Assembly: GCA_963836205.1 (NCBI GenBank)
Contig: CAWIIV010000023.1
Span: 1 to 64,000 of the forward strand
Reading direction: 5' to 3'
DNA: 64,000 bases
Source of the DNA: an uncultured Acidimicrobiia bacterium
GTDB lineage: Bacteria; Actinomycetota; Acidimicrobiia; Acidimicrobiales; AC-14
A program made the position numbers and the translations under genes. This document shows, piece after piece, positions 1 through 64,000 of this stretch; positions within the stretch are counted from its first letter, which is position 1; each line of letters starts with the position of its first letter. The notes beneath the pieces were generated by a model, which saw only the letters and a list, made by a program, of their open reading frames with translations, was not told the origin of the DNA and did not search any database.

Positions 1-4
1 GTGG

Positions 5-1060
5 ATGGCGACCGTCCTGCTCGTCTCCCGGGAGCAGCTCGACCGGCCCGTGGTCGCGGTCGCACTCGTCGGGCTCGCGCTCGCCGTCACCATCGGCGAC
101 ACGATCCTCCTGCGCACCGATGTCGCCCGCCTGTGCCGGCCCGCACCCGCCCTCGTCGAGTTGGCGGTCGGCGCCGCCCTCGTGATCGGCGACGGGCTCG
201 TCTACGGCCCCGACCACGCCTTTTCCACGTCCCAGTCCCTCGGCTCGGTGTGGCCCCTCGCCGGCATCCTCGGCGCCGGCGTGGCCCTCGGACCGGTCGG
301 CGCGGCCGCATCGGGCATCGCCATCGGCCTCTGCCGGGTGGTGGCGGTGGCCGTCAACGGCGCGCCGATCGACTCCGGCGGCAAGGTCCTCTCTCTCACC
401 AACACCGTGGTCTTCTACGCCCTCGGCGGGGCCGCCGCCGGCTACCTCGCCCGCCTCCTTCGCCGGGCCGAAGGCGAGATCTCGGCCGCCCGGGCGAGGG
501 AGGAGGTCGCCCGCACCCTCCACGACGGCGTCCTCCAGACCCTCGCCATCGTCGAGCGACGGGCCACCGACCCCGCCCTCGCCCGCATGGCCCGGGAACA
601 GGAGCGTGAGCTGCGGGACTACCTCTTCGGCGCGGCCCGGGCCACCGCGACGGGCTCCGCCATCGCCGCCAGCGACACCGACGTCGGACCACCCCTCCGT
701 GCCGCCGCCGCCCGGTGTGAGGACCACTTCGGCTCCCGCGTCCAGGTCCTCGTGGCCGACGACCTCCCCGATCTCCCCCCGGCCAAGGTCGCGGCCCTGG
801 CCGGAGCGGCCGGCGAGGCCATGGTGAACGCGGGCAAGCACGGCGGGGCCACCAAGGTCCTCGTCTACGTCGAGCCGTCCGACGACGGGGGCGTCTTCTG
901 CTCGATCAAGGACGACGGCTCCGGCTTCGACCCCGGCACCACGGCCGAGGGCGTCGGCCTGTCCCGCTCGATCCGAGGGAGGATGGCCGAGGTCGGTGGA
1001 CGGGTCGACGTCCGGAGCGCCCCCGGCCAGGGAACGGAGGTTCTGCTGTGGCTCCCGTGA
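5..1060 (+). CDS. Membrane sensor histidine kinase (NarL/DesK-type); may begin upstream of the window
   Basis: N-terminal TM helices, H-box ARTLHDGVLQTL, HATPase motifs NAGKH / IKDDGSGFD / GVGL / GQGT. Confidence 0.9.
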   Translation: MATVLLVSREQLDRPVVAVALVGLALAVTIGDTILLRTDVARLCRPAPALVELAVGAALVIGDGLVYGPDHAFSTSQSLGSVWPLAGILGAGVALGPVGAAASGIAIGLCRVVAVAVNGAPIDSGGKVLSLTNTVVFYALGGAAAGYLARLLRRAEGEISAARAREEVARTLHDGVLQTLAIVERRATDPALARMAREQERELRDYLFGAARATATGSAIAASDTDVGPPLRAAAARCEDHFGSRVQVLVADDLPDLPPAKVAALAGAAGEAMVNAGKHGGATKVLVYVEPSDDGGVFCSIKDDGSGFDPGTTAEGVGLSRSIRGRMAEVGGRVDVRSAPGQGTEVLLWLP

Positions 1061-1686
1061 ACGTCGTGCAGACGACCGTGGTCCTCGCCGACGACCACCC
1101 CATCTGGCGCGACGGCGTCCGGGCCGACCTGGGCGACGACTTCCGGGTGGTGGGCGAGGCATCCAACGCCGACGAGGCCATCGAGGTCATCCGCCGCACC
1201 AAGCCCGACTTGGTCGTGTGCGACGTCCACATGCCGGGCGGCGGGGGCAACAAGGTGGCCCGCACCTGCGGCGACGAGACCCGCATCGTGATGCTCACCG
1301 TCTCCGAGCAGGAGCGCGACCTGCTCGACGCGGTGGCCGCGGGCGCGGTCGGCTACCTGGTGAAGTCGACACCCCCGGCCGAGCTGCGGGCCGGGCTGCG
1401 CAAGGCGGCCCGGGGCGAGCCCGTGTTCTCCCCGTCACTGGCCGCCCTCGTCCTGGGCGAGTTCCGGCGCATGGTGAAGCAGTCGTCGGGGATGCAGCCC
1501 CTCTCCGAGCGGGAGCGGGAGGTGCTCCAGTTCGTGGCCCGGGGCCACAGCTACCGGGAGATCGGCGCCAGCCTCTTCATCGCCGAGAAGACGGTGGAGA
1601 ACCACGTCCGCAACATCCTGGGCAAGCTCCACCTCAACCGGAAACAGGAGCTCATCCGCTACGCGGTGGAGCACGGCATCGAGTAG
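1057..1686 (+). CDS. NarL/LuxR-family response regulator
   Basis: REC domain (LADDH, CDVHMP, GYLVK) plus LuxR HTH (LSEREREVL...EKTVENHVRNILGKL); GTG start overlaps the kinase stop. Confidence 0.93.
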   Translation: MNVVQTTVVLADDHPIWRDGVRADLGDDFRVVGEASNADEAIEVIRRTKPDLVVCDVHMPGGGGNKVARTCGDETRIVMLTVSEQERDLLDAVAAGAVGYLVKSTPPAELRAGLRKAARGEPVFSPSLAALVLGEFRRMVKQSSGMQPLSEREREVLQFVARGHSYREIGASLFIAEKTVENHVRNILGKLHLNRKQELIRYAVEHGIE

Positions 1687-1689
1687 CCG

Positions 1690-1727
1690 CTGGGGGACCA
1701 CCCACCGCCGCCTGGGGTCCCCACCCG
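1690..1727 (+). promoter_or_regulatory. Putative response-regulator operator: two CTGGGG-N4-5-CACCC units 22 bp apart
   Basis: ctgggggaccacccac at 1690 and ctggggtccccacccg at 1712, directly upstream of the large membrane-protein gene. Confidence 0.4.
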
Positions 1728-1763
1728 GTGTTCGCCCGGCCACCGAGGGCTGACGGTGGGGAC

Positions 1764-4259
1764 ATGACGAACACCACCTTCGCCCCGCCCCAACCAACCC
1801 CGTCCCCGTCACCGTCCCGTCCCGGGCGCCGGACCGGAGCCACGTGGGTGGCCGCCACCGGCGCCTTCCTGCTCCTGGCCGGCGCGGCCGTCTTCGTGGC
1901 CGTCCGGTGGGACCGCCTGTCGGAGAACGCCAAGCTGGCCGTCGTCCTCGGCCTCACCGCAGCCGTCCTCGTCGGTGGACGACGGCTTCGCCGCACCCTC
2001 CCCGCCACCGGCGACGTGCTCTTCCACCTGGGCGCCTTCCTCATGCCGGTGGACCTGGTCGGGATCGGACTGTCGTCCGGAATCGCCTGGCGTCCCCTGC
2101 TGGTGGCCGAGGGCGTCCTCGGGGTGGTCGCCCTCGGGGGACTCGGACTGCTCACCGGGTCCGCCGTTCTCGTCTGGGCCGGAATCCTGAGCATGGCCGT
2201 CCTGGCCGCGGCCGTGGCCGCCGTCTCGCCCGTGCCGGCGGCGGCGCTGCTGGCCGGCGTCGCCCTCGCCGTCGAGCTCACCCGCCGGAACGCCGACGCC
2301 GACCGCCGGCCCGAGATGGCGGCGGCCGTCTGGGCCGCCATCGCCGGGTTGGCGCCCGTGCTCGCCGCCGCCGTCACCCTCCTCGTCCCCGTCGGCCGAG
2401 GCACCCTCGCCGAGCTCGGCCTCACCACCCCCGGCGCGGCCGCCGTCGCCGGCGTGCTGGCCGCGGCCGTCCTCGCCCGCCAGGCCCACGTCTGCCGCGA
2501 TCTCAGCCGGGCGTTCCTGGCCGTCGCGGTCGTGGCCGTGGGAGTCACGTCGTCGCTGGTCACCGCCCACCTCCCGTCGTCGGCGACGGCGGTCGCACTG
2601 GCGGCCGCCTTCGTCATCGTCGAGCTGGCCGCCCTCGTCACCCGCAACGACCCCTTCTGGCACCGCCCCCTTGGCGTGGTGGCGGAGCTGGTCGAGATCG
2701 GCGCCAACGTCGTCGCCGTCGGCACCGCATTCTTCCTGGTCCTCGGCCCCGCCCTCGGCTTCGACCCCGCCATCAGCCCGGCCACCGCCCTCGCCCTGGC
2801 CGCCGTCGGCTGGCTCACCGCCGACATCCGCCGCTACCAGGGCACGCCCCGCCCCCTCGGGCTCGCCCTCCTCCGGGGTGGCTGCTGGCCGCCGGCGACC
2901 ATCCCCATCGCCGTGTCGATCGCCGGCGCGATCGCCCTCGCCACCGGTTCGACCCTCGCCACCGCCGCCGCCCTGGTGACCGTCGCGGCCGCCCTCCTCG
3001 TGGCCCGCCGGCCGAGCGCCACGCTCGTGGCCGCCGGCTTCGTCCCGTGGGCGGTGGTCATCTCCGTCACCCACCCGGCCGGTGGCACCGCCGTCGGCCT
3101 GGCCGGCGCGGTCGTCCTCGCCCTGGCCGCCGTCGACCGGGCCCGCGCCGTCGACCAGCCCGACCCCATCGCCGCCGGCCTCGCCCTGCTCGCCACCGGC
3201 ACCGCCCTCGCCGCGATCGCGGTCGCCGTCCCCGACGTCGGACTCCCGGCCGGGGTGGCCGCCGCCGTCGCCGCCTGCTGGCTGCTCTCGGTCCTCCTCG
3301 ACTTTGGCCACCGCCAGTTGGGCGACGTCGCCCGGCTCGCCCTCCTCCTCCCGGTGGCGGCCTCCTTCGCCCTTACGCCCGAGCAGGCTCTGCCCGCGGC
3401 CATCGGTGCCGCCCTCCTGTACGCGGTCGACGCCGTCCGCCTCGACCGGCCCGAGGTCGCGTTCGGCGCCGCCGTCACCATGCAGGCCGTGATCGCCCAC
3501 CTGGCCCGGGCCAACGGGCTCGACCTCGGCGAGACCGGGCTGGCCCTCTGCGTGGGGGCGGTGGCGTGGTCGGGCCTGGCCGCCGTCGTCGACGCCCGCT
3601 GGCGCCTCCCCTTCCTGGCCGCGGCCACGGCCGGGCTCACCCTCGGCCTCGGGGCCACCGCCGCCGCCGACGATGCCGCCGCCTTGAGCACCGCGCTCCT
3701 CGTGACAGGCGGCCTCGGCATCGGCGCCGGCCTGGCCACCGGCCGGTCGTGGCTCGCCCACCTCGGCGCGGCAACCTGCACCATCGGCGCCTTCGGCCAC
3801 CTGGCGATCGCCGGCGTCGGGGCCAGCGAGCCCTACGTCGCCCCGGTCGCGGCCCAGCTCCTCGCCTGGGGATGGCAGGCCCGTCGCACCCAGCCGAAGC
3901 TGTCGTCGTGGCTGACCTACGCCCCGCCCGTCGTCCTCCTCGGCGGCACCGCCCTGGCCGAGCGCATGATCGGCGGACCGGGGTGGCATGCGCTGGTGGC
4001 GGGCGCGGTCGGCATGGTCGCGGTCGCCGCCGGCGGGTGGACCCGAACGGCCGGACCCCTGGTCGCCGGCACCGCCATCCTCGTCACCCTCACCATCCAC
4101 GAGTCCCTCGCCACCCTGGCCACCGTGCCCACCTGGGCCTGGCTGGCCGCCGGCGGGACGGTCCTGCTCGCCATCGGCATCGCCCTCGAACGCACGGACA
4201 CGTCGCCGGTCGAAGCCGGCCGCCGCATCGTCGACGTCCTCGCCGAAAACTTCGACTGA
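1764..4259 (+). CDS. Large polytopic membrane protein (SCO7613 C-terminal/DUF2157-like)
   Basis: ATG 1764; ~830 aa almost entirely Ala/Leu/Val TM helices; C-terminal SEPYVAP...SSWLTYAP...VPTWAWLAAGGTVLL signature. Confidence 0.75.
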   Translation: MTNTTFAPPQPTPSPSPSRPGRRTGATWVAATGAFLLLAGAAVFVAVRWDRLSENAKLAVVLGLTAAVLVGGRRLRRTLPATGDVLFHLGAFLMPVDLVGIGLSSGIAWRPLLVAEGVLGVVALGGLGLLTGSAVLVWAGILSMAVLAAAVAAVSPVPAAALLAGVALAVELTRRNADADRRPEMAAAVWAAIAGLAPVLAAAVTLLVPVGRGTLAELGLTTPGAAAVAGVLAAAVLARQAHVCRDLSRAFLAVAVVAVGVTSSLVTAHLPSSATAVALAAAFVIVELAALVTRNDPFWHRPLGVVAELVEIGANVVAVGTAFFLVLGPALGFDPAISPATALALAAVGWLTADIRRYQGTPRPLGLALLRGGCWPPATIPIAVSIAGAIALATGSTLATAAALVTVAAALLVARRPSATLVAAGFVPWAVVISVTHPAGGTAVGLAGAVVLALAAVDRARAVDQPDPIAAGLALLATGTALAAIAVAVPDVGLPAGVAAAVAACWLLSVLLDFGHRQLGDVARLALLLPVAASFALTPEQALPAAIGAALLYAVDAVRLDRPEVAFGAAVTMQAVIAHLARANGLDLGETGLALCVGAVAWSGLAAVVDARWRLPFLAAATAGLTLGLGATAAADDAAALSTALLVTGGLGIGAGLATGRSWLAHLGAATCTIGAFGHLAIAGVGASEPYVAPVAAQLLAWGWQARRTQPKLSSWLTYAPPVVLLGGTALAERMIGGPGWHALVAGAVGMVAVAAGGWTRTAGPLVAGTAILVTLTIHESLATLATVPTWAWLAAGGTVLLAIGIALERTDTSPVEAGRRIVDVLAENFD

Positions 4260-4331
4260 TGGCCAGGCGCCTCGGCGTGACGGCAGCCATCGTCACTGCT
4301 TGAGCCGGTCGGAGTCCGTACACTCTCCCGG

Positions 4332-4955
4332 ATGCGGCGAGGACGAGCTCTGTTGGCCGCGCTCGCGTGCCTGTTGCTGATGGCCGGGGCGTGCTCGAAG
4401 GGCGGCGCCGAGGGCAGGTCGGGACGGGCCACCACGACCACCGACGTACCCGTCCCGATCGCCTTCACGGTGACGTCGTTTGCCGTGGAGGCGGCGGCCG
4501 ACCCCGCCGCGGGCACAGCCAGCGGGGCTCAGGCAGGTATCGAGGCCGCCCTGACCCGGTGGCTCGAGGAGGCCGTCCTCCGGCCGTTGCGCTCGGGACA
4601 GCCGGCGGGCGACATCGGTTCCTTCTTCACCGCTCCCACCCGGGAGCGGATCGCCACCACGCCCGACCGGGCCGCGTTCGTCGACGAGGGACTTCCGCCC
4701 GTGTCGGGCGTGCGGGCCGGCACCGCCACCCTGGCGATGATCGCCCTCGCCGACCCCGACGGCAACATCCCCCTGGTCTCCGTCCACCTCGACCTCACCC
4801 TGGGGGGGATGGTGGAGGGCACCCCGTTGGGGATCGAGCACACCGGCGACCTCTTCATGGTGGCCGAGGGCGACGGGTGGCTCATCGACGGCTACGACGT
4901 CCGGGCCACCCGGGCCACAGCCGGCGCCACCACCACCACGACGGCGGCCGGATGA
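4332..4955 (+). CDS. Putative lipoprotein
   Basis: Signal peptide with lipobox MAGAC; stop overlaps the next ATG. Confidence 0.65.
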   Translation: MRRGRALLAALACLLLMAGACSKGGAEGRSGRATTTTDVPVPIAFTVTSFAVEAAADPAAGTASGAQAGIEAALTRWLEEAVLRPLRSGQPAGDIGSFFTAPTRERIATTPDRAAFVDEGLPPVSGVRAGTATLAMIALADPDGNIPLVSVHLDLTLGGMVEGTPLGIEHTGDLFMVAEGDGWLIDGYDVRATRATAGATTTTTAAG

Positions 4956-5854
4956 GCCGCACCCGCCGCACCCGCCGCACCCGGATCGGCCTGCTGCTGG
5001 TGGTCAGCCTCCTCGCCGGCCCCGCCGTCCTCCACGGCATGGCCGCCCCCCGCGCCGCCGTCTTCGAGATCCTGAAGGTCGACGAGGGCCACTTCAACCC
5101 TGCGCCCGGCGGGGTGACGTTCCTGCTCGTCCTGGGCAACGACGCCCGCCCGGGCGAGTCGATCAGCCGGGCCGACGCCATCCACCTCATCGGCGTCAAC
5201 CCGGCCCAGGGCCGGGCCACGATCCTCGACATCCCCCGCGACACCTACACCGACATCCCCGGCTACGGCACCGACAAGATCAACGCCGCCCACGCCTACG
5301 GCGGCCCCCAGCTGACGGCGGCCGCGGTGAGCGGCCTGGTCGGCGTCGACATCCCCTACGTGCTCACCACCGGCTTCGTCGGGCTGACGGCGATGGTCGA
5401 CGAGATGGGCGGGGTCGACGTCGACGTCCCCACGGCCATGAACGACAGCAACTCGGGCGCCTTCTTCGGCGCCGGCCGGCAGCACTTCGGGGGCCAGGAG
5501 GCCCTCGCCTTCTCCCGCAACCGGGGGATCTCGGGGGGTGACTTCACCCGCACCAACAACCAGGGCCGCCTCATCCTGGCCGCCCTGGCCAAGCTGCGGA
5601 ACGAGGGGCCGTCACCGGCCAACGTCCTGCGGTCGCTGGCCGTGCTCCTGCGCCACACCACCCTCGACGGGGTGAGCCTGACCGACCTCTACCGCCTGGG
5701 CCGCCTGGGCCTGTCGATCGACCCCGCCAACGTGACCAACGTCACCATGCCCGGCGTGGCCGGCCAGGCCGGTAGCGCGTCGGTGGTGTTCGCCACCGCC
5801 GCCGCCGACGGCGTGTTCGCCGACATGCGCGACGACGGGGTCATCCTCGGCTAG
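4952..5854 (+). CDS. LytR-CpsA-Psr (LCP) family cell-wall ligase
   Basis: [32 protein letters not shown]...DFTRTNNQ motifs. Confidence 0.92.
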
Positions 5855-6864
5855 TCGTCGTCGACGTCGGGGTCGTCTCCGTCGCCCTCGTCCTCGAAGA
5901 CCCGGCTCTTGAGGATGTCCTCCGCCTCGATGCGCATGAGGTCGGACTTGCTCAGCTTGTGGTTCTTCTCGCCCACGATGCGGGTGGCCTGGCGCAGGCG
6001 GGCCCGCTCCAGGGCGTTGCGGACGCTGCGGCCGTTGGCGAAGCGGGGTTGCGTCATCCGCCGGCCGAGGTAGTCGCGGAAGGCGGCCTCGGCCTCCTCC
6101 GAGAACTCGTACTTCTGCTCGTCGAGCATGAGGTTCCCGATCTGCATGAGCTCGTCGAGGGTGTAGTCGGGGAAGTGGATGTGGTGGGCGATGCGTGAGC
6201 CCATGCCCGGGTTGGACGAGAAGAACTTGTCCATCTTGTCCTTGTAGCCGGCGAGGATGACCACCAGGTCGTCGCGGTTGTTCTCCATGATCTGAAGGAG
6301 GATCTCGATGGTCTCCTGGCCGTAGTCACGCTCGTTCTCGGCCCGGTACAGGTAGTAGGCCTCGTCGATGAAGAGGACGCCGCCCATGGCCCGCTTGAGC
6401 ACTTCCTTGGTCTTGGGCGCGGTGTGGCCGATGTACTGGCCCACGAGGTCGTCACGGGTGACGTTCACCAGGTGGCCCCGGGCCAGGTAGCCCATGTTCT
6501 TGAGCAGCTCGGCCATGCGCAGGGCGACGGTGGTCTTGCCCGTCCCCGGGCTGCCGGTGAACGACATGTGGAGGGTCGGCCGGGTCGACTCGATGCCGAA
6601 CTGGTGGCGCAGGCGGTCGACGACGAGCAGGTCGGCGATCTCCTTGATGCGGGTCTTCACCGGCACCAGCCCGACCAGCTCCCGGTCGAGGCGGTCGAGG
6701 ACCTCGTCGCTGTTGGACTTCTTGCGCTCTTCCTCGACGTCGACCAGGGCGTCGTCGGGCAGCTGGTTGCGCTTGGCCTCCTCGGCCTCCTCCTCCGCCT
6801 CCTCCTCGGCCGACTTCGGCTTGTTGGCGGCGGTCGGCATCCCAAAACCTCGTGTTTGACTCAT
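5851..6864 (-). CDS. cbbX: CbbX-type AAA+ ATPase (red-type Rubisco activase family)
   Basis: [81 protein letters not shown]. Confidence 0.88.
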
Positions 6865-6915
6865 CGGAACGATCGTACCGGGGGAACCGGCCCCTCCCGT
6901 CGCTCGTCGGTGGGG

Positions 6916-7422
6916 ATGATGGAACGCATCGAAGACCCCCAGTCGTTGACTCAGGCGCTCAGCCTGCCGCCTCCCAGGGCGACGACGTTCGAGGGCCTCT
7001 ACGCCCTGGAGTACCGGCCGATGGTGCGACTGGCGTTCGTCCTCATGGGACGGGACGGACCGGCCGAGGAGGTCGTGCAGGACGGCTTCGCCCGGGTCTA
7101 CGAGCGGTGGGACTCGATCGACGCCCCCGGCGGCTACCTGCGCACGTGCGTGGTGAACGGGTGCCGCGACGTGCTCCGCCGCCAGCGGCTGGCCATCTGG
7201 AAGCGGCCCGACCCGGCGCCGACGTCGTCGGAGCTCGGGGTCGACCACCTCACCGACGCCCTGGCCGCCCTCCCTCCCAAGCGCCGGGCGGCGATCGTGC
7301 TCCGCTACTACGGCGACCTGTCCGAAGCCGAGATCGCGGCCACCCTCGGGGTGCGCCCGGGAACGGTCAAGTCGATGCTGCACCGCAGCCTGGCCCAGCT
7401 CCGAGGAGTGATCGAACGATGA
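6916..7422 (+). CDS. ECF sigma factor (SigE-like)
   Basis: AEEVVQDGF (region 2); [30 protein letters not shown] (region 4). Confidence 0.9.
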
Positions 7423-8777
7423 ACGGTATCGACGGACTCGAACGGCAGATCGCCGAGCGGCTCCACGGCCACAGCCGGATGGCTCCCGACAACGACGGCT
7501 GGGAGGCGATCCTCGACCGCATCGAGCACCGGGGCCGGGCCCGCCACCGCCGGCGGGCGGCCACCACCGGCCTGGTGGCGGCCGGGATGGTCGGCGCCCT
7601 GGTCGTCGTGCTCCCCGGCGACGACGCCACCCGGGTGTCGACCACCCCCGCCGGACCCACGGCGACGAGCCCGTCGGCGACCGACGGCGTGGCGGTGGGC
7701 GCGGGCCTCCCCCGCCTGGTGCTCGACGTCGCCGGGTTCGAGCTGACGCGCGCAGCCAACACCGACGACGGCTCCCCGTACCCCGACCTCGGCCCGCTCC
7801 TCGTCTACGGCGCTCCCGGCGACGGCATCCTCGGTCCGGGTCCGGTGCTGTTCGTCCGGGTCGTCCCCGCGGGAGCGTCCTACGGGATCGGCGACGGCCC
7901 CGACGTGCGGGAGGTCGACATCGGGGGGCGCCCGGGGCGAATCTTCTCCATCTCGGCCGGCCTGAGCCTGGGCTGGTCCCGGGAGGACGGGTCTCTCGTG
8001 CACCTGCTGGCGATCGGGCTGGCCGAGGACGACGTCGTCGTCGCCGGCCAGACGCTCGCGGAAGCCCTCGGGCACGAGCCGCCCACGACCCTTCCCGGGG
8101 GCTTCGAGCTGCGCCGGTCGACACCCGCCGACCTCTCGCCGTCGAGCCAGGCCGAGGTCGACTATCGGTTCGAGGGCGGATCTGCCTCGCTCCGGCTCCT
8201 TTCGGGCGGGACCTACCGCCTCGACGACCTCCTCGTCGACCGGCTGGTGTCGAGCGTCGACTGGCGGTCGACCACGGTCGACGGCAGGCCGGCGGTCCTC
8301 AGCACCTACCAGGGTTCCACCGGGGTGGGGGGTCCCGGCCGGACGGTCATGTGGGCCCTGACCGACGGCGTGGTGGCCGAGCTCACCGCCCACGGGCTCA
8401 CCGAAACCGAGCTCGAGGCGGCCGCGGCCACCATCCACCCGGTCGACGAGGGGGAGTGGCAGAGCCTGCTCGCCCGGTCGGACGCGCTCCAGCCCGCCCT
8501 GACCCCCGACCAGTTGCGGGTCGAGGCCGTCCACGGGGTCGTGTCGGGTGAGATCTGCCAAGCCCGCGACAGGTGGCTCCAGGCCCGCGCCGCGGGTGAC
8601 ATCCGGGGCGCCACCGCGGCCATGGCGGACCTCGGGCTCGTGCTGGAGAAGGGAGAGGTGGGCGGGCTGGGCGAAACCGGCGACATCCTCGTCGTCGCCC
8701 AGCGGCTGCTCGACGCCATGGCCGCGGGCGACGACGCCGTCGTCAGCTCGATTCCGGAGGGCGGGGCGTGCTCGTGA
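7419..8777 (+). CDS. Probable membrane-anchored anti-sigma factor
   Basis: Coupled to the ECF gene (ATGA overlap); short cytoplasmic N-terminus, RRHRRR + one TM, extracellular domain. Confidence 0.6.
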
Positions 8778-9864
8778 GCAGGCGGCGGACGGGCTTGCCC
8801 CCCTTCGTGCGGGGGATGGCGTCCACCAGCACGACCGCCCGGGGGAGCTTGGCCGCCGACAGCCGGTCGCGGGCGTACTCCCGCAGGCCGTCGACGGTGG
8901 GCGGCGCCGACGGGTCGGCCGGCACCACGTAGGCCACCACCTGCTCGCCCCACTCGGGGTCGGGCTGGCCGGCGACGCCCACGTCGGCCACGCCCGGGTG
9001 ATCGGCGAGCACGGCCTCCACCTCGGTGGGGGAGACGCTCACCCCACCGGTCTTGACCAGGTCCCGCAGCCGGTCGACCACCGACAGCCGGCCCTGGCCG
9101 TCGATGGCACCGGCGTCACCGGTGCGGAACCAACCGTCGGCCGTGAAGGCGGCGGCGGTGTCGGCGTCGCCCGTGGACGATCGGTAGCGTCGCATGACCA
9201 CCAACCCCCGGACGAGGATCTCGTCCTCGTGGCCGAGGGCGATCTCCACCCCGTCCAACGGGTGCCCGCCATGGACGATCCCGCCCCACGTCTCGGTCAG
9301 CCCGTAGGTGGCGATGCCCGGGAGGTCGGCCGCCACCGGACCGCCGCCGAGGAGGACCCGGCGGAACCGGCCCAGGTCGACGCCCGCAGCCAGCAGCCTC
9401 CGGGCCATGGTCGGCACCAGGGAGACCAGCGTGGCCCCCGACTCGGCTGCGGCGGCCACCGACTCGACGTCGAAGCGGCGGAGGACGTCGACCGGCGTGC
9501 CGACCGTCCACGAGCGGGCCAGGAGGGCGAGGCCGGCCACGTGGTGCAGCGGCAGGCAGCACAGCCACCGGTCACCCCCGCCGGCCCGCACCCCGATGGC
9601 GTCCGACACCGCCCGGGCCGACGCCTGCAGCCCGCCGAAGGTGAGCTCGACGCCCTTGGGCTCGCCGGTCGTGCCCGACGTGACCACCACCGCGGCCACG
9701 TCGGGCGAGACCTCGCCGTCGGGGTCGACCCGGGCGACGATCCGCTCGACCTCGGCCTCCGGCGCCTGGGGATCGAGCACGAGCACGCCCCGGCCCATGT
9801 CCCACGCCCGCCGGATGGCGTCGGCCGCCTCGGGCGGCGGCAGGCGGACGACGACGAGGGGCAT
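8743..9864 (-). CDS. menE: O-succinylbenzoate-CoA ligase
   Basis: AMP-binding TSGTTGEPKGV, YGLTET, RTGDAG, TKGGK; men-cluster context. Confidence 0.88.
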   Translation of the reverse strand: MPLVVVRLPPPEAADAIRRAWDMGRGVLVLDPQAPEAEVERIVARVDPDGEVSPDVAAVVVTSGTTGEPKGVELTFGGLQASARAVSDAIGVRAGGGDRWLCCLPLHHVAGLALLARSWTVGTPVDVLRRFDVESVAAAAESGATLVSLVPTMARRLLAAGVDLGRFRRVLLGGGPVAADLPGIATYGLTETWGGIVHGGHPLDGVEIALGHEDEILVRGLVVMRRYRSSTGDADTAAAFTADGWFRTGDAGAIDGQGRLSVVDRLRDLVKTGGVSVSPTEVEAVLADHPGVADVGVAGQPDPEWGEQVVAYVVPADPSAPPTVDGLREYARDRLSAAKLPRAVVLVDAIPRTKGGKPVRRLLTSTPRPPESS

Positions 9865-9872
9865 CCCCGCCG

Positions 9873-10916
9873 TCAGCCCTTCGGGAGCTTCTTCATGGCC
9901 TTGTGGATGATCTTCCACTTGCGGGCGGCCTCGGCCCGATCGAGCACCGAGGCCGACTGGCGTTCGAGGTCGCGCTCGATCTTGCGGAAGTTGGCGACCC
10001 GGTCGGCGTCGAGCAGCCCAGACTCGACCGCGGCCGTCACCGCGCATCCGGGCTCGCCGTCGTGGCGGCAGTCCCGGAACTTGCAGTCCTCGGCCAGGTC
10101 GCCGACGTCGGAGAAGGCGGCCGCCAGCCCGTCCTCCGCTCCGGCCAGGGTGAGCGATCGCACCCCGGGGGTGTCGATCAGCACCCCGCCCGCGGGCACC
10201 ACCACCAGGTCGCGGGACGTGGTGGTGTGGCGACCCTTGTTGTCGCCGGTGCGGACCCGCCCGGTGGCCAGGATGTCGGCCTCCAGCAGGCGGTTGGCGA
10301 GGGTGGACTTGCCCGCCCCCGACGGCCCTAGGAGGACGGCGGTGCGGTTGGGCCGCAGGTGGGCGGCCACCTCGTCGACGCCCGAGTCGAGGGTGCTGCT
10401 GGTGAGGACCACGTCGACCCCGCCGGCCCGGGCCTCGACCGCCACCACCACCTCCTTGGGGTCGGCGTGGCAGTCGGCCTTGGTGAGGATCACCACCGGC
10501 TTGGCCCCGCTGTCCCAGGCCAGGACGAGTTGGCGCTCGATGCGGTTGAGGTTGATCGGGGTGTCGAGGGAGGCCACGACCAGCACCACGTCGACGTTGG
10601 CCGCCATCACCTGGTCCTCGCGGGCCAGGGCCGACCACCGGGGCAGGACCTCGTCGACAGCGGGAGGCGTCCCTGTGCCGTCGTCGGTGAGCAGCAGGCG
10701 GACCCAGTCGCCGGTGGCGGGCAGAGGCCAGGCGGTGGCCTGGACCGGGCTGTCGGGACCGCCGGTGGCGACCAGGCAGCGGTCGTAGTCGATGCGGATG
10801 ACCCGGCCCGGCACGTGGACCGCGGGGTCGGGCTCGGTGGAGGCGTAGAGGGCGGCGACGCGGTCGTCCCACCCGAAGGGGATGAGCGCGGCAAAGGGAG
10901 AGGAATCAGCAGACAA
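9873..10916 (-). CDS. rsgA: Ribosome small subunit-dependent GTPase
   Basis: [40 protein letters not shown] zinc finger; TTG start after AAGGAG. Confidence 0.92.
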
Positions 10917-10981
10917 CGAAGGAGCTCCTTGTGACGAAGGATGTCGGGGGAACGCGAAAGGCGAGGCGGCCACTGCCGCTC

Positions 10982-11002
10982 TCAGGCGAGGTAGTCCTCC
11001 AT
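10982..11002 (-). CDS. Putative leader peptide MEDYLA upstream of rsgA
   Basis: ATG GAG GAC TAC CTC GCC TGA preceded by SD AAGGAG (11012-11017). Confidence 0.55.
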
Positions 11003-11080
11003 GGCGTGCCTCTCCTTCCCGACGAAGGTGCTCTGCGCACAGGGTACCCTCTGACGTTCGTAGGAGTGATCGCTCTAGGA

Positions 11081-11938
11081 GTGACAACACCCGTGGACGA
11101 AACCCCTGTGGTCTGGCAATCCGAGGGCGACTGGCACGACATCCGCTACCAGGTGGCGGAGGTCGGTCCGGGCGGCGGACGAGTGGCCAAGATCACCATC
11201 AACCGGCCCGAGGTGCGCAACGCCTTCCGGCCGTTGACCGTGGTCGAGATGATCAAGGCGTTCGACCTCGCCCGTGACGACCCCACGGTGGGCGTGATCA
11301 TCCTCACCGGCGAGGGGCCGCTCGCCTTCTGTTCCGGCGGCGACCAAAAGGTGCGGGGCGACGACGGCTACGTCGACGCCCACGGCATCGGCCGGCTCAA
11401 CGTCCTCGACCTCCAGATCCAGATCCGACGCCTGCCCAAGCCGGTGATCGCCATGGTGGCCGGCTACGCCATCGGCGGCGGTCACGTGCTGCATCTGGTG
11501 TGCGACCTCACCATCGCCGCCGACAACGCCCGCTTCGGCCAGACCGGGCCCCGGGTGGGCTCGTTCGACGGCGGCTACGGGGCCGGCCTGCTGGCCCGGA
11601 TCGTGGGCCAGAAGAAGGCCAAGGAGATCTGGTTCCTGTGCGACCAGTACGACGCCGCCGCCGCGTTGGAGATGGGCCTCGTCAACACCGTCGTCCCGTT
11701 GGAGCGGCTGGAGGAGGAGACGGTGGCCTGGTGCCGCAAGATCCTCCGCCACAGCCCGTTGTCGCTGCGCCTGCTCAAGGCCGGGTTCGCGGCCGACACC
11801 GACGGCCTGGCCGGCATCCAGCAGCTGGCCGGCGACGCCACCCTGCTCTATTACCTGTCGGAGGAGGCCCAGGAGGGCCGCGACGCCTACGTCCAGAAGC
11901 GCCCGCCCGACTTCGGCCGCTTCCCGAAGCGCCCGTGA
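11081..11938 (+). CDS. menB: 1,4-dihydroxy-2-naphthoyl-CoA synthase
   Basis: [51 protein letters not shown]. Confidence 0.96.
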
Positions 11939-11968
11939 GCGGCCCCGGCCCCGGCCCCGGCCTCGGCC

Positions 11969-12022
11969 CCGAACTGGTGACGTTCGGCGGGGTCCTGGCC
12001 CCGCATTCCGTCACCAATTCGG
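11969..12022. repeat. REP-like palindrome (CCGAACTGGTGACG-N26-CGTCACCAATTCGG), preceded by GGCCCC hexamer repeats
   Basis: Imperfect inverted repeat with an inner stem; homologous to the copies at 53262-53440. Confidence 0.75.
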
Positions 12023-12035
12023 TGCGGACGGCGGC

Positions 12036-12903
12036 GTGAGCCTGGGCCTCTGGTACCAGGGCGCCCGGCCCAAGACGCTGGGCGCCTCGGTGGCGCCGGT
12101 GCTGGTGGGCACCGCCGTCGCCTCCCGGTACGGCGACGTGATCTGGTACCGGGCCGGGTTGTGCCTGGTGGTGTCGGTGGCCCTCCAGGTGGGGGTGAAC
12201 TACGCCAACGACTACTCCGACGGCGTGCGGGGGGTCGACAAGGAGCGGCGGGGACCGGTGCGGCTGACCGCCTCCGGACTCAAGGCGCCGGCCGCCGTGA
12301 AGCGGGCCGCCTTCCTCGCCCTGGGGGTGGCGGCGGCCGCGGGCGTGGCCCTCGCCCTGGCCGTCAACCCGTGGATGCTCGCCGTGGGGGCGGCGTCGAT
12401 CGCGGCGGCGGCCCTCTACAGCGGGGGACCCAAGCCTTACGCCTCGGCGGGGATGGGCGAGCTCATGGTCTTCGTCTTCTTCGGGCTGGTGGCCACGTGC
12501 GGGTCGGCCTACGTCCACCTCGAGCGGGTGCCGTGGCTGGCGGTGGCGACATCGGTTCCGGTGGGACTGCTGGCGTGCGCCATCCTCCTGGTCAACAACC
12601 TCCGCGACATCGAGAGCGACCGGGCCACCGGCAAGCGGACCCTGGCCGTCCGCATCGGGGCGGCCCGCACGGTCGAGCCTCTACCGGGCCGCGGTGACGG
12701 GGTCGGTCGTGGTGGTCGCGGGGATGGCGGCGGTCGCCCCCGGCGCGCTCCTGGCTCTGGCGGTCATGCCCCTCGCCGCCCGGCCCCTTCGGGCGACGAG
12801 GGTGGGGGCACCGCCGCCGGTGCTCGTCGGCGCCCTCGTCGGCACCGCCCGGCTCCAACTCGTCCTCTCGGTCCTCCTGGCCGCCGGGTTGGCGTGGAAC
12901 TAG
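12036..12903 (+). CDS. menA: DHNA prenyltransferase; one frameshift near 12678 (probable sequencing error)
   Basis: ARPKTL, NYANDYSDG, NNLRDIESD...GKRTLAV; C-terminal TMs continue in the 12694-12903 frame. Confidence 0.88.
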
Positions 12904-13775
12904 CCGTCCGCCTGCCCCTGCGCACGCCGCTCGGCGGGCTCCCGTACCGCGACGTGATCCTCGTCCAGGGGCCCTCGGGGTGGGGAGAGATCTCGCCCCT
13001 CCCCGGCTACCCGTGCGCCCCCGCCCGGGCCCGGGCCGCGGCCGACGAGGCCGCGTCCGGCGAGTGGCCGCAGGCCCGGCGGGACGCCATCCGGGTGAAC
13101 GCGATCGTCCCCGCGGTCGGTCCGGACGAGGCCGCGGCCATGGCCGCCGGACACAGCGCGGTGAAGGTCAAGGTGGGCGACGCCGGCGACGTCGACCGGG
13201 TGGCCGCGGTGCGCTCCGCCATCGGGCCGGCCGGCACCATCCGGGTCGACGCCAACGGGTCGTGGGACGTCGAGACCGCCCTGGCCACCATCGCCCGCCT
13301 CGCCTCTTACGACCTCGAGTTCGTCGAGCAGCCGGTCGCCACCATCGACGACCTGGCGGTGGTCCGCCGGCTGACGACGGTCGCCATCGCCGCCGACGAG
13401 TGCGTGCGCAGCATCGACGACGCCCGCCGGCTGCGGCGGCTCGACGCGGCCGACATCCTCGTCCTCAAGGTCCAGCCCCTGGGGGGTGTGGCCGCCGCGC
13501 TCGCCATCGCCGAGGCGGCGGGCCTTCCCGCGCTGGTGTCGTCGATGTTCGAGAGCTCCGTGGGACTGGCCGCTGGAGTGGCTCTGGCCGCGGCCCTGCC
13601 CGACCTGCCCTACGCCTGTGGCCTGGGCAGCGCGTTGCTCCTCGCGGCCGACGTGGTCGCCGACCCCCTGGTGCCGGTGGACGGCTGGCTGCCCGTGCGC
13701 CGGGTGGTGCCCGACCCCGAGCTGCTGGCCCGGTACTCGGTGGCGTCGGTGGGCACCGCGGGGGACCCGTCGTGA
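12894..13775 (+). CDS. menC: o-succinylbenzoate synthase
   Basis: Enolase-superfamily KVKVG, RVDANGSW, EQP, AADE, LKVQPLGG. Confidence 0.9.
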   Translation: MELAVRLPLRTPLGGLPYRDVILVQGPSGWGEISPLPGYPCAPARARAAADEAASGEWPQARRDAIRVNAIVPAVGPDEAAAMAAGHSAVKVKVGDAGDVDRVAAVRSAIGPAGTIRVDANGSWDVETALATIARLASYDLEFVEQPVATIDDLAVVRRLTTVAIAADECVRSIDDARRLRRLDAADILVLKVQPLGGVAAALAIAEAAGLPALVSSMFESSVGLAAGVALAAALPDLPYACGLGSALLLAADVVADPLVPVDGWLPVRRVVPDPELLARYSVASVGTAGDPS

Positions 13776-14539
13776 ACCGCCTTGGGATCGAGCGCGGTCC
13801 ACACCAGCCGGCAGAAGGCGTCGGGCTGCTCCAGGTGAGCCGCATGGCCGCAGCCGGGGAGGATGACGGCGCGGGCATTGGCCCCGATGGCGGCCGACAT
13901 GCGCTCGCTGGCGATTGTGAACTTGGCGTCGAGCTCGCCCGCCACCAGCAGCACCGGCATCTGCAACTCCGGCAGGCGTGCCCACAGGGGCTCCTGGACC
14001 CCCACGCCGAGCGCCCGCAGCGCGGTCGCCAGCCCGTGGGCCGGGTTCGCCCGCCGGGCGGCCAGATCCTCCTCGGTCGGGGTCAGGGTGGCGAACATGC
14101 GCTGTCCCAGCCACCGGCGGAGGAACACGGCGGTGCCGACCTTCTCGATGTCGTCGGCCAGCTGCTCGTCGGCCCGGCGGCGGATGGTCCGCTCGCCCTC
14201 CGTCGACAGCCCCGGCGAGCCTCCGACGAGCACGAGTGCCCGCACCAGCTCGGGCCGGTCAAGAGCCAGCCGCAGGCACAGCCGGGCGCCCATGGAGTAG
14301 CCGATGTAGACGCACCGCCCGCCGACGTCGCCGATGGCCGACACGGTGTCGTCGAAGCTCATGGCGGCGGCGGCCGAGCGTCCGTGGCCGGGGAGGTCGA
14401 CCCGCACCACCTCGAAGGCGGCGGCGAACAGGCGGGCCACCTCTCCCCACGACCGCCCGGTCTGGGTGAACCCGTGGACAAGGGTGAGCCGGGGCCCGGC
14501 GCCCTCGACCGTCCCGGAGAGCCCAATCCCGGAGAGCAT
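13610..14539 (-). CDS. menH: SHCHC synthase, alpha/beta hydrolase
   Basis: VHGFTQTGRSW, DLPGHG, GYSMGAR, GELDAKF, GHAAHLEQP; 3' end uncertain (overlaps menC). Confidence 0.85.
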   Translation of the reverse strand: MLSGIGLSGTVEGAGPRLTLVHGFTQTGRSWGEVARLFAAAFEVVRVDLPGHGRSAAAAMSFDDTVSAIGDVGGRCVYIGYSMGARLCLRLALDRPELVRALVLVGGSPGLSTEGERTIRRRADEQLADDIEKVGTAVFLRRWLGQRMFATLTPTEEDLAARRANPAHGLATALRALGVGVQEPLWARLPELQMPVLLVAGELDAKFTIASERMSAAIGANARAVILPGCGHAAHLEQPDAFCRLVWTALDPKAVHDGSPAVPTDATEYRASSSGSGTTRRTGSQPSTGTRGSATTSAARSNALPRPQA

Positions 14540-14553
14540 CGGTCGATGATGGC

Positions 14554-16268
14554 ATGACCGGCTCGGTTCAGGCGGTCTTCGCCCGCACCCTGGTGGACGA
14601 GTGGGCTCGGGGCGGCGTCGAGGTCGCCGCCGTCTCCCCCGGCTCCCGGTCGACCCCCCTCGCCCTCGCCCTCCTCTCCGACCCCCGCATCCGGGTGGAG
14701 GTCTTCCTCGACGAACGGTCGGCCGCCTTCTTCGCGGTGGGCGTCGGACGGGCCTCGGGCCGGCCCGCGGTCGTGCTGTGCACGTCGGGGACGGCGGCGG
14801 CCAATTTCCACCCCGCGGTCCTGGAGGCGTTGCACGGACGGGTGCCCCTGGTGGTCGCCACCGCCGACCGTCCCCCCGAGCTGCGGGACACCGGCGCCGG
14901 CCAGGCCACCGACCAGATCAAGCTCTACGGCGCATCGGTGCGGTGGTTCTGCGAGGTGGGGACGGCCGAGGTCGACGACCCCACCTACTGGCGGTCGGTG
15001 GCGGCCCGGTCGGTGGCGGAGGCATCGGGGCCACCGGCCGGTCCCGTCCACCTCAACCTCGCCTTCCGGGAACCGCTCGTGCCCGCGGGGGAGAACGTGG
15101 CCGTCGGTGAGGGCCGTCCGGGGAGACGCCCGTGGGTGACGACCGCGGTCGGCCCGGCCCTCCCCGACGACGACGAGGTGGACGGGCTGGCGGCGGCGGT
15201 GGCGGCCGCGCCCCGGGGCCTGCTGGTGGCGGGGTGGGGGGCGGGCGTGTCGGCCGACGTGGTCGGGCGCTTCGCGGCCGCCGCCGGGTGGCCCGTGCTC
15301 GCCGACGCCATCTCAGGCGTGCGCACCGGCCCCCACGCCGTCTCCACCTACGACGCCCTGTTGCGGGTGCCGGCGGTGGCCGAGCGCCTTCGGCCCGACC
15401 TGGTGGTCCACGTGGGGGCGCCCCTCACCGGCAAGGTGGCGACCGCGTGGCTCGACGCGGGCGTCCCCCGGGTCGTCGTCGACCCCGAGCGGGCCTGGCT
15501 CGACCCCCACCGGGGGGCGTCGGAGCGGGTGGTGGCCGATCCCGCCGCCCTCCTCGACGCCCTCGCCGACCGGTTGGAGGGGTACGGGTCGGCGAGTCGC
15601 TCGTCGTGGCTGACGGCGTGGCTCGACGCCGAGGCCACCGCCCGGGCCGCCATCGACGGGTGGCTCGACACCGACGACACGCCGTCCGAAGCCCGGGTAG
15701 CCCGTGACCTGGTCGACTGCCTGCCGGACGGGGCCTCCTTGGTGGTGGGTTCGAGCATGCCGGTCCGCGATGTCGAGTCCTTCGCCCGGCCCCGCGGCGG
15801 GGTGCGGTTCCACTCCAACCGGGGCGTCAACGGCATCGACGGGTTCGTGTCCACCGTGCTCGGGGTGGCCGCGGGGGGCGACAGGCCCGTGGTGGCGTTG
15901 TGCGGCGACCTCACGTTCCTCCACGACGGGGGTGGGCTGCTGGAGGCTGCGGGTCGCGACCTCGACGCGGTCCTGGTGGTGGTCGACAACCGGGGCGGCG
16001 GGATCTTCTCCTTCCTGCCCCAGGCCGCACTCCCCTCGGCCCAGTTCGAGACCCTGTGGGGGACGCCGCACCACCTCGACCTGGCGGCCTTGTGCGGCGT
16101 CCACGGCATCCCCGCCATTCGGGTCGAGCGGGCGTCGGACCTGGCTCCGGCGGTGACGGCGGCTATCGAGGCGGTGGTGTGCGGGTTGTGATCGTGACCA
16201 CCGACCGGGAGGCCAACGTCGCCCACCACCGGGCCGCCCACAAGGCGGTGGCCGAGGCCCTGGCGTGA
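14554..16268 (+). CDS. menD: SEPHCHC synthase; frameshift near 16175 (probable error)
   Basis: SPGSRSTPL, DERSAAF, CTSGTAAAN, NRGVNGIDG, GDLTFLHD, GGGIFSFLP; C-terminus GGVRVVIVTTDRE in the shifted frame. Confidence 0.93.
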
Positions 16269-16850
16269 TCGGATCGGTCCGGCGCCATCCGATGGTGACG
16301 GCGGTCGTGGTCACCTACCTGGTGGCGGTGGGTGCGTACGGCCTGGTCAACCGGTCCCGCCTGGCCGTTCCCTACATCGTGATCGTGGCCGTCGCCTTCG
16401 TGGGCCTGGCCGTGGCCGACGACCGCTTCCGCTTCCACCGGGTGGTGCTGGTGGGTCTGACCCTCTGGGGCGCCGGACACCTGTGCGGTGGCATCGTCGA
16501 GCTCGACGGTGGCGACCGCATCCTCTACAACGCCGTCGTCGCCCGCTGGTTCCACTTCGACAACGTCGTCCACTTCGTCGGCTTCGGCACCGCCGGCCTC
16601 GCCTGCTGGCACGCCCTGAGGGTCCGATGGATCGGTGACGTCGAGGTGGGTCCGGTGGCTACCGTCGTCGTTCGTGGCGTTGCTGGGCTGCGGGGTCGGT
16701 GCGGTCAACGAGGTGCTCGAGTTCGCCTACACGCTGGCCGTGGCTGACAGCCAGGTCGGCGGCTACCAGAACACCGGCCGCGATCTGGTCGCCAACCTCC
16801 TCGGCGGCCTGACGGCGGGCGTGTACGCATGTGGTGGCGCGGAGCACGTC
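16265..16850 (+). CDS. Membrane protein (DUF2238-like), frameshift near 16640, 3' end uncertain
   Basis: H...GG...Y, FDNVVHFVG, then GAVNEVLEF...GGYQNTGRDLVAN in another frame. Confidence 0.6.
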
Positions 16851-16957
16851 GCCCACCCGATCCTGCATGACGCGAAGGTCATGTCGGACCGACCCGCCTT
16901 GCACCTGGGGGCCCGCCGCAAGGCCTCAAACGGCCGAACGCCAAACGCAACGAGATG

Positions 16958-19900
16958 TCACGAGTCGGAGGGACCCCCACCATCCGCGGCACCCCGCTGC
17001 TCGATCCGACGCATCACGGTGATGAGGACCGCCGTATCGGCGGAGTCGAGACCTTCCCATTCGACATCGGCGGCGCCGTCGGCGAGCTGGCGTAGGCGGG
17101 CGGCGAGAGCCGTCCAGCCTTTCTCGGCACCCTCGTCGAGGCTGGCTGCGACCTCGGTGGCGACTTCCTCGAGCGCCGGCGCGAGGGGGGTGCCGGCCCG
17201 GCGGGCGGCCGCGATCGCGGCCACTGCGTCTAGTAGGGGGGCCCAATCTTCGGGGGCGGGATCGGGCTCGACCTCGCCGGCAAGGGCGGCCAGGGCCCGG
17301 GATACGATGGTGGTGTCGATCGGATCGAGGCCCTCGCCGAGGAGTGAGGGGTCACGTTCGCCGTCGGAGACGCGGCTCAGGCGCTCGGCCAGTGACCTCC
17401 AGTCGGGCTGCTCGGACCGTCGTGCGAGCTCGGCGTCGAGATGGGCCCGGGCGTAGGTGTTGCCGGAACTGGCGGCGACAAGCAGGGCCAGAGTGGGTTC
17501 CCAGCCGGCAATCTCGAAGGCGTAGAGCGCCTCGACCGGCAGTTGCCGGGCGTCATCGATGACGGTGGCCAGGACATGGGTGCCGTCGCCCCCAAGAGCC
17601 TCGACCAGGGCTCGGAATTGGACCCCATCGACAACCTCGACAGCCAGGCACAGCTCGTCGAAGCTGGCCGGGGCGCTGACGCCGGAAGCGAGCTGGCGGG
17701 CGACAACGGCCACATCGGAGGGATAGTCGCCGTGGCCGGTGAGCAGGCTCAGCATTGTCGAGGCCAAACGGTGGCCGAGGCTCGCCCCCTCCCCGCCCCC
17801 TCGATCCAGGTAGTTGGCCAGGTTGTAGTGCGAGACGGCCACCTCCCTGGGCCCGGGCCGCAGGTACTTGTAGCGCAGAGCCCGACGCTCGAGGACGACG
17901 GCCTGGGGGCCGAAGCCCTGCTTGTCGGCGACATCGGCTTGGGCGCAGAGGCACTGTCCGAGGAGGTCGAAGGCGTCGTGGCGCTCGAACACAACCCGGC
18001 AGTCGGCGAGCACAGCGCTCGTCTCGGCAATGCGGCCGAGACGCAGGAGGGGTCCGTAAGCGTTGAAGAGGGCGCTGGCCCGTTCGAGCTCCGGAGCGTC
18101 GCGGTCCTGTTCGCTCGCGACGACACGCTCGAGCCAGGCCAGTGCCTCCTGCCAGCGGCCGAGGTCGGCGGCGGCTTGCCGTGCTGTGTCGAACAGCATC
18201 TCCCGCACGTTCCAGGGGTTGACCGCCTCGTTGTCGGTGGGCGGATCGGGCAGCTCCCCGAGGTGCTCGGCCGACCGGGTGGCCTCGTCCAGAACCCGCT
18301 CGTATTGGCCGAGGGCGCGCAGGACCTGGAGACGCTTGATCTGGTTGAGAAGCTGGGTCCAGGGGCCGAGGCCGGCGGCCCGAATGTGGCCCGTAGTACG
18401 ATCGATCACGTCCAGGGTCTCCCGATATCGGCCCTGCGCCATGAGCAGGTTTGCCAAGTCGCTAGAGGTGCCCGCCGCCAGTTGGTGGCGGCCGGCGGCG
18501 GCGGCTTCGTCGTCCGCCTCGACCCGGCGCATGAGTCTTTCTGCCTCGGTCGGGTCGATATCCCGGAGGGCCCTGGCGAGTACACCCAGCGCGAGTAGCT
18601 CGGCCTCGGTGCCGACGGCCTTGGTGGCGATGTGGCGCAGCTGGCGGGCGCCGTCCGCCCGTCCCGCCGGGGAGGGATCCCGTAGGAGCACCTCCTCCAG
18701 CGCGGCCTGGGCCCTCATCCAGTCCCGCAGCCGGATGAAGTAGATGGCACCTTGGCGGGCGGCGTGGATGACCCATCCGGTGGTGGGCTGGCCTGCGGCC
18801 TCGTCGGCGAGGGCCTGTTGCAGGGTCGCTCCCCAGGCTGCGGCCAGCTCGGTGTCGACGGCGGCGGCGACCTCCTCAGGGGTGGCGGCAGCCACCGTCT
18901 CGGCCACGAGGGGGTGGATGGTGAAGGAACTGCCGCCGGGGTCGGCCTCGACTAGGGCCGCCGCCATCAGGGCCTGGAGCACGGGGCCGGGCTCGGGGGC
19001 GGGCTCGGGCCGTCCCAGGCGCCGCCACAGGTCCGCCCAGTTGACCCGAACCGTCTCAGGATCGCGATCGGCGGCGTCGGCCCGGACCAGGAACTGGAGC
19101 ATCAGCACGGCTGCCTCGTCGAGGCCGGCCAGGGCCTGGTTGGCCCAGGAGCCGACCAGGGCCACGTAGCCCGCCACCTTGTCGACCCCACGCCCGGCGG
19201 CGGTCAGGAAGGCCGAGGGGTCGACGCCCTGTTGTTGCCACTGCTGGGCCGCATCGGCCAGCATGGCATCCAGCACCGGTCCGGTGCCGACCTGGGCGTT
19301 GGCCAGCTCCAGCAGCTTGGGGTGCCCGCCGGTGGCCTCCAGCACCGCCCGCACCAGGGCCGGGCCGCTGTCCCGGGTGGCCACCGTCTCCCCCTTCAGC
19401 AGGCGGGACAGGTTGGGCAGCTGGCGGGCCAGCAGCACCGCCTCGTGGGGGCCGAGGGCGTGGACGGCCTCCACCGCCAGCCCGTCGAGGCCGGTCGGGG
19501 GCCGGCGGGAGGTGAGCACCACCCGGCCCCGGCCCGGGTGGGTCACCAGGGCGGTGACGAGGGCCTTCCATCTCGGGTCGAGCCAGGACCCCTGGGCCGA
19601 CAGCAGCGACTCGACGTTGTCGAGCACCACCAGCACCGAGGTGTTCTCCATGGCCTCGCTGATCTGCTCGGCCAGGGCTTCGATCTGGTCGAGCTTGTCG
19701 GCCTTACCGGCCAGGGGCAGCCTCAGGGCGGTATCGAGGCGCCCGGCCAGCTTGCCCAGGGCGTCGGCCGCCTCCTTGTCGGTGCCGGTGCCCTCGTTGG
19801 GGCAGCGGCACCACACCAGCTCGGCGAAGTTGCCCCGCTGGCCGTAGGCCAGCTCCAGCGCACAGGCGGTCTTGCCCGCTCCGGCCATGCCGTGCAGCAC

Positions 19901-21172
19901 CACCCCCCGCTGGGGGCTGTGGCGGGCCAGGGCGGCGTTGGCCCGGGTCATGACCGCCACCCGGCCCACGAAGCGGGCCGGCTCGGCGTCGAAGCCGGCC
20001 ATCTTGAGGTCGGTCTGGGGGGTCCCCTCCGGCGGGGCCAGGTGCAGGGCGCCCGCCGCGGGGCCGAAGACGGCGGGGGTGAAGGCGGCCAGCGCGGGGG
20101 CGGCCGCGGTGGGGGGGAACGTGACTGAGCGCTCAAGGGCCCAGGCGGTGGCGGCGGCGGTGTCCTTGCCCTTGTCCCACAGGCCCCGGAACAGGGCCAG
20201 GCCGAAGGCGATGGCGAAGTCGTCGACCACCGGGTAGCGCATGGCCACCACCGTGGTCTCGGCCCTGTCCATCACCTCCAGGGCCAGGCCGTGGCTGGCC
20301 CCCACCGTGGGCTCGGGGGCCAGGTCGTGGGCCTCGACGTCCATGTCCTTGAGGGTCTGGGCCACCACGAAGGCGCCGCTGGAGCAGGCCGACAGGCTCA
20401 CCAGCTTGAGCCGGTGGCGGGCCTTGCGCAGCCACTTCACCAGCTCGGCGGTGTCGACCACGGTGGGCTTGCCGGCCTCGTCCTCCAGCATCAGGCGGCC
20501 GGGCTCGCCGTGGCCGGCGAAGTGGACCACGTCCCAGCCCTCGTCCTCGTCGAGGGCCTCCCGCAGGCGCTCGGCGGTGGCCCCGTATTGCAGCACCCGC
20601 AGGTCCAGGGCCCGGGGTGTGCCCCCGCCCGCCACTTCGGCCACCAGCTCGCCCAGGCCCTTGCGCTCCCGGCGCAGGTCGAGCAGGGACTGGCCGGCTG
20701 GGACGGAGAACACGGCCAGGACCCGCAGGCGCTCGCCGACGGGGTCCTTCGCCACCACCTCCTGGCCCTCGAAGGAGCCGGCGAAGGCCACCCCGTGGGT
20801 GACCAGGTACTCGCCCCCCACCCGGGCCACCCCCAGGGGCAGGCCCAGCAGCCACGGCGCGGAGGCGGGGACCAGCACCGACACCGCCACCGGCGCCCGA
20901 TCGGCCAGGATCGCGGCCAGCGGGCCCAGCACCTTGTCGGCCGTCCAGTCCCCCACCTGGGCCACCAGCTTCTCCTCCGAGCCCAGCTGGTCGGCGGGGT
21001 CGAGGTGGGTGGACAGGCCGGTGGGCAGGTCGGCCAGGGCCTGCCACTCCCACGAGGACACCTGGACGCCCACCTGATGGTGGGCGATCAACTTGTCGCC
21101 AGGACCGAGGAGCCGCCACAGCCACGAGCCCCGCCCCCCCACCTCGCTCGCCACCAGCCGCAAACCCGCCAT
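16958..21172 (-). CDS. CHAT (caspase-like) - STAND/NB-ARC-like NTPase - TPR protein, copy 1 (1404 aa)
   Basis: Catalytic VVHFAGHG and LSACSSG; Walker A HGMAGAGKT, Walker B LVVLDNVE, LTSRR, GGHPKLL; TPR-like helices. Confidence 0.9.
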   Translation of the reverse strand: MAGLRLVASEVGGRGSWLWRLLGPGDKLIAHHQVGVQVSSWEWQALADLPTGLSTHLDPADQLGSEEKLVAQVGDWTADKVLGPLAAILADRAPVAVSVLVPASAPWLLGLPLGVARVGGEYLVTHGVAFAGSFEGQEVVAKDPVGERLRVLAVFSVPAGQSLLDLRRERKGLGELVAEVAGGGTPRALDLRVLQYGATAERLREALDEDEGWDVVHFAGHGEPGRLMLEDEAGKPTVVDTAELVKWLRKARHRLKLVSLSACSSGAFVVAQTLKDMDVEAHDLAPEPTVGASHGLALEVMDRAETTVVAMRYPVVDDFAIAFGLALFRGLWDKGKDTAAATAWALERSVTFPPTAAAPALAAFTPAVFGPAAGALHLAPPEGTPQTDLKMAGFDAEPARFVGRVAVMTRANAALARHSPQRGVVLHGMAGAGKTACALELAYGQRGNFAELVWCRCPNEGTGTDKEAADALGKLAGRLDTALRLPLAGKADKLDQIEALAEQISEAMENTSVLVVLDNVESLLSAQGSWLDPRWKALVTALVTHPGRGRVVLTSRRPPTGLDGLAVEAVHALGPHEAVLLARQLPNLSRLLKGETVATRDSGPALVRAVLEATGGHPKLLELANAQVGTGPVLDAMLADAAQQWQQQGVDPSAFLTAAGRGVDKVAGYVALVGSWANQALAGLDEAAVLMLQFLVRADAADRDPETVRVNWADLWRRLGRPEPAPEPGPVLQALMAAALVEADPGGSSFTIHPLVAETVAAATPEEVAAAVDTELAAAWGATLQQALADEAAGQPTTGWVIHAARQGAIYFIRLRDWMRAQAALEEVLLRDPSPAGRADGARQLRHIATKAVGTEAELLALGVLARALRDIDPTEAERLMRRVEADDEAAAAGRHQLAAGTSSDLANLLMAQGRYRETLDVIDRTTGHIRAAGLGPWTQLLNQIKRLQVLRALGQYERVLDEATRSAEHLGELPDPPTDNEAVNPWNVREMLFDTARQAAADLGRWQEALAWLERVVASEQDRDAPELERASALFNAYGPLLRLGRIAETSAVLADCRVVFERHDAFDLLGQCLCAQADVADKQGFGPQAVVLERRALRYKYLRPGPREVAVSHYNLANYLDRGGGEGASLGHRLASTMLSLLTGHGDYPSDVAVVARQLASGVSAPASFDELCLAVEVVDGVQFRALVEALGGDGTHVLATVIDDARQLPVEALYAFEIAGWEPTLALLVAASSGNTYARAHLDAELARRSEQPDWRSLAERLSRVSDGERDPSLLGEGLDPIDTTIVSRALAALAGEVEPDPAPEDWAPLLDAVAAIAAARRAGTPLAPALEEVATEVAASLDEGAEKGWTALAARLRQLADGAADVEWEGLDSADTAVLITVMRRIEQRGAADGGGPSDS

Positions 21173-23126
21173 TGGTAGTCAGGGGCGCGTTGCCGGCAAG
21201 GCCAGCACGTTTCCCCATCCCCCTTTCAATCCGTACGTGCGGTTTTCCCGCATACGGCTTTCCGACGATCTTCTGGACATGGTTACGACGCCTTCGGGTA
21301 GCGAATGGTGCCCATGAGCTGATGCAGGCCCTGGCCGTGGAACCAGGTGCGGGTCCAGCAGTCTGCCTGGCCTGCCCGTAGGTTGCGGCCCCGCTTCTTG
21401 ATGAGCAAGCGCTTGAGCCGCCACACGACGTGTCGGTCGAGGGAGACGAACTTATTCGCCGCGTTGCCGGTGCGGAAGTAGTTGCCCCACCCCCGCAGGA
21501 ACAGGTTGAGGTCGTAGATCACGTCCTCCAACTCCATGCCGACCCGGTTCCGGCCGGTGAGGGCCTTGACCCGCTGTCGTGCCCGCTTCATCGACCGCTG
21601 CGACGGCCAGCGGTGGAGGTAGTAGCGGATGACCCGCTGCTGTTCCCACAACCGGCCCGACATGCGGGCGTGAAGATGACAACCCAGGAAGTCGAAGCCC
21701 TCCTTGCCCTCCCGGAGGTCGACCACACGGGTCTTGTCCGGGTGCAGGCTCAGGCCGAGATCACCCAGCAGGGCCGCCGCCCTGGCCTGGGCCGTCTCGG
21801 CCTGGCTGCGGGTCGTGCACAGCACCACGAAGTCGTCCGCGTAACGGACGAGCTCGCCGGTGCCGGACTCGGCCCAGGACCGGTCGAAGGCGTGCAGGTA
21901 GATGTTGGCCAGCAGCGGGGAGATGACCCCGCCCTGGGGCGTGCCCGTGACCGTCTCGGAGCGCACCCCCTCGACCAGCACCCCGGCACGCAGCCACTGG
22001 CGGATGAGCTTGAGCACCCGCCGGTCCGACACACGCTCGCCGACCAGTGACAGCAGCCTGTCGTGGTCGATCTGGCCGAAGAAGTCGCGGATGTCGGCCT
22101 CGAAGACGAACTGCCGTCCTCGGGGGAAGGACACCCGGATGGCTTCCAGGGCGTCGGTGGCCGACCGCTTCGGGCGGAACCCGAAGCTCTGGGGCAGGAA
22201 ATCGGCCTCGAAGATGGGTTCGAGGACGATCTTGGCTGCCGCCTGGCACACCCGGTCGCGCACGGTGGGGATGCCCAGGGGCCGCATCCGGCCGTCGGGC
22301 TTGGGGATCTCCACCCGCCGAACAGGCGACGGGCGGTAGGTGCCTGCACGGAGGTCACGGGAAAGCTCGTCGAGCACGCGCCCGACCCCGTAGTCCTCCA
22401 CCGCCTCCAGGGTCAGTCGATCGACCCCGGCGGCGCCACGATTGGCTCGCACCCGCTCCCACGCCGTCCACAGCACGTCACTGCGGTGGATTCGGTCGAA
22501 CAGGGCGTGGAAGCGGCGACCCGGAGACTGCTTGGCCGCAGCCCATAGCCGGTTCTGGAGTTTCGCACGTTGTCGGTGGGCGGCTGCCCGCCGGGGGAGT
22601 TGGGCCGGGCGTTCCCGGCCATGCCCTGGCGCTTACTTCCGTCTCCGGCGTGACCGAAGTCGGGGCCCTTCCCTCCCGCCGGGTTCATCCCGGCGATCAG
22701 CGGTACTACGACCCCGTCGGACTCCCGCTGCGCTCCGCTCGATTTCACCACTGGCTTATACGAGCGGTCTTTGCTGACGAGGCTGCGCAGACGGGTCTCT
22801 CCTGTTCCGAACCTGACCGTGCGTACGTGCCGCTCCCCGTACCCCGAGGGGACCCGACCAGGGGCGTGTCCGGAACGCCAGTCGGTCGGACGTGGCCTTC
22901 GCCGTGACATGAGCGGCTCGGCTCCCCCGTTGTGCGTTTGACGAGGCTGCAGGACTCGCGCCTGGTGGCACTACGGCCCGCACGCTTGCTCCCTCCAAAG
23001 AGGCTCTTGACGCCCCGCTCAGCCCGCCGCCTCTCGGCGACGAACCGGGGCCTGCTACCGGGCTCTCCGGCGATTACCCGGGCGGGACTCGCACCCGCTG
23101 GTCTGGTCCAGTTCTCAGGACGCAAC
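21171..23126 (-). mobile_element. Group II intron inserted in the start codon of CHAT copy 1
   Basis: 5' end (G)TTGCG at 23126; domain V AAGCCGTATGCGGGAAAACCGCACGTACGGATT (21228-21260); 3' end ...CTACCAAT; internal RT ORF; removal restores a sequence matching the uninterrupted copy-2 start. Confidence 0.92.
21283..22622 (-). CDS. ltrA: Group II intron reverse transcriptase/maturase (no En domain); 1-nt deletion near 22562
   Basis: [55 protein letters not shown], domain X GWGNYF. Confidence 0.93.
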
Positions 23127-23172
23127 ATGGGCAGGACGATACCGGGGCCGGGGAACGAGCGCCGGGCATCTT

Positions 23173-24111
23173 TTAGCCCAGGGTGCCCAGCTCCGCGGTC
23201 AGGGTGAAACGGATCGGCTGACAGCCCGACACCGGCAGCACGACCAGGTCCCACGGGCCGGCGGTGCGCTCGCCCGCGATCAAAAGGGACTCGACCCGGT
23301 GCAGGTCACATCCGCCGCCGAGGCGTGAACCCAACGTCTCGATGCCCAGTGGCGTCATGGAGACGACGACGGGGACCGGCTCGCTGAGCGCAGGCTTTGG
23401 AACCGGCTTGGGCTCAACCTTGCCCCCGATGCCGTAGAGGGTAAGCGCCAGGCCTGTGGCGGCAGCCATGCCCCCCAACACCACGACCACGATGCCTCGG
23501 TTGAATTGCGTGCGGGCTCTCTCGAATCGTGCGACCCGGAGAAGGCCGTCGAGGGCGCGCTCGTGGCTGCGGAGGGTGCCCGACACCGCTTGGTGGGCGC
23601 GCTCGTTCCTCGCCCGAGACTCCGGGCTTTGGGACTGGGCGGCGGCGTTGGCGGCGGTCCTGATCGCGGCGAGACGGAGGTTGGCGATGGCGCTACGAAG
23701 GCTGTCCGGATCGGAGATCCCATCCGGGAGGAAGTCGCCGGGATGGTCGGCGAGGCCGCTCTCAAGCCGGCCAAGGCCGAAGAACGTCTGGCGGATCGGA
23801 CCCTCGCGTCGAGCCCGCAGTTGGTAAGCGAAGACCGCCCGGGGGACGAGGACGCTGGCCGTCGACGCGAACACGCCGGCCACCCCGGCGAGGGCGATCG
23901 CGCCGCCGGCGATCACATAGGCCAGCCTCCCGGGGGCGATGTCGCCGATACCAGCCAGGGGCGCGGTGCCGGCGATGACGGCCCCCACCGCCCCGAAGGC
24001 CACCACCAACCACTTGGCGACGTCTCGGTACCGGTCGACCGCCTCCGACCACTGGTCGGCACCCGTTCCCTCCGGGGCCGCGTCCGAGGGAGGAACAGGA
24101 GCGGTGGTCAC
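23173..24111 (-). CDS. Three-TM membrane protein, Pycsar-effector-like topology
   Basis: GTG overlapping the upstream TGA; TM1 (KWLVVAFGAVGAVIAG), TM2 ending VLVPR, helical linker, TM3 (GIVVVVLGGMAAATGLALTLYG). Confidence 0.7.
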   Translation of the reverse strand: MTTAPVPPSDAAPEGTGADQWSEAVDRYRDVAKWLVVAFGAVGAVIAGTAPLAGIGDIAPGRLAYVIAGGAIALAGVAGVFASTASVLVPRAVFAYQLRARREGPIRQTFFGLGRLESGLADHPGDFLPDGISDPDSLRSAIANLRLAAIRTAANAAAQSQSPESRARNERAHQAVSGTLRSHERALDGLLRVARFERARTQFNRGIVVVVLGGMAAATGLALTLYGIGGKVEPKPVPKPALSEPVPVVVSMTPLGIETLGSRLGGGCDLHRVESLLIAGERTAGPWDLVVLPVSGCQPIRFTLTAELGTLG

Positions 24112-24374
24112 ATCCGGACTACCCCGGGCCCTCCGCCACCAGGCGGATCCCCGGGATCTTCTGCGTCGGGGAAGTCCCCGGGCTCGAGCCACTCTCCGAG
24201 CACCGGATGGAAGATCCACGAGCCTCCGGTGGCAGACACGACCACTTCGTAAGGCGAAGGGCTCGCCGGAAACCATGCGCTGCGGCCCTCCGACCACGTC
24301 CACGAGCGGCCGGTGTTTTCGACGACATCGCCCTCGACCGAGCCAGGTGCCGACGGAGGACGGCGCTCAGCCAT
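24108..24374 (-). CDS. 88-aa Trp-repeat microprotein
   Basis: ATG overlaps the CHAT copy 2 stop and its TGA overlaps the next GTG; two internal VV..TG.SW.W/F......W repeats. Confidence 0.6.
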   Translation of the reverse strand: MAERRPPSAPGSVEGDVVENTGRSWTWSEGRSAWFPASPSPYEVVVSATGGSWIFHPVLGEWLEPGDFPDAEDPGDPPGGGGPGVVRM

Positions 24375-27300
24375 TGGACTCGATTCGACACACCACAGTG
24401 GCGAGGATCGCCGTGTCGATGGGGTCAAGGCCCTCCCAGTCAACGTCGGCGACGCCGTCGGCGAGCAGCCGCAGGCGGACGGCCAGGATCATTCCTTGGG
24501 CAGCAGCCTCGTCGAGGACGGCTCCGACCTCGGAGGCGGTGTCGTCGAGTTCGGGAGTCAGGGGGGTGCCGGCCCGGCGGGCGGTGCCGACGCGAGCCAC
24601 TGCCTCGAGGACGGGCCGCAATCCCTCGGGGGCAGGGTCGACGTCGACCTCCCCGGCAAGCGCGGCCAGCGCCCGGGAGATGACGGCGGTGTCGATGGGG
24701 TCGAGGCCCTCGACGAGGAGAGAGGGGTCACGTTCCCCGCCGGCGACGCGGCCCAGGCGTTCGGCCAGTGACGTCCAGTCGGGCTGCTCGGACCGTCGTG
24801 CGAGCTCGGCTCGAGGTGGGCCCGGGCGTGGGCGTTGCCGGCCCCGGCGGCGAGCACTAGTGCAAGGGTAGGTTCCCAGGCGGTGATCGAGGAGGCGTAG
24901 AGCGCATCCTCCGGCAAGTGCTGGGCCTCGTCGACCACGGCGGCCAGTACCTGATCGCCGCCACCACCGAGGGAATCCACCAGGGCCCGGAAACGGACGC
25001 CATCGACCTCCTCGACAGCGACGCACAGCTCGTCGAAGCTGGCCGGGGCAACGGCACCCGAGGCGAGCTGGCGACCGATAGCCGCCACGTCGGAGGGATA
25101 GTCGCCGTCGCCGGTGAGCAGGCTCAGCATGGTCGCCGCCAGGCGGTGGACGACGCTAGCCGACCCGCCCCCGGGGCCGCGAGCCACATAGTTGGCCAGG
25201 TTGTAGTGCGATACGGCCACTTCTCTCGGGTTGGGTCGCAAGTATTTGTAGCGCAGAGCCCGGCATTCGAGGGCGACGGCCTGGGGGCCGAAGCCCTGGC
25301 TTTGGGCGACATCGGCTTGGGCACTCAGGCAGACTCCGAGGAGGTCGAAGACGTCGTGGCGCTCATACACAGCCCGGCAGGCGGCGAGCACCTCGCTCGC
25401 TTCGGCGATGCGGCCGAGGCGGAGGAGGGGACCGTACGCGTTGAACCGGGTACCCGCCCGCTCTAGCTCAGGGGCGGCGCGGTTCTGCTTGCTGACAACG
25501 ATCCGATCGAGCCAAGCCAGCGCCTCCGGCCAGCGGCGGAGGTCGGTGGCGGTTCGCCGGGCGGTGTCGAACAGCCTCTCTCGCACGCTCCAGGGGTTTA
25601 CCGCCTCGTCGTCGCCGGAGGGGTCGGGCAGCTCCGCCAGGCGCTCGGCCAACCTGCTGGCTTCAGCCAAGACCTCCTCCCGCTGTCCGAGCACTCCCAG
25701 GACTTGGAGCCGCCTGGTCTGGTCCATTACCTGGGTCCACGGGCCGAGTCCGGCGGCCCGGGTATGGCCCGCCTGCCGCTCGATCACATCAAGGGCCTCC
25801 CGGTTCCGGCCCTGGGCCCGGAGAAGGTTGGCCAACCTGGCAGCGGTGCCTGACGCCACTCGGTGGCGACCGCTGGTGGCGGCCTCCGCCTCCACCCGGC
25901 GTAGCAGCGTCTCCGCCTCGGCCGGGTCGGTGTCGATGATGGCTCCGGCGAGCACCCCCAGCGCCAACAGCTCGGCGTCGGTGCCGGCAGCCTCGGCGGC
26001 GATGTGGCGCAGCTGGCGGGCGGCATCGGCCCGGTGGGCGGGGGAGGGATCCCGTCCTAACGCCAGCTCCAGCACGGCCTGCGCCAGCATCCAGTCCTGC
26101 AGCCGGATGAAGTAGGTGGCACCCTGACGGGCGGCGTGGATTACCCATCCAGTCATGGGCTGGCCGGCGGCCTCGTCGGCGAGCGCCCGTCGCAGGGTCG
26201 CATCCCAGGCTGCGGCCAGCTCGGTGTCGGCGGCGGCGGCGACCTCCTCAGGGGTGGCGGCAGCCACCGTCTCGGCCACGAGGGGGTGGATGGTGAAGGA
26301 ACTGCCGCCGGGGTCGGCCTCGACTAGGGCCGCCGCCATCAGGGCCTGGAGCACGGGGCCGGGCTCGGGGGCGGGCTCGGGCCGTCCCAGGCGCCGCCAC
26401 AGGTCCGCCCAGTTGACCCGAACCGTCTCAGGATCGCGATCGGCGGCGTCGGCCCGGACCAGGAACTGGAGCATCAGCACGGCTGCCTCGTCGAGGCCGG
26501 CCAGGGCCTGGTTGGCCCAGGAGCCGACCAGGGCCACGTAGCCCGCCACCTTGTCGACCCCACGCCCGGCGGCGGTCAGGAAGGCCGAGGGGTCGACGCC
26601 CTGTTGTTGCCACTGCTGGGCCGCATCGGCCAGCATGGCATCCAGCACCGGTCCGGTGCCGACCTGGGCGTTGGCCAGCTCCAGCAGCTTGGGGTGCCCG
26701 CCGGTGGCCTCCAGCACCGCCCGCACCAGGGCCGGGCCGCTGTCCCGGGTGGCCACCGTCTCCCCCTTCAGCAGGCGGGACAGGTTGGGCAGCTGGCGGG
26801 CCAGCAGCACCGCCTCGTGGGGGCCGAGGGCGTGGACGGCCTCCACCGCCAGCCCGTCGAGGCCGGTCGGGGGCCGGCGGGAGGTGAGCACCACCCGGCC
26901 CCGGCCCGGGTGGGTCACCAGGGCGGTGACGAGGGCCTTCCATCTCGGGTCGAGCCAGGACCCCTGGGCCGACAGCAGCGACTCGACGTTGTCGAGCACC
27001 ACCAGCACCGAGGTGTTCTCCATGGCCTCGCTGATCTGCTCGGCCAGGGCTTCGATCTGGTCGAGCTTGTCGGCCTTACCGGCCAGGGGCAGCCTCAGGG
27101 CGGTATCGAGGCGCCCGGCCAGCTTGCCCAGGGCGTCGGCCGCCTCCTTGTCGGTGCCGGTGCCCTCGTTGGGGCAGCGGCACCACACCAGCTCGGCGAA
27201 GTTGCCCCGCTGGCCGTAGGCCAGCTCCAGCGCACAGGCGGTCTTGCCCGCTCCGGCCATGCCGTGCAGCACCACCCCCCGCTGGGGGCTGTGGCGGGCC

Positions 27301-28544
27301 AGGGCGGCGTTGGCCCGGGTCATGACCGCCACCCGGCCCACGAAGCGGGCCGGCTCGGCGTCGAAGCCGGCCATCTTGAGGTCGGTCTGGGGGGTCCCCT
27401 CCGGCGGGGCCAGGTGCAGGGCGCCCGCCGCGGGGCCGAAGACGGCGGGGGTGAAGGCGGCCAGCGCGGGGGCGGCCGCGGTGGGGGGGAACGTGACTGA
27501 GCGCTCAAGGGCCCAGGCGGTGGCGGCGGCGGTGTCCTTGCCCTTGTCCCACAGGCCCCGGAACAGGGCCAGGCCGAAGGCGATGGCGAAGTCGTCGACC
27601 ACCGGGTAGCGCATGGCCACCACCGTGGTCTCGGCCCTGTCCATCACCTCCAGGGCCAGGCCGTGGCTGGCCCCCACCGTGGGCTCGGGGGCCAGGTCGT
27701 GGGCCTCGACGTCCATGTCCTTGAGGGTCTGGGCCACCACGAAGGCGCCGCTGGAGCAGGCCGACAGGCTCACCAGCTTGAGCCGGTGGCGGGCCTTGCG
27801 CAGCCACTTCACCAGCTCGGCGGTGTCGACCACGGTGGGCTTGCCGGCCTCGTCCTCCAGCATCAGGCGGCCGGGCTCGCCGTGGCCGGCGAAGTGGACC
27901 ACGTCCCAGCCCTCGTCCTCGTCGAGGGCCTCCCGCAGGCGCTCGGCGGTGGCCCCGTATTGCAGCACCCGCAGGTCCAGGGCCCGGGGTGTGCCCCCGC
28001 CCGCCACTTCGGCCACCAGCTCGCCCAGGCCCTTGCGCTCCCGGCGCAGGTCGAGCAGGGACTGGCCGGCTGGGACGGAGAACACGGCCAGGACCCGCAG
28101 GCGCTCGCCGACGGGGTCCTTCGCCACCACCTCCTGGCCCTCGAAGGAGCAGGCGAAGGCCACCCCGTGGGTGACCAGGTACTCGCCCCCCACCCGGGCC
28201 ACCCCCAGGGGCAGGCCCAGCAGCCACGGCGCCGACGCGGGGACCTGCACCGACACCGCCACCGGCGCCCGGTCGGCCAGGATCGGGGCCAGCGGGCCCA
28301 GCACGTGCTCGGCCGTCCAGTCCCCCACCTGGGCCACCAGCTTCTCCTCCGAGCCCAGCCGGTCGGCGGGGTCGAGGTGGGTGGACAGGCCGGTGGGCAG
28401 GTCGATCAGGGCCTGCCACTCCCAGGATTGGACGTCGACCGCCACCTGGTGGTGGGCGATCAACTTGTCGCCGGGACCGAGGAGGCGCCACAGCCACGAG
28501 CCCGGGCCCCCCACCTCGCTCGCCACCAGCCGCAACCCCGCCAT
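24367..28544 (-). CDS. CHAT-STAND-TPR protein, copy 2; 1-nt deletion near 24810 relative to copy 1
   Basis: Same motifs as copy 1 at offset 7372; the C-terminus continues in ORF 24367-25026. Confidence 0.88.
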
Positions 28545-28646
28545 AGCAACGGACGATACCGGGGCCGGAGAACAAGCGCCGGGCATCTCTCTAGCCCAGG
28601 GTGCCCATCGCCCGTAACGGCTTCCCCGACCGGGAGACTCTGACCC

Positions 28647-29369
28647 GTGCGCCAACTCCACCCCGAGGTGATCGACGACGTCGACCCGGTGGACGTGTAC
28701 GGCGACCTGCCGCGGGGCGTGCGGCTGAACATGATCGCCAGCGTCGACGGGGCCACGTCGGTCGAGGGGCTCTCGGGTGCCTTGGGCGGTGCGCCCGACC
28801 GGCGGGTGTTCGCCGCGTTGCGGTCGCTGGCCGACGTGATCCTCGTCGCCGCCGGCACCATGCGGGCCGAGGGCTACGGCCCGGCCCGGTTGCCGGAGAC
28901 GGTGCAGGCGGCCCGCCGGGAGCGGGGGCAGGCGCCGGTGCCGCCGATCGCTGTCGTCTCCCGGGCGTGTGCGCTCGACTGGGAGTCGCCGTTCTTCGCC
29001 GACGCCGCCGCGGCAGCCCGGCCGATCGTCGTGACGGTGGCCGACGCGCCCGCCGCCAACCGGGCCGCGGCCGCGGCGGTGGCCGAGGTGGTGGTCGCGG
29101 GCACCGGCAGCGTCGACCTGACCGCGGCCGTCGGTGCGCTCCGGGAGCGAGGGTTGCGGTCGGTCCTGGCCGAGGGCGGTCCGTCGCTCAACGGGCAACT
29201 GGCCGCGGCCGGCCTTCTCGACGAGCTGTGTCTCACGATGTCGCCGAAGATGGTCGGCGGCGACTCCCGCCGCATCCTCACCGGGCCCTACCTGCCCCAG
29301 CCGGTACCGATGACCCTCCGATCAGTGTGCGAGGACGACGGCTTCCTCTTCCTCCGCTACCGCCCATGA
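28647..29369 (+). CDS. RibD C-terminal-like pyrimidine reductase family protein
   Basis: NMIASVDG, LRSLADVILVAAGTMRAEGY, LAEGGPSLNG, LDELCLT. Confidence 0.88.
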   Translation: MRQLHPEVIDDVDPVDVYGDLPRGVRLNMIASVDGATSVEGLSGALGGAPDRRVFAALRSLADVILVAAGTMRAEGYGPARLPETVQAARRERGQAPVPPIAVVSRACALDWESPFFADAAAAARPIVVTVADAPAANRAAAAAVAEVVVAGTGSVDLTAAVGALRERGLRSVLAEGGPSLNGQLAAAGLLDELCLTMSPKMVGGDSRRILTGPYLPQPVPMTLRSVCEDDGFLFLRYRP

Positions 29370-30556
29370 CCCTCTCGTTCGGAAACCTGCTGGTGGTGGC
29401 GGTGATCGCGGTGAGCGCGCCCCTGCTCGTGGGCCTGGTCCCGCAGCTGCGGGTGCCGGCGGTTGTGCTGGAGATCGTGGCCGGGATCGTGGTCGGCCCG
29501 GCGGGCCTCGGGTGGGTCGAGGTCGACCTCCCTGTCGAGGTGCTGGCGCTGATCGGGTTGGCGTTCCTCCTCTTCCTGGCCGGGCTCGAGATCGACGTGG
29601 CCAAGCTGCGGGGTCCGATCCTCAAGACCGCGGGAACGGGCTTCGGGTTGACGCTCGCCCTCGGAGTGGCAGTGGGAGTGGCGTTCGCTGCGGTCGGGTG
29701 GGTGAGGTCGCCCCTGCTCATTGCCGTCGCCCTGTCGGCCACGTCGCTGGGGTTGGTGGTCCCGGTCCTGAAGGACGCGGGCCAGGCCGACCAGCCGGTC
29801 GGGCAACTGACGATCGCGGGGGCGTCGGTGGCCGACTTCGCCGCGGTCGTCCTGCTGTCGCTGCTGTTCTCCGAGAGCGAGGCCGGCGTCGGCGGGAAGC
29901 TGGTCCTCCTCGGACTCTTCGTCGTGCTGGCGGTGGTGACCGTGGTCGCCCTGGCCCGGCTCGAGCGGATCGCCCGCCTCGACATGGTTCTCGTTCGGCT
30001 GCAGGACACGACCGCCGAGATCCGGGTGCGAATCGCGGTGCTGCTCCTAATCGGCTTCGTGGCCCTGGCCGGACGGCTGGGGCTGGAGACGATCCTGGGG
30101 GCGTTCCTGGCCGGGGCGATCCTGAACATGGTCGACCGGGACACCGTCACCCACCCCAATTTCCACCTCAAGCTGGAGGCGATCGGCTACGGATTCGTGG
30201 TCCCCGTGTTCTTCGTGGCCAGCGGGTTGCGGTTCGACCTGGAGGCATTGCTCGACTCCCCGTCGGCTATCGCCCGGGTGCCGGTGTTCCTCCTGGGCCT
30301 CCTGATCGTCCGGGGCGTGCCCGCCGCGCTGTATGCGAAGACGGTGGGACGACGAAAGGCGGTGGCTGCGGGATTGCTCCAGGCAACCTCGCTGCCATTC
30401 CTCGTGACCGCCACCGAGATCGGGGTCGCGCTGGGCGAGATCAGACCGGTGACGGGAGCCGCGCTGGTCTCGGCGGGCTTGTTGTCTGTGGTGATCTTCC
30501 CGTTGGTGGCGGTGACGTTGCTCCGGGAATCGCCCGAGGCGGCCAGCGCGTCCTAA
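29366..30556 (+). CDS. Cation:proton antiporter (CPA2)
   Basis: Many TMs, FLAGLEID, ATSLG, LETILGAFLAG, PVFFVASG. Confidence 0.9.
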   Translation: MTLSFGNLLVVAVIAVSAPLLVGLVPQLRVPAVVLEIVAGIVVGPAGLGWVEVDLPVEVLALIGLAFLLFLAGLEIDVAKLRGPILKTAGTGFGLTLALGVAVGVAFAAVGWVRSPLLIAVALSATSLGLVVPVLKDAGQADQPVGQLTIAGASVADFAAVVLLSLLFSESEAGVGGKLVLLGLFVVLAVVTVVALARLERIARLDMVLVRLQDTTAEIRVRIAVLLLIGFVALAGRLGLETILGAFLAGAILNMVDRDTVTHPNFHLKLEAIGYGFVVPVFFVASGLRFDLEALLDSPSAIARVPVFLLGLLIVRGVPAALYAKTVGRRKAVAAGLLQATSLPFLVTATEIGVALGEIRPVTGAALVSAGLLSVVIFPLVAVTLLRESPEAASAS

Positions 30557-30587
30557 CGCCGCCCGCGGGACCCACCGACGCGGGAGG

Positions 30588-31010
30588 TCAGGTTCCCCAG
30601 ATGCGAGGGTCGACGACCATCGACTGCATGTCGCCCCAGGCGATCTTCTTCCGCAGCTTCTTGCGGGCGTAGGGCAGGACGAGGGTGAGGGCGGCGCCGT
30701 CGCGGTGCTCGAGGTCGACCCTGACGGCGTCGGACTCGATCGACTGGAGGTGCACGGCGGCCACCACCGCTCCCACCTTGAGCTCGAAGCGTTGGGCGGC
30801 CAGAACCTCGGACAGCGTGGTCAAGGCGTCCTCCGACCCGGCCGGCGCGGTCACCATCTCCGTCTCCCCCGCCTCGGTGAGCTTCACCGCGTAGGGGTAG
30901 AACGCACCCTGGCCCTCCAGCATCTTCTCGGCGAAGGCGATGGCCGCGGTCAACACCGTGTCCATCTCCGTCTTGGCCGACTCCGACAGCCCGTCACCCC
31001 AGTTGCTCAT
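30588..31010 (-). CDS. Hypothetical protein
   Basis: Coding-like ORF (AEKMLEGQGAFYPYA...VDLEHRDG...LPY). Confidence 0.7.
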   Translation of the reverse strand: MSNWGDGLSESAKTEMDTVLTAAIAFAEKMLEGQGAFYPYAVKLTEAGETEMVTAPAGSEDALTTLSEVLAAQRFELKVGAVVAAVHLQSIESDAVRVDLEHRDGAALTLVLPYARKKLRKKIAWGDMQSMVVDPRIWGT

Positions 31011-31047
31011 AGCCGGACATACTGGCGCGCAGGAGGATTCTCTGCCG

Positions 31048-31299
31048 ATGTCTCCCCAGGACGGGCCGCCCGAAGACGACCACCTCGAACAGCTCCGCCG
31101 GGAGATGGACACGTGGATCGTCGACCAGACGCTCGACGTGGCCGCCGAGGTCTACGACCCCAAGCGCCGCAACATCCACGAGCTCGACGAGGACGACATG
31201 CTCGAGCGCTTCCGCACCCTGCTCGGCTTCGACGTCAGCTGGGACCAGCCTCCGCCGGAGCCCCCGGAGCCGGAGACGAAGCCCGACGGATCAGCGTGA
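31048..31299 (+). CDS. Small acidic hypothetical protein
   Basis: AGGAGG upstream; high-GC codon pattern. Confidence 0.6.
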   Translation: MSPQDGPPEDDHLEQLRREMDTWIVDQTLDVAAEVYDPKRRNIHELDEDDMLERFRTLLGFDVSWDQPPPEPPEPETKPDGSA

Positions 31300-31931
31300 C
31301 CCCGTCCCGGACGGTGAGCATCACGCACACCACCCGGGGGTCGGCGGCCACCGCGTCGTTGAAGGCCCGGATAGCCATCGTGTCGGCCGTGTCGTCGGAC
31401 GGGTCGAGCACCTTCCCGCTCCACAGCACGTTGTCGACCACGATCACGCCCCGCTCGGCCAGCTTGGGGAGCACGGACTCGTAGTAGGCGAGGTACGCCT
31501 CCTTGTCGGCGTCGACGAAGACCAGGTCGAAGGGCCCGTCGAGGGTGGCGATGGTGTCCAGCGCCGGTCCCAGGCGGAACTCGACGCGGTCCGCGAACGG
31601 GCTGGCGGCCACCGCCCGGCGGGCCACGGCGTTGGTCTCGGGGTCGATGTCGCAGGTCACGACCCGGCCATCCGACGGGCAGGGCGGCGGCCATCGACAG
31701 GGCCGAGTAACCGGTGAACGTCCCGATCTCGAGCACCCGCCGGGCCTGGGACAGAAACACCAGGAACTCCAGGAAACGCCCTTCGAGGACGCCCACCATC
31801 ATCCCCGGGTCCTCAGCCACCTCCCTCGTCTCCGCGGCCAGGGCCGCCAGCCACGGCGCCTCCGGACTCGAATGGGCGACGCAATACTCGTCGATGTCGG
31901 GGGGAATCCCCCGCGGCTCCACGTCGGTCAC
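31235..31931 (-). CDS. O-methyltransferase (CCoAOMT-like), frameshift near 31672
   Basis: VLEIGTFTGYSAL; FDLVFVDADK; VVDNVLWSG; VRDGVTL. Confidence 0.85.
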
Positions 31932-32194
31932 CGGGACGCCTCCATGCATTGACACCCCGACGGCCCCACGGTGGCCGCGTGCTCGGTGCCGGGCGGCAGG
32001 TCGAGGCGGTCGCCTCCGTGGAGCTCGACGTCGCCGTCGCGGGTGTGGAAGACGATGCTCCCCGACACGCAGAACAGGACCTTGTGGTAGGTGTGCGAGT
32101 GCCAGCCGTAGGTGTCGCCCGGCCCGTTCCCCCACGACGTGGGCGACAGCCCCTCCTCGCGGAACTGCGCCTCGACCTCGGCCCGGGAGGTCAC
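31928..32194 (-). CDS. Small cupin protein
   Basis: WHSHTYHKVLFCVSGSI...GDRLDLPPGTEH; coupled overlaps on both sides. Confidence 0.8.
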   Translation of the reverse strand: MTSRAEVEAQFREEGLSPTSWGNGPGDTYGWHSHTYHKVLFCVSGSIVFHTRDGDVELHGGDRLDLPPGTEHAATVGPSGCQCMEASR

Positions 32195-33447
32195 GGCTGC
32201 ACCAGCGCCCGCATCATGGGCTCCAGCTTGGCCTGCGTCTCCGCCCACTCGGCGCCGGCCGACGACCCGGCCACGATCCCGGCCCCGGCGTACAGATGGG
32301 CCACCGCCCCCTCGATCTGGGCGCACCGCAGTGCTACCGCCCAGTCGCCGTCGCCCCGGCTGTCGACCCATCCCACGGGACCCGTATACCCACCCCGGTC
32401 GAAGTCCTCCAGCTCGGCGATGGCGGCCAGCGCGGCCGGGCGGGGGGAGCCCGCCACCGCCGGGGTGGGGTGGAGCAGCCCGGCCAGGGCCAGGGCCGAC
32501 GGCCACGGCGCCTTCAGCCGGCCGGCGACGGTGGTGGCCAGGTGGGCCACCGTGGCCAGGCGGGCGACCTCGGGTTGGGCGCTGGCCGAGACCTCCTCGC
32601 ACACCGGCCCGAGGGCGGCCCGCACCGCCTCGACCACCACCCGGTGCTCCCGGCCCTCCTTGTTGGACGACTTCATGCGGGCCACCATGCGCCGGTCGTC
32701 GTCGAGGGTGTCGCCCCGGGGGGCGGTGCCGGCCATGGGACGGGACACGACCAGGGCGTCTCGGCGGCGCACGAGCAGCTCGGGCGTGGCGCCCACCAAC
32801 CCGCCGGCGAGGAACGTGAAGCACGTGGGGTGCCCGCCCCGCAGCCGGGTGAGGATGGTGGCGACGTCGAACGGGCGGTCGGCCTCCACCGTCACCTCCC
32901 GGGCCAGGACCACCTTCGACAGCTCGCCGGAAGCAATGCGGGCGAGCGCGTCGTCGATCATCTCGCCCCACCGGGGACGAAGCCCATGGCCGTCGACGAC
33001 GAACCGGGACGGCCCCGGGCGGGCCGCGGCCGTCGGGGCGCCAGTCGAACCCGCGCCCGGACCGGTCTCGGTCCGCCACGCCTGGCCGGCCCGGGTGACG
33101 CCGATGACGACCGCGGGCACGATCAGCTCCGCCTCGCCGTCGTCGGAGAAGCCGGGCGCGCCCACCGCCAGCGGTCCCGAGCCCGGAACGCTGACCGTGT
33201 CGTCGGAGGCGATGGCGGCCAGCAGGGCCGACACCTCGGCCGCGGCCTCGTCGAGGCGCCCCGAGCCCTGCCGCACCCGGATCCGCGCCGCGACGCCCGA
33301 CGTCACCAGGCCGGCGCCGTCGTGCAGCCAGGCGAAGCCGTCGGGGTCGTCGCTCAGGGCGGCCAGCAGTTCGGGCAGGTCGGGGGGGTCGGCCAGCGGC
33401 CGGGTGCGGCTGGTCAGCACCGGCTGCGGCACCGGCAGGGCGCTCAT
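32191..33447 (-). CDS. menF: Isochorismate synthase
   Basis: KVVLAR, GATPELL, AGT, EHRVV, LHPTPAVAG, YAGAGIV, ETQAK. Confidence 0.9.
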   Translation of the reverse strand: MSALPVPQPVLTSRTRPLADPPDLPELLAALSDDPDGFAWLHDGAGLVTSGVAARIRVRQGSGRLDEAAAEVSALLAAIASDDTVSVPGSGPLAVGAPGFSDDGEAELIVPAVVIGVTRAGQAWRTETGPGAGSTGAPTAAARPGPSRFVVDGHGLRPRWGEMIDDALARIASGELSKVVLAREVTVEADRPFDVATILTRLRGGHPTCFTFLAGGLVGATPELLVRRRDALVVSRPMAGTAPRGDTLDDDRRMVARMKSSNKEGREHRVVVEAVRAALGPVCEEVSASAQPEVARLATVAHLATTVAGRLKAPWPSALALAGLLHPTPAVAGSPRPAALAAIAELEDFDRGGYTGPVGWVDSRGDGDWAVALRCAQIEGAVAHLYAGAGIVAGSSAGAEWAETQAKLEPMMRALVQP

Positions 33448-34154
33448 ACCGCGACGCCCGACGCCCGGGTGCCGGTGAGGAGTTGGGCGATGCCGCCCGA
33501 CAGCGCCCGCCGGGACGCCCTGGTGAACCCGGCCGCGGCCATCATCGTCAGCATCTCGGGGGGCGGCGGCAGGTAGGCCACCGACTGCGGCAGGTACCGG
33601 TAGGCGGCCCGGTCGGAGAGCAGCCCGCCCACAAAAGGCACCACCTTGCCGAAGTACAGCCCGTGCCCCGCCCGCAGCACCCGGTTGGCCGGCACCGCCA
33701 CTTCCAGCAACGCCACCCGGCCGCCGGGGCGCAGCACCCGGGCGCACTCGGCGAAGAACAGGTCGAGCCCGAGGACGTTGCGGAGGGCGAAGCCGCACAC
33801 GATCCCGTCGACCGACCCGTCGGCCATCGACAGGGCCAGGGCGTCGCCCCGTACCAGCGGCGCCGACGTGCGGGCCGCGGCCAGCATCCCCGCCGACCGG
33901 TCGACGCCGACCGGCCGGTAGCCGGCGTCGTCCAGCACCCGGCACAGGTCGCCCGTCCCGCAGGCCAGGTCGAGCACGATCGCGCCCGGCGGCAGGGCCA
34001 GCGAGCGCACCGTCTTCTTTCGCCAGCCGACGTCCATGCGCATGGTGAGGATGCGGTTGAGGGCGTCGTAGCGGGGGGCGATGGCGTCGAACATGTCGTC
34101 GACCGCCCGCACCTTCTCGTCGCCCTGGGGCAGCCCACTCCGGCGGCGGGTCAC
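33444..34154 (-). CDS. menG: Demethylmenaquinone methyltransferase (in frame with the upstream MerR ORF)
   Basis: MFDAIAPRYD, LDLACGTGD, FALRNV, RVLRPGG, AYRYLPQS. Confidence 0.9.
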   Translation of the reverse strand: MTRRRSGLPQGDEKVRAVDDMFDAIAPRYDALNRILTMRMDVGWRKKTVRSLALPPGAIVLDLACGTGDLCRVLDDAGYRPVGVDRSAGMLAAARTSAPLVRGDALALSMADGSVDGIVCGFALRNVLGLDLFFAECARVLRPGGRVALLEVAVPANRVLRAGHGLYFGKVVPFVGGLLSDRAAYRYLPQSVAYLPPPPEMLTMMAAAGFTRASRRALSGGIAQLLTGTRASGVAV

Positions 34155-34928
34155 GGAGGACCAGCCGTCGTCGGCCGCCGCGGCCGCGATCTCGGCCGCG
34201 TCGCCCACCGCCTCCAGGTGCTCCTGGGCGACCTGGAGCAGGATGCGGCGGAAGTGGAAGGCGACCAGGTCGCTCACCGCCGGCATCAGGGTGCGGAAGG
34301 TCTCCACCATCCGCTCCGCCTTGGCCGCGTCGCTCAGGTCGTCCTGCGCCCGCAGCGGCTTGCGCACGTAGACGTCGAACAGTTCCACCGCCTGGGTAGC
34401 CACCTCCCGGCTGAGGGCGTGGAAGCGGCGGGCGAGGTCGAAGACCTCGGTAAGGGGCAGGCCGGCCTCGAGCAGGCGCAGGCCGGCGGAAAGAACCGTG
34501 ACGTCGTCGGGGCCGAACCGGGCCTCGCCGTCGTGCATGCGGGGGACGAGGAGGCCCTCCCGGACGAGCGATTCGAGGATTGCGCTGGGGACGCCCACCT
34601 TGGCCGCCAGCCCCTCGAGGTCGTACGCCTCGCCCTCGCCGTCGCCCGCCGCGCTGGTGTCCTCGGCGCCCGCCTCCACCACCGCCGCCGCCAACCGCTC
34701 GTCGGCCGGGTCGAGCTCGCCCGACAGGAACCGCCGGATCACGGCCAACGTGAACCCCCGCCGCTGGAGCTCCTTGATGCGGGCGATGCGCTCGAGGTGG
34801 TCCTCGTTGTACCAGGCCAGCCGTCCGTCGCGGCCGGGGGCGGGCAGCAGGCGTTGCTTCTGATAGAAGCGGATGGTGTCGACGGAGACGTCGGCCTGGA
34901 GCGCCAGCTCCTCCACCCGCATCCTCAT
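34155..34928 (-). CDS. MerR-family regulator with tandem HTH domains; no stop before menG in this sequence
   Basis: VEELALQADVSVDTIRFYQKQRLL; second HTH-like segment; TAGAAT 7 nt before ATG (leaderless-like). Confidence 0.8.
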
Positions 34929-34982
34929 AGTGATCATTCTAGGAGCGATCGCTCCCGTGGTCAGCCCGGGAAGAATGGGGGC

Positions 34983-35609
34983 ATGGCCGCCACCGACCGT
35001 TGGGCCGACGCCTGCGCCGCCCTCACCGCCGCCGACCCGGCCATGGCCGCCGCCATCGCCGGGCTCGGGCCGTGCCGGCTGGTCCGGGGGCGGGCCGCGG
35101 GCGGTGCGTTCGGCGCGCTGGCCCGTTCCATCTGCTTCCAGCAACTGGCGGGAGCGGCCGCGGCCGCCATCCACGGACGCTTCGCCGCCCTGTACGACGG
35201 ACGTCCCACGCCGGCCGCGGTGGCGGCCACGCCGGAGGAGGTCCTACGCCGCGTCGGCCTGTCGGCGGCCAAGGTGGCGTCGATCAAAGACCTGGCGGCC
35301 AAGTCCCTCGACGGCACCGTCCGCCTCCAGGGCTGGGACCGCATGGGCGACGACGAGATCGTCGACCGCCTGGTCCAGGTGCGCGGCATCGGCCCGTGGA
35401 CGGCGCAGATGTTCCTGATCTTCCAACTCAACCGGCCCGACGTCTGGCCCACAGGCGACCTCGGCGTCCGGGTGGGGTTCGGCCGCATGCACGGCCTCGA
35501 CGAGGCCCCCACCCCTGCGGCATTGGCCGCCGCCGGCGAGATCTACCGTCCCTACCGCTCGATCGCGGCCTGGTACTGCTGGCGCGTGGTCGAAGGTCCC
35601 TACACCTGA
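34983..35609 (+). CDS. DNA-3-methyladenine glycosylase II (AlkA family)
   Basis: SICFQQLA, HhH VRGIGPWTAQM, WPTGDLGV, RPYRS. Confidence 0.9.
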   Translation: MAATDRWADACAALTAADPAMAAAIAGLGPCRLVRGRAAGGAFGALARSICFQQLAGAAAAAIHGRFAALYDGRPTPAAVAATPEEVLRRVGLSAAKVASIKDLAAKSLDGTVRLQGWDRMGDDEIVDRLVQVRGIGPWTAQMFLIFQLNRPDVWPTGDLGVRVGFGRMHGLDEAPTPAALAAAGEIYRPYRSIAAWYCWRVVEGPYT

Positions 35610-35785
35610 GGAGCCAGCCGAGGCCCGGAAGCGTCCCGCCGGTGGCCGACGAGCGGAAGGGGCTGCTCGCCTACCTGGCCCCGCAGCGCCGGCCACGCCG
35701 TCGTCGACGGCTCCAGCGATCGCTACGACTACCCCCTCCGCAGGGGTGTCCGTGCCATTCGCTCAGTCCGCCCGACCGCCTCCGC

Positions 35786-35838
35786 CGAGCGATCGCCACG
35801 AATGCCCCCTCCCTGGGGGTGTTTGTGGCAATCGCTCG
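35786..35838. repeat. 53-nt palindrome between convergent genes (REP-like or bidirectional terminator)
   Basis: CGAGCGATCGCCAC...GTGGCAATCGCTCG with inner GCCCCC/GGGGGT stem. Confidence 0.6.
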
Positions 35839-35855
35839 CCCGGCCCGGCCCCACG

Positions 35856-36314
35856 TCAGGGCGCAGGCGGCTCGGTCTGCGCCTGGCGGGCGGCCATCTG
35901 CGCCCCTACCTGTCGCTTGAGGCGGGCGAGGATGGCCGACATTCCCCGCAGCCGGAGTGACGAGATGACCTCGGCCAGGCCCATCTTGTTGTAGAAGTCG
36001 TTCGGCGTGTCCAGCACGTCAGCGGCCGAGGCCCCCTCGAGCCCGGCCGACAGGATGCCGGCGAAGCCCCGGGTCGTGGGCGCCTCCGCCGGTACCCGGA
36101 AGTGGAGGTGGACCCGCTCGTCGTCGTCGATCTCGGTGGCCAGGAAGAAGGGCGTCTGGCACTCGGGCACGCCCTCCATCAGCTCCGGATGGTCGAGGTA
36201 GCGCTCGGGCAGGGGGGGCACCTTGCGGGAGTACTCCAGGAGCGCCTGGATGCGCAGATCCTTGGGGGCTCCCCCGAACAGGTCGACGATGCGTTGCAGG
36301 GCGGGCGTGGTCAC
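35856..36314 (-). CDS. sufE: SufE-family sulfur acceptor
   Basis: VPECQTP, EAPTTRGFAGIL, RLRGM. Confidence 0.9.
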   Translation of the reverse strand: MTTPALQRIVDLFGGAPKDLRIQALLEYSRKVPPLPERYLDHPELMEGVPECQTPFFLATEIDDDERVHLHFRVPAEAPTTRGFAGILSAGLEGASAADVLDTPNDFYNKMGLAEVISSLRLRGMSAILARLKRQVGAQMAARQAQTEPPAP

Positions 36315-36351
36315 ACCCCAGTTTCCCACGGCGCCGACGCCAATTCGCAAC

Positions 36352-36376
36352 AAAGCCGACTATATTGGTCGGGAAT
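36352..36376. promoter_or_regulatory. Putative Rrf2-family (IscR type-1-like) operator
   Basis: AAAGCCGACTATATTGGTCGGGAAT between divergent sufE and sulfurtransferase genes. Confidence 0.55.
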
Positions 36377-36421
36377 CAGGATTGGTAGGAAATCACGCGC
36401 GATCTACACCAAGGAGGCTCC

Positions 36422-37297
36422 ATGCCCGTCGCCGCAGACCCCGCAGCCGAGCTGCAGCAGTACGCCCATCCCGAGATGCTCGTCACCGCCGAGTGGGTGG
36501 CCGAGCACCTCGACGATCCCAACGTGGTGATCGTGGAGTCCGACGAGGACGTCCTCCTCTACGACACCGGCCACATCCCGGGCGCGATCAAGGTCGACTG
36601 GCACCTCGACCTCAACGACCAGCTCACCCGCGACTACGTCGACGGCAATGGCTTCGCCAGCCTGGCCTCCAAGGGCGGGATCAACCGCGACTCCACCGTT
36701 GTCTTCTACGGCGACGCCTTCAACTGGTGGGCCGCCTACGCCCTGTGGGTGTTCAAGCTCTTCGGCCACCCCGACGTGCGCCTGCTCAACGGGGGCCGCG
36801 CCAAGTGGATCAAGGACGGCCGAGAGCTCAGCACCGACGTCCCCAAGCGGGACGCCACCGACTACCCCGTGGTCGAGCGCGACGACGCCCCCATCCGGGC
36901 CTACCGCGACGACACCCTCGGCCACATCGGCGAGGGCCCGCTGATCGACGTCCGGTCGCCCGGCGAGTACTCAGGCGAGCTGCTGCACATGCCCGAGTAC
37001 CCCCAGGAGGGCGCTCTGCGCGGTGGCCACATCCCCACCGCCAAGAGCCAGCCGTGGAAAGCGACGGCCAACGAGGACGACGGGACGTTCAAGGACGCCG
37101 AGTTCCTCCGGGGCCTCTACGAGGGCAAGCACGGCCTCAAGTCCGACGACGACGTGATCGTCTACTGCCGCATCGGCGAGCGCTCCAGCCACACCTGGTT
37201 CGTGCTCACCCACCTCCTCGGCTACGAGAACGTCCGCAACTACGACGGCTCGTGGACCGAGTGGGGCAACCTGGTGCGGGCCCCGATCGAGCGGTAG
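36422..37297 (+). CDS. Thiosulfate sulfurtransferase (tandem rhodanese, SseA/CysA-like)
   Basis: GHIPGA, active-site [16 protein letters not shown]; AAGGAGG RBS. Confidence 0.95.
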
Positions 37298-37311
37298 CCG
37301 GCGCGCCGACG

Positions 37312-37581
37312 TCAGGCCACGGCAGGTGCGGCGGTGGCGGCGGTGGCGGCGGCCACCGCCGCAGCCGCGTCGAGGAACTGGAGCGCCCGGGACACCTCGG
37401 GCATGTCGGACCGCCCCGACGACGTCAGCCGGCACGTCTCCCGGGCCTGCCCGAGCACCCACGGGTCGTACCCCGCGGCCTCGGCCAGGTCACCCACCGC
37501 CTCGTGCTCCGGCACCATCGACACCACCAGCGCCAGCGCTCGCCCCACCAGCCGCACGTCCCCCAGCTCGGCCATCGTCAC
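37312..37581 (-). CDS. Hypothetical protein
   Basis: Coding-like ORF downstream of the sigma gene. Confidence 0.5.
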   Translation of the reverse strand: MTMAELGDVRLVGRALALVVSMVPEHEAVGDLAEAAGYDPWVLGQARETCRLTSSGRSDMPEVSRALQFLDAAAAVAAATAATAAPAVA

Positions 37582-37610
37582 GGGCGACCTGTACCCCCCC
37601 GGAACCGGTC

Positions 37611-38549
37611 CTACGCCGACAAAAGGTCGCGCATGCTGCGGGTCGAGGCGCGCCGCAGCTTGGTCATGGCCCGGGTCTCGACCTGGCGGACGACCTCCCG
37701 GGAGAGCTCCAGCAGCTCGGCCACCTCGTCGAGCGAGCGGGAGCGGCCCCAGTCGAGCCCGAAGCGCAGACCGAGGACCTCCTGCTCCCGGGGGTCGAGG
37801 GCAGCCAGCAGCTGGCGCACCTGGCCGGGGAGCATGGCCTCGAACACGGCCTGGTCGGGCGGGGCCGACTTGGCGTCCTCCACCCGGTCGCCCAGCTCGC
37901 CGCCGTCGGTGTCGTTGATCCGCTCCGACAGCGACACCGGCTCCACCACGTGAGGGAGCAGCTCCTTGACCTTCCTGGTGGGCAGGGTGACGGCGGCGGC
38001 AACCTCGTCGGCCCGCGGCGGACGGCCGTTACGGACCTCGAAGGCGGCACTGGCCATGCGGATGGCGGTGAGCTGATCGCCGGCGTGGACCGGGAGGCGG
38101 ATGGTGCGGCTGGTGTTGGCGATCCCGCGGGTGATCGTCTGGCGGATCCACCACGTGGCGTAGGTGGAGAACTTGAACCCGCGGGACGGGTCGAAGCGCT
38201 CGACCGCCTCGATGAGCCCGAAGTTGCCCTCCTGGATGATGTCGAGGAGGGGCAGCCCGCACGACTGGTAGCGCTTGGCGATGGACACCACCAGGCGGAG
38301 GTTGGCCTGCACGAACTGGCAGGCGGCGTCGGCCCCGGCGCCGGCGACTACTTCCAACTCCTTGCGGCGGACGGGGTCGACTCCCACCCCCGCCTGCTGC
38401 AACCGGGCCGCCGCCGCCTGCCCGGCCTGGGTGAGCTGGCCCAGGCGGGCCTCGTCCTCCCTGGTCAGCAGCGGGTGCTTGCCGATGTCGTTCAGGTAGA
38501 GCTGGAGGAGGTCGTGCTCCTCGGCGCTCTGTCCTCGTCGACCGGTCAC
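37611..38549 (-). CDS. Alternative sigma-70 factor (RpoD-like, no region 1.1)
   Basis: YLNDIG, ANLRLVVSIAKRY, GFKFSTYATWWIRQ, RTIRLPVH, region 4. Confidence 0.92.
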   Translation of the reverse strand: MTGRRGQSAEEHDLLQLYLNDIGKHPLLTREDEARLGQLTQAGQAAAARLQQAGVGVDPVRRKELEVVAGAGADAACQFVQANLRLVVSIAKRYQSCGLPLLDIIQEGNFGLIEAVERFDPSRGFKFSTYATWWIRQTITRGIANTSRTIRLPVHAGDQLTAIRMASAAFEVRNGRPPRADEVAAAVTLPTRKVKELLPHVVEPVSLSERINDTDGGELGDRVEDAKSAPPDQAVFEAMLPGQVRQLLAALDPREQEVLGLRFGLDWGRSRSLDEVAELLELSREVVRQVETRAMTKLRRASTRSMRDLLSA

Positions 38550-38616
38550 CCGACCCCTTTCGCCGCGACTCGCAACGTACCAAACGACGCCCCGCCCGTC
38601 ATGGGTGGCGAACGTC

Positions 38617-39006
38617 TCACGGCGGATCGAAGCGCAGGTGGAGGCAGAAGTCGCCGTCGTCGCGGCCGGTCTCGACCCGGGTCGCGATCTGGCTCATGAG
38701 ATGGAGGCCCCGCCCGTGCTCGGCCAGGGGTTCGGCCGCCACCCGGCCGGCGAGCTCGAAGCCCAGGCCCCGATCGCAGACGGTGACCACCAGCGCCCCC
38801 CGGTCGAGGGTGGCTGCGACCCGGAGCACGCCCCCGCCGTGGCGGTCGGCGTTGGTGAGGGCTTCGTGGACCGCCAGCACCACGGCGTCGGCGTGCCGGC
38901 CCCACCGGGTGCCGGCCAGGATCGCCTTCAGCTCCCGGCGGGCATCGCCCGGCGTGACCGGAAGCATGAGGGGTGCCGGTTGACCGGTGGCTTGAGTCGA
39001 GGGCAT
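38617..39006 (-). CDS. RsbW-like HATPase (anti-sigma/kinase)
   Basis: HEALTNADRHG, VCDRGLGF, EHGRGLHLM; start approximate. Confidence 0.75.
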   Translation of the reverse strand: MPSTQATGQPAPLMLPVTPGDARRELKAILAGTRWGRHADAVVLAVHEALTNADRHGGGVLRVAATLDRGALVVTVCDRGLGFELAGRVAAEPLAEHGRGLHLMSQIATRVETGRDDGDFCLHLRFDPP

Positions 39007-39259
39007 GAGTTGTTGGGCGGCGCTGCGAAAAGGGGGCTCGGTGGTAGGTCTGCCCGATGCGGCCGGTCGGGAACCACGAATCGTGCGGTTGACGCGGGCA
39101 GACCTCGAGCGCAGGTTCGTCGACCTGCGTGCGCTGATCAGCGGCGGCACCGGTTGGACCCAATCCGGCGCCGCGAGGCTCTACCAGTCCGAGGTCCCGT
39201 CGGCCCCTCCCGGAGCCACGGCCCGTCCTCTTGGGTGGACAGGCGAACATCGATCTCGA

Positions 39260-40255
39260 TCAGGTGCACCCCGGCGGGGGAAGTTCGCCCACGGCCGCCA
39301 AGAAGTCTCGGAAGATGACGGCCTCGACAGGATCGTTTCCTGATTCCATTTCCGCTACCGTTTCCCATCCGGACCAGAGCAGGATGATCCCGATCCCGCA
39401 ATACCCTCGTACGATCGCCAGTTGCCGGCGCATTGTCTCCGGCGAGATCGCCAGACGCTTGTCCGTCGAACCGTCGCCCGTGAGGACCCAGAATGAGAGG
39501 ATGGGACAGAGGGGGATCGGTCGACAGTCACTGCGGGTCAGTGTCAGCGATGACTCGATTGCCTGTCGTGTGGCCGCATCGGTCCATTCCTCGACATGCT
39601 CTACACTCGGGGCGAAGCGGACGTAGAGAACCGGGACCAGGTAGTCGAGCTCGTCGTACATGTTGAAGTCTCCGGCGGCTCTATAGCCTCTCATTCGCTG
39701 TTGGAATTCTGGGCTTGTCCGGCCCCTGGCTGCTGGGACGATGACCTGGTAGAGCGCGAGCTTTGCTCCCGTCCCATCCAGCACCTCCCGTGCCACGCGT
39801 ATTCTCAAGATGTACGCATCGACAATTCTTTGCCAAAGTGGACCATCCACATACTTCCCGAGGTCGCGAAGAGCCAGATCTCCCGGCTCCATATCGAGCA
39901 CAACGAGATCGTTCGGACCAGGGTGGATGTCGTGCTCGTGCAGGTAGCGTGTCAGCCTGATGCAAATGTCTTCTTTACCTGTCCCGAGAAACTCGTCTTG
40001 CGCGGTGTCGCGGCCCGCATAAAGCGCTGAGCCTTGGATCAGCACCGCATTGTTGGTGATCCCGAAGTCTTCGAGCTCTCCTCGAAGATCGTTGCCCGCG
40101 AATCGACCCTGAAGCGCAAAACGAACGTCGCAGGTTCTCGAGTCGGCAATGCGACACCAACGAATGCACTTGGGAGAGCCGCGAAGGAGACACCGAAGCG
40201 CACACCGCAGCCAGCGAAAGAAGCAACGGATCCACCTGCCGAGGTCAGAGCTCAT
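39260..40255 (-). CDS. Hypothetical protein, possible glycoside hydrolase-like barrel; lower GC than its flanks
   Basis: VVLDME, LDYLVPVLY, IILLWSG; Cys/Arg/Trp-rich N-terminus. Confidence 0.55.
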   Translation of the reverse strand: MSSDLGRWIRCFFRWLRCALRCLLRGSPKCIRWCRIADSRTCDVRFALQGRFAGNDLRGELEDFGITNNAVLIQGSALYAGRDTAQDEFLGTGKEDICIRLTRYLHEHDIHPGPNDLVVLDMEPGDLALRDLGKYVDGPLWQRIVDAYILRIRVAREVLDGTGAKLALYQVIVPAARGRTSPEFQQRMRGYRAAGDFNMYDELDYLVPVLYVRFAPSVEHVEEWTDAATRQAIESSLTLTRSDCRPIPLCPILSFWVLTGDGSTDKRLAISPETMRRQLAIVRGYCGIGIILLWSGWETVAEMESGNDPVEAVIFRDFLAAVGELPPPGCT

Positions 40256-40732
40256 CGCTGCGAGTCGCTGGGTGCGAGGGGAAAAGTGCGATCCACGTGG
40301 CGAGTGCCAACTGGGAGCGGGCTGCCCTTCCCCCAAAAGAGGGAAGCACGGGGCCGGCCCATCCAGGGGACCTGCCGGACCGGGCCATCGAACCGTTCAG
40401 GTCCAATCATGGCTTCCGCATCCTCCTCGCCGTGAGCTCGAGCCCCTCGGGGATGGGGTGCCGAGCTCTGAGCGCCATTCTACCGAGCCGGCGGCCGGCT
40501 CGCCGGGGGGCGGGCGGGGCGCGACGGCGCGTCGGCCGGTCCGCCGACCGCATGAAACGCCGGGTTCGGCGGCGTCTCCCACGACCGTCTGGCCGACCCG
40601 CCACACGACCCGTCTCTCTCCCGGGCGAGTGCCTCCAACGAGGCCTCCGGATCCGCGTCATGATTCCGCTCCCGGCACGTGACCCCCACCGGGTCTGCCG
40701 AACGTGTGACGCCCGCAAGGAGGTACTGGGAA

Positions 40733-41776
40733 GTGGCCAAGACCCGCACGGTCTTCTCGCTCTCTCTGGTGGCTGCGATCGCCCTCGTGGCCGCCGTCCT
40801 GGGGGTGGTGGCCGGACGGGCCACCGGGTCGTCGGGCGATGGCGGTGGAGGCGGCGGATCGGGCGGGGCGGCCGGCGGCAAGAAGATCGACGTGATCATC
40901 AAGGCCAGCGACTCCTCGTTCTGGCAGGTGATGCTGGCCGGGTCGAAGCAGGCCGGGGGTGACTTCGGCCTGTCGGTGAGCACCTTCGGGCCCACGTCGG
41001 AGACCAACATCGACGAGCAGGTCCAGTTGGTCGAGAACTCGATCTCGCGGGGGGCGGACGGGATCGTGATCGCCCCCAACTCGTCCAGCGCCCTCAACTC
41101 CGCCATCGACCGGGCCCGGGCCGAGGGGATCAAGGTCGTCACCGTCGACACCGCGGTCACCACCGCCACCGAGGGCTTCATCGGCACCGACAACGTCAAG
41201 GCCGGCGAGCAGGCGGGGCGGAAGATGTGCGAGCTGCTCACGGCCGCCAACAAGACCTCGGGCAAGGTGCTGATCGAGTCGTCGGTGGCCGGCATCCAGT
41301 CGCTCGTCGACCGCGATGCCGGCTTCCGGCAGGGCTTGGCCGAGGAGTGCCCGGGCGTCGACGCCTCCCTCCAGCGGTACAACAACAACGACATCAACAC
41401 CGCCGCGTCCCAGGTGAACGACGCCCTCACCGCCAACCCCGACCTGCTCGGGGTCTTCGCCGACAACAACACTTCGGGTGTCGGCGCGGCCCGGGCCATC
41501 AAGGACAACAACGTCGCCGACCGCATCCCGGTGGTGGCCTTCGACTCCGACCCCCAGGAGAACGCCGCCCTCGCCGACGGGTCCATCGACGCCCTGGTGG
41601 TGCAGAACCCGTACTTCTTCGGCTACCAGGGCGTGCTCCAGGCCGGTATGGCCACCGTCAACCGCATCCCGCCGCGCGTCCTCGATCCCGGCGCGGTCGT
41701 CGCCGACAAGGACAACATGGACGAGCCCGAGGTGAAGCAGCTCCTCGAGCCGCCCACCGAGGAGGCGGGATCATGA
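40733..41776 (+). CDS. Sugar ABC transporter substrate-binding protein (RbsB-like)
   Basis: AAGGAGG RBS, signal anchor, IGTDN, VVAFD, VVQNPY. Confidence 0.9.
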   Translation: MAKTRTVFSLSLVAAIALVAAVLGVVAGRATGSSGDGGGGGGSGGAAGGKKIDVIIKASDSSFWQVMLAGSKQAGGDFGLSVSTFGPTSETNIDEQVQLVENSISRGADGIVIAPNSSSALNSAIDRARAEGIKVVTVDTAVTTATEGFIGTDNVKAGEQAGRKMCELLTAANKTSGKVLIESSVAGIQSLVDRDAGFRQGLAEECPGVDASLQRYNNNDINTAASQVNDALTANPDLLGVFADNNTSGVGAARAIKDNNVADRIPVVAFDSDPQENAALADGSIDALVVQNPYFFGYQGVLQAGMATVNRIPPRVLDPGAVVADKDNMDEPEVKQLLEPPTEEAGS

Positions 41777-43357
41777 CCGCCGACCGCCCCGCCGACACCG
41801 ACACCGACACCCCCGGCGGGGGAGCGCACCGCCGTCCTCGAGCTGAAGGGCATCTCCAAGGCGTTCGGACCGGTCCAGGCCCTCAGCAACGTCGACCTCC
41901 GCCTCCTGCCGGGACAGGTCCACTGCCTGGCCGGCGAGAACGGGGCCGGCAAGTCCACCCTCATCAAGGTGCTCACCGGCGCCCACAGGGCCGACTCGGG
42001 GACCTTCGTCATCGAGGGCGAGCCCGTCACCAACCCCACGCCGGCCTCGCTGCGGGCGGCGGGGGTGCAGGCCGTCTACCAGGAGCTGAGCCTGCTCCCG
42101 CACCTGTCGGTGGGCGAGAACCTGTTCATGGGCCGCCTCCCGTCGCACCGGGGCGTCCTCGACCGGGGCGACCTCAAGGACCGGGCCCGCAAGGCCCTCG
42201 ACGAGGTCGGGCTCGACAACGTCTCGCCCAGCGCCATCGTCGAGCGCCTCCCCGCCGCCACCCGCCAGCTGGTCGAGATCGCCAAGGTCCTCACCGCCGA
42301 CGTGGTGAAGGTCATCGTCTTCGACGAGCCCACCACCGCCCTCACCGAGTCCGAGTCGAAGCGGCTGCTCGAACACATCAAGCGCCTGCGGGAGGCGGGG
42401 GTGGCGATGCTCTACGTCACCCACCGGCTGGAGGAGATGTTCGAGATCGGCGACTGGGTGACGGTGCTCCGCGACGGTGGCCTGTCGGAGAGCGGCCCCA
42501 TGTCGGCCTACGACGAGGACAAGCTCATCACGGCCATGGTCGGCCGGGAGATCACGTCGCTCTACCCCGACACCCACAAGGAGCCGGGCACGCCCCTTCT
42601 GCGGGTGCGAGGGCTGCAACGGGAGGCCGACGGTCCGACGATCGACTTCGACCTGCGGGCGGGCGAGATCCTCGGCATCGGCGGCCTGCTCGGCTCGGGA
42701 CGGAGCGAGCTGCTGCTCTCGCTCTTCGGAGCCACGCCGATCGTGGCCGGCGAGATCGAGGTGGAGGGCAAGGCGGTGAAGCCCACCGGTCCCCGCACCA
42801 TGATGAACGTGGGCATCGGCCTGCTCACCGAGGACCGCAAAGTGCTCGGACTGCTGCCGGAGCTGTCGATCAGGGAGAACGTCACCATCGCCAGCCTGCG
42901 GCGGGGGTCCCGCCGGGGACTGCTCCCGCCGAAGGAGATGGGCGAGGAGGCGGACAAGCTGCTCGACAGCCTGCGCCTGCGGGCCGGCTCCTACGACCAG
43001 CCGGTGTCGACGTTGTCGGGCGGGAACCAGCAGAAGGTGCTGCTCGCCCGCTGGCTGCTGACCAAACCCAAGATCCTCGTGTTCGACGAGCCCACCAAGG
43101 GCATCGACGTGGGAGCCAAGGGGGAGCTGTACACGGTGATCGGCGACCTGGCTGCCGCCGGGCTGGGGATCATCGTGGTGTCGTCGTACCTGCCCGAGCT
43201 GCTGGGGCTGGCCGACCGTGTCCTCGTGCTGAAGGACGGGGCCATCGCCGGCGAGCTGGGGCGGGCCGCGTCCGAGGAGGACGTCCTGCGCCTGGCCAGC
43301 GGGGGCGGCGGCGGACGACCTCCGGCCTCCGAGGGAAAGGTGCCCGTCGATGCCTAA
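41773..43357 (+). CDS. Sugar ABC transporter ATPase (RbsA-like), frameshift near 41815
   Basis: GENGAGKSTL, FDEPT, LSGGNQQKV, DEPTKGIDVG. Confidence 0.9.
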
Positions 43358-44415
43358 GTTGCTGTGGCGCGAGCCGGTGCTCACCACCACCATCCGCAGC
43401 GGGCCGGCGGTGGGGATCGAGCCCCCGGACCCGGGCGAGCCGGGCGCGGCACCCACCGTCAACCGGGTCATCGCCCTGGGCGACGTCGCCGGCCGGGAGA
43501 GCGGGGGGCTGGTCGTGCTCCTGGTGGCCGTGGGCGCGCTCACCCTGGCCAGCAACGACTTCCTCACCGGGAGCAACCTGTCCAACCTGGCCCGTCAGGT
43601 GGCCATCTTCGGCATCATCGCCGTCGGCCAGCTGCTGGTGATCCTCACCGCCGGGATCGACCTGTCGGTCGGTTCGGTGCTCGCCCTCTCGGGGGCGGTG
43701 ACCGCGCAGCTGCTGGTGGCCGGCTGGCCCATCCCCCTGGCCATCCTCGTCGGCGTGGCCCTGGGCACCGGCCTCGGCATCGTCAACGGGCTCCTGGTCA
43801 CCAAGGCCAAGCTGCCGCCGTTCATCGCCACCCTGGGCATGCTCGGGATCGCCCGGGGGGTGGTCCTGGTGATCACCGACGCCAAGACGGTGCAGCCCCT
43901 GCCGACGAGCTTCGAGAAGATCGCCAACGGCACCCAGATCGGGATCCCCAACCTGCTGATCTTCGCCGTGATCATCACCGTGGCCATCCACTTCGTGCTC
44001 ACCCGCACCGTGTTCGGGCGCTACATCTACGCGGTGGGGTCGAACCCCGAGTCGGCCCGGCTGGCCGGCGTGCCGGTGCGGGTCGTCACCGTGTCGGTGT
44101 ACGCCATCTCCGGGTCTGCTGGCCGGCATCGGCGGCTTCCTGCTCACGTCCCGCCTGGGCGCGGGCATCCCCACCGCCGGCACCGGCTTCGAGCTCAACG
44201 CCATCGCCGCCTGCGTGATCGGCGGGGCCAGCCTGTTCGGGGCCAAGGGCAGCGCCATGGGCGCGGCCACGGGGGCGTTGATCATGGGGGTGCTCAACAA
44301 CGGTGGCAATCTCTTGGCCATCAACGCCTTCTACCTGCAGATCGCCATCGGTGTCCTCATCCTGGTGGCCGTCGGGTTCGACCAGCTGAACACCCGGAAG
44401 TCGGCCGGCCACTGA
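43350..44415 (+). CDS. Sugar ABC transporter permease (RbsC-like), frameshift near 44115
   Basis: GIDLSVGS, PPFIATLG, GRYIYAVGSN, IGGASLFG. Confidence 0.9.
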
Positions 44416-44420
44416 CCGGG

Positions 44421-45326
44421 TTGCTCGGCGGGATCGAGCTCGGGGGGACGAAGGTCATCTGCGTCGTCGGGACCAGTCCCGGGGACGTGCTGGCGTTGGA
44501 TCGCCACCCGACCACCATGCCGGACGAGACGCTCGGGTGGGCGGTCGCACGGCTCCGGGCGCTGGCCGAGGAGCACGGGCCGCTCGCGGCCGTCGGGGTG
44601 GCCGCCTTCGGACCGGTCGACCTCCGGCCGGAGGCCTCCACCTACGGCTGCCTGCTGGAGACGCCCAAGCGGGCGTGGGTCGGCGTCGACGTGCTGGCCC
44701 CGGTGCGGGCGGCGTTTCCCGGCGTGCCGGTGGGGATCGGGTCGGACGTGGACGGGGCCGCGCTGGCCGAGGGGGCGACGGGCGCGGCACGGGGCCTGCG
44801 GGACTTCCTCTACGTGACGATCGGCACCGGGATCGGGATGGGGGTCGTGGTCGACGGGGTCCTCGTGCATGGTGTCCTGCATCCCGAGATGGGCCACGTC
44901 ACCGTCCCCCGGGTGGACGGTGATTCGTATGCCGGGGCGTGCTTCGCCCATGGCGACTGCCTGGAGGGGATGGCCAGCGGCACCGCCATGACCGGCCGTT
45001 GGGGACAGCGGCCGGAGGAGCTGGCGGGCGAGCGGCGGGAGGCGGCCCTCGACCTGGAGGCCGCCTACCTGGCCGCCGGGCTGCGCAACGCCGTCTACGC
45101 CTTCGCCCCCGAGCGCATCGTCCTGGGCGGGGGCGTGGCCCACATGTCCGGGCTGGTCGAGCGGGTGCGGCGGGCGCTGGCCGCGGACCTCGGCGGCTAC
45201 CCCGGCCTCCCCGAGTACGCCCGCCGCGACTTCGTCGTCACCGCCGGCCTGGGCGACATTGCCGGCCCCGCCGGCGCATTGGAGTTCGCGGCCCAAGCCG
45301 CGGCCTCCGCCGCCTCGGGGAGCTGA
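44421..45326 (+). CDS. ROK-family sugar kinase (fructokinase-like)
   Basis: GIELGGTK, FGP, TIGTGIG, HPEMGH, CFAHGDCLEG; start approximate. Confidence 0.88.
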   Translation: MLGGIELGGTKVICVVGTSPGDVLALDRHPTTMPDETLGWAVARLRALAEEHGPLAAVGVAAFGPVDLRPEASTYGCLLETPKRAWVGVDVLAPVRAAFPGVPVGIGSDVDGAALAEGATGAARGLRDFLYVTIGTGIGMGVVVDGVLVHGVLHPEMGHVTVPRVDGDSYAGACFAHGDCLEGMASGTAMTGRWGQRPEELAGERREAALDLEAAYLAAGLRNAVYAFAPERIVLGGGVAHMSGLVERVRRALAADLGGYPGLPEYARRDFVVTAGLGDIAGPAGALEFAAQAAASAASGS

Positions 45327-45412
45327 TCGGCGGATTGCCCGGCGCGGCGGCGTCAAGGTCGATCGCCTCGGCGATAACCTCGGCTCTCGTTCCGTCGGAA
45401 GGCGAGATTCAG

Positions 45413-46651
45413 ATGGCAGACGCACCGAAGCCGCTCGAGTCTCCCGCCCTCGGCAGCGGCATCGAAGACCTCATCCAGCCCTGTGGTACCGGCATCCGGC
45501 CGGCCAGGCCGAAGGCCCCGACGAAGGGTCCAACAGTGGGTGTGGCGTTGAGTGGCGGCGGGTTCCGGGCCACGTTCGCCGCCCTGGGCGTGCTCCGGTT
45601 CCTGGCCGACGCCGGGCTGCTGGGCAACCTCCGTTACGCGTCGTCGGTGTCGGGCGGATCGGTGGCCAACGGCATGCTCGCGACCAGATGGGCCGAGGTC
45701 CGAGCCGGTGGGTACGCGTCGGGCGAGCTCGACCGGCTCGTCATCGACCCCATGGTGGCCCAGGTGGCGGGCAAGTCGCTGAAGACGAAGGTCATCCGGA
45801 ACGTCTGGCGGACAGTGGGCTTTTCGAAGGGCCGCACCGACATCTTGGCCTGGGCTCTCGACGATTGGTTCTACGGCAACACGCAACTCGAAGATCTCGA
45901 CCCCGAGTGCCGGTGGATCATCAACGCGGCCAACCTCAACACGGGCGTCAGGTTCGGGTTCGAGCGCGACGTCCTGGGTGACTACGTCACCGGCAACGCG
46001 CCGACCGCGGGCACCGGCCTGAAGGTGTCCCACGCCGTCGCCGCGTCGGCGGCGGTTCCCGGCGTGCTCGCACCACTTCAGATCGCCGGTGTGCCCTTCC
46101 CGTGCTGGACGGGTCCGGTCGAGCTGATCGACGGAGGCGCCTACGACAACGCCGCCCTGACCCCCCTCGACCGGCCCGGCCTCCGCCACGTCTTCACCTT
46201 CACGATCAACGCCGGAGGGGTCTTCGTGACGGGCGGCTACGGGAGGATCCCGCTCGTGCGGGAGCTCACCCGGGCCAACTCGCTCCTGTACCGCCAGAGC
46301 ACGGCCTTGCGCACCAGCCTGATGGTCGAGCGCTTCCGAGCCTGGGATTCCACCATCGAGGGCGAGCAACCGGCCTGGGCCCGACAGGGACTGCTGTTCG
46401 GGCTGGCCACGACCATCGAGGCCAAGGACGCCCCGGCCGAGTTCGCCGAGTTCGTCGCCGCTCACCCCGAGGAACGTACGTACAAAGGCAAGGATCTGGC
46501 CTTCGTCCCGACCGTGTTCGACAGGCTCGACGAGGCCCTGTTGCGACGGCTGGTCTACCGGGGGTGGTGGCTCACCGGCGCCAGCCTCGCCCGCTGGTAT
46601 CCCGGTATGGCCCGCCTGGAGCCTTCGGCCACGCCGCCACCCCTCGACTGA
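45413..46651 (+). CDS. Patatin/cPLA2-like phospholipase
   Basis: ALSGGGFRA, SSVSGGS, AASAAVP, DGG. Confidence 0.85.
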   Translation: MADAPKPLESPALGSGIEDLIQPCGTGIRPARPKAPTKGPTVGVALSGGGFRATFAALGVLRFLADAGLLGNLRYASSVSGGSVANGMLATRWAEVRAGGYASGELDRLVIDPMVAQVAGKSLKTKVIRNVWRTVGFSKGRTDILAWALDDWFYGNTQLEDLDPECRWIINAANLNTGVRFGFERDVLGDYVTGNAPTAGTGLKVSHAVAASAAVPGVLAPLQIAGVPFPCWTGPVELIDGGAYDNAALTPLDRPGLRHVFTFTINAGGVFVTGGYGRIPLVRELTRANSLLYRQSTALRTSLMVERFRAWDSTIEGEQPAWARQGLLFGLATTIEAKDAPAEFAEFVAAHPEERTYKGKDLAFVPTVFDRLDEALLRRLVYRGWWLTGASLARWYPGMARLEPSATPPPLD

Positions 46652-46673
46652 CCGACATGCCGAGGCGAGCCGC

Positions 46674-47408
46674 CTACGAGGCCTCCCGGAGGCGCTTCGA
46701 GAGGAGGTCGGTCAGGCGGGCCCGCTCGCCCTCGTCGAAGGTCCCGGCCCGATCGGTCAGGAACAACCCGGCCAGGCCCCGACCTCCTCTGAGGAACACC
46801 AAGTCGAAGCTCGCGGTGTCGGGGAGGGCGTCCAGCTCGGGGGGCAGGTCGGGGACGAGCGTGATCCGGTAACCGATCTGGCCGTCACTGCGGGTATCGA
46901 CGGGCAGGGTCGACACCGATATCTCGGGCGCGCTGCCGAACTGCTCGAAGGTGGTCCGGAGCGTTTCCTCCAGGCATTCGGCGACGCCCTGGCGGCTCAT
47001 CTCGGCGAACGCCGCCTCCGCCTCGTCCTCCTGTTCGGCGAAGACGACGAGCGACAACACCGAAACCGAACCCTCGTCGTCGTTGAACTCCGAGCTCTCG
47101 CCGCGTGGGCCCTTGCCCAGGTTGTCCAGGAGGGCGTTGTCGCCCAGGCAGCTGAGGAACCTGTCCTCGAGAGCGTCGTCCTCGGCGTCCTCCTCCCCCG
47201 GCGAGGGCTCGGTCTCGTCGTCCTCGACCCGCGGCTCCTCCCTCAGTCTCGGCAGGTCAGCCTGCCGGAGGACGACCTCCCCGGCCCTGGCCTTGTCGTC
47301 CGCCGCCGACGGTGGCGTCGATCCCCCGCCGCCACCCGCGCACGCGCCCAGGGTCACCCCGAACACGAAGACCACGACGATGCACCGTCCACGGGACCGT
47401 CGTGCCAC
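46674..47408 (-). CDS. Putative lipoprotein
   Basis: Signal peptide with LGAC lipobox; acidic domain. Confidence 0.65.
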   Translation of the reverse strand: MARRSRGRCIVVVFVFGVTLGACAGGGGGSTPPSAADDKARAGEVVLRQADLPRLREEPRVEDDETEPSPGEEDAEDDALEDRFLSCLGDNALLDNLGKGPRGESSEFNDDEGSVSVLSLVVFAEQEDEAEAAFAEMSRQGVAECLEETLRTTFEQFGSAPEISVSTLPVDTRSDGQIGYRITLVPDLPPELDALPDTASFDLVFLRGGRGLAGLFLTDRAGTFDEGERARLTDLLSKRLREAS

Positions 47409-47484
47409 CGCCCACTTGGAGTTGCTCCGTTCGTTGCCGAGGCCGCTCAGGCTACCGGCGCCGGCCAGGTCGACCGACGGGGAG

Positions 47485-47650
47485 TCAGGCGTCCCACTCG
47501 ACGTGCAGTTCCCGGAGACCGCGGTGGACGGAGTTCACGACCCAGGTGAGCTCCTGGCCGTCGGTCAGCCGGAGACCGGGAAGGCGGGCCGCCAGGAGCT
47601 CGACGGCGACGCGGCCCCTCGAGCGAGCAGCAGGTGTGTGGATACCGACC
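47485..47650 (-). pseudogene. Cytochrome P450 C-terminal remnant
   Basis: Degenerate GIHT..C heme loop followed by GRVAVELLAARLPGLRL...HRGLRELHVEW. Confidence 0.65.
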
Positions 47651-47734
47651 GGGCTGGACCATCGTCCCGGTCGGGTAGGACCAGGTGGGTATCGCACCGT
47701 CGGACCCCCGGCGGCCGGCGCCGGCGGACCCGGC

Positions 47735-48811
47735 CTACGCGCCGAAGACGGCGGCCAGCTCCTGGGGGACGGCGACCTCGAGTTGGCCGTACGTGCACGA
47801 ACGCGGCTCCCGTTCGGGGCGCCAGCGGACGAAGTGGGTGGCGTGGCGAAAACGTTCGCCTTGCATGTGGTCGAAGGCGACCTCGGCCACCAGCTCGGCC
47901 CGGAGGGGCTCCCACGACATGTCCTTGCCTGCGTTCCACCGGTTCCCCATGCCCGGCACCTGGCCGCCGGAGGCGGTCATGAACTCGGCCCACTCGCCCC
48001 ACGGGTGTCCGTCCAACGCATCGACCCGGTAGGGGGCCAGCTCGTCGACCAGTTCCTTGCGCCGGGCCATGGTGAAGGCGGCGGCAACCCCGACGTGGTG
48101 GAGCGACCCGTCGTCGTCGTAGAGGCCGAGGAGCAACGACCCCACGATGGGGCCGGTCTTGTGCCAGCGGAAGCCGGCGACGACGCAGTCGGCGGTCCGT
48201 TGGTGCTTGACCTTGAGCATCACCCGCTCGTCCTCCCGGTACGTCAGGTGGACGGGCTTGGCCACCACCCCGTCGAGACCGGCGCCCTCGAAGCGGTCGA
48301 ACCACTGCTCGGCCAGGGCCCGGTCGGCGGTGGCGGGCGTCAGATGCACAGGCGGCGCCACCCCGGCGAGGGCCGATTCCAGCAACGCCCGGCGCTCGGA
48401 AAACGGACGCCCCCGGAGGTCGTCGTCGCCCAGGGCCAACAGGTCGAAGGCCACGAACGACGACGGCAGCTCCTGGGCCAACATCTTGATCCGGGACTCG
48501 GCCGGGTGGATGCGCAGTTGGAGGGCCTCGAAGTCGAGACCGCCCGGAGTGGCGATCACGATCTCGCCGTCGAGCACGCACCGCTCGGGCAGGGCGGCCC
48601 GAAGCGACTCCACCAGCTCCGGGAAGTACCTGGTCAGGGGCTTCTCGTTGCGGCTGCCGATGACCACCTCGTCGCCGTCTCGAAACACGATCCCCCTGAA
48701 CCCGTCCCACTTGGGCTCGTAGATCACCCCGCCCGAGGCGGGCAGCTCCCGAGCCAGTTTGGCCAGCATGGGCTTGACGGGAGGCATCACGGGCAGGTCC
48801 ACAGCCCCCAT
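47735..48811 (-). CDS. ligC: ATP-dependent DNA ligase
   Basis: PMLAK, EPKWDGFR, GLDGVVAK, KVKHQRTADCVV, SCTYGQL. Confidence 0.92.
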   Translation of the reverse strand: MGAVDLPVMPPVKPMLAKLARELPASGGVIYEPKWDGFRGIVFRDGDEVVIGSRNEKPLTRYFPELVESLRAALPERCVLDGEIVIATPGGLDFEALQLRIHPAESRIKMLAQELPSSFVAFDLLALGDDDLRGRPFSERRALLESALAGVAPPVHLTPATADRALAEQWFDRFEGAGLDGVVAKPVHLTYREDERVMLKVKHQRTADCVVAGFRWHKTGPIVGSLLLGLYDDDGSLHHVGVAAAFTMARRKELVDELAPYRVDALDGHPWGEWAEFMTASGGQVPGMGNRWNAGKDMSWEPLRAELVAEVAFDHMQGERFRHATHFVRWRPEREPRSCTYGQLEVAVPQELAAVFGA

Positions 48812-48876
48812 TGAAGCCCCAAATGAATGCGCGGGCCCGGCTTCCGGCGCCCAATCGTTGGGTACGGTCGGCCTCG

Positions 48877-51552
48877 ATGCCTACGCCCCGGGCCACGTAC
48901 CGACTCCAGATGCACGCCGGCTTCACGTTCGACGACGCGGTCGAGATCGTCGACTACCTGGCCGACCTGGGCGTGAGCCACGTCTACCTGTCCCCGATCC
49001 TGCAGGCGGCGGCGGGGAGCACCCACGGCTACGACGTCGTCGACCACTCCCGCATCAACGTCGAGCTCGGGGGCGAGGCGGGCCACGAGCGGCTGGCCGT
49101 GGCCCTCGCCCGCCGCCAGTTGGGTGAGATCGTCGACATCGTCCCCAACCACATGGCCATCGGCGAGTCCAACGCCTGGTGGTGGGACGTCCTCGAGAAC
49201 GGACCGTCGAGCCGGTGGGCGGCCGCCTTCGACATCGACTGGGACACCGACGGCGCGTCCCACCAGAAGGTCCTCCTGCCGTTCCTCGGCGACCACTACG
49301 GCCGGGTGCTGGAGGCGGGCGAGCTCCGCCTCGACCGCGACGGCGGCAGCTTCGTCATCCGCTACTTCGACCACGTGGTGCCGGTGTCGCCCCGCACGCT
49401 CGATGACCTCCTCGGGCGCACGGCCGAGGTGTTCGGGTCCGACGAGCTGGCCAGCCTCTCGGTGGCCCTCGGCCGCCTGCCGCCGGCCAACGCCACCGAC
49501 GAGGAGAGCGTCATCGAGCGCCACCGCGACAAGGAGGTGCTCCGGGGCCAGCTCACCCGGCTGCTCGACGAGGACCTCCACCTGGCCGGGGCCGTCGACG
49601 GGGCGGTGGCCACCACCAACGCCGACCCCGACGCCCTCGACGCCCTCGTCGACCGCCAGAACTACCGCCTGATCTACTGGCGGTCGGCCGGCCAGGAGCT
49701 CGATTACCGCCGCTTCTTCGACGTCCCCACCCTGATCGGCCTACGTATCGAGCGCCGCCGCATCTTCACCGCGGCCCACGAGAAGATCCTCGAACTGGTG
49801 AAGAACGGGCGAATCGATGGCCTGCGGATCGACCACATCGACGGCCTCCGCTATCCGGCGGGGTACCTCGAGCGGCTGGCCGACGAGTCCGGCGGGGCCT
49901 ACGTGCTGGTGGAAAAGATCCTCGAGCACGGGGAGGAGCTGCCGACGGCGTGGCCCGTCGCCGGCACCACCGGGTACGACTTCCTCAACGCGGTGGCCGG
50001 GCTCTTTGTCGACCCCGCGGGCGAGGAACCCCTCACCGAGCTGTACGGGGAGGTCACGGGCGCCGTCCCCGGCGAGCCGCCGAGCTGGGACGACGCCGTC
50101 GCCCAGGGCAAGAACCTCGTGCTGCGGGAGGTGTTGGGGGCCGACGTCAACCGGCTGGTGCGGCTGCTGGTGTCGGTGTGCGAGCACCACCGCCGTTACC
50201 GCGACTACACCCGCCGCGACCTCCACGAGGCCCTGTGGGAGGTGCTGGCCTGCTTCCCCGTGTACCGCACCTACGCCCGGCCCGGGGAGGAGCCGACGGA
50301 GGCCGAAGTTGCCGTGGTGGAGACGGCGGTGGCGGCCGCCGCCGACCGCCGGCCCCAGCTTGACCCCGAGCTGTTCTCGTTCCTGCGCGACCTGCTCCTG
50401 CTCCGGGTGCCGGGCGAGGCCGAGGTCGACTTCGGGCTCCGGTTCCAACAGGTCACCGGGCCGGTTATGGCCAAGGGGGTGGAGGACACCGCCTTCTACC
50501 GCTACAACCGGCTGGTCAGCCTCAACGACGTCGGTGGCGACCCCGGGCGGTTCGGGACGTCGGTGGCCGAGTTCCACGAGTTCAACCGGCGGGCGGCGGG
50601 GGGATGGCCGGCCACCATGCTGGCCACGTCGACCCACGACACCAAGCGCAGCGAGGACGTGCGGGTCCGCATCGGGCTGCTCTCCGAGATCCCCTCGGAA
50701 TGGGGGGCGACCGTCCGCCGGTGGACGACGATGAACGCCCGCCACAAGACGGACCGGATGCCCGACGCCAACACCGAGTACCTGCTCTACCAGACGTTGG
50801 TGGGCGCCTATCCGCTGAGTGCGGCGCGGGCGGTGGCGTACATGGAGAAGGCGTCCCGGGAGGCCAAGGAGCACACGTCGTGGATCGACCCCGAGCCGGC
50901 GTACGACTCGGCCCTGCGGGACTTCGTGGAGGCGGTGATCACCGACCCCGAGTTCTCCGCCGACCTGACCGGGTTCGTGCGGCCCCTGGTCGACCCCGGC
51001 CGGACGGTAGCGGTGGCCCAGGCCCTGCTCAAGCTCACTGCCCCCGGCGTGCCCGACCTGTACCAGGGCACCGAGGTGTGGAACCTCAGCCTGGTCGACC
51101 CCGACAACCGCCGCCCGGTCGACTACGAGGCCTGCCGCAGCCTGCTGGAGAAGGTCCGCCACCTCGACGCGGACGATGTCCTGGCCTTGGCCGACGAGGG
51201 GGCGGCCAAGCTGTGGACGGTGTGGCGGGCGCTGGCGGTGCGCCGGGACCATCCCGATGCGTTCGGCGAGACGGGAGGCGTATGAACCGTTGCTGGCGAC
51301 GGGCGCCCAGGCGGACCATTTGGTCGGGATTCGTGCGGGGCGAACGGGTCGCCACGGTCGTGGCCCGGTTTGTCCTGGGCCTGGCCCGGGACGGGGGGTG
51401 GGCCGACACCACCGTGGAGCTGCCGCCTGGGACGTGGACCGACGTTCTGGGCGGGAGCGTGGTGGCGGGTGACGGCGGCGGGGGGCCGGTGATCGGTGCC
51501 GGTCGGTGAGCTGCTCGACCAGTTCCCGGTGGCGTTGCTCGTGCGCCGATGA
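48877..51552 (+). CDS. treY: Malto-oligosyltrehalose synthase; frameshifts at 51280-51500
   Basis: ATYRLQ, STHGYDVVD, DIVPNHM, GLRIDHIDGL, STHDTKRSED; C-terminus ...FPVALL in shifted frames. Confidence 0.93.
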
Positions 51553-53273
51553 CGTCGGTCTGGGCTCCCCGGGCGGAGCGGGTCGACCTCGTCGTCGACG
51601 GCCGGCTGTTCTCGATGGAAGGTCCCGACGAGCGAGGTTGGTTCCGGTCGGCAGTCGAGGTGGCGGGCGGCCAGTCCTACGGCTTCTCCCTCGACGGGGG
51701 GACGACCCGTCCCGATCCCCGGTCGCGGTGGCAGCCGGACGGGGTCGACGGGCTGTCCCGGGCCGTCGACGACGGGGCCTTCGAGTGGACCGACGGGGCG
51801 TGGGCCGGCCGCCGGCTGGACGGCTCGGCCGTGATCTACGAGCTCCACGTGGGCACCTTCTCGCCCGAAGGGACGTTCGCGGGGGCGATAGGTCGGCTCG
51901 ACCACCTGGTCGAGCTCGGGGTCGACGTGGTGGAGCTACTCCCGGTGAACCAGTTCCCGGGCCGGTGGGGATGGGGCTACGACGGCGTCGACCTGTTCGC
52001 CCCCCACGCCGCCTACGGAGGCCCCGACGGACTCAAGGCGTTCGTCGACGCGGCCCACGCCCGGAACCTGGCGGTGGTGATCGACGTGGTCTACAACCAC
52101 CTCGGCCCGGCCGGGAACTACCTGCGTGAGTTCGGCCCCTACTTCACCGACCGCTACCACACGCCGTGGGGCGAGGCGGTGAACTTCGACGGGGCCGGGA
52201 GCGACGAGGTGCGGGCGTTCGTGGTCGACAACGCCCTCATGTGGCTGCGGGACTACCACGCCGACGGCCTCCGGCTCGACGCGGTGCACGCCATACTCGA
52301 CACGTCCGCCACCCACATCCTGGAGGAGCTCGGGGTGCACGTGGAGGCCCTGGTCGTGGAGGTGGGCCGTCCCCTCACCCTGGTAGCCGAGAGCGACCTC
52401 AACGACCCCAAGGTGGTGCGGCGGCGGGATCTCGGAGGCTACGAGCTCGACGCCCAGTGGAGCGACGACTTCCACCATGCCCTCCATGCCGTCGTCACCG
52501 GCGAGCGCACCGGCTACTACGCCGACTTCGGGACGCTGGCGCAGCTGGCGACGGCCCTGCGGTGGGCTTTCGTGTACTCCGGCGGCTACTCGCCCTTCCG
52601 CCAGCGTCGCCACGGCCGGCCGATCGCGGGGCTGCCGGCGACGAAGTTCCTCGCCTACCTGCAAAACCACGATCAGGTCGGCAACCGGGCCACCGGCGAG
52701 CGCTCGTCGATGCTGGTCGGGCCGAAACTGCTCAAGGTGGCCGCCGCCCTGGTCCTGCTGGGTCCGTCGGTGCCGATGCTGTTCGCCGGGGAGGAGTGGG
52801 CCGCCTCCACGCCGTTCCTCTATTTCACCGACCACGAGGACGAGAAGCTGGGCCGGCTGGTGAGTGAGGGCCGGCGGCGGGAGTTCGCTTCGTTCGGGTG
52901 GGCGCCGGAAGACGTCCCCGACCCCCAGTCGCCGAAGACGTTCGAGCACTCCAAGCTCGACTGGGACGAGGTCGGCCAGGGCGTCCACAAGGAGCTGTTG
53001 GACTGGCACCGCCGGCTTATCGCGCTGCGCCGGTCCGAGCCCGCCCTGTCGTCAGGGACCTTCGCCGACGTGCGCGTCCGCTTCGACGACGATGACCGCT
53101 GGCTGGTCCTCAACCGGGGCGACCTCTCGATCGCGGCCAACTTCTCGTCCGAACCCCGCCGTGTCCCGGGTCTTGCGGGCGAGGTCGTCCTGACGTCCGA
53201 CGACTCAGTAGCGGTCGACGTCCTGCCCCCCGAGAGCGTCGCCGTCCTCCGCCGCCCCTCCCCGAACCGGTGA
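51549..53273 (+). CDS. treZ: Malto-oligosyltrehalose trehalohydrolase
   Basis: WGYDGV, DVVYNHLGP, GLRLDAVHA, QNHDQVGNR. Confidence 0.95.
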   Translation: MTSVWAPRAERVDLVVDGRLFSMEGPDERGWFRSAVEVAGGQSYGFSLDGGTTRPDPRSRWQPDGVDGLSRAVDDGAFEWTDGAWAGRRLDGSAVIYELHVGTFSPEGTFAGAIGRLDHLVELGVDVVELLPVNQFPGRWGWGYDGVDLFAPHAAYGGPDGLKAFVDAAHARNLAVVIDVVYNHLGPAGNYLREFGPYFTDRYHTPWGEAVNFDGAGSDEVRAFVVDNALMWLRDYHADGLRLDAVHAILDTSATHILEELGVHVEALVVEVGRPLTLVAESDLNDPKVVRRRDLGGYELDAQWSDDFHHALHAVVTGERTGYYADFGTLAQLATALRWAFVYSGGYSPFRQRRHGRPIAGLPATKFLAYLQNHDQVGNRATGERSSMLVGPKLLKVAAALVLLGPSVPMLFAGEEWAASTPFLYFTDHEDEKLGRLVSEGRRREFASFGWAPEDVPDPQSPKTFEHSKLDWDEVGQGVHKELLDWHRRLIALRRSEPALSSGTFADVRVRFDDDDRWLVLNRGDLSIAANFSSEPRRVPGLAGEVVLTSDDSVAVDVLPPESVAVLRRPSPNR

Positions 53274-53440
53274 CGTATTCGGGCCTCCTGCGACCTTGAG
53301 TGTCACCGTTTCGAGAGCGCCCACCGAACTGGTGACGATTTTGGGGTCCCTGGCCCCGCCGAACGTCACCGGTTCGAGGGCCGACGCCGACCGAATGACG
53401 TTCCGGGGGTTCCCGGCCACACAGGATGTCAACCGGAGAG
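53262..53440. repeat. Three tandem REP-like palindromes (period ~62-63 bp)
   Basis: Units at 53262-53314, 53324-53377 and 53387-53440 (degenerate); CCGAACYGGTGACG...YGTCACCRKTTCG. Confidence 0.75.
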
Positions 53441-54634
53441 GTCGCGCTCCAGGGGGGTGCGGAACCTTGGCGTCACTCGGACGGGGCCGATGGCGGACTG
53501 GAGGCGGGCGGCCTCGGCTTCGGCCAGCCCGGCGGCCTCCGCGCCCACGTCCTCCAGAAGGCGGACGACGACCTCGCCGGTCTTGCGTTGGGCCCATCCG
53601 CCGACGACCCGTCCGCCCCACCAGACAGTGGGGCCGGCGTTGCCGGACCGATCGAACAACGCCGGACCGTGCTCGCCCAGGTACCACGAGCGTTCCTTCC
53701 AGCCCATGACCGTCGGATCCAACGCCGGCAGGAGCGCCACCGACGGCGCGGGCGGCGGGTCCACGACCTCGACGTCGTCGGCCAGGACCAACCCGGGCCT
53801 GGCCCCGCAGACGTCGACCTCCACCGTGGGCAGCTCGGCCACCGCCCGCCGCACCTCGCCCATGGTCAGTCCCGTCCACCAGGCGAGGTCGGCAACCGTC
53901 CCCGGGCCGAACGCGGCCAGCCATTTCCACACCAGCTCCACCTGGGCCACGCCCGCCGGCAACAGCGTCAACCCCCGGTCCAGCCCCCCGGCCAGCCACG
54001 ACGCGGTCGGCGACCACCGGTACTGGGAGCTGATCCACGATCCCCGGGGCCGGCCCCGGACGATCCGTCCCGATGCGGCCAGCACGAACAGCACCCGGGT
54101 GGACGACCCCTGCACCGCCTCCCACTTGGATCCGACGCCCAGGTGGAGCCGCTCCCGCAACCCGGCGACGACCGGCGACAGCTCGGCCGCGGTCGCCTCG
54201 CCCCCCGCCGCGGCCAACGCCTCCATGGTCGCCGACTCCACGTCCGCCAGCCAGGCGTGGCCCTCGTCCTCCCCGACCACCCCCGCCTCGGCCAGGTACT
54301 GCACCAGCCGGTTGCGCTCCCGCACCTCGATCGCCCGGGTGCACGCGCCATGGACCACAGCCACCAGCTCCACCGGCACCACCCACATCGTCCGCCGCAT
54401 CCCCAGCATCCGCAGCAGGCTCCGGACCTCGTACAGCTCCCGCTCGACTGCGGCCACGTCGACCGCACCCGACGTCCGGGCCAGCACCGACAGGAACACC
54501 GACGCCGGGTCGGTCGAATGCAACGCCACCAGGTCGCGGACGATCTCCACCACGTCGTCGGACCGGGCCTCGACGGCCAGATGATGCCGGCGGGCCAGCC
54601 GAGCCCGGCGCTCCTCGATTCCGATGGTCCTCAC
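53429..54634 (-). CDS. Winged-helix AlkZ-like DNA glycosylase (HTH_42)
   Basis: LHSTDP, GMRRTM, FGPGTVADLAWWTGL, LLPALDPTVMGWKER. Confidence 0.85.
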   Translation of the reverse strand: MRTIGIEERRARLARRHHLAVEARSDDVVEIVRDLVALHSTDPASVFLSVLARTSGAVDVAAVERELYEVRSLLRMLGMRRTMWVVPVELVAVVHGACTRAIEVRERNRLVQYLAEAGVVGEDEGHAWLADVESATMEALAAAGGEATAAELSPVVAGLRERLHLGVGSKWEAVQGSSTRVLFVLAASGRIVRGRPRGSWISSQYRWSPTASWLAGGLDRGLTLLPAGVAQVELVWKWLAAFGPGTVADLAWWTGLTMGEVRRAVAELPTVEVDVCGARPGLVLADDVEVVDPPPAPSVALLPALDPTVMGWKERSWYLGEHGPALFDRSGNAGPTVWWGGRVVGGWAQRKTGEVVVRLLEDVGAEAAGLAEAEAARLQSAIGPVRVTPRFRTPLERDLSG

Positions 54635-54653
54635 CGGCCTCTAGCTTGGCCCG

Positions 54654-56630
54654 GTGGTCAGGAGCTTGTGGAACGACGACGACGCCGAGCAGTGGACGGG
54701 CGACCTGGGTCAGCGGGTGTACACGTCCCGGCTGCTCGGACGCGACCCCGACCTGGTGCTCCACGGGGGCGGGAACACGTCGGTCAAGTCCCGGCGCACC
54801 ACCGTCTTCGGCGAGGAGGTCGACGTCCTCCTGGTGAAGGGCAGCGGCGCCGACCTGGCCGACATCGACGAGTCCGGCTTCGCCTGCCTCCGCCTCCACG
54901 ACGTGGCCCGCCTGGCCCAGCTCGACGCCCTCTCCGACACCGATATGGCCGAGCAGCTGCTGGTGGCGTCGCTCACCGCCGATGGGCCGGCCCCGTCGGT
55001 GGAGGCGATCCTCCACGCCATCCTCCCGTACCGGTTCGTCGACCACACCCACGCCGACGCGGTGGTCACCTTGACCAACTCGGCCGCCGCGGCCGACGTC
55101 CTGGCCGAGGCCTACGGCGACAGCGTGGTCGTCGTCCCCTACGTGATGCCCGGGTTCCTGCTCGCCAAGGAGTGCGCCCGCATCCTGCCCGAGGCGCTCG
55201 CCCGGCCGGGCATACGAGGGGTCGTCCTCATGAACCACGGCATCTTCACGTGGGGCGAGTCGGCCCGGGACTCCTACGAGACCATGATCGACCTCGTCGG
55301 CCGGGCCGACGAGCTGGTCGACCGCCACCGCATCCCGCCGCCCGCTCCGGAACCCGCAGCCGGCCTGCGGGTGGCCCGGGCCGAGCTCCGGCGCCGGGTG
55401 TCCGACGCCGCGGGGGCGCCGTTCGTGATGTCGTCCCACACCGACGGGCCGAGCATGGCCTTCATCGGTCGAGCCGACCTGGACGACGTCTCCCAACGCG
55501 GCCCCGTCACCCCCGATCACGTCATCCGCACCAAGCCGACGCCGATGGTCGGCCGCGACGTCGACGGCTTCGTGGCCGCCTACCGCCGCTACTTCGACGA
55601 CCACCGCAGCCGGGCTCCCCACCCGCTGCGAGCCCTCGACCCCGCCCCCCGCGTGATCCTCGACCCTGAAATCGGCCTGTGTTGCGCCGGCCGCACGCCC
55701 CGCGACGCAGCGATCGTGGAGGACGTCTACCGCCACACGATCAGGGTGATCGTCGACGCCATCGCCCTCGGCGGCTACCGGCCGGTCACCGTCGCCGACC
55801 TGTTCGACGTCGAGTACTGGGACCTCGAGCAGGCAAAGCTCCGCCGCCGACCGCCGCCCGCGCCCTTCGCGGGCGAGATCGTCCTTATCACAGGGGCCGC
55901 CAGTGGCATCGGCCACGCCACCGCGGCCGCCTTCCTGGCCGAGGGGGCGGCGGTCGTCGGGATCGACGCCAACCCCGGGATTCTGTCCACCTTCCCCGAT
56001 ACCGACCCCCAGGCGTGGCTCGGCATCGAGGCCGACGTGACCGCCGAGGACGAGGTCGACGCCGCCGTCGAACAGGCCGTCACCCGCTTCGGCGGCCTCG
56101 ACGTGCTCGTCCTCAACGCGGGCGTGTTCCCGCCGAGCGCGGCCATCGCCGACGTCGACCCCGAGGTGTGGCGGCGGACGATGGCCGTCAACGTCGACGC
56201 CAACGCTTCCCTCCTCCGCCTGGCCCATCCCCTTCTCCGGCTGGCGCCGAGGGGCGGGCGGGTGGTCGTGGTGGGGTCGAAGAACGTGCCCGCGCCCGGA
56301 CCGGGAGCGGCCGGCTACTCGGCGTCGAAGGCGGCGCTCACCCAGTTGGCCCGGGTGGCCGCCCTCGAATGGGGGCCGGACGGGATCCGGGTCAACGTCG
56401 TGCACCCCAACGCCGTCTTCGACACCGGCCTGTGGTCGGCCGAGGTGATCGCGGAGCGGGCGACCCGCTACGGGGTGACGGCGGAGGAGTACCGCACGGC
56501 CAACGTCCTGCGCACCGAGGTGACGAGCGCCGACGTCGCCCGCCTGTGCCTCGCCCTCTGCGGACCCGCCTTCGCCCGCACCACCGGCGCCCAGATTCCC
56601 GTCGACGGAGGGAACGAGAGGGTGATCTGA
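54654..56630 (+). CDS. Bifunctional class II aldolase / short-chain dehydrogenase (rhamnulose-1-P aldolase-SDR family)
   Basis: HGGGNTSVK, PSVEAILH, DHTH, EYWDLEQAK, TGAASGIG, YSASK. Confidence 0.9.
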   Translation: MVRSLWNDDDAEQWTGDLGQRVYTSRLLGRDPDLVLHGGGNTSVKSRRTTVFGEEVDVLLVKGSGADLADIDESGFACLRLHDVARLAQLDALSDTDMAEQLLVASLTADGPAPSVEAILHAILPYRFVDHTHADAVVTLTNSAAAADVLAEAYGDSVVVVPYVMPGFLLAKECARILPEALARPGIRGVVLMNHGIFTWGESARDSYETMIDLVGRADELVDRHRIPPPAPEPAAGLRVARAELRRRVSDAAGAPFVMSSHTDGPSMAFIGRADLDDVSQRGPVTPDHVIRTKPTPMVGRDVDGFVAAYRRYFDDHRSRAPHPLRALDPAPRVILDPEIGLCCAGRTPRDAAIVEDVYRHTIRVIVDAIALGGYRPVTVADLFDVEYWDLEQAKLRRRPPPAPFAGEIVLITGAASGIGHATAAAFLAEGAAVVGIDANPGILSTFPDTDPQAWLGIEADVTAEDEVDAAVEQAVTRFGGLDVLVLNAGVFPPSAAIADVDPEVWRRTMAVNVDANASLLRLAHPLLRLAPRGGRVVVVGSKNVPAPGPGAAGYSASKAALTQLARVAALEWGPDGIRVNVVHPNAVFDTGLWSAEVIAERATRYGVTAEEYRTANVLRTEVTSADVARLCLALCGPAFARTTGAQIPVDGGNERVI

Positions 56631-56639
56631 CCGGAGGGG

Positions 56640-56891
56640 CTAGCCCGCCCGCCAGCTGCGGTAGAGGGCGACCAGGTCGGCGCGGGCGGCGGGGGACAGG
56701 CCTTCCGGCTCCACCCGGCCGAGGGCGGCGATCGTCACCCGCATCTCCCGCAGGTACTCGGTGCAGTGGGGGCAGCCGGCCAGGTGGGCCTCGAAGCGGG
56801 CCCGCTCGTCGGGAGTGAGGGCGCCCTCCAGGTAGTCGGTGACCAGCTCGACCGCCTGGCGGCACATGATGGCGTCTCGTCGCGAGCGCAT
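56640..56891 (-). CDS. zf-HC2 anti-sigma factor
   Basis: C...HLAGCPHC. Confidence 0.88.
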   Translation of the reverse strand: MRSRRDAIMCRQAVELVTDYLEGALTPDERARFEAHLAGCPHCTEYLREMRVTIAALGRVEPEGLSPAARADLVALYRSWRAG

Positions 56892-56895
56892 CGTC

Positions 56896-57489
56896 TCAGC
56901 CCTTCCCGAGTTCCCGTTCGAGCATGTTGCGCAGTCGGGACCGGCCCCGGTGCAGCAGGACCCGCTGGTTGGCCTCGCTGATCTCCAGCAGGCTGCAGAC
57001 CTCTGTCGCCGGCAGCCCCTCGAAGTCGCGCATGACCACCACCTGCCGTTGACGGTCGGGCAGCAGGTTGAGGTGGCGGGAGACCTTCTGAGCCGTCTGG
57101 CGGGCGACGATGCGGTCCTCGGCGTCGTCGGCCCACGGTGTCGGAGGCGACGACCACCCGCCGCCGGCGTTGAACCGCTCCGGGGGGACGGCCGGCTCGT
57201 CGGCCCGGTCGGTCGGCACCTCCCGCCGCTCCCGGACGCCGGCAGTACGGGCCCGGTTGACGACGATCCGGAACAGCCACGTCTTGAGCGACGAGCGTCC
57301 CTCGAACCGCTCGATTCCCCGGACCACGCCCAGCCACGTGTCCTGCACGACCTCCTCGGCGACGGCCCGGCTGGGAACGAACGTCGACGCCAGGCGGAGG
57401 AGTGGTGCGTGGTAGAGGTCGACGAGCGTGACGAAGGCCTGCTCGTCCCCCGCCCGGAGGCGGGCCACGAGGTCGGAGTCGTCGACCAC
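56896..57489 (-). CDS. ECF sigma factor
   Basis: AEEVVQDTW, FEGRSSLKTWL, NQRVLLHRGR. Confidence 0.92.
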   Translation of the reverse strand: MVDDSDLVARLRAGDEQAFVTLVDLYHAPLLRLASTFVPSRAVAEEVVQDTWLGVVRGIERFEGRSSLKTWLFRIVVNRARTAGVRERREVPTDRADEPAVPPERFNAGGGWSSPPTPWADDAEDRIVARQTAQKVSRHLNLLPDRQRQVVVMRDFEGLPATEVCSLLEISEANQRVLLHRGRSRLRNMLERELGKG

Positions 57490-57547
57490 CGGCCGCAGGC
57501 TAGGGCATGCCGTCCCATCCGCCAGGCGACCGTCGTACGATGGCGGC

Positions 57548-57915
57548 GTGAGCGTGACGGTCGGGCCGGCCGAGCTGCGGACGGAGGTCGAGCGCTACGG
57601 GCCGGTCGCCTACCTGGTCACCGTGTCGCCGGAGACGGGACGTCCCCATGTGGTGTCCGTCTCTGTGGGCTGGAAGGGCGGTTTCCTCGTGTGCGGGGCT
57701 GGGAGCCGGACGGCCGCCAACGTGGGCGCGGGCGCCGACGTCACCCTCCTGTGGTCGCCTCCGGCGGAGGTTGGGTACAGCCTCATCGTCGACGGCCCGG
57801 CGTCGCTGGCCGGGTCGACGCTGTCGGTCCACCCCGCAGGGGCCGTGCTGCACCGCCTGGCGGGGGCGGTCGACGAGGGGCCGGGCTGCATCCCGGTCAC
57901 GACCGGACTAACCGT
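57548..57915 (+). CDS. Pyridoxamine 5'-phosphate oxidase-like protein (3' end uncertain)
   Basis: YLVTV...RPHVV, VTLLWSP, YSLIVDG, AVLHR; TACGAT 6 nt before GTG. Confidence 0.65.
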
Positions 57916-57931
57916 TGTCGAGGAGGTCGCG

Positions 57932-58381
57932 GTGAACGACGACGAGCACCCCAACGCAGCGATGGTGCGCCGGTTCCTCAACGCCTGGTTCGACGGTGAC
58001 TTCGACACGTGGACTGCGCTGGCGGCCGACGACATCGTCATCCACATGCGGGGCAAGCCCGCTCTCGACGGGAGCTACCAGGGCCGGGAAGGGGTGATGC
58101 GGTTCTTCGAGAACTTCGCCGCCACCGACGTCGACAGCTTCGAGATGGAGGTGGAGGACGTCGTCGCCGACGACCGCCACGCGATGGCGATCATGCGCTC
58201 CGTGTACCACCGGGGCGATGAGCAGCTCGAGCTGCGCAATGCGTGCGCGTACAAGATCGACGCCGACGGCCACATCGCCGAGGCGTGGAACGTGTCCGAC
58301 TCGCAGGTCGCGGAGCACGACTTCTTCCACCAGATGGACGCCGACACGGGCGGGCTCGGCGTGGGGCTCGGGCCACCGTGA
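57932..58381 (+). CDS. SnoaL/NTF2-like protein
   Basis: GAGGAGG RBS; HPNA..VRRF, GSYQGRE. Confidence 0.8.
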   Translation: MNDDEHPNAAMVRRFLNAWFDGDFDTWTALAADDIVIHMRGKPALDGSYQGREGVMRFFENFAATDVDSFEMEVEDVVADDRHAMAIMRSVYHRGDEQLELRNACAYKIDADGHIAEAWNVSDSQVAEHDFFHQMDADTGGLGVGLGPP

Positions 58382-58776
58382 TCGAGCACGGAGGAGTGGC
58401 GAAGGCCCGAACGTTCCTCGACGCGTTCGCCCGGGGGGATGCCTTGGCGATGGGCGACTTCTTCACCGACGACCTGCCCTGGCACGTGGCCGGGTCGCAT
58501 CCGATGAGCGGGGACCATCGGGGCAAGGAGGCGCTGCTCGAGTACTTCGGCGAGCTCCGGGCTCGGACGGGGGAGACGTACGCGCTGTCGGCGGGGTCGG
58601 TGCTGGCCACCGACTACCACACCGCCCTGTTCACCCGGGCGACGGCCGCGCGCGAGGGTGGCCGGAATCTGGACGTGCTGTTGGCCCATGCGTTCACCGT
58701 CCGTTCCGACGGGATGTGGCGCGAGTACTGGGTGTGCGCCGACGACCAAGACGCGGAAAACGAGTTCTGGTCGTGA
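58378..58776 (+). CDS. SnoaL/NTF2-like protein
   Basis: WHVAGSHPMSGDHRG...EFWS. Confidence 0.8.
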   Translation: MIEHGGVAKARTFLDAFARGDALAMGDFFTDDLPWHVAGSHPMSGDHRGKEALLEYFGELRARTGETYALSAGSVLATDYHTALFTRATAAREGGRNLDVLLAHAFTVRSDGMWREYWVCADDQDAENEFWS

Positions 58777-58938
58777 CGGCGGGGATGCGCCGGTCGTAGG
58801 CTTTGGCTGGGTTCTCGGGCATGTCCGACCGAAGAGCCGGCGTATGAGGGTGTGAGCCGGTCGCGCAGGTGGCTTGATGCCGTGAGTCGTTCCCTCTTTG
58901 ACAGCCCGAGGGCCCACTCTTTCAACGCCGCAGAATCC

Positions 58939-58983
58939 GGCCTGGCCTGGCCTGGCCTGGCCTGGCTGGCCGGGCCGGGCCGA
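58939..58983. repeat. GGCCT/GGCCG pentamer microsatellite
   Basis: (ggcct)5 followed by degenerate units. Confidence 0.8.
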
Positions 58984-59125
58984 GGTCGAACAGGCGGCTC
59001 AGGTTGTTCGCTGCCACCCGCAGTGACCCCCGGGCGAAGGACCCCTCCACCAACGGTCGCGGTTGGGCGGCTTGGGAAACGGGCTCCGTCCACGTCAGCC
59101 ATCACATGTTTTTTGTCGAATTGGC

Positions 59126-59154
59126 TTGACAACCGAACATGTGTTCGATAGCAT
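59126..59154 (+). promoter_or_regulatory. SigA promoter with a LexA SOS box in the spacer
   Basis: TTGACA-17 nt-TAGCAT; CGAACATGTGTTCG at 59134-59147; ATG 6 nt downstream of the -10. Confidence 0.88.
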
Positions 59155-59160
59155 GAGGGT

Positions 59161-60331
59161 ATGTCGGAAGGGTCGACGGGGGGCAGGCTGGCAGAGGTTG
59201 TGACGATGCTGCGCGAGATGGTGTCGGGCTTCGAGCCGCGGATCGCTCGACGGGCCGGCGGCGGTGGAGGCGTTGGGGCTGTTCGGCGAGGTCGAGCGGC
59301 TGGGGGCGGCGGGGGTGGCGCTGGCCGGGGGACGGGTGGAGGCGACCCGGGCCTGGCAGGGCTCGGGGACTCGTTCGGCGGCGCATTTCGTGGCGTTGCG
59401 CTGTGGTTCGTCGCTGCGCTCGGCGGTGGTGGCGTTGGAGACGGCCCGGCGGCTGGAGTCGCTGCCGGCGACGGAGGAGGCGCTTCGCTCGGGAAGGCTG
59501 TCGCTGGCCCAGGCGAAGGAGGTCGCCTCGGTGGCCGGGGAACGGCCCGAGCGTGAGGCCGAGCTGGTGGCGGCGGCCGGTTCCGAGACCCTGCCCGCGC
59601 TGCAGGAGCGGTGCCGGGCGGTGCGGGCCGAGGGAGCGGCCGCCTCCGAGGGCTACCGACGAGTCCACCAGCACCGCTACCTGCGGCACTGGAGCGACGA
59701 GGAGGGGGCGTTTCGCCTGGAGGCCCGGCTCTGTCCCGACACCGGGGCCAGGCTGCTGGCCGCGCTGGAGGTCCACCAGCGGCGGATCTTCGCCACCGCC
59801 CGGGGCGAGGGGCGCCGTGAGCCCTACCAGGCCTACGCGGCCGACGCCCTGGTGGCGCTGGCCTGCGGTGGAGGCGGAGGAAGGGGACCGGTACCGGTGG
59901 TGCACGTCCGCGTCGACCACGCGGCGCTGGTCCGGGGCCACGTGGAGGAGGGTGAGGTGTGCGACATCCCGGGGCTGGGCCCCATTCCGGTGGCCACCGC
60001 CCGGGCCCTGGCCACCGACGGCGTGTTGAAGGTGCTGGTGACCAGGGGCGTCGACGTGGTGGCGGTGGCCCACGGGGGACGGACCGTCCCCGCCCACGTG
60101 CGCTCGGCCCTGGAGACGAGAGATCCCAAGTGCGTGGTCCCCGGCTGCGACGTACGCCAGCGCCTGGAGATCGACCACCTCGTCTCCTTCGCCGAGGGCG
60201 GTCCCACCACGCTGGAGAACCTGGCCCGGCTCTGCCACCGCCACCACGCCCTCAAGACCCATCAGGGCTGGGTCCTGGCCGGCCGCCCGGGAGCATGGAC
60301 ATGGGACCCACCACCGGAGATACCACCGTGA
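59161..60331 (+). CDS. DUF222/HNH endonuclease (13E12-repeat-like), frameshift near 59245
   Basis: ADALVAL, RDPKCVVPGC, EIDH, NLARLCHRHHALKT. Confidence 0.85.
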
Positions 60332-60574
60332 GGCCGGAGCGGGTGGGCGAAGGGCGGCTGGTGGCGGGCTCCGACGCCAGTTCCCACCCGGGCGCGGGTT
60401 CGCGATCGCGGGCCGCGTGCGCCGAGTATGGGCTGAGCCGCCCACCGGGGCCGGACGCCGGTGTTGCCGGGACGGGCGCCGGCCGGGATGGGGTCGTTGG
60501 CCGGACGGTCGCCATGCCGGGACGGGGGTGGTGCCGGGGACGGTCGTATGCTGGGACGGGGGTGGTTCCCGGGG

Positions 60575-60745
60575 CGGGCGCCGTACGGGCGGGCGCCGTG
60601 CGGGGACCCGAGGGCCGTGCGGGGGACGGGCACCGGGACCGGGGCCGTGCGGGGGACCGGGGCCGTGCGGGGCGGCCGACGTGCGGGGCGGGCGCCGTGC
60701 GGGGCGGCCGACGTGCGAGGGCCGGCGACGTGCGGGGACGGGCGG
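60575..60745. repeat. Degenerate GC-rich tandem repeats (GGGCCGTGCGGGG-like)
   Basis: Repeated gccgtgcgggg and cgacgtgcgggg units. Confidence 0.65.
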
Positions 60746-60813
60746 CGCGACCGGCCCGGACGTCAGGACGAGGCTCGCGATCGGATTGCCCGAGAATCGT
60801 CGGGCGGCTGCTC

Positions 60814-61971
60814 CTACGAACGGAGGCCGTGCATGGGGAAGACCAGGCGGCGGACGGCCTCGATCGAGCGGTCGACGGCCTCGTCGTCGGGGCGGCGGGT
60901 GGTCACGGGCGGCTCGGACAGTGTCGACGGCAAGGCGTGGCCGGCGATGCGCTCGGCGGCCTCGAGCCACGCCGGGGGCAACGCGTCGGGCAACTCGCCG
61001 GCGCCGGCCATCTCGGCGAAGTAGATCGTCCATGCCCGGGGGACGACGCTCGCCCATTGGTAGCCGCCGCCTCCCGTGGCCAACCACTTCCCGCCGGCGG
61101 CGCGGTGGGCCAGGTCGTGCAACGCCGAAGCGGTCGCCCGGTACGCGGCCGTCGTCAGGCCCATGTTGGCCAGGGGGTCGGTGTGGTGGCTGTCGCAGCC
61201 GAGTTGGGTGACGAGCACCGACGGGGCGAAGGTCTCCACCAGCGGGGGCACGACCTCGCGAAACGCCCGCAGCCAGGCCCCGTCGCCGGTGAACGGTGGC
61301 AGGGGCACGTTGACGCTCGTTCCCGCCGCATCCCCCTCGCCCACCTCGCCCACGAATCCGGTGCCGGGAAAGAGAGTCCGCCCGTCCTGGTGCAGGGAGA
61401 TGGTCAACACCCGAGGGTCCCGGTAGAAGATCTCCTGCACGCCGTCGCCGTGGTGGACGTCGACATCGACGTAGGCCACCCGGTCAGCCCCCTGCTCCAG
61501 CAGCCAGGCGATGGCGATGGCGGGGTCGTCGTACACGCAGAACCCGCTCGCCCGCGACGGCAGGGCGTGGTGGAGGCCGCCGGCGGGGTTGAAGGCGTGC
61601 TCGGCCCGTCCGCTCCACACCGCCTCGGCCGCGGCCAGCGTCGCCCCCACCACCCGGGCCGACGCCTCGTGCATGCGGGGGAACACGGGATTGTCGCCCG
61701 GCCCGAACCCGAACTCCCACCACGATCCCGGCTCCCCCCGCCCGGCCCGGATGACGGCGTCGAGGTAGCGCTCGGTGTGCACCAGGCCCAACTCGTCGAG
61801 GGTGGCGTCGCGGGCGGGCGTCTCCCGCACCCGCGATCCGTCGACCAGGCCGTAGTCGTGGATCAGCCGGCGGGTGAGCGTGACCCGTTCCGGCCGCAGT
61901 GGGTGCTCGGGACCGTGGTCGTACCGGGTGGCGTCGTCGCCGTACCAGACGAGCTCAACCCGCGCGCTCAC
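60814..61971 (-). CDS. acuC: AcuC/histone deacetylase family protein
   Basis: [43 protein letters not shown]. Confidence 0.9.
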
Positions 61972-62078
61972 GCAGCCACGAGGCTACCGAGGTTTCGGGC
62001 CGGGCCAGGCTGGGCAGAGCCGGTCCGCACACGCACGGGCTGGGGTGCCACGCGCCATCGATCGGACCACGACCCCAC

Positions 62079-62957
62079 ATGACCGCCACACCGGTACCGG
62101 CCACGACCGTTCCGGCCGCGTTCATCGGGCACGGCAACCCCATGAACGCCATCGAGCGCAACCGCTACACCGAGGCGTGGGCGGCGTTCGGCAACTCCCT
62201 CCCCAGCCGACCTCGCGCCGTGCTGGTCGTGTCCGCCCATTGGTACGTGAACTCCACCGCCGTCACCGCCATGGCGTGGCCCCGCACCATCCACGACTTC
62301 TACGGCTTCCCGCCCGAGCTGTTCGCGGTGGAATACCCCGCGCCCGGTGCCCCTGAGCTGGCCGAGGAGGTGGCCGACGCGGTCACACCCCACTGGGTGG
62401 GAGCCGACCACGACAGCTGGGGCCTCGACCACGGCACCTGGTCGGTGCTCCGCCATGTCTTCCCCTCTGCCGACGTCCCGGTGGTGCAGCTCTCGATCAA
62501 TGCCCAGCGCCCGCTCGACTACCACTTCGAGCTGGGAACCCGCCTGGCACCGCTCCGGGAGCAGGGGGTACTCGTCATTGGCAGCGGCAACGTGGTCCAC
62601 AACCTGCGGGCGGTCGACTGGAGCCAGCCCGACGCCGCCTTCCCGTGGGCCCGCAGCTTCGACGACGACGCCAAGGCGGCCATGATCACCAATCCGGCCG
62701 GTGTCCTCGGGCTCGCTCTCCACGTCGAGTTCCGCCGGGCGGTGCCGACCCCCGACCACTTCCTGCCCCTCCTCTACGTGGCCGGCCTGGCCCACGCCGC
62801 CGGCTGTCCGGCCGACGTCCTGGTCGAGGGCTACACCATGGGCTCCATCTCCATGGACGCCTACACCGTCGGCGCACCGCCCGTCCCGCCCGCCGGCGAT
62901 GCCGGGCCGCCCTCGCCCCTCCCCGACGCCGTACCCCCCGACGACACCAATGTCTGA
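62079..62957 (+). CDS. ygiD: 4,5-DOPA extradiol dioxygenase
   Basis: [40 protein letters not shown]. Confidence 0.9.
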
Positions 62958-63039
62958 GCCCGTCCGAAGTCCGTTGCCCGGATGACCGCCACCGCTCCGG
63001 CACCCGCCCCCGCATCTGGTCGCGGTTGGCCGGGCGTAG

Positions 63040-63199
63040 TCCGGGCCGACCGTCGCGCCCAGGCCGACGTGGGCGTCGGACATGAGGTCGACGTGGCCGC
63101 CACGACTGGCAGGCGAGCCGTCTTCTCCGCCTGGCGGATGGTGCCGGGGTCGACGTCGGTCGCCCACGAGAGGAGCTTGTCGTTGATCGTGACGGGCAT
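63040..63199 (-). pseudogene. rtcB: N-terminal remnant of RNA ligase RtcB
   Basis: LLSWATDVDPGTIRQA...RLPVV, then frameshifted GHVDLMSDAHVGLGATVG, then truncated. Confidence 0.75.
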
Positions 63200-63271
63200 G
63201 GCCGTCCCAATGTGGCGGGCGCCGCCCCGGACGGCGGCCGATCGTGGGGCGGGCCGGCCGGGGCGGCGGTG

Positions 63272-63913
63272 TCAGGGGCGGCGGCCGTTCCAGGCCACCA
63301 GGCGGTCGATGAGCGGGGCGTCGTCGGCGACGGGGACGGCGTCGGCCCATGGGTCACCCGCCGACCGGTAGGGCTCGGGCATCCCCGCCTTCACCGCCGC
63401 GAACATCTCCGAGCGACCCTCCCCGGGCATGCCCCGGAAGGACTCCCAGGCCGTGGCGACCACCTCGTCGTCCCACGCCGGGGACTGGCCGGTCGCGGTG
63501 GCCAGGTCCCACGTGTGGACGGTGATCTCGTTGCAGTAGCTGGCCAGGGTGAGGGCGCCGGAGTCCTGGGCCCACGGCAGGTGGACGATGCGGACGAGGC
63601 TGGCGTCGTCCGCCCACGCCTCGACCACACCCTCGGCCGCGGCGGACCACGCCGCCAGCCAGGCGCCGTCGGCCAGGCCGGTGACCTTGTCGGCCACCTG
63701 GAACGGGTTCTCCCCCCGGCCCATGAGCGTGACCCGCTGGAGGATGGCGACCAGATGGCCGACGAGGGTGCGGACGTCGTACTCGGCGCACGGCGTCGGC
63801 CCATCGAGCTGTTCGGGGCGGACGTTGCCGATGACCTCGCCGCCGGTGGCCATGGCCCGGGCGAACACGGTGCGGACATCCGATCCGGTGAGGGTGGGGC
63901 TGGTGGTTGTCAT
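63272..63913 (-). CDS. TIGR03086 / MDMPI-family metal-binding protein
   Basis: PTPCAEYDVRTLVGHL, VHTWDLA, DRLVAWNGR. Confidence 0.9.
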   Translation of the reverse strand: MTTTSPTLTGSDVRTVFARAMATGGEVIGNVRPEQLDGPTPCAEYDVRTLVGHLVAILQRVTLMGRGENPFQVADKVTGLADGAWLAAWSAAAEGVVEAWADDASLVRIVHLPWAQDSGALTLASYCNEITVHTWDLATATGQSPAWDDEVVATAWESFRGMPGEGRSEMFAAVKAGMPEPYRSAGDPWADAVPVADDAPLIDRLVAWNGRRP

Positions 63914-63934
63914 GGGATGAGCATGTGCCTCTGA

Positions 63935-63957
63935 ACCGGTCACCTCCTGGCCGGTTT
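63935..63957. promoter_or_regulatory. Palindromic operator between the TIGR03086 gene and the WYL regulator
   Basis: AACCGGTCA-cctcc-TGGCCGGTT. Confidence 0.55.
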
Positions 63958-63977
63958 TCCGGAGCAGAATGTGACGA

Positions 63978-64000
63978 GTGAGAGCCGACCGGCTGGTGGC
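63978..64000 (+). CDS. Start of a YafY/WYL-family HTH regulator (truncated by the window end)
   Basis: GTG AGA GCC GAC CGG CTG GTG = MRADRLV, a typical YafY N-terminus; divergent from the TIGR03086 gene. Confidence 0.6.

Follow-up and report, generated by a model that had tools for sequence, protein, structure and literature searches.

A putative protease-gated membrane effector module with two NLR-like sensors in a variable actinobacterial island

In a high-GC actinobacterium, an island carries two genes for large proteins that pair a caspase-fold CHAT protease with a STAND ATPase, together with an 88-aa open reading frame and a gene for a membrane protein. Do these genes form a cell-death module and, if so, is it one that has already been described? 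We addressed both questions in the 64,000-nt stretch of DNA that holds the island (the window).

Results

Organization of the locus

On the minus strand, the order is CHAT2, the 88-aa ORF (here micro), a 3-TM protein gene (here TM), a group II intron and CHAT1, as an earlier note on this DNA had read it. The menaquinone-gene surroundings that it described are also there, with MenB, MenD and a UbiE/MenG-type methyltransferase in the flanks. The features are:

16958–21172, minus strand: CHAT1, 1404 aa, CHAT protease, STAND ATPase and helical repeat C-terminus (intact ORF, GC3 0.90)
18859–20778, minus strand: identical 1,920-bp tract, CHAT1 copy (longest exact run)
about 21168–23133, minus strand: group II intron with RT/maturase ORF at 21283–22476 (TIGR04416, Rfam RF02003)
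23173–24111, minus strand: 312-aa 3-TM protein (GC3 0.85, homologs, AF2)
24108–24374, minus strand: Trp-rich microprotein of 88 aa, all-beta, its tail disordered beyond an FPD motif (L005 ortholog, AF2)
24367–24810, minus strand: ancestral-frame C-terminal tail of CHAT2, ~148 codons (homology to the CHAT1 tail)
24558–28544, minus strand: CHAT2 as encoded, 1328 aa, its last 84 codons out of frame (alignment with CHAT1)
26231–28150, minus strand: identical 1,920-bp tract, CHAT2 copy (longest exact run)
28545–28606, minus strand: remnant of a TM-gene 3′ end and TM-to-CHAT spacer, upstream of CHAT2 (57-nt match)
28647–29369, plus strand: pyrimidine reductase family (RibD_C) gene, divergent from CHAT2 (Pfam, NCBIfam)
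16828–29363, no strand: variable island, ~12.5 kb (blastn synteny with three same-genus genomes)

We propose that CHAT2, micro, TM and CHAT1 once formed a single minus-strand operon, with the TM stop ~45 nt from the CHAT1 ATG once the intron is subtracted. Stop/start overlaps had been claimed for the first three genes. That of micro and TM stands (4 nt, GTGA); CHAT2 as encoded stops at 24558, which leaves 184 nt to the micro ATG, and its 8-nt overlap with the micro start (ATGGCTGA, 24367–24374) exists in the ancestral frame only. The CHAT2 start also needs correction, as the codon at 28610, where it had been placed, is CGA; the true start is the ATG at 28544, to which the CHAT1 start is homologous. 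Neither a micro nor a TM gene was found downstream of CHAT1.

The intron that had been placed between TM and CHAT1 is identified by its RT/maturase (TIGR04416, 415 bits against a cut-off of 300) and by a ribozyme match at 22966–23100 (Rfam RF02003, group-II-D1D4-4, 91 bits against 49); Domain V/VI gave no Rfam call at the gathering threshold. Its own genome holds eight matches to it, five at ~100% identity, two at 90% and one partial. At its 3′ end it touches or runs into the CHAT1 ATG, which, from a comparison of the flanks, the intron rebuilds. The element is young and multi-copy, and presumably splices.

Two large proteins with a shared core

By their sequences, both large proteins are CHAT protease–STAND ATPase fusions with a predicted helical C-terminus. 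The CHAT family PF12770 was missed in a Pfam scan of full-length CHAT1 and recovered only when the N-terminal 400 aa were scanned alone (residues 78–341, E 8.5e-12, 45.5 bits against a cut-off of 24). Both copies retain HFAGHG at residue 217 and LSACSSG at 260, in agreement with the earlier note, and we take their His and Cys, by analogy, to be the catalytic dyad. Both also carry a Walker A motif (GMAGAGKT, 428) and a Walker B-like motif (VLVVLDN, 513). In CHAT1 the Pfam STAND matches lie at 400–557, with AAA_16 above cut-off (36.2 against 32.6 bits) and NB-ARC (23.3 against 23.5) and nSTAND6 (23.3 against 27.7) just under it, and the NCBIfam family FxSxx_TPR matches partially at 399–776. Of the label CHAT-STAND-TPR given earlier, the first two parts hold on profiles and motifs; TPR matches are sub-threshold only (TPR_10 at 18.9 against 27.5 bits; TPR_2, TPR_7 and TPR_1 at E 0.017–0.049), and the TPR nature of the C-terminus is weakly detected.

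The paralogs form a mosaic. Their longest exact run, 1,920 bp, extends from the CHAT catalytic region through the NTPase; codons 141–760 contain zero substitutions, and dS is ~0.1 before them and ~0.5 after. The C-terminal halves share 72% amino-acid identity (dS 0.48, dN/dS 0.37). The identical run suggests a gene-conversion or recombination tract, and an identical protease/NTPase core with differing C-termini would be the pattern expected of sensors that have different specificities and a common signalling core. The remnant upstream of CHAT2 comprises the last ~5 TM codons and stop, then the TM-to-CHAT spacer, and matches 23134–23190 (the TM end and the spacer upstream of the intron) over 57 nt at 93% identity. 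Together, the identical tract, the diverged C-terminal halves and this TM-gene tail point to a contracted tandem array.

Relative to CHAT1, CHAT2 has a 1-nt deletion at ~24811 (CTCGA-GCC against CTCGACGCC) that lies outside any homopolymer, and a search of its own genome returns it as two separate matches. The ancestral-frame tail is 69% identical to CHAT1 residues 1247–1397 and, although out of frame, keeps a dN/dS of 0.49, near that of the rest of the diverged half; the shift is therefore recent or an assembly error.

A rare island and a conserved trio

The island is missing at this site in all three congeners compared by blastn synteny. Window position 16827 is joined to 29364 across 720 bp in one (G003), 16241 to 29357 across ~300 bp in another (G002), and the third (G004) has ~2.2 kb of other DNA there. 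The RibD_C gene in the island (Pfam 3e-32; NCBIfam NF010663, 203 bits against a cut-off of 184) is found in none of five congeners searched. Of 400 other genomes of the order, one has a close CHAT N-domain, as a partial match only; close TM homologs are found in none of 60 relatives, and the three order-level TM matches among the 400 other genomes are all distant. By these comparisons, the island appears rare, strain-variable and mobile-looking. As both partners are rare, the adjacency of CHAT and TM is unlikely to be due to chance.

One further genome, L005, carries a CHAT-STAND gene, micro and TM in the same order, with identities of 42% (over 1217 aa), 40% and 42%, respectively. Its micro/TM overlap is again GTGA, and 39 nt separate the CHAT-STAND gene from micro. 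The CHAT-STAND ortholog matches PF12770 (E 8.6e-10), conserves the motifs as HFSGHG and LSACAS, and naturally lacks the C-terminal extension. The two genomes compared, the window's and L005, support reading the three genes as a compact module that has been conserved. Next to it, neither phage genes nor other defence genes were recognised in the window or in L005.

The microprotein and the membrane protein

The 88-aa ORF could be no gene at all, just a frame left open by chance in GC-rich DNA: its codon bias is weak (GC3 just 0.72, with GC2 0.63), the protein database does not list it under the source genome and, like the TM protein, it has no match among Pfam and NCBIfam families or solved folds. 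We consider this highly improbable, as the L005 ortholog at the same position (40% identity over 65 aa, E 8e-20) retains each of the five Trp at its equivalent position, has a strong coding signal (GC3 0.88 against GC2 0.57) and carries a hypothetical-protein annotation in its own record; the stop/start coupling to TM is conserved as well. From these two sequences alone, AF2 confidently folds a beta core of six short strands and no helix (about residues 10–65, pLDDT ~85–91), followed by a tail (71–88, pLDDT below 50) rich in charged residues, Pro and Gly. A conserved W-x5-FPD motif adjoins the boundary between the two, and micro has no hydrophobic segment (maximum KD19 0.85). Small proteins of this type are very rare, as are close relatives of the TM protein.

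The TM protein has three hydrophobic helices (35–53, 63–89 and 207–225), which confirms the earlier three-TM prediction in both sequence and AF2 model (pLDDT 92.1). The model is N-in, with a cytoplasmic helical domain that a continuous 66-residue helix (163–228) joins to TM3, and a C-terminal beta domain with an invariant Cys pair (C268 and C297); it has no fold match in the PDB. Nine close homologs share 48–58% identity, and the wider family has 954 representatives. The region after TM3 is variable, being the Cys-pair beta domain here, absent in L005 and a Zn-peptidase domain in P0015; it is probably extracytoplasmic, which suits a sensor or enzyme facing the envelope no less than a pore former. 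The linkage of TM and micro homologs to CHAT genes, on which the earlier proposal depended, holds in the close subfamily (the L005 trio) and fails in distant TM members: none of the four loci examined has CHAT-STAND neighbours, and no micro homolog is demonstrable upstream (hhalign probability 4% and 0.05%). The profile CyanoTRADDas_TM (PF20712) does not match the TM protein of the window; in two of its relatives, ~35 residues around TM3 score 22.5 and 17 bits against 24.3, a weak lead.

Complex prediction, proposed in the earlier note, gave a qualified answer for TM with micro. The score is 0.55, against 0.01 in the best control, and falls in a weak band: of 80 solved complexes, 58 reach the score mark, as do 2 of 110 mismatched pairs; those that do so with scores of 0.60 or below are just 7 of the 80 solved complexes, along with both mismatches. 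Runs share at least 83% of contacts with a partner pLDDT of at least 72, and the prediction lends weak support to an association.

Proposed mechanism and alternatives

We put at about even the case for a protease-gated membrane effector module with two NLR-like sensors, akin to the caspase-EACC1 and Pepco systems and with new accessory proteins. Its output is most likely protease-triggered cell suicide of the anti-phage type, a known logic built from undescribed parts. As no part of the locus has a PADLOC model, the defence role is argued from analogy and from the island context. We infer a chain of ligand sensing, substrate cleavage and membrane damage as follows. The diverged C-terminal helical repeats of each large protein would sense a ligand, upon which the STAND ATPase would oligomerise, bringing the N-terminal CHAT domains together and activating them. 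The protease would then cut micro, the cytoplasmic helical domain of the TM protein or both, all on the cytoplasmic side; the likeliest site would be the boundary between the Trp-rich beta core of micro and its disordered acidic, Pro- and Gly-rich tail, beside W-x5-FPD. The GTGA-coupled genes would yield micro and TM in a fixed ratio, and the pair would perturb the membrane, so that the infected cell is stopped or killed. A single shared effector pair would thus be fed by two sensors with different C-termini. Given the CHAT2 frameshift and the intron at the CHAT1 start, the locus may be impaired in this genome.

The signal might instead run in reverse: the TM protein, with its outward C-terminal domain, and micro would be an envelope sensor/ligand pair that activates CHAT-STAND, for example through freed micro binding the helical repeat domain, and the protease would kill through other cellular targets. 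Helical-repeat (TPR-like) domains are often peptide binders, and the variable segment after TM3, the long helix connecting the cytoplasmic domain with TM3 and a TM family found mainly without CHAT genes would all suit such a circuit. We judge it unlikely, since one micro/TM pair shared by two paralogous sensors with strongly diverged C-termini is easier to see as downstream, the L005 trio is kept though its TM protein lacks the outward domain, and adjacent small proteins are substrates in known STAND-protease systems, as the available part of Evans 2025 (10.1101/2025.11.14.688446) describes them. That the module acts outside phage defence, in regulated proteolysis or programmed death (stress, development or kin conflict) or in membrane-protein processing for the envelope, seems to us distinctly unlikely: the patchy island, the turnover of tandem paralogs and the diversification of sensors are typical of conflict systems and less so of housekeeping. 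The lack of a defence-database match and of recognised phage or defence neighbours does speak for such a role. In the portions available, the literature likewise associates STAND/caspase systems in general with a multicellular or colonial way of life and with conflict beyond phage (Kaur 2020, PMC7159879), and fusions of EACC1 modules to DnaK-like chaperones hint at stress roles (Evans 2025, 10.1101/2025.11.14.688446).

Decay would be compatible with any ancestral function. The locus would then be a defunct remnant of a tandem array, with CHAT2 a pseudogene and CHAT1 uncoupled by the intron; the non-homopolymer deletion in CHAT2, the TM-gene tail upstream of it, the missing micro and TM downstream of CHAT1 and the position of the intron at the CHAT1 start are what such a remnant would leave. 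We think this rather unlikely. The out-of-frame tail of CHAT2 matches the in-frame part in dN/dS, and truncated CHAT2 may still function because the L005 ortholog naturally lacks the same extension; CHAT1, micro and TM are intact, and the intron, presumably splicing, restores the ATG.

Comparison with known systems

With the whole proteins, PADLOC returned no families at E ≤ 0.01; for the L005 ortholog, and for CHAT1 cut into three pieces, it gave no relevant match at E ≤ 0.1. Searches of the full-text literature turned up no published description of the trio module, which supports the earlier note's view that the combination belongs to no named system. That note's comparison of the membrane effector to Pycsar is unsupported. 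No scanned island ORF has a pyrimidine cyclase or a cNMP-binding domain, and with cyclase and cNMP-binding effector both lacking we reject Pycsar membership.

In bacterial and fungal gasdermin systems, a CHAT or caspase-like protease, often NLR-fused, cleaves a membrane-permeabilising effector. By contrast, no gasdermin-like domain was found here, and the TM protein is an integral, three-helix protein with no PDB fold match. Csx29 (TPR-CHAT) of Craspase, in type III-E CRISPR, joins CHAT to helical repeats and cleaves a small partner once activated; this locus differs in having no CRISPR context, a STAND ATPase and other partners. Avs proteins share the tripartite plan of N-terminal effector, central STAND ATPase and C-terminal helical repeat sensor, and PADLOC gave no Avs or AVAST match for either the whole protein or its three pieces, so we do not assign the locus to them.

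The closest parallels come from systems in which, in the available portions of both sources, a small effector encoded next door is licensed through cleavage by a caspase or CHAT protease that is fused to a STAND sensor (Kaur 2020, PMC7159879; Evans 2025, 10.1101/2025.11.14.688446). As described there, EACC1-caspase systems are frequent in actinobacteria; EACC1 lies 5′ of the protease gene, has one conserved TM helix and is cut to free a membrane-active fragment (PMC7159879; 10.1101/2025.11.14.688446). The present locus shares with them an N-terminal caspase-superfamily protease on a multidomain sensor (including Avs/STAND) and a small non-enzymatic partner. Micro departs from EACC1 in these accounts in its position 3′ of the protease, in lacking a hydrophobic segment and in its coupling to a distinct 3-TM protein. 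Neither micro nor TM matches the EACC1 family, and the protease profile caspase_w_EACC1 reaches just 23 bits against a cut-off of 140; with no TM helix in micro and the gene order reversed, we reject membership. Pepco proteins, as far as the available text of Evans 2025 (10.1101/2025.11.14.688446) describes them, have an N-terminal amphipathic helix, self-assemble into 9–10-mer barrels and lose a charged, Pro-rich unstructured C-terminal tail to the fused protease. Like Pepco (Trypco1/2) as portrayed there, micro is a small all-beta protein (~100 aa for Pepco) of actinobacteria beside a protease-STAND sensor, and its disordered charged, Pro- and Gly-rich tail parallels the Pepco tail; unlike it, micro has no helix in its model, follows the protease in gene order and comes with a TM partner of its own. 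No Trypco profile in Pfam matches micro even at E up to 10, and on this ground and the absence of an N-terminal helix from the AF2 model we reject this membership too. The claim of an undescribed system thus holds for the accessory parts, which are new, and gives way for the logic: as cleavage of an effector by a protease-STAND protein is already published, the locus is a variant of a described logic and no new kind of system.

Locus architecture and genomic setting

The locus occupies the minus strand of the window at 16958-28544; the source genome comprises 4.05 Mb in 25 contigs and is 88.6% complete. The locus consists of five elements: CHAT1 and CHAT2, which are paralogous proteins with a CHAT protease, a STAND ATPase and a helical C-terminus; a tryptophan-rich microprotein (micro); a membrane protein (TM); and a group II intron.

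28544 (ATG start), minus strand: CHAT2, a large ORF whose start is backed by homology
24374-24108, minus strand: micro, an 88-aa ORF
24111-23173, minus strand: TM, a 312-aa ORF
21168-23133, minus strand: group II intron, between TM and CHAT1
21172-16958, minus strand: CHAT1, 1404 aa

The earlier note had taken CHAT2 to 28610, where the codon is CGA and not a start. The window has a G+C content of 70-78%, and codon-position G+C backs the coding status of CHAT1 (GC3 0.90), the intron-encoded RT (0.90) and TM (0.85), with weak backing for micro (0.72). A scan of 16000-30000 gave 0 promoter-like sites and one terminator-like site, which lies within the TM gene, below the level of shuffled sequences.

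The flanks carry MenB, MenD and a UbiE/MenG-type methyltransferase, in agreement with the menaquinone setting described previously. A segment of ~12.5 kb (16828-29363), here called the island, is missing from three same-genus genomes, each of which is collinear on both sides. The island also holds a pyrimidine reductase family (RibD_C) gene (28647-29369, plus strand), divergent from CHAT2, which was not found in the five congeners searched. Outside the island, a 576-aa frame at 33444-35174 (minus strand) joins a MerR-type HTH (residues 85-152) to a UbiE/MenG methyltransferase domain (356-569), and could represent either a gene fusion or a pair of genes read together from an upstream start.

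Two putative sensors with a shared core

The large proteins had been labelled STAND-TPR. The AAA_16 match supports the first half of this label, scoring 36.2 bits against a cut-off of 32.6 in the whole-protein scan, but the TPR matches lie near or below threshold. NB-ARC reached 23.3 bits against a cut-off of 23.5 in the same scan, nSTAND6 was likewise near or below threshold, and among NCBIfam models FxSxx_TPR matched in part across the NTPase region and the caspase match was weak. The Pfam CHAT domain (residues 78-341; E = 8.5e-12, 45.5 versus 24 bits) is detected only in a separate scan of the first 400 residues. Both proteins retain the His and Cys motifs reported for their CHAT domains, HFAGHG (217) and LSACSSG (260), and both carry GMAGAGKT (428) and VLVVLDN (513). 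A phmmer comparison of CHAT1 with PDB sequences gave no matches at E ≤ 0.01, and hence no sequence-related solved structure. No PADLOC model matched the whole large proteins or three pieces of CHAT1, in keeping with the suspicion of an undescribed system. The proteins end in a C-terminal extension (window 16958-17600, CHAT1 residues ~1190-1404) with a repeated EGLD(P/S)xDT-like motif; this region is frameshifted in CHAT2 and missing from the ortholog in L005, recorded as an Acidimicrobiales MAG.

CHAT1 and CHAT2 align over their full length at 90% DNA identity, which is unevenly spread. An exactly identical tract of 1,920 bp (18859-20778 = 26231-28150) spans codons 141-760, where the two genes do not differ by a single substitution; dS is 0.11 over the first 140 codons, and codons 801-1404 have a dS of 0.48, a dN/dS of 0.37 and 72% amino-acid identity. 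Judged from codon comparison, the protease-NTPase core bears the apparent mark of a recent gene-conversion or recombination event, whereas the C-terminal sensor halves have diverged. Assembly artefact is the less likely source of the 1,920-bp identity, because the contig spans both copies, each with unique flanks.

Near 24811, CHAT2 is one base short relative to CHAT1 (CTCGA-GCC versus CTCGACGCC), at a place without a homopolymer. As encoded, 84 codons run out of frame to a stop at 24558; the ancestral frame, which reaches 24367, shares 69% identity with the CHAT1 tail. The dN/dS of this ancestral-frame tail, 0.49, is similar to that of the remainder of the diverged half, which argues that the frameshift is recent or an error. 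In the soil-metagenome sequencing run X1, one low-depth contig (2.5x) has an additional base directly after 24810, where CHAT2 has its deletion, but this contig may come from a relative or from the paralog. The frame also bears on the overlapping stop and start codons ascribed to the first three genes: the GTGA overlap of micro and TM stands, but the CHAT2/micro ATG overlap, ATGGCTGA, exists in the ancestral frame only.

The 62 nt directly 5′ of the CHAT2 ATG correspond to the end of TM (its last five codons and stop) and the pre-intron spacer (57 nt, 93% identity), indicating that a TM gene formerly preceded CHAT2 as well. Downstream of CHAT1, no micro or TM remnant was found. Together, these observations argue that CHAT-micro-TM units once formed a tandem array here, which has since contracted.

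A young intron at the CHAT1 start codon

The intron noted within the cluster was confirmed by its RT/maturase, a group II equivalog (TIGR04416, 415 bits), and by Rfam D1-D4 matches at 22966-23100. It is young and multi-copy: the genome contains eight copies, of which five are ~100% identical, two are 90% identical and one is partial, and the congener G004 has one at 93% identity at a different site. Across the six full, near-identical copies compared (five from this genome and that of G004), all 5′ flanks end in C(A/G)T, and the element starts with GTTGCG and ends ...CTACCAAT, followed by GG. Here the junction falls on the CHAT1 ATG; the last bases of the intron rebuild this ATG, so that spliced and unspliced RNAs both have the start codon. 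Without the intron, ~45 nt would separate the TM stop from the CHAT1 ATG, so all four genes can form one transcription unit.

Insertion sites read C(A/G)T before the element and GG after it (window 21168-23133; retrieved loci L020-L023; L018 11983-13949). At no fewer than four of six sites, the junction ATG opens the following reading frame; examples are CHAT1 and frames whose N-termini resemble HIT-family and LmbE-like proteins. One copy lies within a histidine-kinase-like coding sequence. X1 matched a fraction of 0.07 of the sampled words, and no RNA run was among the matching runs. Its coverage of the island is chiefly the intron, with many variants (summed contig depth ~20 across window 21010-23114) and nearly nil elsewhere.

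The membrane protein and the microprotein

Hydrophobic segments at residues 35-53, 63-89 and 207-225 bear out the description of TM as a 3-TM membrane protein. Its AlphaFold2 model (65 sequences; pLDDT 92.1, pTM 0.74) has helices at 18-49, 63-88 and 135-157, a 66-residue helix at 163-228 and, after it, a beta domain at 242-311; two cysteines, C268 and C297, are invariant. Judged by how its charges are distributed, the protein probably has an N-in, C-out topology, with ~120 residues (about 89-205) forming a helical domain in the cytoplasm. A Foldseek search of the PDB returned nothing significant, the top match being to BAR-like helical bundles at E 0.12 with a TM-score of 0.26. The nine database homologs, at 48-58% identity, are all unnamed metagenome proteins, and the wider unannotated family counts 954 representatives at E ≤ 1e-3, of which 295 reach ≤ 1e-10 and 15 reach ≤ 1e-30. 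The part after TM3 is variable and is missing in L005 and several homologs. The 513-aa family member P0015 has a putative neutral Zn-metallopeptidase domain after TM3 (PF04228, E = 2.2e-34), and it and another representative, P0022, show sub-threshold matches to the conflict-system domain CyanoTRADDas_TM (PF20712).

No family profile matched micro, and a protein search with micro alone found no relatives. L005 encodes an ortholog (40% identity, E = 8e-20), annotated as a hypothetical protein, with five Trp at equivalent positions and strong coding bias; a profile of the two sequences retrieved the L005 copy as its sole match. The micro model has six short strands, with pLDDT ~85-91 across residues 10-65, and a disordered tail from residue 71, directly after a conserved W-x5-FPD. 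A fold search of the PDB gave no significant match (best E 0.15, choline-binding/glucan-binding hairpin repeats).

The predicted TM + micro complex scores 0.55, compared with 0.01 for the best control, and at least 83% of contacts agree between runs, with a partner pLDDT of at least 72. The mark was reached by 58/80 solved complexes and 2/110 mismatched pairs, and the band at or below 0.60 holds 7 of those solved complexes and both mismatches. The complex check proposed earlier thus lends the pairing weak support.

Linkage and distribution

In L005, the one further genome in which linkage of close homologs was checked, a 1228-aa CHAT-STAND protein (Pfam CHAT E = 8.6e-10), with 42% identity to CHAT1 across 1217 aa, comes first, the micro ortholog second and the TM ortholog third, the latter two sharing the GTGA overlap of the window. 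An EAL/HDOD-domain protein gene follows on the same strand (L005 10768-11991, plus), with no counterpart in the window.

Close TM relatives were present in 0/60 relatives, and two metagenome scans (A1, P0002), made for the contigs of the close TM homologs P0002-P0010, found no relative. Searching 400 further genomes of the class gave three weak TM matches. At order level, 400 further genomes yielded three distant TM matches and one partial match to the CHAT N-domain. By these searches, close relatives of both partners appear to be rare.

The linkage of TM homologs to CHAT genes divides: L005 has it, but a CHAT-STAND gene is missing from all four distant TM loci whose flanks were usable, their neighbours being unrelated or unknown. 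This contrast argues that the trio is a small subfamily, in which a commoner membrane module was recruited to a CHAT-STAND sensor. Small ORFs upstream of two distant TM homologs (L015 and L014) were rejected as micro relatives (hhalign probability 4% and 0.05%), their sole likeness to micro being an 8-residue PDSFPDQR match.

Interpretation and comparison with known systems

Protease-licensed death effectors on NLR-like sensors are a recent major logic in prokaryotic immunity, paralleling caspase-gasdermin signalling, and to our knowledge only a handful of effector families of this kind have been characterised. The locus adds a compact and conserved candidate whose two partner proteins are undescribed: a membrane protein confidently modelled with a novel fold, and a Trp-rich beta miniprotein. 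Its sensors are a natural pair with an identical signalling core and different C-termini, in which substrate mapping and swaps of specificity can be tested directly. With its tandem array, its gene conversion and its diverging sensors, the locus also shows NLR-cluster dynamics in a bacterium.

We give roughly even chances to the reading that we favour, in which the locus would be a protease-gated membrane effector. Rival explanations are that signalling runs in the reverse order, that the role is not directed at phage, or that the system has decayed in this genome. A bolder proposal, which we consider improbable, is that micro and TM form a previously unknown two-part membrane device coupled to NLR-like caspases. 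In one version, the device would be a pore or membrane-disrupting complex of a new class, licensed when a protease clips a soluble cap from an integral membrane protein. In the other, it would be an outside-in relay: a membrane protein facing the envelope would pass a peptide ligand to a cytoplasmic NLR, a bacterial counterpart of receptor-to-NLR signalling. Under either version, the wider TM family of 954 representatives would be an unrecognised family of membrane modules of conflict systems.

The analogy to a Pycsar-like membrane effector was rejected, as neither a cyclase nor a cNMP-binding domain was found in the island ORFs scanned. In line with the view that the combination has no name, no description of the trio was found in the full texts searched. 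Membership tests place micro outside both Pepco and EACC1. In Kaur 2020 (PMC7159879) and Evans 2025 (bioRxiv 10.1101/2025.11.14.688446), protease-effector modules are fused to STAND sensors, and the parts of this locus fit that logic. Micro resembles Pepco, as described in Evans 2025, in its size, beta content and disordered, charged, Pro-rich tail, and the dedicated 3-TM partner is new; it is this combination of fit, likeness and novelty that leads us to favour a protease-gated membrane effector.

Follow-up and report, generated by a model that had tools for sequence, protein, structure and literature searches.

The window considered here is the first 64,000 nucleotides of contig CAWIIV010000023.1 (assembly GCA_963836205.1), from an uncultured Acidimicrobiia bacterium. 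On its minus strand lies a start-codon group II intron, that is, an intron sitting on the ATG of a gene, in this case a gene encoding a CHAT-STAND-TPR protein. The features are as follows, all of them on the minus strand, with a caret marking insertion points here and below.

16958..21169, minus: 3' exon, i.e., codon 2 onward of the gene for the CHAT-STAND NTPase-TPR protein (a 1,404-aa ORF as counted from the intron's terminal ATG)
21170..23125, minus: group II intron of 1,956 nt, starting UUGCG and ending CUACCAAUG, as based on Rfam matches, seven further copies with the same ends, and EBS1/IBS1 plus EBS3/IBS3 covariation
21170..21172, minus: the intron's own terminal AUG, in frame and immediately 5' of codon 2
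21176, minus: bulged A within domain VI, seventh base from the intron 3' end and presumably the branch point (MFE fold)
21231..21257, minus: domain V (RF00029 alignment plus fold)
21283..22622, minus: reverse transcriptase (RT)/maturase gene, split in this copy by an A missing from an A-run near 22560-22563
22839, minus: EBS3 (C, within GGUA[N]GGG), pairing with the base that opens the 3' exon (G 21169)
22908..22911, minus: EBS1 (CAUG), in the loop of the hairpin GCCG-CUCAUGUCA-CGGC
23126..23128, minus: the CHAT gene's native start codon (ATG), which closes the 5' exon and supplies three of the four bases of IBS1
23136..23141, minus: -10-like hexamer TATCGT, 7 nt upstream of the CHAT ATG, with a putative leaderless-type promoter role
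28542..28558, minus: unoccupied paralogous site (TATCGT, 8 nt, ATG^G)

The host protein begins with a CHAT domain (PF12770, 45.5 bits, E 8.5e-12), carries as well the Pfam domains AAA_16 and NB-ARC, and matches NCBIfam FxSxx_TPR under the cut-off of that model. Adjacent to it is an intron-free CHAT paralogue which is 95% identical over the first 570 bases, and it is there that the uninterrupted copy 2 of the start-codon string is found (28533-28558, minus strand; 0 matches in 100 shuffles). Among seven relatives from the same genus there is no CHAT orthologue with an empty site, and the in-window paralogue thus is the sole comparison. The initial annotation had placed a group II intron upon the CHAT start codon, with excision restoring ATG GCG GGT TTG, and had pointed out that the intron's terminal bases rebuild an in-frame ATG before GCG even without splicing. 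Both of these observations hold: the flanks are as there quoted, and the predicted excision product is the start as seen in the uninterrupted paralogue.

The intron and its protein

Identity as a group II intron is confirmed, i.e., by ribozyme core, domain V/VI, RT/maturase ORF in domain IV, and EBS-IBS pairing. RF02003 (group II D1-D4-4) matches at 22966-23100 on the minus strand with 91 bits versus a gathering score of 49, RF00029 (domain V/VI) matches at 21178-21262 with 37.8 bits, just below its gathering score of 40, and RF02005 matches in part, with 39.2 bits, below its own gathering score. The minimum-free-energy fold displays a domain V hairpin along with a domain VI possessing a bulged A (-37.5 kcal/mol, z -2.97). 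The termini of the window copy, 5' UUGCG and 3' AUG, depart from the GUGYG and AY of group II introns, but this is a departure within the family rather than a ground for exclusion from it. A 5' boundary placed instead at GTGCG (23094-23090) was rejected, as that motif lies inside of the conserved domain I motif of RF02003.

The intron-encoded protein (IEP) is 446 aa in length and consists of RVT_1 (126 bits) and GIIM (60.5 bits) only, lacking an endonuclease domain, and it scores 416 bits with TIGR04416 versus a cut-off of 300. The reading frame is intact in two other loci (L002 and L003) and frameshifted in the window copy. Contigs from all four of the sequencing runs compared possess an extra base at 22560, though these contigs may be collapsed from other copies, and the frameshift may be an assembly error. 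The nearest solved relative of the IEP is the GsI-IIC RT (222 bits, versus 151 bits for the CL-type TeI4h). In a quick, midpoint-rooted tree all 67 of the start-codon IEPs, together with that of L077, fall on one branch (SH-aLRT 88), which spans 10 phyla as these are named in the record titles.

The runs just mentioned are two DNA and two RNA runs, out of 20 listed, for which Logan contigs were compared. Their contigs cover the repeated intron only, approximately 21168-23130; none extends into the upstream flank or the CHAT gene, none has a join at the splice junction, and there is no empty-site allele among them. Contigs from the RNA libraries resemble the intron at 90-99% and may derive from relatives or from DNA carry-over, and they are no evidence of transcription at the CHAT locus. 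One RNA contig skips 21274-22895 and may represent an ORF-less relative.

Junctions and RNA pairing

With ATG present at both junctions, the letters alone permit either AT^G...AAT^G or ATG^...AATG^. The initial annotation chose the former, between AT and G (23126-21171). As EBS3-IBS3 covaries across introns (46 of 52 introns form a Watson-Crick pair and 3 more a G-U pair, versus 46% at best for any other column), and as the bulged branch A is found seven bases from the end, the most likely junctions instead are ATG^UUGCG...CCAAUG^GCG, with insertion following the G, i.e., 23125-21170, which differs by one base. The frameshifted product that an ATG^TTGCG junction had been thought to imply does not arise, since the 3' junction moves by the same base, leaving the spliced product unchanged. 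Similarly, the description of the 5' end as non-canonical is right to the extent that the window copy begins with UUGCG, whereas the GUUGCG reading was off by one, and 48 of 68 relatives possess the canonical GUGCG. Inclusion of the 5' RTG within the intron was considered and rejected: this triplet is ATG or GTG among otherwise identical copies, and is exon for that reason, while the 3' AUG is constant. Intron-free MoaB orthologues, too, keep a GTG there.

It had been proposed as well that the domains be folded and that EBS and IBS be identified. Domain V/VI was folded, as described, and covariation located both EBS1 and EBS3. EBS1 pairs with N-R-U-G of the 5' exon, the four positions pairing at 66, 67, 66, and 64 of 67 sites, and the two positions beyond pair at chance (30/67 and 33/67). 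The fourth EBS1 base covaries with the base preceding the start codon, and CAC loops are confined to GTG sites (6/6). Four of these six CAC-loop introns also end in GUG, that is, the terminal RUG tends to match EBS1. The intron RNA in total reads five target bases, four via EBS1 and one via EBS3.

Insertion sites across the lineage

The source genome (G000) carries seven full-length copies plus one cut by a contig end, i.e., seven beyond the window copy. Four of these are 99-100% identical to the window copy, near identity which points to recent mobility of the intron in this genome. The copies are found at HIT, PIG-L, deacetylase, and MoaB genes, with one inside of a histidine-kinase gene and one before a 19-aa ORF. 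More broadly, 99 loci were examined and, with 16 of L102-L120 set aside, there remain 68 distinct 5' sites from about 10 phyla, though as many of these come from related genomes the 68 are not fully independent.

The 5' exon ends with ATG at 50 of the 68 sites, GTG at 16, TTG at 1, and ATT at 1, so that a start codon is found at 66 of 68. As 5' ends were found by intron sequence alone, these counts, as well as those of the upstream box considered below, are independent of detection. The intron 3' end reads ATG at 65 of 73 sites, GTG at 7, and ACG at 1, a 72/73 preponderance which is partly built in, as the 3'-end search pattern contained AATG. Following 62 of these 73 sites is an ORF that either reaches 80 aa or runs off the locus; at seven others the complete downstream ORF is shorter than 60 aa, and at two more the locus ends before the ORF does. 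Those downstream proteins that were scanned all begin where their Pfam family begins, at the N-terminus (14/14), and their genes include leuS, trpS, dnaX, mnmE, nadD, smpB, and sucA. Start-codon targeting, which the initial annotation suggested and for which it recommended inspecting the flanks of related copies, is thereby well borne out.

Some members display particularities of their own. For L076, the sole match to PF00579 in the genome is the trpS with the intron, this genome being small and probably incomplete. The leuS of a different genome, G028, seems to be frameshifted past residue 262. In the members from Proteobacteria and myxobacteria, a hairpin of approximately 45 nt is inserted near the intron 5' end.

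A second landmark lies upstream. The hexamer TAnnnT is found 6-8 nt before the start codon at 66 of the 68 sites (spacer 6 in 40, 7 in 22, and 8 in 4), versus 4 matches at all 28 other offsets combined, and the two sites lacking it exactly read TAGCGA and GACAAT. The target in DNA thus consists of TAnnnT, a 6-8-nt spacer, and N-R-T-G^N, in that order. Thirty-one different hexamers are seen, TAGAAT being the commonest and TAGnAT the consensus. Across their 40 nt, the 5' flanks show no more folding than shuffled sequence does (mean z -0.21; 2/68 below -2). The seven same-genus MoaB orthologues all are without the intron and read TAC[C/G]AT-N7-GTG/ATG^codon 2, so that promoter-like hexamers are kept in orthologues lacking the intron, which argues that the box pre-exists in the host.

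A TAnnnT positioned 6-8 nt upstream of a start codon would appear to be the arrangement found in leaderless genes. Upstream of the CHAT site, a scan for the sigma-70 consensus yielded 0 promoter-like matches, which says little, since that scan requires a -35 element. The rebuilt ATG of the CHAT gene has no Shine-Dalgarno before it, and the intron separates the gene from its presumed promoter. In describing the ORF as lying approximately 2 kb from its promoter, the initial annotation had this geometry right while overlooking the -10-like box, and the layout is in fact the rule for the lineage. An upstream ORF stops just 45 nt before the CHAT ATG, so that this locus might also be transcribed by read-through, giving a long 5' exon.

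Interpretation and known relatives

Taken together, this probably is an endonuclease-less, retromobile group II intron, one widespread lineage of them, whose homing site is the junction of the first and second codons in genes of leaderless type. The intron's last three bases are its own RUG, which means that codon 2 is always preceded by an in-frame start codon. The TAnnnT box would be the host gene's -10 promoter element, sensed other than by RNA pairing, i.e., by the intron protein or instead by way of the opened promoter itself. Transcription would start at or next to the AUG, with the intron gaining a promoter along with a 5' exon of approximately 3 nt, and splicing would then rejoin AUG with codon 2, restoring a leaderless mRNA. 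The CHAT-STAND-TPR paralogue, by this reasoning, would have been hit simply because its site fits the target, rather than the intron being a protease-specific device. The terminal AUG or GUG may be an internal mimic of IBS1 or, alternatively, a spare start codon.

How the box might be sensed can be taken a step further, if tentatively. The intron particle could be using the promoter as its landmark, reverse-splicing into the non-template strand at the downstream boundary of the bubble which RNA polymerase/sigma opens at leaderless promoters. Such targeting, which we would rate as a minority possibility, would explain the sigma-consensus box (TAnnnT), the elastic 6-8-nt spacer, and a pairing that spans just 5 bases. 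The intron then would be transcribed from +1 and spliced with a 5' exon of only pppAUG.

A different perspective is that the box is never recognized, with insertion taking place at any N-R-T-G^N and persistence only at leaderless starts, where copies are transcribed and spliced and do the least harm. The short span of the RNA pairing is consistent with such survivorship, as too are hexamers that resemble real host promoters and which intron-free orthologues keep. All eight of the copies in the source genome, however, have an exact or near box, including those inside of the kinase gene and before the 19-aa ORF. Only 166 of the 32,567 pairing-competent sites (C-RTG-G) in that genome are boxed, and yet five of five near-identical, i.e., recent, copies are found at boxed sites, the histidine-kinase insertion included, which by chance would have a probability of approximately 3e-12. 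Nor among the 68 sites is there a copy lacking both box and near-box, where some neutral intergenic insertions should be expected. Survivorship as the whole of the explanation is, then, unlikely.

Homing as outlined above may be compared with what is known of other group II introns. The initial annotation cited as precedent the groEL intron found at a stop codon, but that intron belongs to a different lineage. This lineage, IIB1, is described (Michel 2007, Biochimie 89:542, per Gomes et al. 2025, PMC12584367, as seen in part) as possessing a CL1 RT with C-terminal endonuclease domain and a 5'-subterminal insertion of 300-700 nt; its targeting process is called unknown in that same portion of Gomes et al. 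(2025), where group II introns also are described as lacking their own promoter. There are likenesses to this IIB1 description: both lineages colonize housekeeping translation signals with single-base precision, and just as groEL introns turn UAA into UAG, the AUG or GUG of start-codon introns stands in for the native codon. That habit, along with the approximately 45-nt hairpin near the 5' end of proteobacterial and myxobacterial members, could suggest membership in the published lineage which colonizes initiation and termination codons of housekeeping genes (Avi.groEL, EcKTE56.groEL). The IEP, however, is RVT_1 and GIIM only rather than an endonuclease-bearing CL1 RT, it is closer to the IIC RT than to TeI4h, and the conserved domain I motif begins approximately 25 nt from the 5' end, in contrast to a 300-700-nt insertion. 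Lacking an endonuclease domain and possessing a compact ribozyme, start-codon introns do not fit IIB1, which is compared here by description only. They differ also in having a 4-nt EBS1, a 1-nt EBS3, and a fixed upstream -10-like box, and, relative to that description, in being found at start codons only, always right after the third base. Membership in IIB1 consequently is improbable.

It was suggested too that the intron could be a host-domesticated, splicing-dependent switch, silencing a toxic CHAT protease until intron removal. The fusion of a CHAT/caspase-like domain to a STAND NTPase would be in keeping with such a switch, as would the intervening of the intron between gene and presumed promoter and the missing Shine-Dalgarno. 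Against it, identical copies are found at unrelated genes of the source genome (HIT, PIG-L, deacetylase, MoaB, kinase) and the same intron is found elsewhere at leuS, trpS, and dnaX; the seven genus relatives have no CHAT orthologue, the near-identical adjacent paralogue is intron-free, and the window copy's own maturase gene is frameshifted. A toxic-protease switch thus is highly improbable. Hardly tenable at all is the box as an IBS2-type element that pairs with an intron EBS2, for though all five near-identical copies in the source genome have TAnCGT, the inner bases vary between the sites of identical introns in G028 (TACCAT, TAGAAT, TAGACT) and over the 31 hexamers of the lineage, the spacer of a single intron can be anything from 6 to 8 nt, the two positions adjoining IBS1 pair at chance, and no intron RNA element pairing with the box was found.

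Start-codon introns share with group IIC an endonuclease-less IEP, the GsI-IIC RT being the nearest solved RT to that of the intron considered here, as well as a very short EBS1-IBS1 pairing (4 bp here) combined with a second, unpaired landmark upstream. Group IIC introns, however, follow rho-independent terminators or attC hairpins, whereas the landmark here is TAnnnT at 6-8 nt, without a hairpin. Start-codon introns furthermore are found inside of the gene, between codons 1 and 2, rather than behind it, and neither domain V nor the D1-D4 Rfam match is of IIC type. Class F and g1-g4 introns (Toro and Martinez-Abarca 2013, PMC3552965), as there described in part, similarly have RT/maturase ORFs without D/En, and their host range overlaps (Actinobacteria, Sorangium, Myxococcus, a Rickettsiales symbiont); insertion sites are not mentioned in the text examined of that article.

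A literature search, supplements aside, found no paper on the targeting of a promoter box plus start codon by group II introns. Three target specificities are named in the part of Zimmerly and Semper (2015) drawn on here, i.e., homing sites, terminators, and attC. A lineage which spans about 10 phyla and always lands on the start codon 6-8 nt past a -10 box would add a fourth and, if it is the promoter bubble that is recognized, would be a retroelement that secures its own promoter. Raised by this are the questions of how a ribonucleoprotein finds a promoter, whether a group II intron can splice with a three-base 5' exon, how essential leaderless genes such as leuS, trpS, and dnaX are expressed with 2 kb following the AUG, and why an intron should end in a start codon. 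The lineage would also mark leaderless genes in uncultured bacteria, and for gene targeting a target of five RNA-read bases, combined with its separate landmark, may hold some interest.

The intron and the gene that it interrupts

The minus strand at 21170-23125 is a group II intron, matched by the Rfam model D1-D4-4 at 22966-23100 with 91 bits (gathering score 49). The Rfam match to domain V/VI, at 21178-21262, is slightly below its gathering score of 40, at 37.8 bits; as folded, the last 93 nt of the intron form a standard domain V plus a domain VI with a bulged A, seventh from the intron's end. Within the intron lies an ORF for a reverse transcriptase/maturase, i.e., an intron-encoded protein (IEP), with matches to RVT_1, GIIM and TIGR04416, among which there is no endonuclease domain. 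The closest solved relative of this IEP is GsI-IIC RT (222 bits), as compared with 155 bits for LtrA and 151 bits for TeI4h.

Features at and about the insertion:
16958-21172, minus strand, CHAT-STAND NTPase-TPR gene, interrupted at its ATG
21170-23125, minus strand, group II intron (locus L001)
23173-24303, ORF of 376 aa without a family match
24558-28544, minus strand, uninterrupted CHAT-STAND NTPase-TPR paralogue

The interrupted gene encodes a CHAT domain (45.5 bits) along with a STAND-type NTPase and TPR repeats, and is 95% identical to its tandem paralogue across the first 570 bases. No orthologue of the CHAT gene turned up in 7 congeneric genomes. The flanks quoted in the initial annotation are as written there, with the uninterrupted paralogue, at 28533-28558, reading TATCGTCCGTTGCT ATG GCG GGG TTG. 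This unoccupied site possesses a ‘box’, that is, a TAnnnT, -10-like hexamer 5' of the start codon, here at 8 nt, and has a T preceding its ATG. The 376-aa ORF precedes only the downstream CHAT copy, and as it ends 45 nt before the interrupted ATG, read-through transcripts are possible at this site. The suggestion that splicing might serve as a switch on a toxic protease is unsupported.

The genome containing the window (G000) carries 7 full-length copies of the intron as well as one truncated by a contig end. Four of the copies are 99-100% identical to that of the window and two are 90% identical.

Sites of full-length copies in G000 (L-numbers are intron loci):
L001 (window), ATG of the CHAT gene
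L002, GTG within a histidine-kinase gene
L003, ATG of a HIT protein gene
L004, ATG of a PIG-L deacetylase gene
L005, ATG of a histone-deacetylase-like gene
L006, an ATG with only 19 codons after it
L007, GTG of moaB

The IEP of the window copy is split, with one A missing from an A-run at 22560-22563, which may reflect an assembly error; the extra base is present in contigs of all four public runs compared, contigs which possibly are collapsed from other copies. L004 and L005 share a 1-nt insertion plus a cluster of substitutions in the RT domain (intron positions about 927-964), and their IEPs as well are split. Only L002 and L003, among the five near-identical copies, have an intact IEP, these two proteins being identical except for one substitution, and such a protein could act in trans. 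An RNA-library contig (run X15) joins 21274 to 22895, skipping 1,620 nt, essentially the entire IEP gene; the contig may come from another organism, from a relative of the intron that lacks the ORF.

Intron boundaries

Since ATG is found at both ends of the intron, sequence alone is unable to fix the position of the cut, which the initial annotation had placed between the AT and the G of the start codon. Four results bear on this. First, the triplet at the 5' end varies among otherwise identical introns, being ATG at the CHAT, HIT, PIG-L and deacetylase genes and GTG at the kinase gene, and the 3' AATG is constant across those same copies. The 5' triplet thus belongs to the exon, and the 3' AUG to the intron. 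Second are the empty sites: seven of seven same-genus MoaB orthologues are free of the intron, reading TAC[C/G]AT-N7-GTG (six) or instead ATG (one), then codon 2, with the occupied moaB copy reading GTG-intron-AATG-codon 2.

The third and fourth results concern pairing between exon-binding (EBS) and intron-binding (IBS) sites. Intron nt 287 (window 22839), which is found in domain I within GGUA[N]GGG, forms a Watson-Crick pair with the base after AAUG in 46 of 52 introns and a G-U pair in 3 more; the second-best column pairs with that base in 46%, and a control employing the second exon base yields only invariant G columns. Such covariation is the signature of EBS3-IBS3, and the 3' exon therefore starts after AAUG. 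EBS1, in turn, is CAUG at 22911-22908, in the loop CUCAUGUCA, and pairs with the last four 5'-exon bases at 66, 67, 66 and 64 of 67 sites, with the two positions beyond pairing at chance (30/67 and 33/67). The fourth EBS1 base covaries with the base preceding the start codon (G-C, A-U, U-A or G, C-G), and introns with a CAC loop are found at GTG codons in six of six cases.

From these four results the boundaries are ATG/UUGCG...CUACCAAUG/GCG, slashes marking the cuts. The spliced product is that which had been predicted, with no frameshift, and the cut as initially proposed is one base off.

No Shine-Dalgarno sequence or -10 box is found ahead of the intron's terminal RUG (AUG or GUG). This terminal triplet tends to match EBS1, and that match hints at a possible role as RNA, such as a mimic of IBS1, besides or in place of a role as a spare start codon.

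Intron 3' ends by EBS1 loop
EBS1 loop CAU: AUG 48, GUG 2, ACG 1
EBS1 loop CAC: AUG 2, GUG 4, ACG 0

Start-codon sites across a single clade

Relatives of the IEP are present in 17 of 61 related genomes. A broader scan considered one genome per species, with the best 80 of 593 IEP relatives used. Cultured carriers among them include Embleya sp. NBC_00896, Saccharopolyspora hattusasensis, Sorangium sp. So ce176, Pelomonas dachongensis and Nannocystis pusilla. The named records that come closest are Acidimicrobiia MAGs, and the window probably belongs to the same class. Altogether 99 loci were examined, 5' ends being located by intron-sequence pattern alone. Of the loci L102-L120, 19 in number, all except L104, L112 and L116 were set aside; these 16 have the lowest IEP match (48-57% identity), differ in their intron ends, and are positioned outside of the clade in the tree. 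The same pattern gave a candidate 5' end in seven of these, one of which (L106) is cut by the end of the locus, and the start-codon habit is absent in those seven, with preceding triplets of GTG, CAC, CAC, GGG, AGA, ACA and CTC.

At 68 distinct sites the 5' exon ends in ATG (50), GTG (16), TTG (1) or ATT (1). The idea of a start-codon-targeting intron thus is borne out far more broadly than had been supposed, with the flanks of other copies and relatives displaying the same preference (66 of 68 distinct 5' sites). The base preceding the start codon is C at 54 of the 68. TAnnnT is found 6 nt (40 sites), 7 nt (22) or 8 nt (4) ahead of the start codon, i.e., at 66 of 68 sites, and at all 28 other offsets combined only 4 times; the two sites without an exact TAnnnT have TAGCGA and GACAAT. 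The most frequent hexamer is TAGAAT (11), with a consensus of TAGnAT. No hairpin signal was found in the 5' flanks (mean z -0.21, below -2 in 2 of 68).

The intron 3' end, at 73 distinct sites, is ATG (65), GTG (7) or ACG (1), a count which is partly built in, as the search pattern held AATG with two mismatches permitted. From this terminal triplet a frame of at least 80 aa, or one running off the locus, is seen at 62 of 73 sites. The 14 of 14 downstream proteins scanned, including LeuRS, TrpRS, DnaX, MnmE, NadD, SmpB, SucA, RsmI and PdxS, start within 4-20 residues of the first profile position of their family, IlvE excepted, the domain of which starts later.

Two structural variants may be mentioned. 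L017 (genome G020) is only about 1,615 nt, with an internal deletion taking part of domain I and part of the IEP; its site nonetheless is TAGGTT-N6-ATG, ahead of a ligase-like ORF. L066-L101 have an additional hairpin, of about 45 nt, right after GUGCGUCGUGAC (intron positions about 13-60); it is present in proteobacterial, myxobacterial, planctomycete and acidobacterial members, and is absent from actinobacterial ones.

A quick maximum-likelihood tree of 87 IEPs, midpoint rooted and omitting four loci without a long match, places all 67 of 67 start-codon introns on one branch (SH-aLRT 88). L077 joins this branch, its contig being too short for the site count; eighteen other IEPs, L020 among them, fall outside. 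The sister of the branch is L118. As named in records, the phyla of the clade are Actinomycetota, Chloroflexota, Gemmatimonadota, Myxococcota, Pseudomonadota, Planctomycetota, Acidobacteriota, Spirochaetota and Nitrospirota, along with a Melainabacteria MAG. In the sister lineages (L019, L020, L031, L102-L111) the intron terminates in ...CCUACCUCAC or something close to it, and no start codon stands at the end of the 5' exon. It thus appears that the start-codon habit and the terminal AUG coincide on a single branch.

Target recognition and relation to known introns

The intron RNA reads five target bases, N-R-U-G plus the next base. The box is a property of the host gene, as orthologues without the intron also have it. 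Reading of the box by RNA pairing may be rejected, as its inner bases vary between sites of identical introns (TATCGT, TACCGT and TAGCGT in G000; TACCAT, TAGAAT and TAGACT in genome G028) and its spacing is elastic. G000 has 32,567 C-RTG-G sites (RTG being ATG or GTG), of which only 166 are boxed, yet boxed sites hold all five of its near-identical, recent copies, one of them inside a gene; the probability of five of five by chance is about 3e-12, as calculated from 166/32,567. Something besides RNA pairing thus would seem to sense the box, with targeting rather than survivorship presumably explaining the boxed sites. That sensor might be the IEP or instead the opened promoter.

In the textbook arrangement of a leaderless promoter, TAnnnT stands 6-7 nt ahead of an A or G, as established in Actinobacteria and Deinococcus (PMC4007540). 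Given that layout, transcription would begin at the AUG of the targeted gene; the intron would thereby acquire a promoter and have a 5' exon of only 3 nt. With an IBS1 of 4 bp, three bases of which are the start codon, the lineage looks to be adapted to such a 3-nt exon. Leaderless-type starts may be common in G000 (71% G+C), which has 910 TAnnnT-N6-8-RTG sites genome-wide, 607 of them with an open frame of at least 100 codons, though at such G+C long frames also arise by chance.

Some of the genes with an insertion appear to be essential, so expression presumably must survive it, whether via splicing or by starting at the AUG of the intron. In one genome, for example, which probably is incomplete, an intron-bearing trpS is the sole match to its family. 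At L013 (G028, contig C4) the leuS 3' of the intron shifts frame after 262 codons, whether through an error in the long-read assembly or because the gene is broken, and this weakens the case for an essential gene being expressed through the intron.

The nearest published case is the IIB1 lineage of Michel (2007), with insertions at initiation or termination codons (as described in Gomes et al. 2025, PMC12584367). Two of the features defining that lineage, at least in that description, namely an endonuclease domain in the RT and a 5' insertion of 300-700 nt, were looked for in the present intron and found to be lacking. Three target specificities are listed for group II introns by Zimmerly and Semper (2015), and the excerpted text of Toro and Martinez-Abarca (2013, PMC3552965) describes endonuclease-less varieties from overlapping hosts, insertion sites going unmentioned there. 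A search of openly available full-text articles found no description of targeting of -10 boxes or leaderless genes. The closest working analogy is with IIC introns, which likewise combine a short IBS1 with a separate landmark, though that landmark in IIC is a hairpin rather than, as here, a promoter box. It is the association with a promoter box, together with the terminal start codon, that sets this element apart as a variant.
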